From NCBI GenBank assembly GCA_965652295.1, contig CBFGTS010000002.1, forward strand, positions 1 to 64,000: 64,000 bases of DNA. The letters are read 5' to 3'. Shown here piece after piece: positions 1 through 64,000 of this stretch. Position numbers and translations under genes: made by a program. This DNA comes from an uncultured Haloferula sp. Its GTDB lineage: Bacteria; Verrucomicrobiota; Verrucomicrobiia; Verrucomicrobiales; Akkermansiaceae. The notes beneath the pieces are model-generated. The model worked only from the letters and a program-made list of their open reading frames with translations, made no database searches and was not told the DNA's origin. How positions within the stretch are numbered: the first letter of the stretch is position 1; the number at the start of each line of letters is the position of its first letter.

Positions 1-1
1 T

Positions 2-86
2 TCCCGGCCCGAATCCTCTCATTTCCCGCTGTTTCAGAACAGGGGAAGCTTACAGATCATCACTATTGCGGACAACTCCGGCGGAG
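2..86 (+). pseudogene. 5' fragment of the GHKL ATPase gene interrupted by IS30
   Basis: Frame reads ...LQIITIADNSGG. Removing the IS and one GAG copy joins it in frame to VAEENL of ORF 1137..2507, restoring a GHKL G1-box-like motif (DNSGG). Confidence 0.8.
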
Positions 87-1134
87 CTTCACTTCAAGAG
101 TGAAGTGCAACGCTAAGTCTCGGTGAGAAACAGGTCATTCGGGGTGAGATATCCGTGGCGCTTTCGCGGCCTTTTGTTGAGCTTCGCGGCGATGGCGTCG
201 CATTGCCTCTGAGTCAGTCCGGTCAGGCTTGCTCCCTTGGGCAGATACTGCCGAATCAGCCCGTTGGTGTTCTCATTGGTGCCCCGCTCCCAGGAGTGAT
301 GCGGAGTGGCGAAGTAGAACGGCACGTCGGTGATCTCCTCGACGGTCAGGTAGTCGTGGAACTCGCTGCCGTTGTCCGCGGTGATCGTCTTGTAGCTGCC
401 GAGATGGCGAGCCATCAGCTTCAGGATGGAGCGGGTGGTCTCCGCCATCGTCACCGCGCGGATCTTGCCCATCTCCAAATAACCGCTCCGGCGTTCCACG
501 AGGGTCACCACCGAGTGCTTTCCTGCACCGTGCACCGTATCAATCTCCCAGTGCCCCGTGGTAATCCGGCGCTCCACCTCGGCAGGCCGCTCGCCGATCA
601 TGCGTTTCCCGGCCAGCCTCCCACGGCTGTCGTAGGCTCCATACCTCTTTCGACGTTGCTTGCGTGAACCTCTCAGATGCTTCCAGAGATCCCCACCAGC
701 CGCCTTGTCCCTCCAGACATGCTGGTAGATCGTCTCGTGGCTGATTCGTAGTCCGTCGGTTCTCCGCAGGTGGCCGCTCACCTGTTCCGGACTCCAGTCC
801 TGCCTCAGCAACGATTCCACCTCCTTCCACGCCCTCTCATCGAAGTTCCCGCCCTGGCGGGCGCGACGACGTCGGCCGCTGGTCATCCCGATGGCATGGT
901 GGGCTCGGTAGCGGCCGTCGGTCGGATAGCGATTCCGCCGGAGCTCGCGGCTGATCGTCGATGCCGATCTTCCGAGCTGACGGCCAATTTCTCGTACACC
1001 CTTCCGCTCGCACCTCAACGCTCCGATTCGGTAGCGCTCCTCATGGCTCAGCTGTTGGTATTTCATGCTTCCGCAGACGGTCCGAAATCTCCATCATGGC
1101 GACCAGGCCGTTGCGCTTACCTTCTGAATTCAAG
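87..1134 (-). mobile_element. IS30-family insertion sequence
   Basis: Imperfect terminal IRs CTTCACTTCAAGAGTGAAGTGCAAC (87-111) and revcomp of 1110-1134 CTTGAATTCAGAAGGTAAGCGCAAC (18/25 identical); flanking 3-bp duplication GAG (84-86, 1135-1137). Confidence 0.9.
113..1066 (-). CDS. IS30-family transposase
   Basis: N-terminal HTH (GRSASTISRELRRN), WSPEQ and ISHETIYQ motifs, DDE motifs GHWEIDT / TADNGSEF / WERGTNENTNGLIRQYLPKG. Confidence 0.95.
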   Translation of the reverse strand: MKYQQLSHEERYRIGALRCERKGVREIGRQLGRSASTISRELRRNRYPTDGRYRAHHAIGMTSGRRRRARQGGNFDERAWKEVESLLRQDWSPEQVSGHLRRTDGLRISHETIYQHVWRDKAAGGDLWKHLRGSRKQRRKRYGAYDSRGRLAGKRMIGERPAEVERRITTGHWEIDTVHGAGKHSVVTLVERRSGYLEMGKIRAVTMAETTRSILKLMARHLGSYKTITADNGSEFHDYLTVEEITDVPFYFATPHHSWERGTNENTNGLIRQYLPKGASLTGLTQRQCDAIAAKLNKRPRKRHGYLTPNDLFLTET

Positions 1135-1136
1135 GA

Positions 1137-2507
1137 GTGGCGGAGGAGAATCTACCCAACCTGATCGCGCCGGGCGCCAGCAGAAATGATCCAAGCGGCG
1201 AAACTATTGGGATCTTCGGGGTAGGGAGCAAAAGGGCCGTTGTCGCGCTTGCTGAGGATATTTGCATCAAGACTCGGCATGGAGATGGACCGGCATTCCA
1301 GATCGACATCAACAACGACTGGTTGGAATCTCCGGAATGGGAGATTCCCCATTACAGGATCCCTGCGATCAACCCGAGCACCACGTCGATTAGGCTTTCT
1401 GCTCTCCGGATGCGGATCAGCGATCTCGACGTTGACGAGCTAATGGCACACGTCGCTGAGGTCTATGCTTGGTTTCTCGCGATCGATGACTGCAATGTTT
1501 CGATCAACGATATTCTTGCCCAACCGCGTGAGTTCGATACTTGGGCATATCCTGACCAAAACCCTCCTCGCGAAGCTCGCTTCACCGAGAACGTCGATGG
1601 TGCGACCATTTCGATCGAAGTCTCCGGCGGGTTGATTACTGATCGAGATCCAGTCAGCGAGAACTACGGGGTCTACTTCTACTGCAACAATCGACTGGTC
1701 GTTAAGAACCTGAAGTGTCGAGAAGTTGGCTACTTTGTGACTTCTGAAGCCGGCGTTCCTCACCCAGACGCGTCGCTCTGCAGAGTAATCGTCCGTATCA
1801 ATGGGAGTACTAAATACATGCCGTGGCATAGCAGCAAGTCTGCAGTCCGCTTCGATCACCCGGTTTTCTCCGCCTTGCGACCGACTCTCATCAAACTGGT
1901 GTCGCACTACAGTTCTCTCTCCCGGCGACTAAAAGACGAATGGGACGCTAAGGTTTTTGCATGCGGAGAAGGGGAGGTCGAGCGTGCCGATTCGGAGGAG
2001 CCTGACAAGGGCTCTAGATTGATTCTCCCGCCATTGCCTAAAGTTAGGAAGCCTGCATCGGCGAAGCTCAAGATTGCCAATGCGGAAGTTCTCAGGGACG
2101 CCCCATGGACGTTGGGCCTGCTGGAGGCAGTCTCAGCGGTCGATTCAATTCAAAAGCTCAAGCTTGAGACCCGGAACCGCATCGCGCTGATCCTATTGGA
2201 CAGCAATTTCGAAATTGGTCTCAAGGAGTTCGTGATCCACCGGTCGGATCTTTTCACTCCCAAGGTCTACGACGATGCAAAAATCAAGGATCTGTTCTCC
2301 CGCCGCTATAAGATAGTCACGGAGGTTAAGAACAAAGTAAAGCTGCCGCAGAAGCTCGTTGAAAAGGCGAATCACTACTACGGCTTGAGAAACAAGCTGA
2401 TTCACGAGCGCGCTACTGTCGGCATTACTGACGCGGACGTAGCCATCTACCGGGATACGATCGAGCAGATCTTGAATCGGCTATTCGATCTCAATTTTCA
2501 TCCTTAG
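1137..2507 (+). pseudogene. 3' part of a GHKL (MORC-like) ATPase with C-terminal HEPN-like domain, IS-disrupted
   Basis: G2 box IGIFGVGSKRA; S5-like segment GVYFYCNNRLV; C-terminal helical region with RxxxxH (RNKLIH). Confidence 0.75.
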
Positions 2508-2511
2508 CGAG

Positions 2512-3174
2512 ATGCCCAACGACTCCTCCGCCATCGTCTCCAAAGTCTGGAACTACGCCCACGTCCTCAAGAACGCGGGGGTCGGTTACCGCCGACGAGT
2601 CGGGGGACCCGGCGATTACGTCGAGCAGATCACCTACCTGCTCTTCCTCAAGCTCGCCCCTCCTTCGCCAAGGCTTCGGCGGGCAGGCTCTGAGATGACC
2701 GAGCTGGGCTTCGATCCGTCTTCGTCCAAGGACTACGCCGGGACAGGCAACCCGATCCCGCAGGAATTCGGTTGGTCCGAGTTGAGAGGCAAGGGCGGCG
2801 ATGAGAGGAGTCCGCTGAAGAAGTCGGATTTGGGGGACTTTGTCGCCTGTTGCCAAGGTAGGGACGCGCGGCCCGCGGGTCCGAAATCATTGCCGAAGGC
2901 GACCAAGTCGGCGGACCGGGCCGGTCCGCCCTACCATGGGAAAAGGAAGGAAACAGAGCGCTTCAAGAAGTTCACCTACGATGAGATCATTGCGCGGGAC
3001 AAAGCCAACCTCGACATCTTCTGGCTGAAGGACGAGTCCCTCGAAGACAGTGAGAACCTCCCGCCTCCGGCCGAGCTGGCCGCCGAGATCGTGGTGAGCC
3101 TGGAAGCCGCGCTGGAAGAGTTCCGGGCGGTGGAGGAGGCGCTGATGCCCGCCTCCGGCGGGAGTGGCGAGTGA
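2512..3174 (+). pseudogene. hsdM: Internally deleted type I R-M methyltransferase subunit (HsdM N- and C-termini only)
   Basis: IVSKVWNYAHVLKNAGVGY..GDYVEQITYLLFLKL at the start and IARDKANLDIFWLKDESLEDSENLPPP at the end; no DPACG or NPPF motif; in-frame palindromic inserts. Confidence 0.85.
2857..2935. repeat. REPIN-like inverted REP doublet (GTAG type) inside the hsdM remnant
   Basis: GGTAGGG plus hairpin at 2857-2883 and an inverted CGGACCGG-G-CCGGTCCG-CCCTACC at 2912-2935. Confidence 0.7.
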
Positions 3175-3338
3175 GCAGTGAAAAGTAGAAAGTGAAAGAC
3201 TCCAACCATGGCAGTTCCTACCTTTGACCCACTCCTGCGGCGGGTCTCCCCAAGCCTTTTGACCGCATGGATCTCGGGTGGGTTCCACTCCATGCCGTCC
3301 CGGCGAAGAGGAAGAAGGAGCCAGGATGGCTCCGGGAC

Positions 3339-3473
3339 GGCCTGCGGCTGGAAGCCGCAGGCCACGTACGAGGGGTGAAAACTTGGCGTTCTTAGCGACT
3401 TGGCGGTTCCATCCTTTTTGAAGAGGGAGCCGGCCCGGCTCCTCCACGGCCTGCGGCGGGCCGCCGCAGCCAC
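3339..3473 (-). repeat. Cluster of three GTGG-type REP hairpins
   Basis: Minus strand: GTGGCCTGCGGCTTCCAGCCGCAG (within 3339-3365), GTGGAGGAGCCGGGCCGGCTCC (~3425-3447), GTGGCTGCGGCGGCCCGCCGCAG (3451-3473). Confidence 0.65.
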
Positions 3474-3550
3474 GCTTTCAGGCAAACAGGACTCCGCGGT
3501 TGCGGATTCGCGGCGGATCGGCTGAATTCTCCTTCGAACACGACCACGAT

Positions 3551-4258
3551 ATGGGAAGAGCATTTGAATGTCGCCGCCGGGCGAAGGAAGCGCGCTGGGA
3601 CAAGATGTCGAAGGTGTTTCCGAAGCTGTCGAAATCGATCACCCTGGCCGCGAAGAACGGCGGACCGGATCCCGATCTGAATCCGGCGCTGCGGCTGGCG
3701 ATTGCGACGGCGAAATCCGAGAACCTGCCGAAGGAAAAGATCGATGCCGCCATCAAGCGGGCCTCGGGTGCCGACGCGGCGAACATCGTCGAGATCAGCT
3801 ACGAGGGGAAAGGTCCGCACGGCTCGCTGTTTTACATCGAGTGTGCGACCGACAACACCAACCGCTCGGTCGGGAACCTGAAGACGATTTTCAACAAGAA
3901 CGGCGGGCAGATGGTGAACAGCGGCCAGCTCGATTTCATGTTCACGCGGAAGGCCGTGGTGGAGTTCGAGGCCGAAGGAGTCAATCTGGAGGAAATCGAG
4001 CTCGAGCTGATCGACCACGGTCTCGAAGAGTTGGAGGTCGAGGACGGCGTGGCGCGGGCGATCGCCGATTACAGCGAGTTCGCCAATCTCACGGCCGGGA
4101 TCGAGAAGCTGGGCATCGCCCCGAAAAAGGCGGGCCTGGAGCGCATCCCGACCCAGCCGGTGGAACTGACCGACGAGCAGATGGAGGAGGTCGAGGCGCT
4201 GCTGGAGAAGATCGAGGATGACGACGACGTGCAGGTCGTCTTCACGAACATCGGATAA
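3551..4258 (+). CDS. yebC: YebC/PmpR family protein
   Basis: MGRAFE..., GGPDPDLNPALRLAI, YEGKGPHG, ECATDNTNRS, EDDDDVQVVFTN; start placed at ATG 3551. Confidence 0.95.
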   Translation: MGRAFECRRRAKEARWDKMSKVFPKLSKSITLAAKNGGPDPDLNPALRLAIATAKSENLPKEKIDAAIKRASGADAANIVEISYEGKGPHGSLFYIECATDNTNRSVGNLKTIFNKNGGQMVNSGQLDFMFTRKAVVEFEAEGVNLEEIELELIDHGLEELEVEDGVARAIADYSEFANLTAGIEKLGIAPKKAGLERIPTQPVELTDEQMEEVEALLEKIEDDDDVQVVFTNIG

Positions 4259-4277
4259 GAGCGTCGGTTGCCTACCA

Positions 4278-4368
4278 GTGGCATGATCGTCCCGATCATG
4301 AACGCAGACGCCCGGAGCCACCCTCCGAGCGCAGTGAGATTGGCATGGCGGATGGAATCCGCCGCCAC
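4278..4368. repeat. REPIN-like doublet between convergent genes
   Basis: GTGGCATGATCGTCCCGATCATGA (4278-4301) and inverted GGCGGATGGAATCCGCCGCCAC (4347-4368). Confidence 0.75.
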
Positions 4369-4370
4369 GA

Positions 4371-7300
4371 TCACTCGATGACGACGCGGAGGCGGGCGAA
4401 GCCTTGGGCGGCGTCGGCGATCGGGATCTCGTAGTACCAGGTGATGATCTCGAACTCCCCGTCGTCGGTCGGTGGTCCGGCTTGGATCATGCTATCGGAC
4501 GATCCGACGTTACCGAGATCGTCGAGATGGGCCGCGCCTTCGGGGACCAGGGAAATGCCGCTGCGATCCTTGCGAACCCGTGCCCGGAGGGTCAGGTAGG
4601 TGTTTTCCTCGGGCAAACCGAGCTCCGCACCTCCGCTGCGGGCGAGGCTGAGAGCATCGTTGCCATCCGAAGCGGCCGGATCGAGACCGAAAAGCCACTC
4701 GAAGGCGTTGACGTAGAGATCGGCGTCAGGGTTCGCTTCCGGGCCTTCGGTGCCGGGCTCGAACTCGAAAGCGCCGGCCCAGGCGGCGTAGTCGTTCGCT
4801 GGAACCGGAATGGCGGCGGGCGGCACGGCGAGGGCGTGCACTTCCGCGGCATCGAGCGCGCGGTCGAAGATCCGGAAGTCGTCGATGGCACCATTGAAGT
4901 AGGGGTCGGGGAACTGGCTTTTTCCGAGGTAGTTGAGACCCGGTGCGACCTGCGAGGGGTTGAGCGGGATGGTTCCGCTGGCGACGGCGGCACCGTTCAC
5001 GAACAGCGTGCCGGTATCTCCTGAGAGCGTGATGGCGACGTGGGTCCACTCGCCGACGGGCGGAGGAGAGGTTTCCAGAAACTGCTGGCCTGCGGTGCCG
5101 CCGAGCGAAATGGAGAACCGCAGCGTACCGCTGCCCGACGAGGGAGTGAGGAAGAAGTATTGGCTGGTGTTGTTGCCGAAATCGAAGATCCGCTGCCAGG
5201 CCGAGCCGCCGTCCCAGCGGAAGCGGGTGGCGACCGTGATATCGTTCACGCTGTTGACGATGCCGTTGGGGAGGGTGACGAAATCATCGCCGCCGTCGAG
5301 GTCGATGGCTTCATCGAAAAGCCCGGCGGTGTAGGCCGGGGTGCCGGAGGTCACGCCGTCCGCGCTTCCGACCGCGTCGGTGGTGTTGCCATCGAACTGA
5401 TGGTGGGCCAGCAGTCCCGCGGGCGCTGGAACCGTGAGAGACATCGGCGAATCCGTGGCATAGCCGCCTGCGGCCGTGGTCCGAACGATGAAGCGGTTCG
5501 TGCCGGTGTCGGAGGGTCCGGGAACGCCGGAGATGCGGCCGTTGGCATCGATGGCGAGCCAACGCGGCCCGGATGCCTTGGAGAAAACCGCGCCGTCTCC
5601 GGGCGGATCGAGGTTTTCCGCATAGGGATCTCCTAGGGGTGCCGTAGGTGGGGTGAAGGAGGTCGGGGTTCCGGCGTCGGGCGTGGCGGTGAAGAGAGCC
5701 GAAATCCCGGCGGGATCGAGCGCGTGGTTGAAGATGACGAACTCGTCGAGTCGGCCGTCGAAGAGAGGGTCGGGGTATTGGCTTTTCCCGAGGAAATTGG
5801 TGGCGGGAAGGAGATCACGCGGCGTGATGGTGACCGGCTGGGTGTCGACGAGTTGCTGGTTGAGGTAGAGCCGGCCGGTACCTCCGCCGAGGGTGATGGC
5901 GACATGGTTCCAGGTGTTGGCAGTCAGCTGCGGGGCGTTGAGTTGCTGCTCCTCGCCGTCGTCCTTGATGGAGAACCGCAAGGTGTTGCCGCCCGAGCGG
6001 GGGGTGAGGAACATGGCTTCGGTGGTGCCGTTGCCGAAGTCGAAGATCCGCTGCCAGGCGCTCCCGCCGTCCCACCAGACCCAGGTGGCGATGGTGATTT
6101 CCTCGTGATTCGCCACGCCGAAGGGCAACTGGACGTAGTCGTCGAGGCCGTCCAATTCGATGGCGTTGGAATAGCGTCCTTGGGAGAAGAGCGGGCTTCC
6201 AGTGGCGACACCGTGGGCGGCTCCGACCGAGGCCTGGAGGCTGGCATTGAAGGGGAAGCGGGTGACCATTCCGGGGGCTTCCGCGCTGGGAATTTCCAGC
6301 GTGGTGCGGTCGACGCGCCCGAGGCTGTCAGCGGTTTCGACGAGAAAGGATTGCGGACCGGTCTGGCCGGATTCGGGGACGCCGGTGAGGCTGCCGTCGG
6401 TCGCTACCGCCAGCCAGGCGGGACCGGCGATTTTGGTGAACACGGGAGCGCCGCTGCCGCCCGAGACGGAGGCGGCAAGCGAGCCGGTGAACGGTTGGGA
6501 GGGGAGGGCGCTGCCGGGAGTGAGCGGATCCGAAACAAAGGTCGGCGCACTGCTGCCGTTGGCCAGGGCGGTCACCTGAGCGTCGGAGATCGCCGAGTTG
6601 AAGATCCGGACGTCATCCAGCAAGCCGTTGTAGAGAGGGTCCGGCCATTGGCTCTTTCCGAGGTAGTTGGCTTCCGTGCCGATTTCGGACGGATTGATCG
6701 TCATGCCCGTGTTGGTGTTGGCCAGCGTGCCGTTGACGAAAAGCTTGCCGGTGTTTCCCTGGATGGTGACGGCGACGTGGGTCCAGACATCCGGGGCGAG
6801 GGCCGCGGCATTCAGCTGCTGTTCGCTGCCGCCGGCCTTGATGGCGAAGCGCAGGGTGCCATCGCCGGACCGCGGAGTGAGAAACATGTTGCGGGCCGTG
6901 CCGTTGCCGAAATCGAAAATCCTCTGCCAGTTGCCGCCGCCGTTCCATTTCACCCAGGCTGCGAAGGAGAAGTCGGAGCTGTCGCCGAATCGGCCGGAGA
7001 GGCGCAGTTGGTCGTCGGTGCCATCCAGCGACACCGCGGTGCCCGTCTTTCCTGGGACAAAGCGAGGCGTGCCATAGGAAATGGCGGCATTGCCATGGAC
7101 CGAGGTGTCCCGGAAATCGCCCTCGAAGAGGAAGTCCGCATTCCCCGATCTGCCGGAGTTGGGGACCGACTGGAGGTAGCCGATGGGAGCCTTGTGATCG
7201 CGATACATCTGGCCCATGGGGGTGAGGCTGCCATCGTCGTAATGCGTGTCGCGGAACCATTCGACGTCGCTGTAGAGTGCGTAACGTTCGATCCACGGCG

Positions 7301-8537
7301 TGTCGTCCATCATGTTGACCATCGCCTGGATCACATTGCGGTTCTGGGTCGTGTTCGGATCGTGGGCGTTGTCGGTCCAGTTGGCACCGTTGTTGAACTC
7401 GGTCACCCAGATCGGTCTCTGGGCGACGTCGTGGATCGCCTTGAGGAAATTGTACATCTGGTTGGCCGCACCATTCGCGTCGTTGTTGTTCGCGTAGCTG
7501 CGGTAGTAATGGACCGGCACGTAATCAACGCGGACGTTGGCGGCGTTCGCCTTGTTGATGAACTCGGTGATCCACCAGGTGCCGCCGTCGGTGACCGCCG
7601 GTGCGCCCACCCGCAGGCCGGTGGCGAGCAGGTCGGGCCAGGAGGCGATCGCCTGATCCCGGGAGCCGTTGCCGAGGGTGGTGTAGGCGTCTTCCACCGG
7701 GTTGTCCGGCTCGTTGTATCCGAGGAGATGGCTGACGCCGCGGGTCGCCCAGTTCTGATTCAAGTCCGGCCAATACCGCTGCTGACGGATGCCGACATAC
7801 TCCCAGTCGAGCGTCGAATTCTGGCTGATCGACCAGTTGTAATGCCAATAGGCGTTCAGTGCGGTCGGCCCGACATCGCACGAGCCCTTTTTCCCGACCC
7901 ATCGCCATGGGAAAACCCGGACGAAACTGGTGTAACCGCTGAAGGAAGAGGGCAACACCGGGATCTCCAGATCGCCGTCCTGGGCGACGTAGTTGACGCT
8001 GTCGCCGGTGCCGTTTTCGAGGCGGGCGAAGGTCGCCGTATAGCCGCGCTTGAGGATGAACGAGCGGATGGAATCGTTGAAATGCCCCAATGCCGTTTCT
8101 CCGTACGCGGTGTAGGTGCCGAGCTTTTTGGAGGGTCCGCTGAAATGAGTGCCGGTGAAAACCTCAAGCGGCTGGAAGGAGGGGGAGTGGGGGATCACGA
8201 CGGCACCGTCCCCGTACTGGACGACGCGAACGTTTCCGCCCGCCACCGCCAGCGAGCCACTGACGCGGAAGCGGGACAGGATGTTGGAGGAAACGTAGGA
8301 CGGCCGGACGTTGGCAAAGAATACCCAGGCATCCTCCGACTGAAGATGGACGGTACAGCCGGCGAGGGGATCGCCGGAACCGGTCAGGTGGAGCTCAGCC
8401 CGCCCGGTCAGGGTGATCGTTTCCCCGCTGAGGGAGGAATGCGTGGCGGACTCGTTGTCGAGCGTGAGCGCCTGAAGCGGTCCTGAAGTCACAAAACAAG
8501 CGAACGCACTGAGCCGGAGGAATGGGGAGGCGGACAT
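4371..8537 (-). CDS. Secreted multidomain glycoside hydrolase: GH128-like catalytic domain plus three LamG jellyroll domains with Ig-like spacers
   Basis: Signal peptide; LLGYNEPD and PIWVTEFN catalytic-Glu motifs; three W(N/D)GG..WQRIFDFG repeats; GP.WL...G...G.P spacers; C-terminal YAAWA...FARLRV tail. Confidence 0.85.
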   Translation of the reverse strand: MSASPFLRLSAFACFVTSGPLQALTLDNESATHSSLSGETITLTGRAELHLTGSGDPLAGCTVHLQSEDAWVFFANVRPSYVSSNILSRFRVSGSLAVAGGNVRVVQYGDGAVVIPHSPSFQPLEVFTGTHFSGPSKKLGTYTAYGETALGHFNDSIRSFILKRGYTATFARLENGTGDSVNYVAQDGDLEIPVLPSSFSGYTSFVRVFPWRWVGKKGSCDVGPTALNAYWHYNWSISQNSTLDWEYVGIRQQRYWPDLNQNWATRGVSHLLGYNEPDNPVEDAYTTLGNGSRDQAIASWPDLLATGLRVGAPAVTDGGTWWITEFINKANAANVRVDYVPVHYYRSYANNNDANGAANQMYNFLKAIHDVAQRPIWVTEFNNGANWTDNAHDPNTTQNRNVIQAMVNMMDDTPWIERYALYSDVEWFRDTHYDDGSLTPMGQMYRDHKAPIGYLQSVPNSGRSGNADFLFEGDFRDTSVHGNAAISYGTPRFVPGKTGTAVSLDGTDDQLRLSGRFGDSSDFSFAAWVKWNGGGNWQRIFDFGNGTARNMFLTPRSGDGTLRFAIKAGGSEQQLNAAALAPDVWTHVAVTIQGNTGKLFVNGTLANTNTGMTINPSEIGTEANYLGKSQWPDPLYNGLLDDVRIFNSAISDAQVTALANGSSAPTFVSDPLTPGSALPSQPFTGSLAASVSGGSGAPVFTKIAGPAWLAVATDGSLTGVPESGQTGPQSFLVETADSLGRVDRTTLEIPSAEAPGMVTRFPFNASLQASVGAAHGVATGSPLFSQGRYSNAIELDGLDDYVQLPFGVANHEEITIATWVWWDGGSAWQRIFDFGNGTTEAMFLTPRSGGNTLRFSIKDDGEEQQLNAPQLTANTWNHVAITLGGGTGRLYLNQQLVDTQPVTITPRDLLPATNFLGKSQYPDPLFDGRLDEFVIFNHALDPAGISALFTATPDAGTPTSFTPPTAPLGDPYAENLDPPGDGAVFSKASGPRWLAIDANGRISGVPGPSDTGTNRFIVRTTAAGGYATDSPMSLTVPAPAGLLAHHQFDGNTTDAVGSADGVTSGTPAYTAGLFDEAIDLDGGDDFVTLPNGIVNSVNDITVATRFRWDGGSAWQRIFDFGNNTSQYFFLTPSSGSGTLRFSISLGGTAGQQFLETSPPPVGEWTHVAITLSGDTGTLFVNGAAVASGTIPLNPSQVAPGLNYLGKSQFPDPYFNGAIDDFRIFDRALDAAEVHALAVPPAAIPVPANDYAAWAGAFEFEPGTEGPEANPDADLYVNAFEWLFGLDPAASDGNDALSLARSGGAELGLPEENTYLTLRARVRKDRSGISLVPEGAAHLDDLGNVGSSDSMIQAGPPTDDGEFEIITWYYEIPIADAAQGFARLRVVIE

Positions 8538-8651
8538 GGGTTTTGTCAGCCACTCTCCGGAAAATGGGAGCGGCTAAAGGGGTTTTCTCAGGAAAATACC
8601 TTCGGGGGGCACCCGGGCAAGAATCATTTCCTAACCGCTCGGTGGGAAAAA

Positions 8652-8729
8652 TCACGGTTCGATCTCCAAGCCGTAGATGTCCATGACGCGTTCCAACAAC
8701 GCCTCATCGATATGCATGGTCATTTTCAC
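8652..8729 (-). pseudogene. Truncated VapB-like (RHH) antitoxin fragment
   Basis: GTG start, MKMTMHIDEALLERVMDIYG then an early stop; palindromic operator-like site directly upstream; no toxin gene follows. Confidence 0.55.
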
Positions 8730-8775
8730 GCCATACCCGATATGGGTGCCATACTGGGTATCGCAAGGCGACTCC

Positions 8776-9399
8776 TCAGAGGATCGCGAAGCACTCGCGG
8801 AAGCGGTGAGCGTAAGCTTCCGCGAATTCCGTGACGCTGATCGGCCGACCGGCCTCGTTTTCCACACAGGTCATCACCACGCCATCGAGGCCGCAGGGGG
8901 TGATCGCGAAGAACGGCAGCAGGCAATCACGGGTGACGTTGATCGCGAAGCCGTGCATCGAGATCCACTTGCTGACGCCGACACCGATCGAGGCAAGCTT
9001 GCGGTTCTCGACCCACACGCCGGTCATGCCGTCACGGCGTCCGGCCCCGATGCCGAAATCCTGGCAGGTGAGGATGAGTGAGTCTTCCAGGCTCCGGAGA
9101 TGCGCATGGAGATCCTTGCCGCGCTGGCGGAGGTCGAGGATCGGATAGCCGACGAGCTGGCCGGGCCCGTGATAGGTCGCCTGGCCGCCGCGGTTGATTT
9201 CGAACACGGGAGCCGGCAGGGCGGCGCGGTTCTGAAGCGAGGATTGGTCGCGGCGGCGACCGATCGTGTAAACGGGCTCGTGCTCTAGGAGGAACAGAGT
9301 CTCCGGGCCGGCACCCTCTAACAGAACGGTGGCGGCTTCTTCCTGGAGGGTGAGACCTTCGGCGTAGGGGACGGGGTGCGGGAGGTGGGAAACTCTCAT
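8776..9399 (-). CDS. lipB: Lipoyl(octanoyl) transferase LipB
   Basis: LLEHEPVYTIGRR, NRGGQATYHGPGQLVGYPI, RKLASIG, HGFAINV, ITPCGL. Confidence 0.95.
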   Translation of the reverse strand: MRVSHLPHPVPYAEGLTLQEEAATVLLEGAGPETLFLLEHEPVYTIGRRRDQSSLQNRAALPAPVFEINRGGQATYHGPGQLVGYPILDLRQRGKDLHAHLRSLEDSLILTCQDFGIGAGRRDGMTGVWVENRKLASIGVGVSKWISMHGFAINVTRDCLLPFFAITPCGLDGVVMTCVENEAGRPISVTEFAEAYAHRFRECFAIL

Positions 9400-9473
9400 G
9401 CTGCGGCTCCGTGGAGGTGGGAGGGATGCTCGATGTGGGGTCGGGATTCCATGAGGCGAGTCCGTCAATCTGT

Positions 9474-9589
9474 CAGTGGCATGACCGTCCCGGTCATGAA
9501 CCCGGAGAGCGCGGGTTGCCGGGAGAAATCGAGATTCTGATGGTTGCTCCTAGCTTTCCCCTCTCATGACCGGGACGGTCATGCCACTG
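9474..9589. repeat. REPIN: perfect inverted REP pair
   Basis: CAGTGGCATGACCGTCCCGGTCATGA (9474-9499) and its exact reverse complement (9564-9589). Confidence 0.9.
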
Positions 9590-9642
9590 GTGAATGTTAC
9601 TGCCGGAAAAGGTCACGAGGATGTTCGTGGGATCGGTGATGG

Positions 9643-10146
9643 TTAGATCGGTTTGCGGTCGAGCAGGCGTGCCTTCAACGGATCGGTTGCCTGGAGGTGG
9701 GCCAGGCCAATGGCGAGGGCGTCGGCGGCATCGTGCGGCGGGGTTTCCGACAGACCGAGCAGCGCACGGATCATGAAGGCGACCTGGGCCTTGTCCGCGC
9801 GGCCGTTGCCGACGACCGCCTGCTTCACCTTGCTGGGCGCGTATTCGAAAATCGGCAGCCCGGCATCGGCGGCGGCGATCAAGGAGGCGGCACGGGCGGC
9901 CCCCATGGTGATCGCGGTGCGATGGGATTGGACATAGATGATGCCCTCCACGGCGACTTCGTCCGGCTCGTGGGTCTTGATGACGTTCGCGAGGTGCGTG
10001 CGCACTGCGGCGAGGGCGGCGGATTGCGGGATCTTCGAGGGAATGGTGATCACCTCGTAGGAAATGACCCGTGCGCCGCGGTGATCGCCCTCGATCACGG
10101 CGTATCCCGTGTTCCGGATGGCGGGGTCGATGGAAAGGACACGCAT
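9643..10146 (-). CDS. ruvC: Crossover junction endodeoxyribonuclease RuvC
   Basis: LSIDPA, VAVEG, EYAPSKVKQAVVGNGRADKAQV, HDAADALAIG. Confidence 0.95.
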   Translation of the reverse strand: MRVLSIDPAIRNTGYAVIEGDHRGARVISYEVITIPSKIPQSAALAAVRTHLANVIKTHEPDEVAVEGIIYVQSHRTAITMGAARAASLIAAADAGLPIFEYAPSKVKQAVVGNGRADKAQVAFMIRALLGLSETPPHDAADALAIGLAHLQATDPLKARLLDRKPI

Positions 10147-10149
10147 GCG

Positions 10150-10431
10150 TTACATCAGCGAGCGGGGGTCTTCACGATCGAAGCGTTTCCAATCGGTGTT
10201 GCGAAGGATTTTCATCCCGATCCAGAAGCAGGCGGTCACCAGCACGAGGCCGCCGATCAAGCCTCCTGCCAGCAGTTCCAAGCTTCGTTCCGGGCGTGCC
10301 GAAGGAGCTGCGGCAAACCATTTCCATAGCCCGTACCCGCAGAGGAGCGCCACGGGCATGGGGATCAGGAGCCCCAGGAGAATGACCGCGCAGCCGAGGG
10401 GCGTGGCACGGGTGGGGTGTCCTGAGGACAT
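10150..10431 (-). CDS. Small hypothetical membrane protein (2 TM)
   Basis: Two hydrophobic stretches; sits tightly between the DEAD helicase and ruvC on the same strand. Confidence 0.65.
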   Translation of the reverse strand: MSSGHPTRATPLGCAVILLGLLIPMPVALLCGYGLWKWFAAAPSARPERSLELLAGGLIGGLVLVTACFWIGMKILRNTDWKRFDREDPRSLM

Positions 10432-10435
10432 GGCC

Positions 10436-11626
<1,191 letters not shown>

Positions 11627-11676
11627 AGGCGGCGTGGGTACTGGGGCGGCGTGAGGCGGTCAAGGGCGCTCTCCGC

Positions 11677-12504
11677 CTATCTTGCGAGCGGGGCGAGCGG
11701 AGAGTGGATGAGCAGGCACTCCTCCAGCAGCGGCTGGATTTCCTCCAACAGCGGCTCGGTGCGGGCGAGGCGGTCGCCAAAACGGGCGTGGATGCGGCGG
11801 TGGATGCAGTCGAGGTCGACGAGAGCCTCGGCATCCGGGCGGCCGCGGACCAAGGCAGCCAGTAGCGTGTTGGCCTGCGGCAGCACCACGCAATGGAAGC
11901 CATCGTCGGTGGTGAACTCCAAGGGGGCGGACTGCCCGAGCGCCCGCAGGCGGGTCGCGATCCGATCGGCGGTTCCGATCGCACGCCGGGGATGCAGGTG
12001 GCGGGAGAGGTTGGCACTTGCGTAAGAAATGGAGGAAAGGCGCTGATCATCAAGCAGATGGGCTTCCTCGATGTGAAAGCGGTGGCTCCGTGCCTCCACG
12101 ACCTCCTCATAGCTGCGGCTGGAGAACAGGGCGTCGAGACGCCACCGCATGCGCTGGAAAAGATCCGGCTCCTCGAAAGGCCCGCGGGTGTGCTGGGCGA
12201 GGGCCCGGCGCAGCGAGGTCCGCAGCATCGCTTCGAAATCGTCGGCAAAGATCGCGGACGGCGCCAACTCGGAGTTCCGGACCAACGGCGCGAGAGCATC
12301 CACCAGATCCTGATCGGTGAAATCCGGCTCCGGAGGACGGCCGTCGGCGGTCGAGGCATCTTCCTGCTCCATGCGCGGCAGCGGGTCGGCGGGAGCAACG
12401 AGCGGCAGATTGTTCGCATCCGGAAGCGCGGGCAGCGGGGTTTTCGCCCTCGCCGGGGCAGCGAAGGTTCCGAGGGGAAGGGGGGAGATTTCGGCGACCG
12501 TCAT
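11677..12504 (-). CDS. Hypothetical protein
   Basis: ATGA overlap with the upstream gene at 12501-12504; LVDALAPLV...RWRLDALFS..SYEEVV segment. Confidence 0.65.
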   Translation of the reverse strand: MTVAEISPLPLGTFAAPARAKTPLPALPDANNLPLVAPADPLPRMEQEDASTADGRPPEPDFTDQDLVDALAPLVRNSELAPSAIFADDFEAMLRTSLRRALAQHTRGPFEEPDLFQRMRWRLDALFSSRSYEEVVEARSHRFHIEEAHLLDDQRLSSISYASANLSRHLHPRRAIGTADRIATRLRALGQSAPLEFTTDDGFHCVVLPQANTLLAALVRGRPDAEALVDLDCIHRRIHARFGDRLARTEPLLEEIQPLLEECLLIHSPLAPLAR

Positions 12505-13031
12505 GATCCGGGGGCGGGATGGAGGGTTTCGCAAAGCTGGCGGGCGGCCCCGGCGAAATTTGCCAGTGCGATCCGGACGTTCTCGTCGAGCTCGTGACGG
12601 CCGGTGGGAAGCTCCTCGCGCAGTTCCCTGATAGCGGTCTGGACGTCGTAGCGGAGCTTGTTCTCGCGGATCTCAAGGTAGCTCATGAACCCCTCCTGCC
12701 AGCGCTCAAAGCCCGGTTTGAGCTCATCGATCACGGCCTGCCGGGCTTCTTCAGCGACCTCGCGGCGCTGGCGGGCGATGGTCTGGATCTGGTGGGCGAG
12801 CCGCCGCGTTTCCTCCATCTGCCGGAGTTTTTCGGCATCAAACTCATCGCGTAGGGCGATCACCGCTTCGCCCGGATCGGGGAGAGCCGGGCTGCCGGCG
12901 ACCGGCATCGGACGCAGCGAACCTTCGAGCCGCGACAAGCGCTGCTCGACCTGCTGGAGCTGTCGGCCGACGAGGATCTCGCGGATTCTCTCGACCTGAC
13001 GGGTGGGGGAATCAGGGGGTGAGTGTGGCAT
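12501..13031 (-). CDS. Hypothetical coiled-coil protein
   Basis: VERIREILVGRQLQQVEQRLSRLE; E/R/Q-rich helical composition. Confidence 0.65.
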   Translation of the reverse strand: MPHSPPDSPTRQVERIREILVGRQLQQVEQRLSRLEGSLRPMPVAGSPALPDPGEAVIALRDEFDAEKLRQMEETRRLAHQIQTIARQRREVAEEARQAVIDELKPGFERWQEGFMSYLEIRENKLRYDVQTAIRELREELPTGRHELDENVRIALANFAGAARQLCETLHPAPGS

Positions 13032-13211
13032 GGGTGATGCGCACGCGGGGGGTGAACACGGAATGATTACGCGATCCCGTAGGACCAGGAAAGCGGAAGA
13101 TTGGCATTTCGCTTTCGGCGACGGTTAGGAGAGGTGAAAGGAATTTTTTAACGTCTCCTTATGACGAGGCGGTGAAAGACATCGGGGTGGGAGCGTGGTA
13201 GAGTGCCCCGC

Positions 13212-13889
13212 ATGCCGGACGAGGAGAAAGAGGACAAGGAGCGCGAAAAGGTGTTGAAGGAAGCTTACGAGCGGACCCGCAAGAGCCTCATCGCCCGGCT
13301 CGACAACTGGGAGGACCAGCGCACCTGGGACGAGTTCTACCAGACCTATTGGCGGCTGATCTACGCGGTGGCGATCAAGGCCGGGTTGCGGCCGGAAGAA
13401 GCTCACGATTGCGTTCAGGAAACCATCCTCTCGATCGCCAAGCAGAGCAAAAAGAAGCTCTACGATCCCGAGCAGGGTTCGTTCAAAACGTGGCTGATGA
13501 ACATGACCCGCTGGCGGATCAACGACCAGTTCCGGAAGCGGAAGAAGGACACCGCCATGGCGGGCGGGGATTGGGACGATGGTCGGAAGACGGCGGTGAT
13601 CGATCGCTTTGAAGACCCGAAGGGAGACCTGTTGGAGCGCCTTTGGGACGTGGAGTGGAAGAAAAACGTCGCGGATGCGGCGCTGGCCCGGGTGAAGGCC
13701 AAGGTCTCGCCCAAGCAGTATCAGATCTTCGACTACTACGTGATCCGCCAGTGGGATGCCAAGCGGGTCCAGGACCACCTCGGCGTGAGCATGGCCCAAG
13801 TCTATCTCGCCAAGCATCGGGTCGGGGCTGTATTGAAAAAGGAGCTAGCCCGATTGGAGGAGAATGCCGACGACGAGACTCCGGCCTGA
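13212..13889 (+). CDS. ECF sigma-70 factor
   Basis: Region 2 (WDEFYQTYWRLIY, AHDCVQET, GSFKTWL) and region 4 HTH (LGVSMAQVYLAKHRV). Confidence 0.92.
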   Translation: MPDEEKEDKEREKVLKEAYERTRKSLIARLDNWEDQRTWDEFYQTYWRLIYAVAIKAGLRPEEAHDCVQETILSIAKQSKKKLYDPEQGSFKTWLMNMTRWRINDQFRKRKKDTAMAGGDWDDGRKTAVIDRFEDPKGDLLERLWDVEWKKNVADAALARVKAKVSPKQYQIFDYYVIRQWDAKRVQDHLGVSMAQVYLAKHRVGAVLKKELARLEENADDETPA

Positions 13890-16473
13890 CCCGGTTATCC
13901 CTGACCACGAGGTGCTTCGCCGGATCGGTGGAGGCGCCTACGGAGAGGTGTGGCTGGCGCGCGGGGTCACCGGAGCGCTGAGAGCGGTGAAGGTCCTGTG
14001 GCGCGAGGACTTCGAGGACGAACGGGGCTTCGAGCGGGAGTTCGAGGGGATTCTGAAATACGAACCCGTCTCGCGCGATCACCCGGGACTGGTGAACGTT
14101 CTCCACGTCGGTCGCAGCCTGGGCGCACCGGCGTTCTACTATTACGTGATGGAGCTCGGGGACGACATCGTCACCGGTGCCGATATCAATCCCATCGAGT
14201 ACGAAGCGCGGACGCTGGGCTCGGACATCAAGAACGCGGGCAAGCGACCGTTGGAGACGGCCTTCTGCATCGATGTGGGCCAGCGGCTCGCCGAGGCGCT
14301 TCAGCACCTGCATGATCTCGGGCTGGCACATCGCGACGTGAAGCCGTCGAACGTGATTTTCGTCAACGACCGGGCGAAGCTCGCCGACATCGGGCTGGTG
14401 GCGATCCGTGGGCAGCGGACCTTTGTCGGAACGGAGGGCTTCGTCCCGCCGGAAGGCCCCGGCTCGGCGCAGGCGGACGTCTATTCGCTGGGAAAAGTGC
14501 TTTATGAAATGGCCACCGGGAAGGACCGCCTGGACTTCCCCGAGCTGCCCGACGAACTCCCGCCCGGCGCGGAGCGCCGCGAGTGGCTGGAGCTGAACCG
14601 CATCATTTGCGGAGTTTGCGATCCGCAGATTTCGCGGCGTACCATCACTTCCGCCGGCGATCTTGCCCGGGCCCTGGCCGACCTGCGTGCGGGGAAACGT
14701 CGTCGCCGCCGTCGGCCGGTGGGTGCGTTTCTGGCCTCGTTGTGCATTGGGGCAGGCCTGACGTGGGCCGGCTGGGAGGCATTCCATCGATTCGATCTCG
14801 GGACGCGTCTCGGTTTCCTGGCTCCGCCGTCCGTCGAGGTGCCGGAAAGGGTGGCCTTCATCAAGGTCACCAGCACGCCCGATGGTGCCGACGTTTTCCA
14901 AGTGACCGGGGAAGGGGATGCGGAGTTTCTAGGCAGGACGCCCACGGATGTCATCGAGACGCGTGTGGGCCGTCCTTTTTCGCTCCGGATGGTCAAGGAC
15001 GGCTATCGACCCTACGAACTGGAAACCGTGGTGCCGATGTCGGCGCGGGATGAACCGCTGACCATCACCGCCCTGCTCAGCGTCTTTTCGCCGCCGCAGC
15101 AGGACACGCCTTGGATCGATCACCTCGACGAGGAATTCCGCCCCTTGGGCGAGGGTCACGAAAGCCTTCTGCCGGTGGGTCCGGAGGCTTGGGGGAGGTT
15201 CGTGGACGCGACCGAGATGACCGGCGAGCAATCCGAAGTCCTGACCGGTGCCGGGGAGCTTCCGGAGACGGTGGCCGTCTCGCCCGAGGCTGCCCGGGCT
15301 TTCTGCAAGTGGTATGTCACCACCGGGCTCGCCGCGGGTTATCTCACCGCCGACCACGAAGCCGTCCCCCGACCCGTGGGGAACTTCTCCGACGTTCTCT
15401 TATCGGAGGCGAACCGCGGCAAGGACTGGAAACCGTTCCGCCTGCTGGTGCGGCCCATTCCCTACGGGCGGCTTGTCATCAGGACCGTCCCGCCGGGTGC
15501 TGACATCTACGTCAATGATCGTAGCGAGGGGGCCGCTGAAAACGCCTTGGTCGTGGATCGGGTGAAGCCCGGCGAGGTCGAGATCAGGGCGGTGCTGGAG
15601 GGCTATAAGTCCGAGAGCCGCACCCTCACTCTCGATCCCCGCGAGACCGCGCGTGTCGAAATCCCGCTCCAACAGAATCTCAGCGCGGTGCTCGATCGTG
15701 AGTGGGAGAACTCGCTCGGCATGCGCCTGATCCCGGCCGGCAAGGATTGGATGGCATCTGCGTGGGAAACCCGCTGGGTCGACTATCGGGCTTACTGCGA
15801 GGCCACGCGGGAGCCGATGCCGCCGACGCCGGAGTGGTCGGATGAGCTTGAGGAGGGCGACTCTCTCGATTTGCACCCGGTGATCCTCGTCTCACGTGAC
15901 GAGTGCGAGGGCTTTTGCGCTTGGCTGACGCTCAAGGAACGCTCCGAGGACCGCTTGGGGCCCACCTTGGAATACCGCCTGCCGACCGACCGCGAATGGA
16001 GTCTGCTCGCGGGAGTGGAGGAGCCGGAGAATATCTCTCCGGCGCGGCGCGATCAGATGAAGGCGCGGATTTTCCCGTGGGGAAATGCCTGGCCGCCTCC
16101 CGGGGTGGTCGGAAATCTGGCGGGCATCGGTGCCGGGCTGCCGAGCAACCGCATGATCCCCGGCTACCACGATGGCTTCGTCAACACCTCGCCCGTCGGC
16201 TCGTTTCCGCCGACGGTGGATGGCATCTACGATCTGGTCGGCAACGTCCAGGAATGGGTGACGGATTCCTACAGCTCCAGCGCTCTGGCGATCGAGACCG
16301 GAGTGCTCCGCGGCGGCGGTTGGCGGAGCTATCAGGAAAAGGACCTCTACATCGGCGCACGCAACCCCCAGCCGCCCGCGGCGCGCGACTCCACCTACGG
16401 TTTCCGCGTCGTACTCGCGAAACGCATTGTTTCCGCGGCGTCCACGCAAGATGCTGGGGCCGAAGATGGTTAG
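13864..16473 (+). CDS. Membrane Ser/Thr protein kinase with PEGA and FGE-sulfatase (SUMF1) domains
   Basis: IGGGAYGEVW, AVK, HRDVKPSN, DIG; TM ~aa 287-305; PEGA-like STPDGADV and TVPPGADIYVN; FGE-like YRLPTDREW, DLVGNVQEW, RGGGW, GFRVV. Confidence 0.92.
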   Translation: MPTTRLRPDPVIPDHEVLRRIGGGAYGEVWLARGVTGALRAVKVLWREDFEDERGFEREFEGILKYEPVSRDHPGLVNVLHVGRSLGAPAFYYYVMELGDDIVTGADINPIEYEARTLGSDIKNAGKRPLETAFCIDVGQRLAEALQHLHDLGLAHRDVKPSNVIFVNDRAKLADIGLVAIRGQRTFVGTEGFVPPEGPGSAQADVYSLGKVLYEMATGKDRLDFPELPDELPPGAERREWLELNRIICGVCDPQISRRTITSAGDLARALADLRAGKRRRRRRPVGAFLASLCIGAGLTWAGWEAFHRFDLGTRLGFLAPPSVEVPERVAFIKVTSTPDGADVFQVTGEGDAEFLGRTPTDVIETRVGRPFSLRMVKDGYRPYELETVVPMSARDEPLTITALLSVFSPPQQDTPWIDHLDEEFRPLGEGHESLLPVGPEAWGRFVDATEMTGEQSEVLTGAGELPETVAVSPEAARAFCKWYVTTGLAAGYLTADHEAVPRPVGNFSDVLLSEANRGKDWKPFRLLVRPIPYGRLVIRTVPPGADIYVNDRSEGAAENALVVDRVKPGEVEIRAVLEGYKSESRTLTLDPRETARVEIPLQQNLSAVLDREWENSLGMRLIPAGKDWMASAWETRWVDYRAYCEATREPMPPTPEWSDELEEGDSLDLHPVILVSRDECEGFCAWLTLKERSEDRLGPTLEYRLPTDREWSLLAGVEEPENISPARRDQMKARIFPWGNAWPPPGVVGNLAGIGAGLPSNRMIPGYHDGFVNTSPVGSFPPTVDGIYDLVGNVQEWVTDSYSSSALAIETGVLRGGGWRSYQEKDLYIGARNPQPPAARDSTYGFRVVLAKRIVSAASTQDAGAEDG

Positions 16474-16876
16474 CATTCAGCTCGAATATCAGGGTGGCCT
16501 GCATTGCGCCGCCGTCCACGGGCCCTCCGGCTCCACCCTCGAAACCGACGCTCCAGTCGATAACAACGGGCGCGGCGAGGCCTTTTCGCCCACCGATCTC
16601 GTCGCCACCGCGCTGGGCTCCTGCATGCTCACGATCATGGGCATCGTGGCCGCACGCAAGGAACTGCCGATGGAAGGGGCCCGGGTGAACGTCCGCAAGT
16701 TCATGTCCGCCGACACGCCCCGTCGGATTTCCCGGCTCGAAGTCGATTTGGAAATCCCACTCCCGTCCGATCACCCGGAGCGCGCCATGCTCGAAGCAGC
16801 CGGAAGAGGTTGCCCGGTCTTTCAGAGCATTCATCCCGAAATCGAAGTGGAGCTGAACTGGCGCTGGATCGGTTGA
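16466..16876 (+). CDS. OsmC family protein
   Basis: TDAPVDNNGRGEAFSPTDLVATALGSC ... CPVFQSI. Confidence 0.9.
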   Translation: MVSIQLEYQGGLHCAAVHGPSGSTLETDAPVDNNGRGEAFSPTDLVATALGSCMLTIMGIVAARKELPMEGARVNVRKFMSADTPRRISRLEVDLEIPLPSDHPERAMLEAAGRGCPVFQSIHPEIEVELNWRWIG

Positions 16877-16981
16877 AACACCTCGCGCTGCACATTTCCG
16901 GGAAAACTCCTTGCACCGCATAGCAGGGAATGCACAGTCCCGGCACACGAAAGATTACAAAACAAAGCAAAACACTAAGGT

Positions 16982-18748
16982 ATGCTTCCGCCCAACGCCC
17001 CTTTGACTCTCGACCAGCGTGGTCGTTTTGACGCGCTGCTCGCCGAACTTTCCCCGGACCAGCAATCCTGGCTTGGCGGATGGCTGACCGCCCGCACCGG
17101 AGGCGCGCCCGCGCTTGCCGTCGCGCCGAAGGCTTCGGTGCCACTGACCATCCTCTACGGCACGGAGTCCGGAAACTCCGAGGAGCTGGCCGCCCGAACC
17201 GCCAAGACGGCGAAGGGGAAAGGCTTCAAGCCGACCGTCAAGAACATGGCCGACCTCGCCCCCGCCGACCTCGCGAAATCCGAGCGGCTGCTGGTGATCG
17301 TGAGCACCTGGGGCGATGGCGAACCGCCGGAAGCCGCGGTCTCTTTTTACAAGAGCCTGATGAGTGAGAAAGTGGATCTGTCGAAGATCTCGTTCTCCGT
17401 CTGCGCGCTGGGCGACACGTCCTACGAGCAGTTCTGCAAGACCGGCAAGGACGTCGATGCCCGCCTCGCGGAGCTTGGAGGAAAGCGCGTCGCCGACCGC
17501 CGCGATTGCGACGTCGATTACGAGGATCTTTACAGCGAGTGGGCCGAGGCCGCGCTCTCCGCGCTCGCGCCTGCCCAGGCGGCCGCGCTGCCGGTTGCCG
17601 CCGTGCCGACCGCGATCGGCTCGCAGTTTGGAAAGAAGAACCCGTTCCCCGCGGAGCTGCTCGACAAGGTGCTGCTCAACGGCAAGGGCACGGCGAAGGA
17701 AACCTGGCACTACGAACTCTCCCTCGAAGGCTCCGGTCTGGTCTATGAACCGGGCGACGCACTCGCCGTGCTGCCGGTCAACGCGCCGGACATGGTCGAG
17801 AGCTTGCTCAAGGCCTCGAAACTCAGCGGCTCGGAAACCGTCGAACTGAAGGGCGGCGAGAAGAAGGTCTTGGCCGACGCGCTGCGCGAGGACTTCGAGA
17901 TCACCACACTTTCCAAGGCGGTGCTCAAGAAGTTGCTCGACGTCGCGCCCTCGAAGAAGCTCGAAGGACTGCTGGCCGATGACGCCAAGGAAGACCTGCG
18001 CGAATACCTCTGGGGCCGCTGGATCGCCGATGCCGTTGCCGAGTTCGCGCCCGACGGTCTCCCGGTGGATGCGCTCGCCGGCATCATGCGCAAGCTGCCG
18101 CCGCGGCTTTACTCGATCGCCTCCAGCCCGCTGGAACATCCGGACGAAGTCCACCTCACCGTCGCCTCCGTTCGCTACGATGCTCATGGTAGTTTGCGCA
18201 AGGGCGTGGCTTCCACCTACCTCGCCGATCTGGTGAAGAAGGGCGATTCGGTCCCCGTGTTCACCCAGCCGAACAAGAACTTCCGCCTGCCCGAAGCCTC
18301 CGATACCCCGATCATCATGGTCGGCCCCGGGACCGGCATCGCGCCGTTCCGGGCCTTCGTCGAGCACCGTGCCGCGACCGGAGCCACGGGAAAAAACTGG
18401 CTGTTCTTCGGTGACCAGCGTTTCACCTACGACTTCCTCTACCAGCTCGAGTGGCAGGACCACCTCAAGAACGGCACCCTGCACAAGCTCGACGTCGCCT
18501 TCTCCCGCGATCAGCCGGAAAAGGTCTACGTCCAGGATCGCATCCGCGAACGTGCCAGCGAGCTCTTCGCGTGGCTGGAGCAGGGGGCCCATTTCTACGT
18601 CTGTGGCGACGCCTCGCGCATGGCCCACGATGTCAACGAGGCACTTATCGAAGCCATCATTTCCGCCGGCGGCCGCAAACGCGAAGAGGCCGAGGCCTAC
18701 ATCGAGGACCTCAAGAAGTCCAAGCGCTACCAGCGCGACGTTTACTGA
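16982..18748 (+). CDS. cysJ: Sulfite reductase (NADPH) flavoprotein subunit
   Basis: Flavodoxin [41 protein letters not shown]-terminal RYQRDVY. Confidence 0.95.
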
Positions 18749-18786
18749 ACCCCATCTGCAATCTTCAAACCACCATCTTCAATCCG

Positions 18787-20508
18787 ATGAGCGAGAAACC
18801 ACTTTCCGCCAACGAGGGCCTCAAAACCGCCTCGAATTTCCTGCGCGGCACCATTGCCGAGGAACTGGCCGATCTGTCCACCGGCGCGGTCACCGAGGGC
18901 AGCAACCAGCTCCTCAAGTTCCACGGCACCTATCTTCAGGACGATCGCGACCTGCGCGCCGACCGCCGCAGCCACAAGCTCGACAAGGCTTACTCCTTCA
19001 TGCTGCGCATCCGCCTGCCCGGCGGCCTTGCGACGCCGAAGCAGTGGCTGGAAACCGACCGCATGGCCGACCAGTTCGCCAACGGCACGATCAAGCTCAC
19101 CACGCGCCAGGCGTTCCAGCTTCACGGCATCATCAAGTCGAACCTGAAACGGACGATCAAGGAGATCAATGACACCGCCATGGATACCATCGCGGCCTGC
19201 GGCGACGTGAACCGCAACGTGATGTGCAATCCCAACCCGCACCTCAGCTCCATCCACGAGGAGGTGCAGCGTGCCGCCCAGGCGATTTCCGATCACCTCA
19301 CGCCGCGGACCCGTGCCTACCACGAGATCTGGCTCGATGGCGAAAAGCTCGCCAGCTCCGAGGAAGAGGTCGAGCCGATCTACGGCAAGACCTACCTGCC
19401 GCGGAAGTTCAAGATCACCATCGCCGTTCCGCCATCGAACGACGTCGATATCTTCGCCAACGACCTGTCGTTCATCGCCATCGTCGAAAAGGGGGAACTC
19501 GTCGGCTACAACGTCGCGGTCGGCGGCGGCTTCGGCATGACCCACGGCAACGAGGCCACCTTTCCCCGGCTGGCCGACGTGATCGGTTTCTGCACGCCCG
19601 AGCAGATCGTCGACGTGTCGGAAAAGGTCGTGCTCGTGCAGCGTGACTTCGGCGATCGCACCGATCGCAAGCACGCCCGCTTGAAGTATACCATCGAAGA
19701 CCGCGGTGTGGAGTGGTTCAAGGCGGAGCTGAACAAGTATCTCGGCTACGATCTCGAGGAAGCACGTCCCTATGAGTTCACCGACAACGGCGACCGCTAC
19801 GGCTGGACCACCGACGACCGCGGCGTGCATCACTTCACGCTCTTCGTGCAGGGCGGCCGCGTGGTCGATGCCCACGGCTATCCGATGCGCACCGGCCTGC
19901 GGGAGATCGCCAAGGTCCATCAGGGCGACTTCCGCCTGACCGCGAACCAGAACCTCATGATCGCCAACGTGACCGACGAACGTCGTCCGGAAATCGAGGC
20001 GATGCTCGAGAAATACGGGATGCATCGTAGTCATGAGCGCAGCGCGCTGCGCCTCGCCTCGATCGCCTGCGTCGCCCTGCCGACCTGCGGCCTGGCCCTG
20101 GCCGAGGCCGAGCGCTACCTTCCGGACGTGATCACGCTGCTGGAGGAGAAGCTCGAAAGCTTCGGCCTGCGGCACGACTCGATCACCATCCGCATGACCG
20201 GCTGCCCCAACGGTTGCGGCCGTCCCTACATCGCCGAGATCGGCTTCGTCGGTCGTGGCCCGGACCGCTACAACCTCTACCTCGGTGGTGGTCACGCCGG
20301 TGACCGGCTCAACAAGCTCTACCGCCAGGACCTGCCGGCGTCGGAGATCATCGAGACGCTTTCACCCATCCTCGAACGCTACGCCAAGGAGCGGGAGGAA
20401 GGGGAGAAGTTCGGCGATTTCGTGATCCGCGCCGGCTATGTGGTTGCCACGCAGCAGGGCGCGGATTTCCACGCCAACATCAAGCCCGAGGCGCTCGCCA
20501 CTGCATGA
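18787..20508 (+). CDS. cysI: Sulfite reductase hemoprotein subunit
   Basis: [49 protein letters not shown]. Confidence 0.95.
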
Positions 20509-21224
20509 AGACCGATACGATCCACGCTGACGATCTCAGCGCCGAACTCGCCCCGCTCGCCGCCGGTGACCGGCTGCGCCTGCTGGTCGAGGCGTTCGGC
20601 GACGGACTCGTCGCGTCCACCAGCTTCGGCCTGCAGTCAGCCGTGATGCTGGATCTCATCGCCGAGCACGCGCCCACGCTGCCGGTCATCTTCATCGACA
20701 CCGGCTACCTGTTTCCTGAGACCTACCAGTACGCCGAGGAGCTGGTGGCGCGCTTCGGCACCGACCTTCGCGTCTACATGCCGAAGCTAACCTCCGCACG
20801 GATCGAGGCCGTTCATGGCAGGCTGTGGGAACAGGGGAAAGAGGGTCTCGACCGCTACGGAGTCCTCACCAAGATCGAGCCGATGGACCGCGCGCTCAAG
20901 GATCTCGACGCTACCGCCTGGATCAGCGGCTTGCGCCGCAGCCACTCCAGCACCCGGGCCGAGCGGCCGTTCGCGGAGAAGCAGAACCGCATGATGAAGG
21001 TCTACCCGATCCTCGATTGGGCCGACGCGCAGGTTTCCGCCTACATGCACGATCGCCACTTGCCGCCGCATCCGTTGGCGGCTCAAGGTTACGTGACGAT
21101 GGGTGACTGGCACAGCACGGCACCCGCCGCGGACGGCCTCGACGCCGAAGCCACCCGTTTCAACGGACAGAAATACGAATGCGGACTCCACCTCGAGTCC
21201 GGCGAAACCGACTTCCAGATCTGA
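20505..21224 (+). CDS. cysH: PAPS/APS reductase
   Basis: [28 protein letters not shown]-terminal ECGLH; no Fe-S cysteine pair, so PAPS-type. Confidence 0.93.
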
Positions 21225-21244
21225 ACTCCTAAATCCCTAGTACC

Positions 21245-22204
21245 ATGCCCATCGCAGAGAACATGGTTGCCACCGTCGGCAACACCCCGCTCATCCGCCT
21301 CAACAAACTCACCGCCGGACTCGACGCCGAGGTCTGTGTGAAGGCGGAATTTTTCAACCCGCTCTTCAGTGTGAAGGACCGTATCGGGAAGGCCATGATC
21401 GAGGCCGCCGAAAAGGACGGCACGCTCAAGCCCGGCGGATTGATCATCGAGCCGACCTCCGGGAACACCGGCATCGCACTCGCTTTCGTGGCCCGCGCCA
21501 AGGGTTACCGCTGCATCCTCACCATGCCGGAAAGCATGTCGATCGAGCGCCGTGTGCTGTTGCGTCTGCTCGGTGCCGAGATCGTGCTCACGCCGCGCGC
21601 CAAGGGCATGGGCGGAGCGATCGCCAAGGCCAAGCAACTCGTCGAGGACAACCCGGGTTCGTTCGGCCCCGGCCAGTTCGACAACCCGGCCAACCCGCAG
21701 GTCCACCGCGAAACGACCGCCGAGGAAATCTGGCGGGATACCGACGGGAGGATCGACGCCTTCGTCGCAGGCGTCGGCACCGGTGGCACGATCACCGGCG
21801 TGGGCGAGGTGCTGAAATCCCGCTGCGATCTCAAGGTGATCGCCGTCGAGCCGACCGCCAGTCCGGTCATTTCCGGCGGTCAGCCGGGCCCGCACATGAT
21901 CCAGGGCATCGGTGCCGGCTTCATCCCGGGGAACCTGAACGTGGACATCATCGATGAAACCATCCAGGTCACCAACGAGGACGCCTTCGCCACGGCGCAG
22001 GCGCTGGCGCAGGATGAAGGAATCCCGGCCGGCATCTCGACCGGAGCCAACGTCTGGGCCGCCCTGCAGGTCGCGAAGCGCCCGGAGTTCGCCGGCAAGC
22101 GCATCGTCACCGTCGGCTGCTCCTCGACCGAGCGCTACCTCTCGACGCTGCTGGCCGAGAAGGTCCGTGACGAGGTCACCCAACTCCCGGTGGCGGACGT
22201 CTGA
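21245..22204 (+). CDS. cysK: Cysteine synthase A
   Basis: GNTPL, SVKDRIG (PLP Lys), [30 protein letters not shown]. Confidence 0.95.
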
Positions 22205-22218
22205 TCGACCTCTTTATG

Positions 22219-22252
22219 AAAAGCCCGGCTGCGCGAGCGGCCGGGCTTTTTT
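22219..22252. terminator. Bidirectional rho-independent terminator
   Basis: AAAAGCCCGGC-loop-GCCGGGCTTTTTT between convergent genes. Confidence 0.85.
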
Positions 22253-23250
22253 CATTCGTGATCGTGGTAGTGCTCGCGCAACAGATCGCGGCCGAAATCC
22301 CGCTCGAAGTCGCGCCACACGGCGTGGATGTGGTTCGCGTTGTTCTGGGTGTTCGCCGCCTCCATCAGAAACGTCGGACCTTGGATCCGATAGTAGTAGG
22401 CCTCGCCGGGTTTGAGCGATCCGGCCCAGCCGAAATGGATTTTCTCCACCCCGGCTTCCTTGATCCGCTCCATGTCGGACTCGGCGAACTCGACGCGATA
22501 CCGACCGATGTATTCGGAAATCAGCTCTAACAAAGCGGCGCGCTGACCTTCGGTCATATCCGCGGCTTTGACGCCGACGGCTTCGAGCTTGCTGGCTTCG
22601 CGCTTCTCGCCGGTCAGGATTTCCTGAGGTGGCCGTGCATCGAACACGGCATCGTCGCCCAGCGTGAGCACCAGGGCCCGCGCAAGATCTTCCTCTGCTG
22701 CGAGGGGGCGCAGCCCTTGGTGTTCTCCCTTTCTGACTTCCGCCGGATTCGCCCCGAGGAAAGAGGGCGTTACCGAAAATCCTTCGTCCACGAGCGTGAT
22801 GTTCAGCGACAGGTGATGCCCCTCGAAGCGGAATCCCCAGTTCTCTTCCGGGCTTGGTTTGCCGAAAAAGGTCAGTGTGTACTTTCCCGGATCGCGGTAG
22901 GTCGGATTGTTTTCCAGCTCAGCCAGCACTCCCTCCAGCACCAGGATCTGCGAGGCCTTCAGCATGCCTTTTTCCGAAAGCACCGTCTCGACCAGGGCCA
23001 TGGCGGATTTTTTCTGCGCGGGCGACATGGATTTCAGCATGATCCCGCGTCGGTCGCCCGGCGTGTAATGCCAGTTCTCCCGTTCGTCATCATCGAAGGG
23101 AAGCAGGGTGTCGTTTCGTGCGTCTTCATCGAGTGACTCGATGAAGGCATTCGCGGATTTTTCCAACTCGGCGCGGGCGGTGGGGACATCCGCGGCCGGA
23201 GAGAGCCGGGTCAGCAGGATGAGAAACAGGAAAATCGAGGCACGCATCAT
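22252..23250 (-). CDS. DUF3500 domain secreted protein
   Basis: Signal peptide; WHYTP, WGFRFEGHHLSLN, TPSFLGANP, YYRIQGPTFL, NHIHAVWRD. Confidence 0.88.
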   Translation of the reverse strand: MMRASIFLFLILLTRLSPAADVPTARAELEKSANAFIESLDEDARNDTLLPFDDDERENWHYTPGDRRGIMLKSMSPAQKKSAMALVETVLSEKGMLKASQILVLEGVLAELENNPTYRDPGKYTLTFFGKPSPEENWGFRFEGHHLSLNITLVDEGFSVTPSFLGANPAEVRKGEHQGLRPLAAEEDLARALVLTLGDDAVFDARPPQEILTGEKREASKLEAVGVKAADMTEGQRAALLELISEYIGRYRVEFAESDMERIKEAGVEKIHFGWAGSLKPGEAYYYRIQGPTFLMEAANTQNNANHIHAVWRDFERDFGRDLLREHYHDHE

Positions 23251-23318
23251 CCCGCCAATGAAAGCCCGGGGGGCGGAGATGGCGAACAAATCCTGCACGA
23301 TCATTCGTCCGCCGTGGG

Positions 23319-24743
23319 TCAGGGCTCTTCTTCGCGGGCGCGGGTCTCGAAGCGCATGAGTTCGGCAAGGAAGGTGAGGGGAATGTGGCCGGTTTCGCCG
23401 TTCCGGTTCTTCGCGAGAACCAGCTCGGCCTTGCCGGCTTCGGCTTCCTTTTCCTCCTCGGTCTCCGCGTAGTAGGCGGTCCGGTAGAGCAGGCCGATCA
23501 TGTCGGCATCCTGCTCGATGGTGCCGGACTCCCGGAGGTCGGACATGCGGGGTACGCCGAGCGAGGAACCGGTCCGGCCCTCGGGACCCCGGTTGAGCTG
23601 GGCGAGGACGATGATGGGCACCTCGAGTTCCTTGGCGAGGGCCTTGATGCCGGCGGAGATTTCACCGATTTCCCGCTCGCGCGAGTTGGCGGCCTGGCGG
23701 CTGTTGGATTTGAGGAGCTGGAGGTAGTCGATGGCGATGAGGCCGACGCCGTCCTCGCGTTTCCGGCGGCGGGCTTTGGCGCGGAGGGTGTCGATGGGGA
23801 TGCCGGCGGTGTCGTCGACCCACAGCTTCGCTTCGCCGATCTCCTTGATGGAGCGCTTGAGTTTGCCGATCTGGTCCTTGGTGGGTTTGAAGCCTTTGCC
23901 AAGCTTGCTCATGGAAAGCCGCGCCCGCGAGAAAACGAGGCGCTGGACGATCTGGAAGGCCGTCATTTCACAGGAAAAGACGAGGGTCGGGACGTTCTGA
24001 TCGACGCAAACGTGCTCGACGAGGTTCATCATCAGCGAGGTCTTGCCCATCGAGGGACGGGCCGCGATGACGAACATTTCACCGGGTTTCAGTCCCTTCG
24101 ACATGCCGTCGAGGACCGGGTAGCCGGTGGCGACGCCCTGGACCTCCATCTCGCCGGCGAGCATCTCCTGGAATTTGGTGAAGACCTCGAGCACGGAGTC
24201 CTTGATGGAGAATCCGCGGGTGGACTCGCGGCCCTGGCGGATGGCGAGGACGTCCTGCTCGACGCGGTCGAGGAGCTGGGCGGTGTCCTCGGGGTTGTCG
24301 TAGGCTTCGGAGATCGACTCGGTGCAGGTGCTGATGATCGACCGGAGGACGTATTTGTCCTTCACGATCGTCATGTGGTTGATGAAGTGCGCGGCGTTGG
24401 GCGCGTAGGTGTAGATGTCGGTGATGGCCTGGGAGCCACCGACGTGATCGAGGATGCCGCGGTCGTGGAGGAGCTGGACGAGCGAGACGAGTTCGATCTC
24501 GGTGCCCTTGTCGTTCAGGTCGCTGAGGATTTCGTAAAGCAGGCCGTGACCGGGAAGATAGAAGTGCTCGCGGGTGAGGCCTTCTTCCTTGGCGCGGCCG
24601 ATCCACTGCTCGGGATCCTTGAGCATGGAGGAAAGGATGGATTTTTCCGGTCCGAGGGCGTGGGGCAGGGAGCGTGAGGAGTCGTCGTCCACCTCGCGCG
24701 GTGGAGCTTTCTGCAGGGCGGGTGCGCGGGTGTCGGAGGCCAT
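23319..24743 (-). CDS. dnaB: Replicative DNA helicase DnaB
   Basis: IAARPSMGKT, IDYLQL, LAQLNR, SDLRESGTIEQDAD, KNRNGETG. Confidence 0.97.
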   Translation of the reverse strand: MASDTRAPALQKAPPREVDDDSSRSLPHALGPEKSILSSMLKDPEQWIGRAKEEGLTREHFYLPGHGLLYEILSDLNDKGTEIELVSLVQLLHDRGILDHVGGSQAITDIYTYAPNAAHFINHMTIVKDKYVLRSIISTCTESISEAYDNPEDTAQLLDRVEQDVLAIRQGRESTRGFSIKDSVLEVFTKFQEMLAGEMEVQGVATGYPVLDGMSKGLKPGEMFVIAARPSMGKTSLMMNLVEHVCVDQNVPTLVFSCEMTAFQIVQRLVFSRARLSMSKLGKGFKPTKDQIGKLKRSIKEIGEAKLWVDDTAGIPIDTLRAKARRRKREDGVGLIAIDYLQLLKSNSRQAANSREREIGEISAGIKALAKELEVPIIVLAQLNRGPEGRTGSSLGVPRMSDLRESGTIEQDADMIGLLYRTAYYAETEEEKEAEAGKAELVLAKNRNGETGHIPLTFLAELMRFETRAREEEP

Positions 24744-24896
24744 CGGAGGGCTACTGTGCGGGCAAGCGGCGGCGGCGGTCAATGAGGGTAAGTGTGAATA
24801 ACCCGGAGAACGGGCATTCTTCCGCGTCTCCACGAAGAAAGAGCACGAACCTGCTCTCGAAAGCTTTTTCCATGGAGCGGCGGAGACGGGGGGAGT

Positions 24897-25565
24897 ATGT
24901 CCGGGGGTGTGGCGAAGGATGCGAAACCAACGAGGCTGATTCTGATCGAGGATCATGCGGATTTCCGGGAGTCGGTGTCGATGGTCCTGGCGCAGCGGGG
25001 GTATGAGGTGGCGGGGGAGTTTTCGACGATGGAAGACGCCTTGGAGGCGATCCGTGGGGGGCTGACGGCGGACTTGGTGCTCTCCGACCTCGGGCTTCCG
25101 GGAATGAGCGGGATCGACGGCATCCGCCAGATCCGCGAGCTGATGCCACTGGTGCAGGTGCTGGTGCTGACGGCGTTCACGGACAAGGCGAAGGTGTTCG
25201 CGGCGCTGGAGTCCGGCGCCCACGGCTATTTGGTCAAAGCGGGCAGCGCGACGCGGTTGATCGAAACGCTGGAAGAGGTAATGGCAGGGGGAACGCCGCT
25301 GGATCCGAAGATCGCGGGCATGATTTTGCAGACCTTCCGTCGGTTGAGCCCGATCCCCTCGAACGACGCGCTTTCGGCGAGGGAGTGCGAGGTGTTGTCA
25401 CTTTCGGCAAAGGGCCTGACGCGGCAGGAAATCGCGGACCAATTGGAGCTGAGTCAGTATTCGGTGACGGAATACATCAAGCGGAGCTTCGACAAGCTGC
25501 ACGTGCGGAGCCTGCCGGCAGCGGTGAGCGAGGCGATCCGGCGGGGGTTTCTGGATCTCTCCTGA
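24897..25565 (+). CDS. NarL/LuxR-family response regulator (no adjacent kinase)
   Basis: Receiver IEDH, SDLGLPGMSG, GAHGYLVK; HTH LSARECEVL. Confidence 0.92.
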   Translation: MSGGVAKDAKPTRLILIEDHADFRESVSMVLAQRGYEVAGEFSTMEDALEAIRGGLTADLVLSDLGLPGMSGIDGIRQIRELMPLVQVLVLTAFTDKAKVFAALESGAHGYLVKAGSATRLIETLEEVMAGGTPLDPKIAGMILQTFRRLSPIPSNDALSARECEVLSLSAKGLTRQEIADQLELSQYSVTEYIKRSFDKLHVRSLPAAVSEAIRRGFLDLS

Positions 25566-25737
25566 ACAGCGGCCATGTCCCAAATCTTTGGGACATGACG
25601 GATCGGGTAGATCACGGCACCATTCTCACGTTGGCCGCAAGGTCACGATTGAATTTCATGACGAAACAGGGGCCGCACGGGTGTGTGGCCCCTTTCGTTT
25701 GCCGGGATGCAGGGAGGCTGGTAAGCAGCCGGGCGAG

Positions 25738-26496
25738 ATGGAATGGATCGATGAACTGGCCCGGCAGGTGCGCAAGAGGACGGATCCTTGGATCGTCCTC
25801 GAGGGAAAGCACGCGGTGGAGGGAGCGATCGGTGGCTGGTGGGACGTGCAGGGAATTCTGGCAGCGGAGGATTGTGAGTGGACGCCGCCGGTCTGGAGCG
25901 GGCTCGAGCTGACGCGTGTCGCGCGGACCATGATCGAGGAAGTGGCGGACCATCGATTCCACCACGGCGTGCTGGGCTTGGCGAAACTACCGGAGGAGCG
26001 GGCGGACGTGGCGGCGCTGGTCGGGGAACTGGGGCAAGACGCGCGGGTGGTGGTGTGTCCGTCCTTGGCGGATGCGGCGACGGCCGGGGCCATGGTCCGC
26101 AACGCGGCGGCCCTGGGTGCCCAGGCAGTGATCTTCGGCGACGAGGGTGTTTCGCCCTACACCCGGAAAGCCGTGCGGGCCTCGGGCGGCGCGTTGTTCC
26201 GAATCCCGGTGCGGGTGGCGGACGGCGGGCAGGTGCTGCGCTGCCTGAAGGCGGGAAAGTTCGCCCTGATCGGCGCGCATGGCGGAGAGGATGCCTCGGC
26301 GCTTCCGGAACACGAGTGGACCGAGGAAGGCCGGGTGGCACTGGTGATCGGGAATGAGGAGCGGGGGCTGAACGGGTTCTGGAGGCGGGCCTGCGATTCA
26401 CTGGTGAAAATCCCGGTGAACTCGGGCGTGGATTCGCTGAATGCCGCGGCGGCCTTGGCCTTGTTGTTGTGGGAAATGAAAAAGGCGCGGGAGTGA
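25738..26496 (+). CDS. TrmH/SpoU family RNA methyltransferase
   Basis: GAMVRNAAALG, RASGGA, VIGNEERGL, IPVNSGVDSLNAA. Confidence 0.9.
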   Translation: MEWIDELARQVRKRTDPWIVLEGKHAVEGAIGGWWDVQGILAAEDCEWTPPVWSGLELTRVARTMIEEVADHRFHHGVLGLAKLPEERADVAALVGELGQDARVVVCPSLADAATAGAMVRNAAALGAQAVIFGDEGVSPYTRKAVRASGGALFRIPVRVADGGQVLRCLKAGKFALIGAHGGEDASALPEHEWTEEGRVALVIGNEERGLNGFWRRACDSLVKIPVNSGVDSLNAAAALALLLWEMKKARE

Positions 26497-26508
26497 ACCC
26501 GCGCCTTT
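26481..26508. terminator. Hairpin terminator between convergent genes
   Basis: AAAGGCGCGGG-AGTGAA-CCCGCGCCTTT. Confidence 0.7.
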
Positions 26509-26536
26509 CGGAAATGGAGAATCGTGCCGTTCTGGC

Positions 26537-27448
26537 TCAGACCAGCGGAGTCGGGTATTCGCCGTTTTGGATCAAAGCGGCGATCGACGCAACGACATGC
26601 GGTTTGTCATCGGGATAGGTCACGCCGAACCAGTTGGCGCTCGTTTCCAGCACCTCGCAATCGGCCTCGCCCTTGCGGATGAGGTCGTCGACCACGGTCG
26701 GGATGTAGCACTCGCTCTTCAGCTCACCGCCCTTTTCACGAAGGAACTCGATGAAGTGGGTCTCAAGTTGCTCAAGGAAGGAGGGGGTGAAGCCCCAGAA
26801 ATTCATCGAAACCGGGCAGCCGTCAGCGACCTCGCGGACCTCGCCGCCGATGCTGGTGCCGCGGGCCACGCCGTCCTCGCCGCGGGCGATTTCGACGACT
26901 TCCTCGACATCGGTGAGCAGGTTTTTCTCGTCCGTCTGGCAAATGCCACGGTTGACGGAGCCGTGTTCGGAGAGGGTGTTCCGCAGCGGATACCCGACCA
27001 TGGCATAGTGTTCCTTGCCGTCGTTTCCCGGATGTTTGGCGAACCAGGCGGCGACCACGGCGTAGGCGTCCGCGCCGTAGAAGTCGTCGGCGTTGACCAC
27101 GGCGAAGGGGCCATCGATTTCGTGCCGTGCGGCGCGAACGGCGTGGGCGGTGCCCCAGGGTTTCTCGCGCCCTTCCGGGACGGAGAAGCCTTCGGGCAGG
27201 TCGATGAGCTTCTGGAACGCGTAGGCGACCTCGATCCGGCCGGCAAAACGCGCGCCGACGGTTTCACGGAAAGCCTCCGCGAAGTCCTCGCGAATGACGA
27301 AAACGACCTTGCCGAAGCCGGCGCGGATCGCGTCGAACACGGAGTAGTCGAGCACGGTTTCCCCGTTGGGACCCATGGGATCCATTTGTTTGAGGCCCCC
27401 GTAGCGGGAGCCCATGCCGGCGGCGAGGACGAGAAGGGTCGGTTTCAT
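26537..27448 (-). CDS. Sugar-phosphate nucleotidyltransferase family protein
   Basis: LAAGMGSRYGGLKQ, KPWGTAHAV, VVNADDFYG, SMNFWGF, WFGVTY. Confidence 0.9.
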   Translation of the reverse strand: MKPTLLVLAAGMGSRYGGLKQMDPMGPNGETVLDYSVFDAIRAGFGKVVFVIREDFAEAFRETVGARFAGRIEVAYAFQKLIDLPEGFSVPEGREKPWGTAHAVRAARHEIDGPFAVVNADDFYGADAYAVVAAWFAKHPGNDGKEHYAMVGYPLRNTLSEHGSVNRGICQTDEKNLLTDVEEVVEIARGEDGVARGTSIGGEVREVADGCPVSMNFWGFTPSFLEQLETHFIEFLREKGGELKSECYIPTVVDDLIRKGEADCEVLETSANWFGVTYPDDKPHVVASIAALIQNGEYPTPLV

Positions 27449-27582
27449 GAGTCGTGGCGGATGTTTTCGCTCTGCGGACGCGTGATAGGGGCGGAGGCCG
27501 GCGTGTGTCGAGTGCCGAGCCTTGTCATCGGAGACTCGCATATCCCTTGCCCGCCGAGGAGCGGGCGACGTAGCCTCTCCGC

Positions 27583-28605
27583 GTGCCGGAAACCGCCGAA
27601 TCCACCCAGCAACTCACCGATCGGGATCTCGCCCGCAAGGTCTACCGGGCCATGTTGGAGGCGCGCATTCTGGAAACCAAGCTCTCCAGCCTCTACAAGG
27701 CGGGGAAGATCGTCGGCGGCGTGTATCTCGGCAAAGGCCAGGAGGCGGTCAGCGGGGCCCTGGGGGCCTGCCTGATCCGCGGGACGGATGTTTTCGCCCC
27801 GCTGATCCGCGATCAGGCGGGACGCACGGCTTTCGGTGAGGACATGCTCGACTGCACCCGCACCTACCTCGGCTCGGCTCTGGGACCGATGCGCGGGCGC
27901 GATGGAAACGTCCATCGCGGCCGTCCTCGCGAGGGCATGCTGGCAATGATTTCCCACCTCGGCTCGTCCGTCTCGGCGGTGAGCGGCTGGCTGCTGGCGC
28001 GGCGGCTTCAGGGAAAACTCGATGGAGTGGTGGGCGCGACCTGCGTCGGCGATGGCGCGACCTCAACCGGAGCATTTCACGAAGCCATCAACGCGGCGGC
28101 CGTCGAACGCCTGCCGCTGGTCGTCGTGGTGGCGAACAACCAGTTCGCCTACTCGACGCCGAATGACCGGCAGTTCGCGTGTGCGGATCTGCTTGATCGC
28201 GCCAAAGGATACGGGATCGATGGACACGCGGTCGATGGCACGGATTTCCTGCAGTGCCTGCGCGTGATGTCCGGGGCGGTGAACCGGGCGCGGGCCGGTC
28301 ATGGACCGCAGATGGTGGTGGCGGAATTGTTGCGCCTGGCAGGGCATGGCGAGCACGATGATGCGAGCTACGTGCCGCCGGTCCTCAAGGAAAGCGGTCT
28401 CGGGCGGGACTGCATGGATGTGGCCGTGCGGCAGCTCCTGGAGCAGGGATTCGCCACCGAAACGGAAGTGGCCGGGTGGCAGGAGGAGTTGGGAGACAAG
28501 GTTCAGGCAGCCTTGGCCGTGGCGCAGCGCGATCCGAAGCCGGATCCGTGGACGGAGAAATGGGAAGCCTGTTCGCTGCATTTGACGTCTGAAACCGAAG
28601 CATGA
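27583..28605 (+). CDS. 2-oxoacid dehydrogenase E1 alpha (TPP-dependent)
   Basis: GQEA; GDGATS...NNQFAYST TPP-binding motif; RLAGHGEHD. Confidence 0.92.
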   Translation: MPETAESTQQLTDRDLARKVYRAMLEARILETKLSSLYKAGKIVGGVYLGKGQEAVSGALGACLIRGTDVFAPLIRDQAGRTAFGEDMLDCTRTYLGSALGPMRGRDGNVHRGRPREGMLAMISHLGSSVSAVSGWLLARRLQGKLDGVVGATCVGDGATSTGAFHEAINAAAVERLPLVVVVANNQFAYSTPNDRQFACADLLDRAKGYGIDGHAVDGTDFLQCLRVMSGAVNRARAGHGPQMVVAELLRLAGHGEHDDASYVPPVLKESGLGRDCMDVAVRQLLEQGFATETEVAGWQEELGDKVQAALAVAQRDPKPDPWTEKWEACSLHLTSETEA

Positions 28606-29570
28606 GCATCACTTACGTTGACGCGATCCTTGAGGCGCAGGACCACCTCCTGCGGAAGGACCCGCGCGTTTTCCTCTACGGTCAGGACATCAGCCGCTTC
28701 GGTGGTGCCTTCAAGGCGACCAAAGGTCTGGCGGAAGCTTATCCGGGACGGGTGCTGGATTCTCCGATCAGCGAAGATGCGATGATCGGCATGGCCATCG
28801 GCGCGGCGTTGGCAGGCATGCGGCCGGTGGTGGAAATGCAGTTCGCGGATTTCTCGTCCGTCGCCTTCAACCAGATCGTCAATCACGCCGCCACCCACTA
28901 TTATCGCACCGGCATCCCCGTGCCGATCACCGTCCGCCTGCCCTCCGGGGGCGCGCCGGGCTCGGGCCCGTTCCACAGCCAGAGCATGGAGGCGATCTAT
29001 TCGCACTACCCGGGCTTGATCGTCGTCGCGCCGGCCACGGTCTCCGATGCCTATCACATGCTGGTGCAGTCGGTGGCGCTCGATGATCCGGTCGTCTACT
29101 GCGAGCACAAGTTCCTGTATCGCTGGCTGAAGGCCGGCTCGATCGAGCGCGAGACCCTGCCCATCGGTCAAGCGCGGATCACCCGGCCGGGAAAACACGC
29201 CACGATCGTGGCCTACAGTGCGATGGTCCACGAGGCCGTCCGCGCCGCCGAACAGCTGAAGGCGGAAAGCGGGTGGGAGATCGAGGTCGTCGACCTGCGC
29301 ACCATCAAGCCGCTGGACATGGATACGGTGCTCGCCAGCGTGGCGCGGACCGGCCGCCTGCTCGCGCTGGGCGAGGCTTTCCCGTGGGGCGGCGTCACCG
29401 CGGAAGTGGTCTCGCGGGTGGCGGGCGAGGGTTTCCACCTTCTCGACGCGCCGCCGAAACGCTTCAACTCGCGTGACACGCCGGTGCCTTACCATCCCAA
29501 CCTCTGGTCCGCGCACCGCCCGACGCCCGAAACGATCTGTCTCGCCATGCGCGAACTCCTAGCCTTCTAG
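28602..29570 (+). CDS. 2-oxoacid dehydrogenase E1 beta
   Basis: GQDI..FGGAFKAT, SPISE, EMQFADF, GPFHSQS, EHKFLY, DLRTIKPLD. Confidence 0.93.
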   Translation: MSITYVDAILEAQDHLLRKDPRVFLYGQDISRFGGAFKATKGLAEAYPGRVLDSPISEDAMIGMAIGAALAGMRPVVEMQFADFSSVAFNQIVNHAATHYYRTGIPVPITVRLPSGGAPGSGPFHSQSMEAIYSHYPGLIVVAPATVSDAYHMLVQSVALDDPVVYCEHKFLYRWLKAGSIERETLPIGQARITRPGKHATIVAYSAMVHEAVRAAEQLKAESGWEIEVVDLRTIKPLDMDTVLASVARTGRLLALGEAFPWGGVTAEVVSRVAGEGFHLLDAPPKRFNSRDTPVPYHPNLWSAHRPTPETICLAMRELLAF

Positions 29571-29578
29571 TAGAAATC

Positions 29579-30814
29579 ATGCCCACCGTCCCGATCCTGA
29601 TGCCCCAGCTCGGCGAATCCATCGCCGAGGCGACCGTGATTCGTATCGACATCCAGCCCGGCGGCCAGGTGGATGCCGATCAGGAAGTGATCGAGGTGGA
29701 GACCCAGAAGGCGACGATGGGCGTGACCACCCTGTGTCGTGGAATCGTCCGGGAAATCCTGGCCGAGGAAGGGAAGACCTACGCGGTGGGTAGTACTTTG
29801 GGCCTGCTCGATGTGACTGACGAGGAGGTCACCCGGACCGGCATGGAGACGCTGGAAGCAGCGGCGGAAACGCGGGCGGAACAGGCGGCGGCCGACCGGG
29901 ACGGCGAGGAAAACCTGCATTTCGCGATCGACGACGAGAGCTACGAAGAGCGCCAGCCGATCGTGGAACCGAACGTGCGCGGCCTGCCGGTGCCGGCCGG
30001 GGTGAAGGGTGCGCATTACATTTCCCCGCGGATGCGGGCCCGCATGGATGAGATGGGTCTGCGCGAGGCGGACATCTCCGCGGTGGTGGGCACGGGAGCC
30101 GGCGGCCGCGTGACCGTGGAAGACCTGGAGAAATTCCTCGACTACATCGAGACTTGGCCGAGCAGCCACGCCTCGCCGATGCGGTTGGCGGTCGCGGATG
30201 CGATGCGTCGGAGCTGGAGCCGGCCGCTGGCAACGGTGAGCCGCCCGGTGCTGCTTGACCGCGTCCTGGACCATCGCCGCAGCCTGGATCCCAAGCCGGG
30301 CCTGACACTTTACGTTCTGCGGGCATTTGCGATCGCCCTCGCCGAAGACCCTGCCAGTTCGGGTTTCCTGATCGGCGAGCGCGTCGTCCACCCGCGCGCC
30401 TTCGACATCGGCGTGGCGGTGCAGGTCGAAGACGGCGTGGTGGTGCCCGTGCTGCGGAACGTGGATACCATGACGCTGGACCAGCTTACGCAGGCTTACG
30501 CCGACATGGTCGAGCGGGCGCGCAAGCGCCGCCTGCGGGAAAACGACACCAAGGGTGGGATCGCCACCGTGACGAACTTCGGTACCTTCGGACTGACTCA
30601 CGGCACGCCGATTCCCTTGCCGAATGAAACCCTCATCCTCGGCCTCGCCGCCGGGGTGAAAAGGCCGGTCTGGAGCGAGCAGGTCGAGGCCTTTATCCCG
30701 GCCACCGAGGCCGAGCTGATCGTCACCTTCGACCACCGCGTGGTGGATGGCGGAGGCGCAGGCCTGCTGCTCGGCCGGATCGCCGAGCATCTGCAGCGGC
30801 CCGAGGAACTCTGA
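29579..30814 (+). CDS. 2-oxoacid dehydrogenase E2 dihydrolipoamide acyltransferase
   Basis: Lipoyl domain MPQLGESI..ETQKA; subunit-binding GTGAGGRVTVED; catalytic FDHRVVDG. Confidence 0.93.
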   Translation: MPTVPILMPQLGESIAEATVIRIDIQPGGQVDADQEVIEVETQKATMGVTTLCRGIVREILAEEGKTYAVGSTLGLLDVTDEEVTRTGMETLEAAAETRAEQAAADRDGEENLHFAIDDESYEERQPIVEPNVRGLPVPAGVKGAHYISPRMRARMDEMGLREADISAVVGTGAGGRVTVEDLEKFLDYIETWPSSHASPMRLAVADAMRRSWSRPLATVSRPVLLDRVLDHRRSLDPKPGLTLYVLRAFAIALAEDPASSGFLIGERVVHPRAFDIGVAVQVEDGVVVPVLRNVDTMTLDQLTQAYADMVERARKRRLRENDTKGGIATVTNFGTFGLTHGTPIPLPNETLILGLAAGVKRPVWSEQVEAFIPATEAELIVTFDHRVVDGGGAGLLLGRIAEHLQRPEEL

Positions 30815-30826
30815 GTTTCTGTTGGT

Positions 30827-30914
30827 AACACGCTGAAGGACAAGTTCAGCGAGCTGGGGACGGCGGTCGCGCCGAACTTCGTGGAAAAAGGTCGGGGTTC
30901 CCAATATCGCCGCG
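30827..30914 (+). pseudogene. Degenerate copy of the 3' end of a fic gene
   Basis: AACACGCTGAAGGACAAGTTC (30827-30847) is identical to 32241-32261; similarity continues (GCCGAACTTCG..., GRGSQYRRV vs GRGAHYRRV). Confidence 0.75.
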
Positions 30915-31262
30915 TGAATCTTTAGGCGACAGCTTGGCCGTCGATTTGCGTTCATCCCGGGAGGTGTCCGTGATTTTCCACAGGCGTCCGGGAGCGGACG
31001 GCGAGTCGAGGTTTTGCTGGTTTTCAGCGACTTACAAGACCTCGACCTTGGATCACACGCCAAACGCACGAGTTTTTTTCAGAAACGGTGATTCGGAGCC
31101 CAACTATCGTCTCGGTTCCTTCACACAGCAGAGCGTGTGATGATCAAACCGATTCCGCGAGCCCATTTGTTTTCGCCACGCTGAATGAACCCTCTTCAGC
31201 AAATGGATGGAATCGGATGTAATTGGATGGCACCGGGCGCAATTGGAGGTAGAATCACGCCC

Positions 31263-32339
31263 ATGCGGATTCCTCTGCCACCGGATCTCCAGCCGACCAA
31301 CGAGATGATCACGTTGATCGCGGCGATCGACGAGTTCAAAGGCGAGTGGCGCGCCCTCGGCGGCCTCGGCCCGGAAACCCTGCGCTCACTGCGCCGGATC
31401 GCAACCATCGAGAGCGCCGGTTCATCGACGCGCATCGAAGGCGCGAAGCTCGGTGATGGCGAGGTCGAGAACCTCCTCGGAAAGCTTGGTAAGGAGTCTT
31501 TCCAGTCGCGCGATGAGCAGGAGGTCGCCGGATACGCCTACGTGATGGATGCGATCCAGACCGCCTGGTCGAACCTGCGGATTTCCGAGAGTATCCTGCT
31601 CCAGCTCCACCGCGACCTCCTGCGCTACAGCGACAAGGACGAGCGGCACCGGGGCCAGTGGAAGTCGCTCGACAACCACGTCGCGGCCTTCGACGCCGGG
31701 GGCAAGCAAGTCGGCATCGTGTTCGAGACCGCCTCGCCTTTCGAGACCCCGATGCTGATGGAGAAACTCCTCGCTTGGCATGCCAAGGAAGAGGCCGACC
31801 CGGTGCTCCACCCACTGCTCCGCATCGCCATCTTCAATGTCGTGTTCCTGGCAATCCACCCGTTCCAAGATGGCAACGGGCGACTGTCGCGCATCTTAAC
31901 CAACCTGATGCTTCTCCGGGCAGGCTACGCCTACGCCTCCTACACCTCGCTGGAGAGCGTCATCGAACACAACAAGGAGGCCTACTACCTGGCCCTCCGC
32001 CGGACCCAGATCTCCTTCGGCGGGACTTCCGATTGGGAGCCGTGGATCCTGTTCTTCCTCCGCTCGCTACGTTCGCAGATCGAGCGGCTGCGCGAGCGTC
32101 TTCCGGATCCCGGTGCACGCCGGGAGGTGCAAGCCTCGGATGAAAAGCTCTCTCCTCTCGCCGAAAGGCTCTTGGCCCTCCTTGAGGAGCGCGAAACCTT
32201 GTCGGTAAGCGAGGCGGCCGAAGCCCTGGAGGCGAACCGGAACACGCTGAAGGACAAGTTCGCGGAGCTGGTCGAAAGCGGACATGCCGAACTTCGCGGC
32301 AAGGGACGAGGAGCCCACTACCGGCGGGTCGAGGGATAG
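31263..32339 (+). CDS. Fic family protein (class II) with C-terminal HTH
   Basis: Canonical HPFQDGNGRLSR; N-terminal inhibitory STRIEG; C-terminal LSVSEAAEALEANRNTLK..GKGRGAHY. Confidence 0.95.
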   Translation: MRIPLPPDLQPTNEMITLIAAIDEFKGEWRALGGLGPETLRSLRRIATIESAGSSTRIEGAKLGDGEVENLLGKLGKESFQSRDEQEVAGYAYVMDAIQTAWSNLRISESILLQLHRDLLRYSDKDERHRGQWKSLDNHVAAFDAGGKQVGIVFETASPFETPMLMEKLLAWHAKEEADPVLHPLLRIAIFNVVFLAIHPFQDGNGRLSRILTNLMLLRAGYAYASYTSLESVIEHNKEAYYLALRRTQISFGGTSDWEPWILFFLRSLRSQIERLRERLPDPGARREVQASDEKLSPLAERLLALLEERETLSVSEAAEALEANRNTLKDKFAELVESGHAELRGKGRGAHYRRVEG

Positions 32340-32975
32340 CGAACTGCAGACGGATCGAAGGGCGTCGCAATCGTCAACCAGAAGGGTGGAGTCGGAAAAT
32401 CCACCATCGCCGTCCATCTCACGAAGTGGTTCCGTGAGAGGGGGTTTCAAACCGCGCTCGTCGATGCCGACGTCCAGGGCTCATCGAGTCTGTGGACGCT
32501 CGAAGTCGATCAGAAGACTCCGATCTACCGTTACCGCACCGCCGACGACATCCTCGACGAGGTCAAGCTGCTCAAGGAAGAGGTGGTCATCATCGACGGC
32601 CCCGCCGGACTCGGGGAGGTGACGCGCGCGATCCTGCTGGTCGCCGATGTGGCCCTGATCCCGTGCGGACCTTCGGTGCTCGACGTGCGCGCCGCAAGCG
32701 ATGCCGTCCGCGCCCTGGAACAGGTTCACCGCATCCGCGGCGAGAAGCCGCGAGACGCGTTCATCCCGAACAAGCTCCAGAAGAACTACCGCCTGTCCGA
32801 CGAGCTGCTCGTCACCGCCAAGACCCTCGGCTTCGCCGTCACCCCCGGACTCGGACTGCGCCAGTCCTTCGCCGATGCCGCCGGTCAGAAGTCCGTGGTC
32901 TGGAACATGAACCGCCAAGCCGAGACCGCCGCCACCGAAATGCGCGGCCTCTTCGAGCACCTGTTCATGAGTTGA
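32340..32975 (+). pseudogene. parA: ParA-family ATPase lacking a start codon
   Basis: Frame continuing straight after the fic TAG reads ..VAIVNQKGGVGKSTIA..VDADVQGS..IIDGPAG; no ATG/GTG/TTG before the Walker A. Confidence 0.8.
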
Positions 32976-32986
32976 GGAGCAGCCCG

Positions 32987-33280
32987 ATGGCGACAAAACC
33001 CAAGCGACACAGCATGACCGAAGCCCTGAAACGGCGCGACGACGTGCAAGCCTTCCTTCAAGAGGGCAGGCCGCAACCCGAGAATACAGCGACCAAGAAC
33101 TCCTCCAAACCTGTCACCCAGACCATGGAGCCGCGCATCGCCGTCACCGTCCGCCTGCCGGAAAGCCTCGCCCACGCACTGATCGACGCCTCCGCCGACC
33201 GCCGGAAGAACCGCCAGAAGTCCTGGAGCCAGCAGGACATCGTAGCCGAGGCGCTGCAGCAACTTTTGGGTGCCGAGTAG
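32987..33280 (+). CDS. Small ParA partner, ParG-like ribbon-helix-helix protein
   Basis: GAGGAG RBS; flexible N-terminus then IAVTVRLPESLAHAL...QQDIVAEALQQLL. Confidence 0.7.
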   Translation: MATKPKRHSMTEALKRRDDVQAFLQEGRPQPENTATKNSSKPVTQTMEPRIAVTVRLPESLAHALIDASADRRKNRQKSWSQQDIVAEALQQLLGAE

Positions 33281-33351
33281 CTTCCAGCCTCCCGATTCGA
33301 TTTAGGGGCGACGTCGACCCTTCAAGTTTCCAAAATACCCCTTGCTGATTT

Positions 33352-33374
33352 CACCACTTTGGTGCGAAGTGGTG
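33352..33374. promoter_or_regulatory. Palindromic operator upstream of mad1
   Basis: CACCACTT-N7-AAGTGGTG ending 4 bp before the ATG of the RHH gene; TTGCTG at 33342. Confidence 0.6.
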
Positions 33375-33378
33375 CGTC

Positions 33379-33555
33379 ATGAAAAATCGTCGCGATCCTG
33401 CCCAACGGGAAGCGGTCACCCGGCTCTCCATCAGCATCCCCGCAGTGGACAAGGCGGCGCTTGAGAAAATCGCCTTGGAAAAGAAGGTCAGCCTCGCGTG
33501 GGTGCTTCGGGATGCTGTTTCAAGATACTTGGAGACCGACCCGCCGGAACGCTGA
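33379..33555 (+). CDS. mad1: CopG/RHH regulator, MADS Mad1-like (58 aa, absent from the ORF track)
   Basis: MKNRRDPAQREAVTRLSISIPAVDKAALEKIALEKKVSLAWVLRDAVSRYL: beta-helix-helix RHH pattern; first gene of the operon. Confidence 0.85.
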   Translation: MKNRRDPAQREAVTRLSISIPAVDKAALEKIALEKKVSLAWVLRDAVSRYLETDPPER

Positions 33556-33639
33556 ACGTGCCATATTCCTCTCGACCATAGCCCTACAGATGTCCTTCCC
33601 CCCACGCCAACAATCCTCAACGTCTCCCTGAATCATCTC

Positions 33640-35640
33640 ATGCCCAAACAGAAGAAAACCGACCCCGACCGGCTGCTCAAGGCGGGGGAGGTCATGGACA
33701 TCATCACCGAACAGCCGGTGAAAGACACTCCCAAGGAGAAAATCCGGCAGGAGGTGGCCCGCCAGCTGATCTTCGAATACCAGATCGCCCCGGAGTCGAT
33801 GGAGAAGGACTTCAAGGTCAAGGTCGATGGCCGGAGCAAGAAAGTGGACATCGCCATCTTTGAGGCAGGAGAGGAACACATTGAGTCGAATCTGGTCCGG
33901 GTGGTGGTCTGTCGACCTGCCCCGAAGACGAGCAAGAAGGGCGTGGTCAAGATCCGCGACTTCAAGCAGGCGGCTAAAGACCTCGAAGAGCTGAAGCTCT
34001 TCATGCAGTCGGTCGATACCTGCGAGTGGGGCCTGTGGACGAATGGTCTGGAGCGGTTCTTCCTCCGTCGCGAGAAGAAGCGCTTCGAATACAAGTTCCA
34101 TCCTCATGGCGACTGGCCGATGGCCGACGGAACCATGACCACTCCGGACAAGCACCCGGAGATTGTGGGGCGGCCAGGAGAGGAGAGCGGCCTGAGGCGA
34201 GCTTTCCAGCGCTGCCACAACTTCATTCACGGCAACGAAGGCATGCCGAAAGACGCGGCCTTCTGGCAGTTTCTCTACCTGATCTTCGCCAAGATGTGGG
34301 ACGAGAAGCACAACCGAAACGAGAAGCGGCAGTTCTTTGCGGAGGCGACCGAGCCCTTCGATGAAGAGGGCCGCATGAAGATTCGCGCCCGGATCAAGCC
34401 TCTCTTCGAGGCGGTGAAGCGCCAGTATCCGACCTTGTTCCGCCCGAGTGACGAGATCACACTTTCCGACCGGGCTCTCGCCTATATGGTGATGGAGCTG
34501 GCTCGATACAATTTCACCCGTTCTGACGTGGACGCAAAAGGGGCGGCTTATCAGGAGATCGTGGGAGCCAATTTGCGGGGCGACCGGGGCCAGTATTTCA
34601 CCCCTCGCCGTGCCGTGGATCTTGTTGTCCGAATCCTCGATCCCAAACCCAACGAAGTCGCGGTCGACATCGCCTGCGGGACGGGCGGGTTCCTGGTCTC
34701 CACCCTGGCACATCAGCTCAGAAGGTTCAGGGCCGAATACAAGCGGGAGCCCGGTGATACGACCACAGACACCATCCTCGAACGCCTTCAGGACTACGCT
34801 CGGAATTATCTTTTCGGATCCGATTTCGACCCGTTCCTGGTTCGAGCTGCGACCATGAACGTCCTGATGGCGGCCAATGTGGAGGGAAACATCTTCCACA
34901 TGGATTCGCTGGCCTTCCCTAACAGCCACCTTGCCGGAAACGATCCTGCGAAACGGAAGATTCCGTTTGGATCGATCGACGTCCTGATGACCAACCCGCC
35001 GTTTGGCTCCGAAATCCCCATTACCGAACCGGCGATCCTCGACAGCAACCCGCTGGCAATCCGGTGGACCAAAAACAAGCAGGGTGAGTGGGAAGAGCAA
35101 ACCAACCGCCATAATGCAGTGGCCCCCGAGGTCCTCTTCATCTCGCAGGCGGTCAAGTGGCTCAAGGATGGTGGTCGGATGGGAATCGTTCTTCCTAACG
35201 GCATCCTGGGAAATCCAGGCGACGAACCGATTCGCCGATGGATCCTCCGAAATTGCTGGGTGCTTGCCTGCGTGGAGGTTCCGGTCGAGGCGTTCATCGT
35301 GGAGGCAAATGTGGGAATCCTCACAAGTCTGCTCTTCCTCAAGAAGAAGACTGAGGCTGAGATGTTTGCCGAAGCCCAAGGTCACACTAAGGAGTATCCC
35401 ATCTTCATGGCAGTGGCGGAGAAGGCAGGCGTGGACCGCCGTGGCAACACCCTTTACAAGCGCAATCCTGATGGCACCGAGAGGGTCGTCACTCGCGTCG
35501 TGACCGAGAAGGTTAAGATCAATGGCGAAACGATCGTGCGCGACCGCCAGCTCGTGGAGCCTGAGGTCGATGACGACTTTCCGACCATCGGCGATGCCTA
35601 TGAGGAATTCCGCCGCAAAAACCCCGAACCCGGATCATGA
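33640..35640 (+). CDS. mad2: N6-adenine DNA methyltransferase (HsdM-like) with N-terminal HsdR_N-like domain, MADS Mad2-like
   Basis: PKEKIRQ..KVDIAIF..WTNG; RGQYFTPR, DIACGTGGFL, TNPPFG, GRMGIVLPNG. Confidence 0.88.
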   Translation: MPKQKKTDPDRLLKAGEVMDIITEQPVKDTPKEKIRQEVARQLIFEYQIAPESMEKDFKVKVDGRSKKVDIAIFEAGEEHIESNLVRVVVCRPAPKTSKKGVVKIRDFKQAAKDLEELKLFMQSVDTCEWGLWTNGLERFFLRREKKRFEYKFHPHGDWPMADGTMTTPDKHPEIVGRPGEESGLRRAFQRCHNFIHGNEGMPKDAAFWQFLYLIFAKMWDEKHNRNEKRQFFAEATEPFDEEGRMKIRARIKPLFEAVKRQYPTLFRPSDEITLSDRALAYMVMELARYNFTRSDVDAKGAAYQEIVGANLRGDRGQYFTPRRAVDLVVRILDPKPNEVAVDIACGTGGFLVSTLAHQLRRFRAEYKREPGDTTTDTILERLQDYARNYLFGSDFDPFLVRAATMNVLMAANVEGNIFHMDSLAFPNSHLAGNDPAKRKIPFGSIDVLMTNPPFGSEIPITEPAILDSNPLAIRWTKNKQGEWEEQTNRHNAVAPEVLFISQAVKWLKDGGRMGIVLPNGILGNPGDEPIRRWILRNCWVLACVEVPVEAFIVEANVGILTSLLFLKKKTEAEMFAEAQGHTKEYPIFMAVAEKAGVDRRGNTLYKRNPDGTERVVTRVVTEKVKINGETIVRDRQLVEPEVDDDFPTIGDAYEEFRRKNPEPGS

Positions 35641-36941
35641 TCACGCGAATAGAAGCATACCGCTACAAATGCTTCGAGCGCCTTCGGCTCGATGTGGGTC
35701 GCTATCAAGTTATTGTCGGCCGAAACGGGGCGGGAAAATCCACACTTCTCGATATACCCGGCCTGATCGGCGAAATGCTGGAAGCTCGAGGTATCGAAAA
35801 GCCTTTTTTCGGCACTCGTGAGCGACTGGCACCGCGTGCGGTTGTTGCTGAGGATCTTCTCTTCGGGGGAAAAGGTGACTGGTTTGCTATTGCGATCGAG
35901 GCTGCCATTCCTGACGCGCTCATGACCCAGCTTGAGCGAAAGCGGTTCGAGGAGGCGACGAAGCGTGAACAAGCCCAGCTACAGAAACACCCCGAACGCA
36001 ACTCTGGCGTGGTTCGATACGAACTGGCCTTCCGAGTCGCCGACGGAGCCGTGACGATCTCTCAGGAGCAGTTGTTCCTACTTCCGAGAGACCGGGATCT
36101 CGTAGGGGATACACCGGACGGTCTTTGGGGTGACATCGAATTCCCAAGAAGCTCTCCCGTCCAGCGGGTGATCGGTCGTGGAAGTGATGGCGTCAGCCTG
36201 TTGGAGCCCGAGGTCGGGAAGCGAGGAACGCCACATCGTGCCAATATGCCTATCACGACGCCTGCGCTTTCCGGAGCACCAGTCGATCTGGGGCAGTTCG
36301 GAGTCAGCGACTGGTTACGCAATTATCTTGGACGGGATGTCCTCGCCGTGAACCTCAACCTTCCGGCCATGCGGGATGCCCAGCGTCGCCCGGCTGAGGG
36401 ATTCAAGGTCGCGGCGGACGGGACCACACTCCCATGGTCGGTACTGAATCTCGCAAAGAAAGCGGAGAGCCACGCGGAATGGGTGTCGCACATTTCGAGC
36501 GCTCTTCCGCTGATAGAGAATGTCACGGCTACCACGCAACCCGCCGACAATCGCGCCTACCTCGAAGTTGCCTATCGCACCGGATTTTCCGTCAAGTCCG
36601 TCGGCTTGTCGGACGGCACCTTTTCATTGTTAGCCCTCACCATTCTCCCTTTCCTGGACAACGTTCCCTCATTGGTGGCGGTTGAGGAGCCCGAGAATGG
36701 CATCCACCCCAAAGCGGTTGAAGTGATCCTGGAGTCCCTTCAAGTCATGGAAAGCTCGCAGGCCTGGGTGACCACCCACTCGCCCATCGTGGTCGCCGTA
36801 ACTGAGCCTGCAAATCTCATCTGCCTAACGATGACCAAGACCAACGGCGTGGAGGCCGTGCGAGGTGACCAGCACGATTTGTTGTCCAAATGGCAGGGTA
36901 TTCCCACCCTTGATGTTCTTTTCAGCTCCGGAGTCCTCTAA
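35637..36941 (+). CDS. mad3: ABC/AAA_21-type ATPase, MADS Mad3-like
   Basis: Walker A GRNGAGKST, signature LSDGT, Walker B VEEPENGIHP, TTHSP; ATGA overlap with mad2. Confidence 0.88.
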   Translation: MITRIEAYRYKCFERLRLDVGRYQVIVGRNGAGKSTLLDIPGLIGEMLEARGIEKPFFGTRERLAPRAVVAEDLLFGGKGDWFAIAIEAAIPDALMTQLERKRFEEATKREQAQLQKHPERNSGVVRYELAFRVADGAVTISQEQLFLLPRDRDLVGDTPDGLWGDIEFPRSSPVQRVIGRGSDGVSLLEPEVGKRGTPHRANMPITTPALSGAPVDLGQFGVSDWLRNYLGRDVLAVNLNLPAMRDAQRRPAEGFKVAADGTTLPWSVLNLAKKAESHAEWVSHISSALPLIENVTATTQPADNRAYLEVAYRTGFSVKSVGLSDGTFSLLALTILPFLDNVPSLVAVEEPENGIHPKAVEVILESLQVMESSQAWVTTHSPIVVAVTEPANLICLTMTKTNGVEAVRGDQHDLLSKWQGIPTLDVLFSSGVL

Positions 36942-37603
36942 TGCGCGACGTCATTTTCCATCTTGCCGATCAACACATGGAAGCAGGCTTCCGGGCCTTT
37001 TTCGCACGTGCCGACTGGCACCACGTGCTTGGCTGTGATCAATTCACAATCGATGCCGACAGCGAGCGGGACATTTACCGCAAAGGAGGCTACACCGATG
37101 GCGGTCTCTGGAAGCACGCCCATACGAACCTCACGCCCTTCAAAGAGGAATACCGTCGCGCGGTGATCGTACTGGATGCCGATTTCGAGCCGCATCCTGG
37201 CTCCGAAACTCTGCAAGCCGACATTTCAAGAAACATGCTCGCCGCCGGCTGGGAAGAGAACTCGTTTTGTGTGGTGGTAATCGACAAAGAACTCGAAGCC
37301 TGGCTATGGGCACCGAATCTGAACGTGGCGAAGGCCTTTGGTCACAACGACTTCGAGCAAATGCGCGCGGCATTAGCCGCTAAGCAGCTCTGGGACGATG
37401 GTGCTCCCAAGCCGAACGACCTCAAGCGAGCGCGCGACTTGGCAGCCAAGCTTGGAGGCAAGAGGACAGGTAGCCCCATCTTTAGGGGGGTCTTCGGTGG
37501 TATTTCGAAACGTGCCTGCGATTTGTGTCAGGAGGAAGGCTTTACCTCTATGCGAGCGGCAATCCGAACATGGTTCCCCAAAACGGAAGGAGGTGCCGCG
37601 TGA
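36941..37603 (+). CDS. mad4: TOPRIM/DUF4276-like protein, MADS Mad4-like
   Basis: VIVLDADF and VIDKELEAWLW motifs; TAATG coupling to the ATPase. Confidence 0.8.
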   Translation: MRDVIFHLADQHMEAGFRAFFARADWHHVLGCDQFTIDADSERDIYRKGGYTDGGLWKHAHTNLTPFKEEYRRAVIVLDADFEPHPGSETLQADISRNMLAAGWEENSFCVVVIDKELEAWLWAPNLNVAKAFGHNDFEQMRAALAAKQLWDDGAPKPNDLKRARDLAAKLGGKRTGSPIFRGVFGGISKRACDLCQEEGFTSMRAAIRTWFPKTEGGAA

Positions 37604-38985
37604 AGGCTTCGACTATCAAGAGCACTTGGCTGCCGAAGGGCGGCTTCCGTCTCGACTGTTCACCCTACCTCGGTGGGGCGATCGAAACGGAGATTCTGTT
37701 GGAAGAATTGCCGGTTCGGAAGGACTCACTCGGCAGCGTTACTAGTGCGATCTTTAACGGCCCGAAGTTTTCCCGGACGTTCGTTGACGATCCGGAGCAC
37801 GGGGTAAGATTCATTGGAGGCAGCGATTTACAAAAAGCGGATCTCGAAGAGCTGCCCTTATTGAGCAGATCGCAGGCCTATGGAAAACAACTCCGTCATC
37901 TAGAGATCAGGGAGGGCATGACGCTTATCACGTGTTCTGGAACTATTGGTAAAATGGCATACGCCCGGCAAGAGCTGGAAGGAATCTGGTCGTCGCAGCA
38001 TATTATGAAAGTTGTTCCGGATCCAGATGTCATTCGATCCGGTTACCTCTACGCGTTCCTGAGCAGTCGTTTCGGCGTTCCACTTGTGGTGGCGGGCACC
38101 TACGGTTCAATCATCCAGTCTATCGAACCTCATCACATTTCCGGTCTGTCTATCCCGAGATTCGGTGATGCAACCGAAGAGAAGATACATCAACTGATTG
38201 AGGATTCAGGCCGACTGCGAAGCCAAGCCAGTGAACTCAAGAAGAAAGCTGTTCGAAGATTCGAGTCAGCATGCGGTATTGGGCCTGCCATGCCGCCCCG
38301 CAGTTATCCTAGGCCGCTGTATGGACGGGCAACTTCACGGATGATGGATGCTAGAATGGACGCTACCTTTTACGTGCCACCCTGCACAGATGCTCGAGAG
38401 GCGTTCGACCACTCTGGAACAAACAGAGCGATTGGTGAGGTTGCTCGGGTATTCATCCCCGGAATCTTCAAGCGCCAATATTCCGAAGACCCCAACTTCG
38501 GCTATCCCTACATCACTGGGGCGGACGTGTTTTGTATTCGACCGCAAAGCAATCAGTTTCTGATGAAAGGAGTTGCTGAGAAATATGACTTGGTGCTCGA
38601 ACGAGGAATGATCCTGATTCACGAGGCGGGTCAGCGTTACGGGCTAATCGGAAGATCCGTCATGGTGGGTGACACCCTTGCTGGTTTTTCTTGCACGAAC
38701 AACATGGTTCGTGTCTTTCCAAAAAATCCTGACGAGGCCGGTTATATTTACACCGTACTGAGTAGTGAATTTGGGATCCGACTGCTCAAACGTGAGGCAG
38801 CTGGATCGTCGATTCCTCACCTTGATGAAGGGCGGGTCAGCCGCTTGAAGATTCCTTGGCCTAGCTCCGCAATCCGGAATGAGATCTCAGGGGTCATGCA
38901 TCAGGCCCGCTCGAATTGGGATTTAGCGGATAAGAGTGAGGAGGCCGCTCTCGAGCTTCTTTCGAACGCCATTCTAAATCACTGA
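37600..38985 (+). CDS. mad5: HsdS-like specificity subunit, MADS Mad5-like
   Basis: GGAGGT RBS plus GTG overlapping the upstream TGA; two TRD-like halves (RLDCSPY..GTIG..GSIIQSIEP..IP; RMDATFY..GLIG..GSSIPHLD..IP). Confidence 0.85.
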   Translation: MKASTIKSTWLPKGGFRLDCSPYLGGAIETEILLEELPVRKDSLGSVTSAIFNGPKFSRTFVDDPEHGVRFIGGSDLQKADLEELPLLSRSQAYGKQLRHLEIREGMTLITCSGTIGKMAYARQELEGIWSSQHIMKVVPDPDVIRSGYLYAFLSSRFGVPLVVAGTYGSIIQSIEPHHISGLSIPRFGDATEEKIHQLIEDSGRLRSQASELKKKAVRRFESACGIGPAMPPRSYPRPLYGRATSRMMDARMDATFYVPPCTDAREAFDHSGTNRAIGEVARVFIPGIFKRQYSEDPNFGYPYITGADVFCIRPQSNQFLMKGVAEKYDLVLERGMILIHEAGQRYGLIGRSVMVGDTLAGFSCTNNMVRVFPKNPDEAGYIYTVLSSEFGIRLLKREAAGSSIPHLDEGRVSRLKIPWPSSAIRNEISGVMHQARSNWDLADKSEEAALELLSNAILNH

Positions 38986-38992
38986 CTTTCCC

Positions 38993-41900
38993 ATGGCCCA
39001 AGTCATTCCCATCGGACAACCGGAGAACGACCCCGAGCGCAAGGTCATCGCACTGCTGCGTGACGGCCTACCCGACGACTATCGGGTGGTGCATAACTTC
39101 GAGCTTCGGGGCGAAGGTGGCCAGTGGTTCGAAATCGACGTGGCAGTGGTCGCTCCCCACGCCGTTTACCTCATCGACGTTAAATCGACCTACGGGGAGA
39201 TTCATGTGGCGGGCGGCAAGTGGCACCCGGAAGGAAGGACGCCATATGCTTCACCACTAGCCAAGCTGCGGCAGCACGCGAGGGTCTTTCATGGCATGTT
39301 AGCAGACGCAGCCGGCCCCGGGTCGCAGGGCCTTCGGCACGTTTGGAGTGAAGCCCTGATCATCCTGACAAATCCCAGTGCCGTGCTCCGCGACCCGGAA
39401 GGGCGGGATCGCGATCAAGTGTCCCACATCGACAAGGCGATCCAGCACCTGCGCGATCCGTCCCGGCTTCCGCAGGTCCACTTCACCCGAGAGTCAACCC
39501 AGCTCCATCTCGGAAAGATTCTGGCGATTTTCAGCGGCAAGAATGCCCGCCCCTCCCAGCAGTTGCCGCGTCTCGGCCTCTCCTGGCAGTGCGAGGAGCG
39601 GCTTACATCGAACGACTTCTACACCGAGTACCGTGCCAGAAACGCGACGGTCCAGACGGCCGAGCGGGTGATTCTTCGGCTCTACCGCGCCGACCCATAC
39701 AAGATGGCTGAGGAGCGGGAGGCGGAGCGGGTGCGCATCGCAAATGCCTACACGGCGCTGACGAAGCTTCCCCCGCACCCCTGCATCCCGGCCGCCCGGG
39801 ATTTCTTCCCGACGGAGCGCGAGGATGGCTACGTCTTGGTTCTCAATGATGCCCCCGGAAGCTCGCTCCGAGTCCACATTGCGAAGGCCCAACAGCAGCT
39901 GACCATGGATCAGAAGCTGAAGGTCGCCGAGGACCTGCTCAGTGCGCTGGCCCATTGCCATGCTCATGGCGTGATCCACCGGGGCGTTTCCCCGGACAGT
40001 ATTTTGCTCGGGCTCGATGGTAGGGCAAAGCTGATCGACTTCGACTTCGCCCGTCCGGGCGCTCCTCGGGAGCGCACCGTCGCTAGCGAAGTCGTCGCAG
40101 TCATCGATCACACCTATCTCGCACCGGAGCTGAAGGACAACGTCGCGAACGCAAGCGCGGCATCTGATGTCTATGCGGCCGGCGCAACCCTCTACGAACT
40201 ACTCACCGGCAAGCCGACCTTCAAGAGCCTGGAAGAAGGCATGAACGCGACCCACGTCTTCCCCGAGCGGGCGGGCGCGGTCATTGCAGACATGCCGGAG
40301 GGATTCGACGCGTGGCTGGAATCGCTCTGCCGGTTCGGTCCATCCGACCGCCCCGACGCCCACGATGCCCTCGCCGGTTTTCGAGTGCTTTTTGCGCCAC
40401 CTGCGATTCCCGCTGAAGAGGAGGCCGAGTCCACGGAAACGCTGGTGCCGATCGACTACACCAATCTGCCAGCAAAGTTCGAACTGAAGAACCGGTTTCT
40501 CGTCGAGGCACCGCTCGGCAAGGGAGGATTCGGAAGGGTCTACAAAGTGGTGGACACCTACGCGGATGAGACCCGGGCATTGAAGATCATTACCCAGGAT
40601 CGTTCATCGACCCGCGAGCGGATGAAGCAGGAGTTCCGCGTCCTTACGAAACTCCCGGCCCATGAGAACGTGGTCAGGGTCTTCGATGGCGATTGCCTCG
40701 AAGGAGACACGATCCCCTACATCCTGATGGAATACGTCGAGGGCGAGTCTGCTCTCGACCTGATTGGCCGACGGAAGCTGTCTCTCGCCGAAACGATCCG
40801 CCTCGGCATCCAGGTGGCGCAGGGTTTGGACCACTGTCACCGGAACGGAGTCTCCCATGGAGACATCAAGCCGGACAACCTGCTCTGGACGCCGCAGGGT
40901 GAGGTGAAAATCATCGATTTCAATGTCTCCGTCAAAGATGGCGATGACCTCGCTAGAGAAGGTGGAACCTTGAAATACGTCCCGCCCGAAACCGATCGAT
41001 CCATACCCTCCACATCTCAAGAACGGTATGAGCGCGACGTGTATGCCCTCGGCGTCACCCTCTATGAGGCTGTCACAGGCATTTACCCCTGGGAGGGATC
41101 GAAATCTCCGCTGCTCGGCAAGGGCGCCAAAGATCCAAGGGAACTCAGTGGCTGCGAGGACTTGTCCGAATCTCTGGCAACCCTGCTAGTGAATGTTATT
41201 GCCCCGGAAACGAGTGACCGATTTTCGAGTGCTTCGGACCTAGCAAAGGCGCTGACCGAGATCCAGTCGACCCTCCGGAAGCCAGCTGTTCTACGGGCGC
41301 CGACGATGCCGGCGATCTCACTGCCTGTAGCCAGGCCGAATACGAACCCCTTCGTTTCCTATCTCCTCACGCTCTACAGCCAAAGCAAGCGAACCAATGC
41401 AGGCACGCGGGGTCTGAATGACATGGGCCGCGCCATCTACGTCGAGACCGCCCTGGACCGCGAGCTTCAGCCCGCCACGTTGCAGGGCCAGTTTCGCCTC
41501 GTATTGATCAGCGGAAATGCCGGAGACGGTAAGACCGCCTTTATTCAGCAAATCGAGGAGCTGATCCGGAAGAACGGTCGGATAGTGGAACCGATCGCCT
41601 CGGGGAATGGCTCCCGCTTCGAGTGGGAGGGTCGCAAGTTCGTAACCAACTACGACGGCAGCCAGGACGAGGGAGACAAGGTCAACGATCAGGTGTTGAA
41701 GGAGTTCTTCAAACCGTTTGCTGGTGATGATGCTTCAGCTTGGGCGGACGAGGAAACGCGGATCATTGCAATCAACGAGGGTCGCCTCATCGATTTCCTT
41801 GAGCAGTTCGGCGGGGAGTATCGTCATCTTCGCAACGTGATTCAGCGGGGTCTTGCCACCGCGGTGCCAGAAGACGGAGTCGCGGTCGTGAACCTCAACT

Positions 41901-43132
41901 TGCGAAGCGTCGTCGCTGACGGAAATCAGCCGTCGATTGTTTCGAGCTTGCTCCGCCGCCTTTCGGCTCCGGAGTTCTGGGAGCCATGCGAGCAGTGCGA
42001 CTTAAAGGACAAGTGCTACGTCTATCACAATGCTCGGACCTTCGCCAATGAAACGGCGGGCTCTCAGGTGATTGAGCGGATCGAACTGCTCTACCGATTG
42101 GTGATCCTCCGCGGGAAGCTTCACATCACCATGCGGGACCTTCGGTCTTCGCTGGCTTACATGCTGGCAGGCACCCGCGATTGCGATGCAATTCATGAGC
42201 TTCACCAGTCGGGCAGGCCTGGAGAGTTCTTGCAGGGGTTCTACTTCAATAGCTATTCAGCGGTCGGTGAGGACCAGCCCAAGGACCGTCTGCTCCGCTT
42301 ACTGAAAGAGATCGACGTCGCCAAGACCAACGATCCGAAACTGGATCGGGCCTTCGACTTTCACCCGCCGGACCCGGCCCCCGCGCTCATGGATTTCGAC
42401 TCGCGCGAGGGCTATGATAGGGACCTTCTGAAGTCCGTCTACGCCGACCTGCCGCTGGACTACACAGCGCGGGAGAACCCGATCAGGCTGGCTCTACACC
42501 GACGCTACGTCGAGATGCTGCGCCGACGCCATTTCTTCGAAGCTCGTGACAAAAGCTGGAAACGGCTGATTCCATACGACGCAGGCAGCAGGATGCTTGA
42601 GCTCTTGCAAGACAACCCGGACCCAGACGGTTCCGCCCTGAAAATCATTGCGGCAATCAATCACGGAGAAGGAATTTCCCGGACAAGTCGTTTAAAAGGC
42701 AAGTTGGCGCTCCAAGTGCGCCAGGTGGACTCCGGAGTTCTTCGGAGCTACCGCGTTTTCGACGCAAGCCACTTCACGCTTGTCGCTCAGGAGTCGGCCC
42801 ACGAATCCAGATACATCGAGCACTCACCGAGCGCGCTCCTCTTGCGCTACCGGAACCCGGATACAGACCTCACTGGGGAGCTTGTGATCAACCTCGATGT
42901 GTTCGAGATGCTTGACCGGCTCAATCGGGGCTACAGGCCTACGGTCGATGAGTTGCAAGGTTACTACCTCTCTCTGGCCGTCTTCAAGAACATCCTCGGA
43001 TCCGCACCCTATCAAGAGGTCCTCCTGACGCCAAACACCCGCGAGTTCTATTCCGTAGCCCGCCACTCAGATGCGAGCCTCAAGATTAGCCTGGCAGAAG
43101 ACCCCGCCGAATACCATGCCACAAAGAGCTAA
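38993..43132 (+). CDS. mad6: NERD nuclease + two Ser/Thr kinase domains + P-loop ATPase, MADS Mad6-like
   Basis: EIDVAVV..LIDVK (NERD); kinase 1 HRGVSPDS/DFD; kinase 2 GKGGFG/HGDIKPDN/DFN; ISGNAGDGKT; IAINEGRL; CEQC..C. Confidence 0.88.
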   Translation: MAQVIPIGQPENDPERKVIALLRDGLPDDYRVVHNFELRGEGGQWFEIDVAVVAPHAVYLIDVKSTYGEIHVAGGKWHPEGRTPYASPLAKLRQHARVFHGMLADAAGPGSQGLRHVWSEALIILTNPSAVLRDPEGRDRDQVSHIDKAIQHLRDPSRLPQVHFTRESTQLHLGKILAIFSGKNARPSQQLPRLGLSWQCEERLTSNDFYTEYRARNATVQTAERVILRLYRADPYKMAEEREAERVRIANAYTALTKLPPHPCIPAARDFFPTEREDGYVLVLNDAPGSSLRVHIAKAQQQLTMDQKLKVAEDLLSALAHCHAHGVIHRGVSPDSILLGLDGRAKLIDFDFARPGAPRERTVASEVVAVIDHTYLAPELKDNVANASAASDVYAAGATLYELLTGKPTFKSLEEGMNATHVFPERAGAVIADMPEGFDAWLESLCRFGPSDRPDAHDALAGFRVLFAPPAIPAEEEAESTETLVPIDYTNLPAKFELKNRFLVEAPLGKGGFGRVYKVVDTYADETRALKIITQDRSSTRERMKQEFRVLTKLPAHENVVRVFDGDCLEGDTIPYILMEYVEGESALDLIGRRKLSLAETIRLGIQVAQGLDHCHRNGVSHGDIKPDNLLWTPQGEVKIIDFNVSVKDGDDLAREGGTLKYVPPETDRSIPSTSQERYERDVYALGVTLYEAVTGIYPWEGSKSPLLGKGAKDPRELSGCEDLSESLATLLVNVIAPETSDRFSSASDLAKALTEIQSTLRKPAVLRAPTMPAISLPVARPNTNPFVSYLLTLYSQSKRTNAGTRGLNDMGRAIYVETALDRELQPATLQGQFRLVLISGNAGDGKTAFIQQIEELIRKNGRIVEPIASGNGSRFEWEGRKFVTNYDGSQDEGDKVNDQVLKEFFKPFAGDDASAWADEETRIIAINEGRLIDFLEQFGGEYRHLRNVIQRGLATAVPEDGVAVVNLNLRSVVADGNQPSIVSSLLRRLSAPEFWEPCEQCDLKDKCYVYHNARTFANETAGSQVIERIELLYRLVILRGKLHITMRDLRSSLAYMLAGTRDCDAIHELHQSGRPGEFLQGFYFNSYSAVGEDQPKDRLLRLLKEIDVAKTNDPKLDRAFDFHPPDPAPALMDFDSREGYDRDLLKSVYADLPLDYTARENPIRLALHRRYVEMLRRRHFFEARDKSWKRLIPYDAGSRMLELLQDNPDPDGSALKIIAAINHGEGISRTSRLKGKLALQVRQVDSGVLRSYRVFDASHFTLVAQESAHESRYIEHSPSALLLRYRNPDTDLTGELVINLDVFEMLDRLNRGYRPTVDELQGYYLSLAVFKNILGSAPYQEVLLTPNTREFYSVARHSDASLKISLAEDPAEYHATKS

Positions 43133-44768
43133 AGATACTGCTTTCCGGCTACCCAAGGTGACGATCGTGGACTTCAAGTCCATTGAATTGGAGCGAACTC
43201 TCACCGCCCTGTTCGCGCGCATCTTCCACAATGGCCACGACAGCCGGTTGACCAAGCCGAACACCACAATCGAGGACTTCCGTGATCACATCCTTGAGCA
43301 ACCTGACCGGTTCCGGGACTTCGACAAGCATCCCGATGTGCTGCAAGGATGGCTGGAGGGCCATCTGCTCGACTTGGTGAATAGGGGTAAGCACAACCAG
43401 CAAGTAGCCGCTCCCCGACCGCTACACGGCTATACTTACCGGTTCCGAAACCCGAAACATTGCCGGGACTACGGCTCGGCCGAGCACCTCTACGAGATGC
43501 TTTGGCATGCCCGAAACGATCTCGGAAAACTCGCGATCAGCAGCCTCAAGCGCTTTTTTTTCGAGGGGGTCGACCCCAACACCCAGGAGCAAGATGCCGG
43601 GGTCAAGATCGACGTTGAGACCCAGGCGTTGTTGAGCCTGAGTCCTGGTCACATGCTGGAGGATGCGCCGGTCCACGGATCGCGAACGCCGACGCCCCCC
43701 CTGTGTATCGGGTCAGCCGATCTGCTAGCGGACGACATTCTAAGGTTGATGCAGTACCGGGCACGGATTCCCCGATCCGTGATGGTCGAGTACCTAAAGA
43801 TTCTCATTGGCTTTCACCTGGCGCTATACCACCTGCGTCTCTTGAAGCTTCTTCCAGAGATGGTGAAGAGGCAGGGCGTCGCGCCGAGCTGCGAAACAGG
43901 CCGATGCCCCGTCAAACCCGGAGCCGCCGAGTGTCCGTTCGGCGACTGTCCTTTCCAAATCGGGCTCTTCCTCGATGTGAAGAACCACCCGGGATCGGTT
44001 CCGGCGGCACTTGCCGAACGCAGCGCTGAGTTTCACTACCGAAGAATTCCGGGGTTCGTCAGATCCTACTACATGACGAAGAAGATGGATGAGTTTGCGT
44101 CGGATAGCTTGCGAATGGGCAAGCTGCCTGGCGGTGCTCAACGCCAGATGTCCGTACCAGAGGTGCTGGGCCTTCTGGCAGACAAGCACTCCAAAGACCG
44201 AGAACTCTACTTCCAAGCTCGGATGCTGAACATGCTTCCGGATTCGAGTAAGGACGACAGTTCGGAACCGGCGGAGTGGGAGCAGATCAGAAACCTCGGC
44301 CTCTCAGATCTTGAAACATTTGTTGAATGCCTGATGGCTCAGCGCGGCGAGTATCAGCGCCGCTTTATCGTGAAATGCCTCGATGCCTTCACCCTTAAGA
44401 ACCGCCCGGGTGCTTTGCTTGCTCAGGCTCGCTCTCCACGGGCACCCCGCCGATTCACCCTGGATAGCCGGCTGCTTGAGGTGCTGCTACAGATCAACGT
44501 TCTCGAATATAATTCAGACACCGGGCAATACCGGTCCGCTGAGATCCAGGTGGATAAGCTGCTGACAGTCCTGCAAAGGCGCTACGGGTTGTTCATCGAC
44601 CGCCTTCCTGTCGACGAGGGCTTTCAAGAGCCCACGATCGAGGAGCGTCAGGCGCTTCGCGAGAACAAAGAGGCGTTCAAGGAAAAGCTTCGGGAGATCG
44701 GGTTCTTCCAGGACCTATCGGACGCCTACATCACCCAGCACGTTCGCCCCCGGTATCAAATCGGATAA
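43116..44768 (+). CDS. mad7: MADS Mad7-like protein (DndG/DptG-like)
   Basis: Position between the kinase and the large ATPase; C-terminal LREIGFFQDLSDAYITQHV resembling DptG-type ends; Cys cluster. Confidence 0.78.
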   Translation: MPQRAKDTAFRLPKVTIVDFKSIELERTLTALFARIFHNGHDSRLTKPNTTIEDFRDHILEQPDRFRDFDKHPDVLQGWLEGHLLDLVNRGKHNQQVAAPRPLHGYTYRFRNPKHCRDYGSAEHLYEMLWHARNDLGKLAISSLKRFFFEGVDPNTQEQDAGVKIDVETQALLSLSPGHMLEDAPVHGSRTPTPPLCIGSADLLADDILRLMQYRARIPRSVMVEYLKILIGFHLALYHLRLLKLLPEMVKRQGVAPSCETGRCPVKPGAAECPFGDCPFQIGLFLDVKNHPGSVPAALAERSAEFHYRRIPGFVRSYYMTKKMDEFASDSLRMGKLPGGAQRQMSVPEVLGLLADKHSKDRELYFQARMLNMLPDSSKDDSSEPAEWEQIRNLGLSDLETFVECLMAQRGEYQRRFIVKCLDAFTLKNRPGALLAQARSPRAPRRFTLDSRLLEVLLQINVLEYNSDTGQYRSAEIQVDKLLTVLQRRYGLFIDRLPVDEGFQEPTIEERQALRENKEAFKEKLREIGFFQDLSDAYITQHVRPRYQIG

Positions 44769-44771
44769 CCC

Positions 44772-47700
44772 ATGGAAGCCACATTTCGCAGAATCAACTC
44801 AGACGACGTCGACAAACACCTCCAGCCGGTCTTGGAGGAAATGATCTCAGAGAGTCTGAGCACGCGACAGCCCGGACACTGCATGCGTGTTGGCAGCCTT
44901 TCCGGACCACTTATGGCCCGTCTCGCTGAAAGCTTGGTAGACCGATTCGACGGATCAGCCATGGTACACGTCCTTGGCACGCAGGAGGAGGCGGGGTCGT
45001 CCCCGCTATTCATTACCAGCAGTAAGCTGATCGAGCTTCGGAACCCGCTGCCCGACGGGACTCAGAGGCCACCATTGCTGGTATTCGTGCCCGATGATCT
45101 CCGAACATCGGCCGAGGATTCGTTCAGCGGTGCGACCTTTGAGCAGGTCGAATTGACCGACTCATACGCTGTGCTCAAGCAACGATTGCTGGAGGGAGTC
45201 CCGAACGGACTTCGATCCCAAGCGGAAGGCTGTATCAGAATTTTGGAGGAGCGCGCGTGGCCGATTGCCAATATGACCGGTGTTCTTCGATTTCTCCTGA
45301 GCATAAAGATCAACGGCTACGACGACGAAGTTCTTGGAGCCGCGCTTTGTGAGCTGGGGCTCATCCCCGATTTCAAGCTGCTTGAGGACCCTGCGATCGT
45401 GCAGAATCGGCTTTCAAAGAATCATGAATCCGCAAAGAACCTGCTTTTCTCGAATAGAAGCGTGGTGGGACGTGTCCTCGACCTGAAGATCGCCACGGAC
45501 AGTGTTCAGACAGCTCTGATTGGCTACTTGTCGGTAAATAATTTGGAGGACCCGGTAGCGTGGACTTCACAGCTTGCTTCGGATCCGCGTCTATACGGTT
45601 TGTCGTTTGACAAGTGGGGCACAGGAAGCAGTGAGGACTATGCCTACAATATTTTCGTCGAGGTAGTCTCCTTGGACCTCCCTGAAATCAAGAACGATGA
45701 GACGGATCCAAAACTCGGCCAGCTACCCCCGGGTCAGCGTGTGCTTGTCATAGGCGGAAGCGGCCCGCAGAAGTTTAAACTGAAGTTTAGGTGTTCGCCA
45801 GCGCCTTCGACAATCCCTGATCTGGATCACTTCAAGATCCAGATTGTGTCACGGGAGAATGGACCAACCGGCGCGGTGAAAAAGAAGAAGCGCTGGGAAG
45901 GAACCAGGCAGGAAGCCACCCAGAGTTTCACGAAAGTCCGCAGCCTCGATTGGGAAGAGGGCTGGCACTTCGTCCGGGTGCTCCCATATAACGCTGACGG
46001 AGACATTCTCCCGATCGTGAACGCGGCCGGCGAAGCCATTCCTGTTGTGGGCGAGGACGATGATGCCGAAACTCCTCACCAGAGCGATCTGTTCTACGTG
46101 ATCTGCGATGAGGAAGTGGAAATCGAGCTGCCTCAGCGTGCGGTGCCAAGGGTTCCATCTCTTCAACATGCCATTATCGGGAAGCTCTACGGCAATCTGG
46201 CGGACAGCTCGGGAGCAGAAGCTTCCGACCCTGTAAGGGTCAATTGGCAAGCTGCCGAGACGGGTTCCGACATGCTTGAGCTGGTGGAGTTCCGATTCCC
46301 AGGAGAAGGGGCAGTGAACATTCCATTGACCAGACCGCTACGGCAATTAGAGCAGGCGATACTCTCGAATCCCGGGGCAGTTGGACGCTGGAGCGTCTCT
46401 CTGAATCACGCCGATCGGGTAGAAATCTCGCCTGGGCCCGGTGAGATCGGAGGATCTGAGGTGTGTGATTCGTTTCTTGGCTCAAGAGGGAAGCTCTTCG
46501 AAATGATTCGAGGTGAAGACGAGCGTGGGCTGGTCGAACTCACTCAAATAGCGAGGATCGAAGAGACCGCACTGAACTATGCAGCCTCTTACTCGGAGTT
46601 GGTCGCACACGCGTTGCGCAGGGTGGAAATCGCGGGCCCAGACCAGCAGAAGCCGGCCCTGGAGGCACTCTCGGCAACGCTTGCAATCGACTCGGTGATC
46701 GTGAAGCTCACCGACTTCAAAGGTGGACGGCGGACCGGGTACTTGGTCGCGCCCACCCATCCGCTTCGGATGCTGTGGCTCGTGTGTTGGTCAAGACTAT
46801 CGGATGCCTGGGCCGATCAGCTTCGAAAAGGCAACCGGAACCAGGCTTCTTCGGTAAGGCAGGCACTTTTCGAATCGCTCGCGATGATCAACTTTCCCGC
46901 ATCGCTTGTCGGGCCGGCCGCGCGGATTCTTCAGTCTGTTGACAACATCCATCCATTGTGGACGGTCTACGCTGGCACCGATGAACTCGACCCGCGGGGA
47001 CTGGTTGCTGAATTATGCACGGCACTTTCGCTACCAGAGGCCCCGGTCGGTGGATTCTCGCTAAATGGTGAGTTTCTCGCTAATCGTCTGCGCCGCTATG
47101 TAATCCAACATCCCTACATCCAGACTCTCAGTCTGAACTGCTTCAACGCGGGCCGGGGTAAGATTCTCGCAGACGCTCTTCTCGCTCTACAAAAGAACGT
47201 CGACACCAAGAACCTTCGCTACGACCTCCGGCTATTTGTGGCGAATCCAGAGGCACCAGGGGTCGGCGACGACCTTTCCGAATTGATTTCTCCAAGCAGC
47301 AATTTGGCCGCGGCCGAAGCGGATGTTTTTGCGAGCCCAACCGGAGACCACCTCTCCCCCAAATTGACATTTTCGCTGAGGGGAATCTCGGAGTTCCAAG
47401 AACAGCCCTCTGAGTTCGGAGCCCACATCACCTTGTTGTTCGACGTCTTCCCCACACAAGCTGTAGGAACAAGGCCACCTGAGAACGCTGAGGATGCCGC
47501 TCCAATTCATGGATTGCTCCAAGACTTTTCGATCGTCTACGAGGAAGATGGCGACCGGGTTGCGTGGCACAAATCGCCACGTCATGGTGGCGCTATCCCT
47601 ATTCCCGATGCTGAGGAGCATTCGGATCTTCTTTCCGCTCTCGCCACGCAGCTCTCGACTGCCGCCGCGACGGTTGCAACCGGTCAGGCAGGAACGGCGC

Positions 47701-50321
47701 AAAGACCGGTTTCGACATTGGTGCTCGGGCCGAAGCAGAAAGCACTGCTACACCAAGTTCATGAGGTAAGTGATTGGGTCTTCACAATCGACAAGAGCAT
47801 GGGGGTCGAGTTCTTCGATCACCGCCCGAGCATCGACCGGCCCGAGTATCTGATCGACCATAGTCCTGATTTCTCGGCAAGCGGCGGAAGAAGGGTTGTG
47901 ATCACCTCCAGATCGCAGACCGAGATCCGGGTGATGTTCGAGCGGGTGCTTGCCGAGCACGGCTTGCAGGACTTCGCATCCCGATCTGCCGGGTTGCTTG
48001 CTGAACTCAGACTTCTCTCGGGAAGGCTCGCTCTCAAGCTGGTATCAGCATCGACACACAGGGCTGAGGCTCTCGGGCTCGCGCTTGGCAAGCTCTTCCT
48101 AGAGTACCAGTCTGCCTTTCAATGTCAGGCGGTAGTGCCCTTGGATTCGCACACAGATATTCTTCGGCCAGACCCAAATGCTCCGCTCGATCTTTCCGAG
48201 GAGGTGTCCCTCAGGCGCACCGATCTGGCGCTCTTCGATTTTGACGCTTCGAACATGAGCCTAGTCTGCCGGCTGGTCGAGGTGAAGTGCTACAAGAACG
48301 CAGGGGGCTCTCTCGAAGCCTTGGGCGCGTTGAAAGCAAGTATCGCCGAGCAACTCGACAGCAGCGAGCAGGCCATCCGAAGGCGCTTCAATCAAGAGGT
48401 GACACCTGACTCGGTCCGTCCTGACCGAGTAATTCGCACTCAGGAGTTGTGCAACCTGCTCGAGTTCTATGTGGAAAGGGCGCGGCGGCTCGGCCTTCTG
48501 ACCGGCAATGCCTACCAAGAGGCCAAGTATTTCCTCCGGTCGATGGAGAGGGGTTACGGGCTTCGCTTCACGAAGAGCGCCTTGGTGTTCGACTTCGAGA
48601 AGACAGGGTTTGAGGAGAGCATCGAGGAGAACGGTATCGAGTACCACAGAATTGGTCGGGATCTGATTGAACAGCTCGTTGAAGCTCTTCCAGCGGAGCA
48701 TTGGGGCACTGAAACCCTTCCGTTTGGAACTGAAAAGCAGGCTAAAAAGACCGATATTGAGGAGCAAGGTTCAAGAACACTCTCCGAGCTCCGCTCCCGC
48801 GACTTCCCGGTAGTTGAGAAGGCGGCATTCCTCCCGCCAAAGAGAGATCGGACCATTTCTTGGAGCAAGACCACGACCCGGGTTCCAGCGGTGCAGGATG
48901 GCGGCACGCAGCAAACTACTCAGACACCGACGCCCGAGGCGCCTGTCGAACTGACCAAGCCGGTTGCTACGCCTACCCCGCCCGAACCAACTGCCCCAAC
49001 GCCGACTGCTGAACAGCCAGCTCCTGAAGTCTCTCCCCAAGACGGCTCGTCTTCGAGTACGGAGAAGCCGATTGAACCATCTGTGCCAGCATCAGAGCCA
49101 TCAGGAGGAGTCGACGTTCAGACTAAGGATCCCGACGTGCTACTTGGCTCATCATCGTCCTCACCCCAGTTCGGGCATATCGCGAAGCTGCACGGCAGGA
49201 CGATCGCACTGGACTTGAACCAAACGCAGACCATCAGCCTCTTTGGAGTGCAAGGGGGAGGAAAGAGCTACACCCTTGGGACGATCATCGAGATGGCGAC
49301 GATGCCGATTCCGGGCATCAATCAGCTGCCGAAGCCTCTTGCGACCGTCGTCTTCCACTACAGCCAGACTCAGGACTACAAGCCGGAGTTCACCTCCATG
49401 AACCGGCCGAACGACGATGAAAAGTCCCTCAAGGCGCTGATTGACGACTACGCCGCCAGCGGAAGACCTCTCTCGGATCTCGTGCTCCTCGCTCCAGAAG
49501 GAAAGATTGCTGCACGGAAAGCCGAGTATCCTGACATCGAAGTCCTGCCGCTCAAGTTTGCGTCCTCCGAGCTGCAAGCCGGACACTGGCGGTTTCTTAT
49601 GGGCGCAGTTGGCAACCAGGCGACCTACATCCGACGCTTGAATCAGCTCATGCGCTCGATGAGGGAGAATCTCACCCTAGAAGCGCTCAGATCAGCCGTT
49701 GAGAATGCCGGTTTCACGGACAATCTCCGCGATCTTGCTATGATGCGTCTCGATCTGGCGTCGACCTACATCGACGACGCAGCCAAAATCTCTGAGGTCA
49801 TTCGTCCAGGCAGGCTCGTCATTGTGGACTTGCGCGACGAATTCATTGAAAAGGACGAGGCACTGGGTCTTTTTGTCGTCTTGCTTCAGTTGTTCTCCGA
49901 CGCGACCTACAACGGCGAGTTCTTCAACAAGCTCGTCGTATTTGACGAAGCTCACAAATACATCGAGAGCCCGGATCTGGTTGATGGCCTGGTGAGCGTG
50001 GTTCGTGAGATGCGCCACAAGGGAACTTCGGTTCTTGTCGCCAGCCAAGATCCTCCGTCGGTTCCGGTTGCGTTGATCGAACTCTCCACCCAGATCATCC
50101 TCCACCGATTCAACAGTCCTGCTTGGTTGAAACACATTCAGAAGGCAAACGCCGCGCTTTCGGGGATCCAGTCGGAGCAGCTATCGCGGTTACAGCCAGG
50201 TGATGCCTTCCTTTGGTCAGCGAAAGCCACCGACCGAGCCTTCTCGACGGAGGCCGTCAAAGTCCGGTGCCGACCACGAATCACGAAGCACGGGGGCGAT
50301 ACGAAGACCGCAGTTGGATGA
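44772..50321 (+). CDS. mad8: Large HerA/FtsK-type ATPase with PD-(D/E)xK-like motif, MADS Mad8-like (DndH/DptH-like)
   Basis: APTHPLRMLW; RRTDLALF..LVEVKCY; Walker A GVQGGGKS; Walker B VFDEAH; REMRHKG..ASQDP. Confidence 0.85.
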   Translation: MEATFRRINSDDVDKHLQPVLEEMISESLSTRQPGHCMRVGSLSGPLMARLAESLVDRFDGSAMVHVLGTQEEAGSSPLFITSSKLIELRNPLPDGTQRPPLLVFVPDDLRTSAEDSFSGATFEQVELTDSYAVLKQRLLEGVPNGLRSQAEGCIRILEERAWPIANMTGVLRFLLSIKINGYDDEVLGAALCELGLIPDFKLLEDPAIVQNRLSKNHESAKNLLFSNRSVVGRVLDLKIATDSVQTALIGYLSVNNLEDPVAWTSQLASDPRLYGLSFDKWGTGSSEDYAYNIFVEVVSLDLPEIKNDETDPKLGQLPPGQRVLVIGGSGPQKFKLKFRCSPAPSTIPDLDHFKIQIVSRENGPTGAVKKKKRWEGTRQEATQSFTKVRSLDWEEGWHFVRVLPYNADGDILPIVNAAGEAIPVVGEDDDAETPHQSDLFYVICDEEVEIELPQRAVPRVPSLQHAIIGKLYGNLADSSGAEASDPVRVNWQAAETGSDMLELVEFRFPGEGAVNIPLTRPLRQLEQAILSNPGAVGRWSVSLNHADRVEISPGPGEIGGSEVCDSFLGSRGKLFEMIRGEDERGLVELTQIARIEETALNYAASYSELVAHALRRVEIAGPDQQKPALEALSATLAIDSVIVKLTDFKGGRRTGYLVAPTHPLRMLWLVCWSRLSDAWADQLRKGNRNQASSVRQALFESLAMINFPASLVGPAARILQSVDNIHPLWTVYAGTDELDPRGLVAELCTALSLPEAPVGGFSLNGEFLANRLRRYVIQHPYIQTLSLNCFNAGRGKILADALLALQKNVDTKNLRYDLRLFVANPEAPGVGDDLSELISPSSNLAAAEADVFASPTGDHLSPKLTFSLRGISEFQEQPSEFGAHITLLFDVFPTQAVGTRPPENAEDAAPIHGLLQDFSIVYEEDGDRVAWHKSPRHGGAIPIPDAEEHSDLLSALATQLSTAAATVATGQAGTAQRPVSTLVLGPKQKALLHQVHEVSDWVFTIDKSMGVEFFDHRPSIDRPEYLIDHSPDFSASGGRRVVITSRSQTEIRVMFERVLAEHGLQDFASRSAGLLAELRLLSGRLALKLVSASTHRAEALGLALGKLFLEYQSAFQCQAVVPLDSHTDILRPDPNAPLDLSEEVSLRRTDLALFDFDASNMSLVCRLVEVKCYKNAGGSLEALGALKASIAEQLDSSEQAIRRRFNQEVTPDSVRPDRVIRTQELCNLLEFYVERARRLGLLTGNAYQEAKYFLRSMERGYGLRFTKSALVFDFEKTGFEESIEENGIEYHRIGRDLIEQLVEALPAEHWGTETLPFGTEKQAKKTDIEEQGSRTLSELRSRDFPVVEKAAFLPPKRDRTISWSKTTTRVPAVQDGGTQQTTQTPTPEAPVELTKPVATPTPPEPTAPTPTAEQPAPEVSPQDGSSSSTEKPIEPSVPASEPSGGVDVQTKDPDVLLGSSSSSPQFGHIAKLHGRTIALDLNQTQTISLFGVQGGGKSYTLGTIIEMATMPIPGINQLPKPLATVVFHYSQTQDYKPEFTSMNRPNDDEKSLKALIDDYAASGRPLSDLVLLAPEGKIAARKAEYPDIEVLPLKFASSELQAGHWRFLMGAVGNQATYIRRLNQLMRSMRENLTLEALRSAVENAGFTDNLRDLAMMRLDLASTYIDDAAKISEVIRPGRLVIVDLRDEFIEKDEALGLFVVLLQLFSDATYNGEFFNKLVVFDEAHKYIESPDLVDGLVSVVREMRHKGTSVLVASQDPPSVPVALIELSTQIILHRFNSPAWLKHIQKANAALSGIQSEQLSRLQPGDAFLWSAKATDRAFSTEAVKVRCRPRITKHGGDTKTAVG

Positions 50322-50419
50322 TCGAGTTTCTACCCGATGTAGGTTTTCCAGATGAGTAGACGCCAAGACGCCACCGAATTCTCTCTCACCTGGAGGCAAC
50401 CAGTTGCGTGCAACCCCAG

Positions 50420-50630
50420 GGGCCTCCTTGGTGACTCGGTGAATCCGCCCGATCTCGCCCCGCTTGAGCTGACCCTTGATCTCTTGGGCGAGCGCGAGGG
50501 CGCTCTTCTCGTCCTGGCGATCCTTAACCTGCCGGGTCATCCCGGGTGGACTCCAGGTGACGCGCCACGGCTTCCCGGGCGACCCCGGGGAGTAGATCTT
50601 GACCGGGCCATCTGTGGAGTGGAGAGGCAC
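50420..50630 (-). pseudogene. N-terminal fragment of a tyrosine integrase-like protein
   Basis: VKIYSP..PWRVTW..RQVKDRQDEKSALALAQEI (arm-binding-like strand/helix pattern); directly downstream of ssrA; no catalytic R-HxxR-Y domain. Confidence 0.55.
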
Positions 50631-50645
50631 CCGGAGAGGCTGCTA

Positions 50646-50667
50646 AAAACACACGGAAAACACACGG
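50646..50667. repeat. 11-bp tandem direct repeat (candidate integrase arm sites)
   Basis: AAAACACACGG twice, between the integrase fragment and ssrA. Confidence 0.6.
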
Positions 50668-50723
50668 ATGTTTCGCCAGAATCGGCCATTTTTGGCCAAT
50701 GCCGAGGTCCTCAAAACGGCCAG

Positions 50724-50763
50724 AAAAAACCCGCAACCTACTCACTTAGAGTCTGTTGCGGGT
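50724..50763 (-). terminator. Terminator downstream of ssrA
   Basis: ACCCGCAAC...GTTGCGGGT stem followed by a U-run on the minus strand. Confidence 0.65.
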
Positions 50764-50773
50764 AAACTTAAAA

Positions 50774-51133
50774 TGGTGGAGGCGAGGGGAGTCGAACCCC
50801 TGTCCGGAACATCTTCAGCACTGGCATCTACACGTTTAGCGGATGATCAGAAGATTCGGAGAGGATCGGCTCATCCGCCGCGTTCCCTTTCCTAGCGTCC
50901 TGTTTGGTCTCGCCATCCGACCCGGTCCGCCCGATCTGATGGCCAGCCTGTTGAGTAGTCGCCATCCCCCTTAACAGGCGTCGGGGTTCAGGCGTTGCTG
51001 TCAATTAAGCAGCAAGTGCGAGCTCGTTAGAGTCTGCAATTATTTGTTTTGGACGGCTTTTTTAGGAGGCCAACCGACCAACCTCCACGTGCAGCCAGCG
51101 CGTCGAACATCCCGTCGAAACCAGAACGCCCCC
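50774..51133 (-). ncRNA. ssrA: tmRNA
   Basis: 5' GGGGGCGTTCTGGTTTCGAC; 3' GGTTCGACTCCCCTCGCCTCCACCA; G3-U acceptor pair; tag frame 51037-51005 encodes ADSNELALAA*. Confidence 0.97.
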
Positions 51134-51150
51134 GTTTGCTGAGCGGCGGT

Positions 51151-51179
51151 AAGATGCTCGTGCAAGGGCGGTTATTCAA
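51151..51179 (-). promoter_or_regulatory. Candidate sigma-70 promoter of ssrA
   Basis: TTGAAT-17bp-CATCTT, ending 17 bp upstream of the mature 5' end. Confidence 0.5.
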
Positions 51180-51310
51180 TCGGGAAAATGGGGATCTTTT
51201 CGCCTGCTTGCTGCTGCCGCCATGAGGGGGCCTCACAGGGCGTGCGACCTGACCGAACCAAGGTTCATGAAAGTTCGGAAAAACGTCCCGGGGGGAGGGC
51301 CCTAAGCACG

Positions 51311-51635
51311 TACTCCACAAGTTGTTCACAGCCCGGAGCAGCGGCTCGTTCGAAGCTTCTTTGGGGCTTCTCAAGGGAGCGTCTCCCCTGCGTGATCGCT
51401 TCCCGGAGGTTCCTGAATTGCGAACAACTTGTGGGAAACTCGTGGAATCCCTTGAAAGGCTTCGAGAGCCATTGGTTGTAAGTGACTTGCATTCCTTATT
51501 CACAGTTATTCCCAAACGAAGAACTCTTGTTTGAATGGAAACGCTTCGAGGCGCGATGACGGAGAAAATGGACCAACCAAGATGGCGGAACCGTCACGTT
51601 GGCACGGGGCGTGAGTTTTGCCGAAGTTGTTCACA
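51311..51635. promoter_or_regulatory. DnaA-box cluster (candidate oriC)
   Basis: TTATTCACA 51496, TTATTCCCA 51506, TTGTTCACA 51322 and 51627, TACTCCACA 51311; reverse boxes at 51419 and 51430; gene-free region. Confidence 0.6.
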
Positions 51636-51657
51636 ACGCCTGAGGCTCGGCCGGAGC

Positions 51658-52269
51658 TCAGGATTTGAGAAAATTCTCCAAAAGCCGGATGCCTGCCTGC
51701 TGGCTCTTTTCCGGGTGGAACTGGGTGGCGATGAGCCTGCCGCGTCGCACGGCGGCGGCGAACCGGGTTCCTTCGTATTCTGTTTCCATCGCGACGAGCG
51801 CCTTGTCGCTCGGCTCAGGGTAATAGGAATGGACGAAGTAGAAATAGGGGGCCTCGCCGAGACCGTCCCAAAGCGGAAGATCCGCTTGGAGGAGGCGCGC
51901 GCTGTTCCAGCCCATGTGGGGGATTTTGCGGCCGTCTTCAGGAAAGCGGACGACCTTGCCCTTGAGCACTCCGAGGCCGGCGACGCCGGGGCTTTCCGCG
52001 CCGCTCTCGAACAAGACCTGATAGCCGACGCAGATCCCGAAGAAGGGACGGTCGTCGGCGATCCAGCGGCGGATGGGCTCGATCAGCCCCCGCCGGTCCA
52101 GCTCCGTCATGGCATCGCCGAAGGCCCCCACACCGGGAAAAATCAGGTGGGTGAGGTCGTCGAAGCCTTCGCCAGTGGCCAGCAGCTTGGGCGTCACGCC
52201 CAGCGATTGCACGGCATTGGCGGCGCTGCGGAGGTTGCCTGCGCCGTAATCGATGATTCCAACGTTCAC
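51658..52269 (-). CDS. hisH: Imidazole glycerol phosphate synthase glutaminase HisH
   Basis: IDYGAGNL, PGVGAF, GICVGYQ, PHMGWN, YFVHSY, QFHPEKS. Confidence 0.96.
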   Translation of the reverse strand: MNVGIIDYGAGNLRSAANAVQSLGVTPKLLATGEGFDDLTHLIFPGVGAFGDAMTELDRRGLIEPIRRWIADDRPFFGICVGYQVLFESGAESPGVAGLGVLKGKVVRFPEDGRKIPHMGWNSARLLQADLPLWDGLGEAPYFYFVHSYYPEPSDKALVAMETEYEGTRFAAAVRRGRLIATQFHPEKSQQAGIRLLENFLKS

Positions 52270-52280
52270 GGGTCGGGGGA

Positions 52281-52868
52281 TCAGAGAGCTTCCTTCGTGC
52301 TGGGAATGCCGGTCACGCGGGGATCGATCCCGCAGGCGTCACGGAGGGCCCGGGCAAGGCCCTTGAAGATGGCTTCGGCGATGTGGTGTCCGTCGCGACC
52401 GTAAAGGAGCTCCACGTGGAGATTGCAGCGGAGGTTCGAGGCCACGGCGCGGCAGAACTCTTCGACCAGTGAAAACGGGAAATTGGGAGCGGATGGGGTC
52501 GACTCGGCGGCCCGGAATTCAAGAAAAGGCCGGTTGCTGAGGTCGATGACGACCCGGGCCAGCGTTTCGTCCATCGGAAGATAGGCGGCTCCGTAGCGTT
52601 GGATACCGCGCTTGTCGCCAAGCGCCTCGCGGATCGCCTCACCGAGCACGATGCCGACGTCCTCGACGGTGTGATGGAAATCCACCTCGATGTCGCCCTC
52701 GCACTTCAACTGCACGTCGAAAAGACCGTGCCTCGAAAAGAGGGTGAGCATGTGGTCGAAGAAGGGGACCCCGGTATCGATCTTCGAGGTGCCGGAGCCG
52801 TCGAGATCGATGGAGAGCTCGATGCGGGTTTCGGCCGTGGCGCGGGAGCGGCTGGCGGTGCGGGGCAT
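52281..52868 (-). CDS. hisB: Imidazoleglycerol-phosphate dehydratase HisB
   Basis: [43 protein letters not shown]. Confidence 0.96.
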
Positions 52869-52929
52869 GACGGCGTGCATTGACAGCCGGAGTGGCCCGG
52901 CTGTCAACGCGAGTGTCGAAAAGACCGGA

Positions 52930-53988
52930 TCAGGAGCCGGTGGTGCCTTCGGGCGCGAGCTGCTGAAGACGCTGCAGGTAAGGCTCAGGGACGCCTGCCT
53001 CTTGAGCCGACTTGAGGGCTGCGGCGGCCGCTTCGGCATCCGGCTCGCCCTTGAGCGTCTTGTAGGCTTCCTGATACGCTTTGCCACCATCGGGAATCGC
53101 TGAGACGTCCAGCTCCTTCAGCTTCTGGAATTCCTGGGCGAGGGTGCCGCGCATTTCGCGCATGGCGTCCAGATGCCAGACGTTGACGGAGATCCAGCGC
53201 TCACCGGCCTGCTTTTCTTCTTCGAGCTGCGCCTCGTATTTCGCCATCTGGTCTTCGATCGCCTGCTTGGTCCGCGGCTTGTCTTGTGTGGGGAGCTTCT
53301 TGAAATCCTCGGCCCGCTTGGTTTTGCGCTCTTCAAAGCTGCGGACCTCGTCGCCGAGCTTCGAGTGGAGTTCCTTGATCAGGACGGAGGCGATCGGCAC
53401 CGAGTCCTTGTAGGCCTGGGTGGTCGGGAACTTCTCGGCGAGCTCGTCCCACGCACGCAACGCGGCGACATACTGGTTGTCATCCACGAGTTGCTTGAAG
53501 TCGGCAAAGGCCAGGCGGGCATCGAAGCCGTAGGCGTCCCCCTGGCGGTCGTCCGCGGAGATCAATTCGCCATCGTATTTCACGCCGCCGTTTTTGATCA
53601 CCGCATACTCTTCCTTGAGGGTCTTGGCGATGTTCTCGGCCGCGGATTTGTGGAAGCTCTCCGGGTAGGTCTCGATGAACTTTTCGACCTGCTTGATGCG
53701 GGCTTCGTATTCGCCGGGCTCGAGCAGGTCGGGCGTGGGTACGAGTTCCTTGATCTCGGGAAACTCCTTTTCATCCTTCGCTTCGGGGATGACCGCCACG
53801 ACGTCGGCCTTGGCGATGGTGCGCTGGTCGCGGATGGAAGGGGTGACCTGGACCAGCGCGATGTAGGAATCGTCGGTCTCGGAGATGATGGTACCTTCCA
53901 GTTTTGTTCCGTCCTTCAGCTTGAAGGTATCCGCTTGGGCGAGGCCCAGAAGGATGGGAACGAGGAGGGCGATGGGCTTTTTCTTCAT
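52930..53988 (-). CDS. PTPDL-family secreted protein
   Basis: Signal peptide, [24 protein letters not shown] motif, helical C-terminus. Confidence 0.75.
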
Positions 53989-53999
53989 GTGAGTTTGGG

Positions 54000-56141
54000 T
54001 CAATGGCCTGCGAGATCTTTCACCGCATCGGCGGAGGGCAAGATGGTTTCCTCTCCGCCGGGTGCAACGAATTTGATTGCCTCCGACTGCGTTGCCTCAA
54101 TTTTCCGCTCGAAAGCGCGCAAGGGAAGGGCGGTGGCGGCCTGGATCGCCTCGGGCGGGGCCTCTCCCCCTAGGTAGAGGGTCCCGGCGTCGAACTCGGC
54201 GAGCAGGGCGGCGATGGTGTCCATGAAGATGACTGGCACCGTGTCGATGGGAGGGAGCGACTGCTGCCAGCGCCGCAGTCCCGGGGGCACCGGCTGGCCG
54301 GTTTTCACAAACGACTGGAGATTCTGGCGGACGATCCCCGCGGTGGACCAGCCGAAGATCATGGAACGATCCTCGAAGGGGAAGGGAATGATTGCGAAGC
54401 CCTCGCGGCTTTCGGAGAGCCGGTCGCCCTCCTGGCTGACGAAATTTTCCCCCAGAAGGGTCATCAGGTCGGTGGCCCAGCGGGTCCATTGATCGTCCAA
54501 GGTGATGGCGGCCAGGTCGAGTGACGCCCGCGCGGCAAGTGCGTAGGTGAAGGCGCGGCTGTCGCTCATCGGGTCGGGATTGGCCCCCGGGCGTTCGTTC
54601 AGGAAACGCGCCTGCCCGAAGGCGTCGCGGCAGTTCTCACCGAGCTTGAGCGCCTTGGTCTTCCAATTCTCGTCGCCCGTGGCGGTGAAGAGCGCGGCGT
54701 AGGCGCGGATCATGGAAAAGCTCGCGGTGGCGGAGGGGGTGGCATCCTTGGGCGGGAGCGGGTGCAGCGTGGCACGTGCCTTGAGCAGGCTCTTGCGACC
54801 GGCTTCGAGGTGCTTCTTCACGTCCTCGACCGGCATGCCCACCTCGGCGGCGACCTGCTCGGGCGTTTTCATCATGCGGAGCGAGTTTTGACGGAAGGTC
54901 CGTCTGGCCGGATCCGCCTCCGGAGGGAGGTTCCCGAGGGATTTGAAATCTGACATCGATTTCCAAACGGTGAATTGATCGGCATCAAGATTGAGCTCCA
55001 GATCATCGACGCGCCACAGGGCCTCGGTCGGGTCGCTGGGTGCCAGAACGCGCCGGATGGCGAAGAGTCCGTCTTCGGTGGCGAACATGTTTTCCGCGAA
55101 TTCCGCTGCGCGTGTCGCCACCTCCACGGCCCCGGGGACGTTGGCGAATTGGTGGAGATCGACCATTGCAATGACGGCTTCCGCCTGAGTGATGCAGTTC
55201 CGCGCCGGGATCGGGAAGTCCCAGGACGGACCGATGCGGCCGGAGTAAACGCCGCCGTCGAGGGGGTCGATCATGGCGCTCGCGAGCAGCTGGTCCGCCA
55301 TCGCGGAGGCCGCGGCGTCACATCGTTTCCGAAGACGGGGCGAGATGGTTTCCGATCGCGAGGCCCGGGCGAGAAGCGACATGGCCTCTGCCGGAAAAAG
55401 CCCGCCCAAGGTATCGAGCGACCCGCTGCTCTGGTCCCAGAGGCTGCTGATCTGCTGGACCGCCTCGATCAGCTTGGTCCGCCGTTCAGCCGCGGATTCA
55501 TACAGCGGCTCGGGTTTCGCCGGATGCTCGCGCCGCCGGTTGAGCTTCGCCAGGCTATCGGTCCGCACGTAATCAGGGGCATCCTTCCAGAGCCGCTTGA
55601 TCACCTCCAGAGCGTTCGAGACCTGGGCGAGAGTATCCTCATTGCTGCGGTAGTTCAGCACCTTCCATGTCACCGGCGCGCCGTCCGGCGAGAGAACCAC
55701 CATGAAAGGGAAACCGACCGACTCATTGACCTCCGAGGCCAGTGCGGCGCTCAGAAGCATGGTGTCCCGGCTGATCTCCCCGTCGATGAGGACCGGGATG
55801 AAATAGCGGTTGAAATCGGCGACGAGGGCGGGGGATGACTCGATGGCTGCGAGGGTTTCCGCGCTGCCGGGGAAGCGGGATGAGCCGACGAAGGCGACGA
55901 TGAGCCGGTGGGCCTTGTCAGCATCCTCCAGAAGGGACGGCTTCCACGTCTGCCAATGGATCGGGCTCTCCGCGTTGCCGGAAAGGAAGGTGGACGGAGT
56001 ACCATCGAGCTGGTTCGCCTTGAGGTGGGAGGCGATCACCGGCTCCGGCGTCTTGGAGTCGGCGGCGTCCTTCTTGTCGCTACAGGCGGTGAGGGCGAGG
56101 AGTGCGGCGGTGGCCGTTAGGGTGCGATGGAGGGTGGTCAT
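54000..56141 (-). CDS. DUF255/YyaL (SPATA20-like) lipoprotein, divergent
   Basis: Lipobox LTAC; SPIHWQTW..FIPVLID..GFPFMVVLSPDGAP; MIDPLDGGVY. Confidence 0.78.
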   Translation of the reverse strand: MTTLHRTLTATAALLALTACSDKKDAADSKTPEPVIASHLKANQLDGTPSTFLSGNAESPIHWQTWKPSLLEDADKAHRLIVAFVGSSRFPGSAETLAAIESSPALVADFNRYFIPVLIDGEISRDTMLLSAALASEVNESVGFPFMVVLSPDGAPVTWKVLNYRSNEDTLAQVSNALEVIKRLWKDAPDYVRTDSLAKLNRRREHPAKPEPLYESAAERRTKLIEAVQQISSLWDQSSGSLDTLGGLFPAEAMSLLARASRSETISPRLRKRCDAAASAMADQLLASAMIDPLDGGVYSGRIGPSWDFPIPARNCITQAEAVIAMVDLHQFANVPGAVEVATRAAEFAENMFATEDGLFAIRRVLAPSDPTEALWRVDDLELNLDADQFTVWKSMSDFKSLGNLPPEADPARRTFRQNSLRMMKTPEQVAAEVGMPVEDVKKHLEAGRKSLLKARATLHPLPPKDATPSATASFSMIRAYAALFTATGDENWKTKALKLGENCRDAFGQARFLNERPGANPDPMSDSRAFTYALAARASLDLAAITLDDQWTRWATDLMTLLGENFVSQEGDRLSESREGFAIIPFPFEDRSMIFGWSTAGIVRQNLQSFVKTGQPVPPGLRRWQQSLPPIDTVPVIFMDTIAALLAEFDAGTLYLGGEAPPEAIQAATALPLRAFERKIEATQSEAIKFVAPGGEETILPSADAVKDLAGH

Positions 56142-56249
56142 GAATGGAGGAGATTGCTCTCGGATGAAGACGCCGCCGACTTCGCAGAAAAGTCTTTCGC
56201 CCCTACAAGCGCGAGCTAGGCTCGGCCGCGGCTTCGGAAGGATAGCAGC

Positions 56250-57035
56250 GTGATCAGTATTGCAATATCAAGTCAGAAGGGCGGCGTCGGGAAAACCACC
56301 ATGTCGATCAACCTCGCCCACTCGTTCGCGCGGGCGGGCTACCGCACCTTGCTGGTGGACGCTGACCCCCAGGGCTCTGTGGGTCTTTCCCTGACCCGTC
56401 AATCGCGGCTCCTGTCGGGGTTCTACGACTATTTGTCCGACCCCGGCATCGCTCTCGAACGTGTCATCGTGCCGACGCGGATGGAGACTTTCAGCCTGGT
56501 GACCGCCGGCCAGGGGGGCGACTATGAAATCGGCGGAACGCCGACCGGGGTCCACCTTTCCCGGGTGAGGAGCTTTCTGCGGGCGATGGAGGCCCGGGGG
56601 TTCGACCTTTGCCTGATCGATACACCGGCGGGGCTTTTCGGGCTGACGGCCGACGTGATCTGCTCGAGCCACGGGGTGCTGATCCCGCAGCAGGCCGAGC
56701 CACTGGGAATCCGCTCGTTGCCGAAGATGCTGGAGGGGCTCAATCGCCTGCGGGTGATCCACCCGGGGCTGAAAGTCATCGGAGTGGGTCTCACGATGGT
56801 CCAGAAGGACATGGAGGAGAGCCGGGATTCGGTGGAGGCCTTGAAGAGCCTGCTACCCCCAGCGCTGGTGCTGCGGACGCTCGTTCCGCGCGATCCCCTG
56901 TTCATCAAAGCCAGCGCTCGCGGCCTGCCGGTCGGCGTGATGGAGGACGGGGTGGGGGCTTTGGCCGTGTTTGACTCGCTGCGCGTCGAAGTGGAGGCAA
57001 AACTCAACTTGCAGGCACCGGCATCCCGGGCTTGA
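56250..57035 (+). CDS. ParA/Soj-family ATPase
   Basis: QKGGVGKTT, VDADPQGS, IDTPAG, IPQQAEPL. Confidence 0.92.
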   Translation: MISIAISSQKGGVGKTTMSINLAHSFARAGYRTLLVDADPQGSVGLSLTRQSRLLSGFYDYLSDPGIALERVIVPTRMETFSLVTAGQGGDYEIGGTPTGVHLSRVRSFLRAMEARGFDLCLIDTPAGLFGLTADVICSSHGVLIPQQAEPLGIRSLPKMLEGLNRLRVIHPGLKVIGVGLTMVQKDMEESRDSVEALKSLLPPALVLRTLVPRDPLFIKASARGLPVGVMEDGVGALAVFDSLRVEVEAKLNLQAPASRA

Positions 57036-57042
57036 GCATGGC

Positions 57043-57729
57043 ATGGATCCGGTAGTTTCATGGATGGATGTGGAAGCGGTGCGTCAGATGGCGCAGCAAC
57101 TCGTTTCCCCTTCCCAGTCCGCCGAGGTGGGGCCGGCGGAGGATGCCGGGTTCAGCGATACTTTCGTCGGCTACGTGATTCCGAACCAGCCGTTGACCCC
57201 GCCGCAGCCTGAAACGGAAAGCCGGCCGCCGCCGCTCCCCGAGCGGGTCTTGGAAGAGCGTGCACCGGAGCCTGCCGAGGAGCCTCCGCCGAAGCCATTC
57301 CCCGCAGCGGCGATCGCAGGTGCCGTGTCCGCCACGCCCCATCCGCAAATCGATCCTACGCCACCGGTGCCGGAGGCGGGAACCCTGGTTCGGAGGATGG
57401 AGAGCTTCCGCGAGTGGCTGACGGCGAACTTCAAGGCGCGGGGAGCTTTCGTGCTGGATCGCGACGGCAATCCGGTGATCGACGATGCGGCCTTCGCGAA
57501 GCTTCATTTCCTCGCCCGTAGTCTCGCGCAAGCCTACCGGCCGGTGAAGGGCGAGGCCGGCAATGTGCACGTGAAAGTCGGCTCCGATGCCTTCCTTTCC
57601 GTCGTCCCCGTGGACACCGCCTTCGGCCGTCTTGTCCTCGGAGCGGTGTTGCCGACTCCGCTCGACGCCCCGGCGGTCAGAGCCGTGGCCGCGGCGCTGG
57701 AGCAGGTGGCCAGACCCGTCCGGCACTAG
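57043..57729 (+). CDS. Hypothetical protein with Pro-rich linker and a C-terminal roadblock/longin-like domain
   Basis: 7 bp after parA; ARGAFVLDRDGNPVI beta-helix pattern. Confidence 0.6.
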   Translation: MDPVVSWMDVEAVRQMAQQLVSPSQSAEVGPAEDAGFSDTFVGYVIPNQPLTPPQPETESRPPPLPERVLEERAPEPAEEPPPKPFPAAAIAGAVSATPHPQIDPTPPVPEAGTLVRRMESFREWLTANFKARGAFVLDRDGNPVIDDAAFAKLHFLARSLAQAYRPVKGEAGNVHVKVGSDAFLSVVPVDTAFGRLVLGAVLPTPLDAPAVRAVAAALEQVARPVRH

Positions 57730-57733
57730 GTCT

Positions 57734-60700
57734 CTAACTCGTCCGCCGGTTCTGGAGAATCAGAGCCAGCGTGGCCAAGCCGCACGCCGTATTGATCGTC
57801 ACGAAAAGCACCAGCGCGGAAAACTGGATGGTCGATACCGGCTGGCCGAACCAGGGTTTTTTGTCGGCGAGGAAGATGTTGCCGTCGCGTCCCAGGTCGG
57901 CGTTGCGGTAGTCCATGCGGAAAGCCCGCGCCTCTTCGATCATGAGTTCGATGCGCTTGTTGACGAAGAAGTCGGACAAGGGCCGCGCCTGCGGAGAATC
58001 CGGGCGGAGGGGAAAGGATTCCAGTTCCAACCGTGTGCCGCCCCGGGCGATGTCGGTCAACGCGCTGGCCTTCTCTCGGGCATCGGAAGGGCTCAGGGCA
58101 TCGGCGCCGACCAATGACTGCAGCGCGTCCTTCATGATGTCGAACCGCTCCGCCACGCCAGGTTCGAGAGGAGGGGGCATCTCCTTGATGGTGTCGACCC
58201 GGCGCTGGATGCGGATCCGTTCGAGGTCGAAAGGGTTCCGGGTGGCCTGGGTGACGACCATGCCCTCATAGGCAAAGCGCAGCGGGACCAACCGGGCCGG
58301 CACCGGAATGCCACCGCGCTCGCGTTCGATCTTCGCGTCCTCGAAAAGCCCGCGGTTCATCTCACGAAAGGGCACGAGAGCACCGGCGAGGAGCATTTGA
58401 GGCACCAGAAGCAGAGGCACCGCAGTGAGCGCCCCGCGTTCGGTTTTTGCGACGGCAGAAACCAGCAGCGCCAGCGCCGTTCCGGTGCAGGCGGTCAAGG
58501 TCATCCACTGCCACTGGTCGAGCAAGGTGCCGTGGATTTCCAGGATCCGGTGGCCGAGGAAGGTGTAGATGAAACACTGGACCGCTGCCACCAGCGAGAG
58601 CGCGGCAAACTTGGCGAAAACGTAGAGCACCATACTCCGGCGGGTATTCCGCTCGCGACGCAGGACCGGGCGGTCGCGCAGGATCTCCGTGGCGGAATTC
58701 GTCAGCCCGAGGAACATGGCGACGGTGGCGGACAGAAACAGGTAGGCGGGGATGTGCAGTGCCGTCTTGAACTCGTAGGCACCACCGGGCGAGGAGCGCA
58801 GGGTCACGGCGATGAGTGCCGCGAGCAGCGGTGACTCGATCAGCGTGGCGTAGAGCGTGCCGCGGTTGCGGAGCTTCGACCAGATCGCTCGGTGGAACTG
58901 GGTGCGGAACACTCTCAGGTTCGCCCGCAGGGAGCCGCCGCTGCGGCGGAAGGTGGTGGCACCCCTGCCGGTCAGGTCCGGCAGGGTCTCGATCCGCGAA
59001 GGCGGCGCTCCCTTGGACCCGAGCGAATGAATGAGCACCCGGCTTTCGTAGCGCTCCTGCCAGAAGTTCGGAGGAAAGCGGCGCGTCGCGGAAGGGTTCT
59101 GACCACCGCCGATCTGGGCGAGCGGGGTTTCCAGCACATCGAATACGAAGTCTGCGCCGAGCGGCACCTTGGCCTGGATCGAGGGGTGGGGGATGCCCAG
59201 TTCCTCGCAGGCTTCGCGGAAATACTCGATCATTCCCGAAGGCGAACCGAAGTAGGCGAGTCGCCCGCCGGTATCCAGTAGCAGCACCTTGTCGCACAAC
59301 CGTAGTACGTTGGCCCCCGGCCGGTGAAGCGAGGCGATGACGATCTTGTCCCGGGCGAGCGATCGCAGCGTTTCCGCGACATGTTCGCTGTCCTTGGAGG
59401 AAAGCCCGGAAATCGGTTCGTCGAAAAGGAACAGCTCCGCCGCGCTGCCGAGATCGAGCCCGAGGTTCAAGCGGCTGCGTTCCCCGCCGCTGAGGGTTTT
59501 TTCGCCCGGAGCACCGACCCGGCGGCGGGCCAGGGCCTGGAGGCCGAGTTCGGCCAGGATGCCATCGGCCCGCCGGTCGATCTCGCTCGCAGGCAGCGAG
59601 GCGCGCCGGATCGCCGTGGCGTGGCGAAGGTGCTCCCGCACCGTGAGCTGGGGATTGAGGGCCTCCTCCTGAGGCATGTGCGCGATGAAGGGCAGCAGCT
59701 TTTCCCGGTAATCGTAGAGCGAGGTGTCGTTGAGCAGCACCCGTCCGCGCGTCGGCTTGCGGTGCCCCGCCAGAATGCTCATCAGGGTGCTCTTGCCACT
59801 GCCGGAGGGGCCGATGATCGACATCACCTCGCCGCGCCGGACTTCGAAGGAAAGGTTGTCGAGCGCGCGGCTTTCCCGGGAGAAATGGTGCAGCAGGTCT
59901 TCAACGCGCAGCACTTCGATGAGGTTCCGTTCCTCGTCGATGATGCCCTCGCGGAACCGGCAACGCAGCGCCTGCGTGCGGGAAAGCCGGATGACCGAGC
60001 CCTCGTGGAGTTCCGCCGACGCGCGCACCGGCACTCCGTCCGCGAGCACCGGCCCGGCCGCCTCGCGCACGAATACGTCGCCGCGCTGGCGTTCGGGATC
60101 GAAGCGGACCCTCAGCACCACCCGCGGGGCGAGGCCGGGACTGAGCAGGAGGTCGCCGCGTTCGATCACTGACGGATCATTGGAGATGCGGAAATCCCGT
60201 TGGTCCGCATTCAGCCGGAAACGCCCGCCCGCTTCCGCCGCACGACGTCGCAGCAGGTCCAGCGAGGCTGAAAATCCATGATCGCCACTGATTCGCTCGT
60301 GGTGCGCGCAAACCAAGGGGTGTTCCGGAACCAATGGACCCCTGCCCACCACGACCGCTGATGTCCGCTTGAGCGCCTCGACCTCGGCCGAGAGTCCGAA
60401 GCGGATCCGGATCATACTTTGCCGGCTGCGCGAGCGCTCGCTGATCCAGCCTTCTTCGGTGGAGGCCAGGAAAATGGTCGATTGGTTTCCGGTGAGGGCG
60501 ACGTTGAGGAAAAACACCAGATCCTCGCAGGTCAGCGTCCACCCCGGGACGACCAATTGCTGGCGCGGCCGCATGCGCAGGAAATTGCCGGCCTCAAGGG
60601 ACCTGCCGCGGACCCATAGCGGCGCATCGCCGGTGTTCCGCACCAATACCAGATCCGCCACCCGGTAGACGCGGAAAGCGTGTTCCGCCGCCTCCGCCGG

Positions 60701-61231
60701 GAGTTCCACATCCGCCTCGCCCGCCCGCCCGAAAACCACACGCTCGAACGCAGCCGGGTGATGCATCGCCAGTCCGCCCATTTCCTCCAGGATCTGGCGT
60801 GCGTGGTCCGGCCGGCCCAACCGCCGCATGAAGATCTCGAAGGCCGCGCGGCTCCGTTCGGTGCGGCCGACCGCATCGACCAGCGTGTAGAGCTGCAAAC
60901 CCACCGCCATCTTCTCCGGGTCGGTGAGAAACTCCCGCAACTCCGCGGCGATATTCGGCAGGGGGCGCGGCTCGCGCACCGCCCGGCGAACCCTCCGCGC
61001 CAGCCACGAGTGGTCCGCCTCAGGGAAGGCGCTTCGCAGCAGGTCGAGGATCAACTCGGCTTCGCCCGGATCGAGCTTGCCATCCAAGGTGGCGAAGCCG
61101 GCGAAGGCATCCACCATCAAACCGAGCACCCGCCCGCTCGCGGAGCCCTGGGAGCGGCGGCCGAACCGCCGCTTCACCGCTCTGGGCGGAACGGGGAGAT
61201 CGGTGGACTCATCATCGGGCCGGTCGGGCAT
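57734..61231 (-). CDS. Fused ABC transporter (TerB-like + FHA-like + ATPase + ABC-2 permease)
   Basis: DGKLDPGEAELI; GPSGSGKST; LSGGERSRL; FDEPISGL; ASLHRP; C-terminal TM helices with LVPQMLLAG. Confidence 0.85.
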   Translation of the reverse strand: MPDRPDDESTDLPVPPRAVKRRFGRRSQGSASGRVLGLMVDAFAGFATLDGKLDPGEAELILDLLRSAFPEADHSWLARRVRRAVREPRPLPNIAAELREFLTDPEKMAVGLQLYTLVDAVGRTERSRAAFEIFMRRLGRPDHARQILEEMGGLAMHHPAAFERVVFGRAGEADVELPAEAAEHAFRVYRVADLVLVRNTGDAPLWVRGRSLEAGNFLRMRPRQQLVVPGWTLTCEDLVFFLNVALTGNQSTIFLASTEEGWISERSRSRQSMIRIRFGLSAEVEALKRTSAVVVGRGPLVPEHPLVCAHHERISGDHGFSASLDLLRRRAAEAGGRFRLNADQRDFRISNDPSVIERGDLLLSPGLAPRVVLRVRFDPERQRGDVFVREAAGPVLADGVPVRASAELHEGSVIRLSRTQALRCRFREGIIDEERNLIEVLRVEDLLHHFSRESRALDNLSFEVRRGEVMSIIGPSGSGKSTLMSILAGHRKPTRGRVLLNDTSLYDYREKLLPFIAHMPQEEALNPQLTVREHLRHATAIRRASLPASEIDRRADGILAELGLQALARRRVGAPGEKTLSGGERSRLNLGLDLGSAAELFLFDEPISGLSSKDSEHVAETLRSLARDKIVIASLHRPGANVLRLCDKVLLLDTGGRLAYFGSPSGMIEYFREACEELGIPHPSIQAKVPLGADFVFDVLETPLAQIGGGQNPSATRRFPPNFWQERYESRVLIHSLGSKGAPPSRIETLPDLTGRGATTFRRSGGSLRANLRVFRTQFHRAIWSKLRNRGTLYATLIESPLLAALIAVTLRSSPGGAYEFKTALHIPAYLFLSATVAMFLGLTNSATEILRDRPVLRRERNTRRSMVLYVFAKFAALSLVAAVQCFIYTFLGHRILEIHGTLLDQWQWMTLTACTGTALALLVSAVAKTERGALTAVPLLLVPQMLLAGALVPFREMNRGLFEDAKIERERGGIPVPARLVPLRFAYEGMVVTQATRNPFDLERIRIQRRVDTIKEMPPPLEPGVAERFDIMKDALQSLVGADALSPSDAREKASALTDIARGGTRLELESFPLRPDSPQARPLSDFFVNKRIELMIEEARAFRMDYRNADLGRDGNIFLADKKPWFGQPVSTIQFSALVLFVTINTACGLATLALILQNRRTS

Positions 61232-61454
61232 TGGTGGGATGCTTGGGGAACACGGCCCGCGCGGCAAGAACCGCCGCCGGAAAAGAAGCCGCTTCACGCA
61301 GGAAACCGGCCCGGGAAATCCATGCGGGAATCCGCGGAAAAATGGAGTTTTCTTTTAGGCAAGCCGCACTAGTCTCCGTCGCCTTTGCCGGGGTGGCTAC
61401 CTCGTGCTAGGCTCCACCCATGCGGTGCACCGATTGCTCCGCTCCTGAACCACC

Positions 61455-63800
61455 ATGTCCGATCCATCTCAGAACCGAAATCCCCAGGGTCCCGGCCCCC
61501 GCGGCCCGAACAATGTCCCGGGATTCAACTGGCGTCTCGCGATCTTTCTCGGCCTCGCCCTGCTGGCCCTTGGCATCGCGTTTTTCTCCAACGATGTCGC
61601 AAGCAAGCCGAGCCAACTCAGCTTCAACGAATTCCACAAGAAGTGGGATCAGGGACTCATCATCACCGACGATGCCCAGAAGCGCCTCACCATTGAGACC
61701 GCCGACGGCAGCGCCAATGCCCGCGTGCTCGGCTGGTACCGCGATGAGCCGGATCTGGAGAAAATCGAGACCAAGATCGAGTCGTTCCAGATCTCCTTCG
61801 GTCGCCGTACCGCGCAAGAGCAACAGGTGATTGAGGCGCTCGGCGAGCATCTGCCGCAGCGCCAGCACGTGGAGGATCTCCCGGCTTCGATCTCCACCGA
61901 GGAAATCTACACGCTCTCCGATTTCCGCGGAGCCATGGCAAACGGCTACGTCATCACCGACGACCCGAACCGCCCGCTGACCCTGCATTCGACCGACTAC
62001 GACGCCGTCCTCACCGGCTTCTCGCGCGTCCCGGCCGGCTCGCTGCCCGCCCCGAAGCCGGAAGAGCTGCACCGCTTCGTCGTCCAGACCTCGCTCATGG
62101 TCCAGTCGGACGAAATCAGCCGCCTGCTCGCCACCACCGATGCGAAGTACGTCAACGACGCCGGCATGTTCGGTCGCATCGTCCTGACCTTCCTTCCGGT
62201 GCTGCTGATCATCCTGCTGCTGTTTTTCCTCTTCCGTCAGCAAATGAAAGCGGCCGGCCGCGGTGCCATGTCCTTCGGGAAATCGAAGGCCCGGCTGCTG
62301 ACGCGCGATCACAACAAGGTCACCTTCAAGGACGTCGCCGGCATTCAGGAAGCGAAGGAAGAACTCTGGGAGATCGTCGATTTCCTCCGCGATCCCCGCA
62401 AGTTCCAGAAGCTCGGCGGCTCGATCCCCAAGGGCGTGCTGATGGTCGGCGCACCCGGCACCGGCAAAACCCTCCTCGCCCGCGCCATCGCTGGTGAGGC
62501 GGACGTTCCGTTCTTCTCCATCTCCGGTTCCGACTTCGTGGAAATGTTCGTCGGCGTCGGTGCCTCACGCGTCCGCGACATGTTCGAGCAAGGCAAGAAG
62601 CACGCGCCCTGCCTGATCTTCATCGATGAGATCGACGCCGTCGGCCGCCACCGCGGTCACGGCCTCGGCGGCGGACACGATGAGCGCGAGCAGACGCTCA
62701 ACCAGCTTCTCGTCGAGATGGATGGTTTCGACACCCAGGAGGGGATCATCATCATCGCCGCGACCAACCGGCCCGACGTGCTCGACCCCGCCCTGCTGCG
62801 CCCCGGCCGTTTCGACCGCCAGGTCACCGTTTCCCTGCCCGATGTGAAGGGCCGCGAGCAGATTCTCGGCGTCCATGCCAAGAAGATCAAACTCTCGCCT
62901 GCCACCGACCTCGGCGTGATCGCCCGTGGCACGCCCGGTTTCTCCGGTGCCGAGCTGGCGAACCTGATCAACGAGGCCGCCCTGCTGGCCGCCCGCAAGG
63001 GGCTCAACGCCGTCACCCTCGCCGAGCTTGAGGAAGCGCGCGACAAGGTCCGTTGGGGCCGCGAACGCCGCAGCATGGCGCTCAGTGAAAAGGAGAAGAC
63101 GACCACCGCTTACCACGAGGCGGGTCATGCGCTGCTGCTGGCCACGTTGGAGCATGTCGATCCGCTCCACAAGGTCACCATCATCCCGCGGGGACCGTAC
63201 CTCGGTGCCGCCTTCCACCTCCCGAAGGAAGACAAGTATCACTTCCACAAACGCCAGGGGATCGAGCAACTCATCGTCACCATGGGTGGCCGCGTGGCCG
63301 AAGAGATCACTTTCGGCGACGTGACCAGCGGTGCCTCCGGCGACATCCGCCAGGCGACCCGCCTCGCCCGCCAGATGGTCTGCGAGTGGGGCATGAGTGA
63401 CGAACTCGGCATGGTCGAGTATGGCGAGCATGAAAGCGAGGTCTTCCTTGCCCGCGACATGACCCGCTCCCGTAACTACTCCGAGGCCACTGCCCAGAAG
63501 ATCGATGCGGAGATCCGCCGCGTCATCGACCGCGCCTACACCGAGGCCAAGCGCTTCCTGCTCGAGAAACGCGACAAGCTGGAACTCATCGCCCAGGCCT
63601 TGCTTGAGTATGAAACGCTCGACGCCCACCACATCTTCGACCTCCTGGAGTATGGTGAAATGAAGGATCCGCCGAACTCGCCGAAGCCGCCGTCGCTGCC
63701 GGACGAGCCGCCGAAGAAGAAGTCCGAGCCCCGCACCGGCACTCCTGAAGAGGACGATGATGGTCCGCTTCCCGGCACCGTCGCCGGTGCCCCGGCCTGA
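61455..63800 (+). CDS. ftsH: ATP-dependent zinc metalloprotease FtsH
   Basis: Two TMs; [40 protein letters not shown]. Confidence 0.97.
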
Positions 63801-63825
63801 TCGCTCCAAGATCCGGATTTGATTC

Positions 63826-63860
63826 ACCGCTCCGTCCCGCAAGGGCCGGAGCGGTTTTTT
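63826..63860 (+). terminator. Rho-independent terminator after ftsH
   Basis: ACCGCTCCG-loop-CGGAGCGGT followed by a T-run. Confidence 0.85.
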
Positions 63861-64000
63861 GACCCGCTCCGGATCTCCGTGAAAGAAATTGCGGTTTCAG
63901 ATGCCTGGCTGATGGGATATGCCCGCGAGGCCGCGAACGTCGGCGATCTTTGCTTTCATCATGACGTCATTGCCTCGATTCGCCGCGCTCGCCATCTTTC

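Follow-up and report, generated by a model that had tools for sequence, protein, structure and literature searches.

A MADS-type defence operon headed by a ribbon-helix-helix gene in a Haloferula-like member of the Verrucomicrobiota

Positions 33,379 to 50,321 of the window (the whole stretch of 64,000 nucleotides that was analysed) are fully occupied by eight co-oriented open reading frames. The host is a Haloferula-like member of the Verrucomicrobiota, as its DnaB is 83–85% identical to proteins named Haloferula; this agrees with the host from the PVC superphylum that an earlier sequence-only reading had proposed. The host genome is 98% complete and also carries a type I CRISPR-Cas system (subtype I-C). 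The features of the operon and of the island around it are as follows.

31185..32339, + strand: Fic-domain gene at the island's left side, with homologues immediately 3' of tmRNA in two other genomes (G008 and G011)
32340..32975, + strand: ParA-like ATPase frame (NF041546, E = 1.4e-38), no standard start codon, probably 5'-truncated
32987..33280, + strand: probable ParA partner, 97 aa, labelled from its position; no convincing profile match
33352..33374, no strand: inverted repeat (8-nt arms, 7-nt spacer) 4 nt upstream of the RHH start, candidate operator
33379..33555, + strand: RHH gene, CopG-type ribbon-helix-helix, 58 aa (RHH_1, E = 7.5e-7), in the usual place of mad1
33640..35640, + strand: mad2, N6-adenine methyltransferase, 666 aa (NF047738, 923 bits, cut-off 720; N6_Mtase)
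35637..36941, + strand: mad3, ABC/SMC-type ATPase, 434 aa (NF047739, 401 bits over residues 1–434, cut-off 420; AAA_21)
36941..37603, + strand: mad4, predicted Toprim-like nuclease, 220 aa (NF047734, 165 bits, cut-off 160)
37600..38985, + strand: mad5, HsdS-like specificity subunit, 461 aa (NF047740, 482 bits, cut-off 400; Methylase_S)
38993..43132, + strand: mad6, NERD nuclease, pseudokinase, Ser/Thr/Tyr-type kinase and DndF/SspF core, 1379 aa (NF047741, 720 bits, cut-off 460)
43116..44768, + strand: mad7, DndG-fold protein, 550 aa (NF047733, 605 bits, cut-off 410)
44772..50321, + strand: mad8, DndH-like, methyltransferase-fold middle, PD-(D/E)XK nuclease and HerA-type ATPase, 1849 aa (NF047742, 205 bits, cut-off 175)
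50424..50630, − strand: first 69 codons of a tmRNA-targeting tyrosine integrase, recognised by similarity to the integrase of a related locus (L101); the remainder is absent
50774..51133, − strand: tmRNA gene, from its location the likely integration site

Four of the seven operon junctions overlap (by 4, 1, 4, and 17 nt), two have gaps of 7 and 3 nt, and an 84-nt gap follows the RHH gene. The 17 kb contain no frameshift or stop, the frames are full length when compared with 40–77 homologues per gene, and catalytic motifs are kept wherever we checked them. Departures from near-invariant columns number 46 of 514 for MAD8, 22 of 383 for MAD6, and 13 of 89 for MAD3; they are mostly conservative, and none falls on a catalytic residue that we checked. 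Among the matches listed, eight contig pieces from another run of this study do not differ from the operon.

Judging from these matches, the operon is almost certainly an intact MADS, a described antiviral system that tags host DNA with methyl groups and cuts DNA lacking them, with an unusual gene in front and in an unusual host group. PADLOC and NCBIfam profile searches place seven genes in the canonical order mad2–mad8, the order of the named MADS loci. In the MADS model of its authors, MAD6, MAD7, and MAD8 are mandatory within 10 genes and MAD1–MAD5 are accessory. Here MAD6, MAD7, and MAD8 are adjacent and all over the NCBIfam cut-off, as are MAD2 and MAD5, which are accessory in the model and central to function. 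We also count MAD3 and MAD4 as present, as their position and motifs fit. Thus, most of what the sequence-only reading had claimed holds: eight co-oriented and mostly overlapping genes, intact frames, the domain labels (RHH_1, N6_Mtase, AAA_21, Methylase_S, NERD with two kinase domains, and a HerA-like C-terminus), and MADS rather than BREX/Pgl or DISARM. Its complete mad1–8 stands for mad2–mad8 and fails for the first gene. The MADS of Pseudomonas aeruginosa SMC4386 shares the mad2–mad8 order, the type I-like methylase pair, and a type I CRISPR-Cas system in the host, and differs in having MAD1 where the window has the RHH gene.

The first gene is not mad1: it matches RHH_1 and neither of the two MAD1 profiles that we tried, whereas the gene in this place in other loci matches the MAD1 profile NF047737 at 91–97 bits (cut-off 80). 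MAD1, an excisionase-type HTH protein, was not found in the host genome. In P. aeruginosa, deletions showed that mad2–4 and mad6–8 are required and mad1 is dispensable (bioRxiv 10.1101/2023.03.30.534895); as MAD1 is also accessory in the model, it does not define MADS. All six RHH relatives within the class lie upstream of other defence-type genes, and no homologues were found in plasmids or phages. The RHH protein may therefore be a generic autoregulator of defence operons that replaces mad1. The inverted repeat would be its operator, although 56 of 3000 random 60-nt windows contain such a repeat and none of the six RHH relatives has an 8-nt repeat at the equivalent place.

MAD2 and MAD5 appear to form a type I-style methylase pair, as had been proposed. 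MAD2 has an intact NPPF and SAM motif, and its N-terminus is an HsdR_N-like domain without the nuclease motif; mad5 starts at a GTG that overlaps the mad4 stop and has the lowest GC content (52%). In P. aeruginosa, m6A in TCAGN4TCC depends on mad2, and restriction requires an unmethylated site (Maestri et al., bioRxiv 10.1101/2023.03.30.534895). Identity between the window and the nearest Pseudomonas loci is only 51–52% for MAD7 and 36–48% for MAD5, so the methylation motif here is probably different. Accordingly, the lack of depletion of TCAGN4TCC in the host genome (933 observed vs. a crude expectation of 582) concerns the P. aeruginosa motif and is uninformative about the local one. As in type I restriction-modification, there are HsdM-like and HsdS-like subunits, and the MADS that was tested has a bipartite m6A motif; unlike type I systems, the operon has two other effector modules instead of HsdR. 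HSDR_N had no match genome-wide (the control was positive in 8 of 14 genomes), DndC had none, and DndD had none over the cut-off, as expected from the earlier claim that HsdR and the Dnd modification genes are missing. SspE (two PADLOC profiles) had no match in the host genome, and none in the controls either.

The Walker A, signature, Walker B, and H-loop motifs of MAD3 are all intact. NF047739 is its best NCBIfam match, over the full length yet slightly below the cut-off, and in PADLOC partial HEC-01A matches slightly outscore the mad3 profile. MAD4 keeps D10, D53, D79, D81, E117, E119, and K162, whose spacing places them at the P. aeruginosa active-site positions minus 2. The P. aeruginosa MAD3–MAD4 pair, which is related to OLD, Gabija, and PARIS, is a 2:2 ATPase-nuclease that is toxic on co-expression (PMC13662399). 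The pair here has the same ATPase motifs and all seven residues of the putative active site; it belongs to a divergent branch (median identity to most named loci about 36% for MAD3 and 32% for MAD4) and has been exchanged relative to mad2. Across relatives, mad3–4 is a swappable cassette: of 62 loci, 23 have no mad3–4 between mad2 and mad5, and its trees conflict with that of mad2. Because P. aeruginosa MADS needs mad3 and mad4, the loci that lack them may be impaired systems and not a second functional design.

The last three genes are homologous to DndF, DndG, and DndH, as the sequence-only reading had suspected. A DndF core is defined by a P-loop with Walker A, an Asn in Walker B, and an optional Zn insert (PMC10853773). 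The C-terminal half of MAD6 matches SspF (E = 1.5e-28) and DndF (E = 9.3e-10), and Walker A and the Walker B Asn are invariant in 63 of 63 homologues. The second kinase of MAD6 is of the Ser/Thr/Tyr type, with intact motifs. The seventh gene, earlier called unknown, is mad7: its structure model has the DndG fold (DndG 7exx: Z 16.8, rmsd 6.1, 360 residues), and 7exx is the sole chain with Z of at least 5 among 48,161 chains and ranks first in Foldseek (E = 1.3e-3). MAD7 also matches SspG (E = 1.6e-8). MAD8 matches DndH (E = 4.6e-9) over about 150 residues only, and follows the DndH domain order of dead methylase, nuclease, and HerA/FtsK ATPase, with a SAM-methyltransferase fold at about residues 745–1050 of the structure model and a PD-(D/E)XK motif at D1151, E1170, and K1172. 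At its N-terminus DndH has a SWI2/SNF2 remnant, an HTH, and beta-sandwiches; residues 1–509 of MAD8 have no PADLOC match. A phmmer search with MAD8 against the PDB found no DndH chain, its matches being weak ones to TdpA/HerA. Among the structure matches listed for the middle of MAD8 there were generic methyltransferases throughout and no BpuSI-type enzymes. Thus, the DndF core, DndG fold, methylase fold, nuclease, and HerA ATPase are common to DndFGH/SspFGH and the operon, where they are partnered with an adenine methylase and a specificity subunit.

The PglW-like sensor of the earlier reading is not supported. MAD6 matches PglW at 220 bits (cut-off 990) and over residues 15–700 only, the N-terminal half with NERD, pseudokinase, and kinase that Type 2 BREX/Pgl also has. 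PglX, PglY, and PglZ are not among the matches listed for the genes of the operon. Published NERD-pseudokinase-kinase-DndF fusions are not called MADS in the main text (Rakesh et al., 2024, PMC10853773). The earlier wiring of restriction also left out MAD3–MAD4, since shown to be an ATPase-nuclease.

Our explanation, which we consider probable, is a horizontally acquired mad2–mad8 that acts as a type I-like restriction-modification system with HsdR replaced by two effector modules; a difference in GC content (57.4% vs. 63.5%) counts in its favour. MAD2 and MAD5 would methylate adenines in a bipartite host motif, as in P. aeruginosa. They would also recognise unmethylated sites on incoming DNA and license restriction. 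MAD6–MAD7–MAD8 would be a kinase-fused DndFGH-type machine that translocates via the HerA motor of MAD8 and, by analogy with DndFGH, nicks DNA with its PD-(D/E)XK domain; DndFGH is described as a 2:2:1 translocation-coupled nickase. On balance we favour these reading and nicking steps taken jointly. MAD3–MAD4 would be a second, exchangeable ATPase-Toprim nuclease, if it acts as the P. aeruginosa pair does. More speculatively, the intact MAD6 kinase might tune the complex or serve with NERD as a back-up. Finally, the RHH protein would regulate the operon in place of mad1.

We assign the self/non-self reading to MAD2–MAD5, and not to MAD6, because of the published genetics: loss of mad2 is tolerated and gives an unmethylated mutant, and mad5 could be deleted only together with mad2 or mad3 (bioRxiv 10.1101/2023.03.30.534895). 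It is also conceivable, if unlikely, that MAD2–MAD5 only writes the mark and that MAD6–MAD7–MAD8 reads alone, its motor being damped by methylation in the way that phosphorothioate acts on DndFGH. The homology to DndFGH fits this, as does the presence in DndH of target-recognition domains and a dead methylase, given the methylase fold of MAD8. The DndFGH ATPase is also repressed by phosphorothioate marks. However, DndFGH is harmful to cells without the mark, yet the unmethylated mad2 deletion was obtained. Furthermore, MAD5 varies far faster than MAD6–MAD8 (46% vs. 82% identity in the related locus L103), so a separate reader in MAD8 would need to follow every change in specificity.

The operon is carried by an integrative element that has decayed and lies next to the tmRNA gene. 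The integrase fragment shares 64% identity with the N-terminal end of a Phage_integrase protein of 398 aa that adjoins tmRNA in L101. A search of the genome for a duplicate of the tmRNA 3' end, which would mark the left att site, found none. No empty site was found: the flanking gene E2 is not beside tmRNA in the 32 relatives that carry it, and in the closest relative the DNA downstream of E2 maps to a different contig. A silent or weakened, though intact, operon carried as cargo by a dead element is conceivable, but we consider it quite improbable. Besides the broken integrase and ParA genes and the missing att copy, a scan of 33200–33700 gave no sigma-70-like promoter match, and most of mad6–mad8 is gone from two close loci, L104 and L105. 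However, the scan covered one promoter type only, mad1 is dispensable, and the 17 kb stayed unbroken and retained every catalytic residue that we checked, even as the mobility genes on its flanks were disrupted.

Rakesh et al. (PMC10853773) propose stand-alone DndFGH, with NERD and kinases as suicide effectors. MAD6–MAD7–MAD8 could likewise be a DndFGH-type or abortive-infection unit that responds to phage molecules and has the methylase pair and MAD3–MAD4 as mere neighbours with tasks of their own. This is hard to credit, as mad2 and mad5 immediately precede mad6 in nearly all sufficiently long loci, the identity of MAD6 and MAD7 to the window rises and falls with that of MAD2 (rho 0.88 and 0.81, from kin that are not independent), and methylated phage escape the whole P. 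aeruginosa system (bioRxiv 10.1101/2023.03.30.534895).

The MAD7 of the window has no match in 60 relatives (one, G040, has no match to it but a weak MAD7 profile match under the cut-off), and among 400 other Verrucomicrobiota genomes, four have MAD7 over the cut-off. Verrucomicrobiota are absent from the MADS phylum list in the preprint (bioRxiv 10.1101/2023.03.30.534895), and we found no paper that links MADS to them, in line with the earlier guess that such an instance was uncharacterised. Nor did we find MADS linked to DndG or DndH, although the Cell Host Microbe 2024 version of Maestri et al. and the preprint supplement may already state a Dnd link. In the accessible parts of the reviews that we checked, those naming both MADS and DndFGH draw no link, and the restriction step is still given as unknown.

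A further reading, which we hold to be doubtful, is that MADS is a type I methylase that adopted a kinase-fused DndFGH as its restriction subunit. Then mad2-5-6-7-8 would be self-sufficient, MAD3–MAD4 a plug-in nuclease that is gained, lost, or swapped, and the MAD6 kinase an off-switch that phosphorylates its own complex. Phosphorylation by a kinase of phage JSS1 reportedly disables DndFGH.

By itself the locus is ordinary: it is one more MADS, and it extends the system to the Verrucomicrobiota. The comparison is more useful, as the DndF, DndG, and DndH assignments name residues to mutate. Also, the loci without mad3–4 permit a direct test of which module cuts DNA and of the way in which a single type of restriction machine can work with either phosphorothioate or methyl marks. 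If the self-sufficient core were real, this locus and its natural sister loci without mad3–4 would be a ready test pair.

The operon adds one more member to a known system, MADS (the methylation-linked anti-phage system of P. aeruginosa SMC4386; Maestri et al., bioRxiv 10.1101/2023.03.30.534895, hereafter the preprint), and its own regulator has been replaced; its activity is predicted. The sequence-only reading holds in part, both in what it saw and in how it interpreted the genes. The features that matter here are:

33379..50321 (+), the operon: eight ORFs, all in one orientation
33379..33555 (+), RHH gene
37600..38985 (+), mad5
43116..44768 (+), mad7
50424..50630 (−), integrase piece
50774..51133 (−), tmRNA

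PADLOC called mad2-mad8, and the NCBIfam cut-offs were exceeded by MAD2 (923 bits, cut-off 720), MAD4 (165, 160), MAD5 (482, 400), MAD6 (720, 460), MAD7 (605, 410), and MAD8 (205, 175). MAD3 fell under its cut-off (401 bits, cut-off 420), yet this profile was the best match across the entire protein. In the MADS authors' model, MAD6, MAD7, and MAD8 are mandatory and the remaining genes are accessory; as all three are present, the operon is MADS. The sequence-only reading had seen no HsdR translocase and no dnd modification genes in the window; profile searches across the host genome found no HsdR_N, DndC, or DndD above cut-off. It had also described the genes as co-oriented and mostly overlapping: the orientation holds and four of the seven junctions overlap, but the other three are gaps (84 nt at the first junction, and 7 nt and 3 nt). 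The most likely starts of mad5 and mad7 are GTG at 37600 and ATG at 43116, in agreement with homologue starts.

The frames are intact, as had been claimed: every gene's length is within the range of its 40-77 homologues. MAD2 retains its SAM motif and NPPF; the HsdR_N-like domain at its N-terminus carries no nuclease motif, and neither does that of the homologues shown. In MAD3, every ABC motif is present. MAD4 retains D10, D53, D79, D81, E117, E119, and K162, each numbered two below its counterpart among the residues proposed as the active site in the P. aeruginosa structure (a mapping by spacing only). MAD6 has an intact NERD motif and a complete second kinase; in the first kinase, the catalytic Asp is absent in 60 of 63 homologues and Arg takes the lysine position in all 63. 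MAD8 keeps D1151, E1170, K1172, Walker A, Walker B, and the sensor Gln. At 46 of 514 near-invariant positions it has another residue, usually a conservative change, in line with its long branch. Among the matches listed, eight pieces of contigs from run X2, which belongs to the study of the possible source, showed zero differences to the operon; in short contigs of another study, 0-2 differences fell inside it.

MAD6, MAD7, and MAD8 are relatives of DndF, DndG, and DndH, as the sequence-only reading proposed. Residues 791-1379 of MAD6 match SspF (E = 1.5e-28) and DndF (E = 9.3e-10). The PglW-like label given to MAD6 applies less widely, since the PglW match is confined to the N-half. The AlphaFold2 model of MAD7 (pLDDT 72.5) matches DndG 7exx (Z 16.8, rmsd 6.1, 360 residues), the sole chain with Z of at least 5 among 48,161 compared. 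MAD8 matches DndH (E = 4.6e-9) across about 150 residues, and its modelled residues 600-1320 (pLDDT 79.9) form a SAM-methyltransferase fold (best Z 11.9) N-terminal to the nuclease motif, in keeping with the order described for DndH. Rakesh et al. (PMC10853773) describe DndF fused to NERD, an inactive kinase, and an active kinase; the MADS name is absent from their main text. PMC12839542 points out that PglW has this N-half too. Our literature search, which took in the MADS preprint but not its later journal form, found no paper connecting the MADS name with Dnd names.

Locus comparison indicates that mad3-4 is a plug-in. Among 80 loci compared, 62 have both mad2 and mad5, and mad3-4 sits between them in 39. 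In the other 23, mad2 and mad5 are adjacent (21) or separated by an AlbA-ATPase gene (1) or a PIN gene (1). (In two of these, both cyanobacterial, mad3-mad4 lies 3' of mad8 on the opposite strand: L040:17158-18407 and L044:17350-19082.) Whole-genome MAD4 searches in 10 of the 23 genomes, whose completeness was not given, found no match in eight, a full copy elsewhere in one, and a short remnant in one. Also, the window's MAD2 is sister to that of locus L103 (88% identity), while its MAD3 and MAD4 cluster with those of L106. AU tests, on pairs picked after the trees were inspected, rejected grouping MAD3 (p = 4e-38) or MAD4 (p = 2e-40) with L103 and grouping MAD2 with L106 (p = 0.005). The preprint had already recorded incomplete subtypes. 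The slot after mad2 houses other cargo as well: an AlbA-ATPase gene, a PIN gene, or an apparent second specificity gene (L047:2387-4351, L037:470-2434, L063:3961-4377, L023:2667-4088).

The preprint reports that m6A in a bipartite motif depends on mad2 and that only unmethylated sites are restricted. That a mad2 mutant is unmethylated yet viable implies a requirement of restriction for MAD2, just as type I restriction depends on HsdM. (Also in the preprint, mad2-4 and mad6-8 are all required, and mad5 can be deleted only if mad2 or mad3 is also removed.) In contrast, DndFGH damages cells without its mark (PMC11662687). Given this contrast and the survival of the mad2 mutant, we propose MAD2-MAD5 as the reader of the mark, licensing two effectors. 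The first, MAD6-7-8, would by homology be a translocation-coupled nickase; the second would be MAD3-MAD4, demonstrated as a 2:2 ATPase-nuclease (PMC13662399). DndFGH is shut off when a kinase from a phage phosphorylates it (PMC12345140), and by analogy the MAD6 kinase may be a self-switch.

The operon is cargo of a decayed integrative element that is probably immobile. Its 3' end meets the first 69 codons of an integrase head-on, followed by the 3' end of the tmRNA; the piece shares 64% identity with a tyrosine integrase of 398 aa, whose gene comes after tmRNA in a same-family genome. The operon is preceded by a Fic gene, a ParA frame lacking a start codon, and a small probable partner. GC content is 57.4%, against 63.5% for the genome. 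In the host family (loci L082, L088, L091, L094, L099-L101), the 3' end of tmRNA serves as a hotspot for integration: several genomes have integrases or remnants there, fic adjoins tmRNA in genomes G008 and G011, and L094 has a second copy of the tmRNA end. A 90-bp remnant of the fic 3' end directly follows the E2 stop (window 30827-30915), and contig C5 carries another complete copy of fic (85% identity at the protein level).

The claim of a PVC-superphylum host stands, as DnaB of the host shares 83-85% identity with proteins named Haloferula. A search of 60 relatives, of which 34 belong to the same genus, found no MAD7; among 400 other genomes of the phylum, MAD7 exceeded its cut-off in four. 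In a quick tree, it falls on a long end branch in a set of seven rows (SH-aLRT 95), five of them Verrucomicrobiota, which suggests transfer within this phylum. In close relatives L104:5511-6853 and L105:7725-9067, the mad6 start is joined to a mad8 piece and mad7 is gone (decayed MADS). Elsewhere, the host carries type I-C cas3, cas5, cas8c, cas7, cas4, and cas1 (L150, G000:C8:203000-215331), and the contig start (window 113-3174), with a transposase-like gene (113-1066, HTH_38 and rve), a 456-aa ORF, and an HsdM N-terminal fragment (2512-3174), is possibly a broken second defence locus.

Finally, the operon is not the complete mad1-8 that had been claimed: its first gene encodes an RHH protein, and MAD1 was not found in the host genome. 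In other MADS loci, the gene 5' of mad2 matches the MAD1 profile, an excisionase-type HTH. (According to the preprint, deleting mad1 has little effect in P. aeruginosa.) Sequence 5' of mad2 was available for 58 loci: 41 have the HTH, 17 (including the five closest named loci) have neither type, and none has an RHH like the window's. We rejected the RHH gene as mad1. Neither type was found in 29 metagenomic loci (25 with >300 nt upstream; several near-duplicates). Among 300 other genomes of the class, five hold relatives of the RHH gene, and all six loci place it directly 5' of an HsdR-type (2), SNF2 (2), DUF499, or DEAD-helicase gene. (TGCG/TGCA-like words ahead of the start are common to all six, L144-L149.) From these neighborhoods, we read the RHH gene as a generic leader of defence operons, and it may be a marker for locating them.
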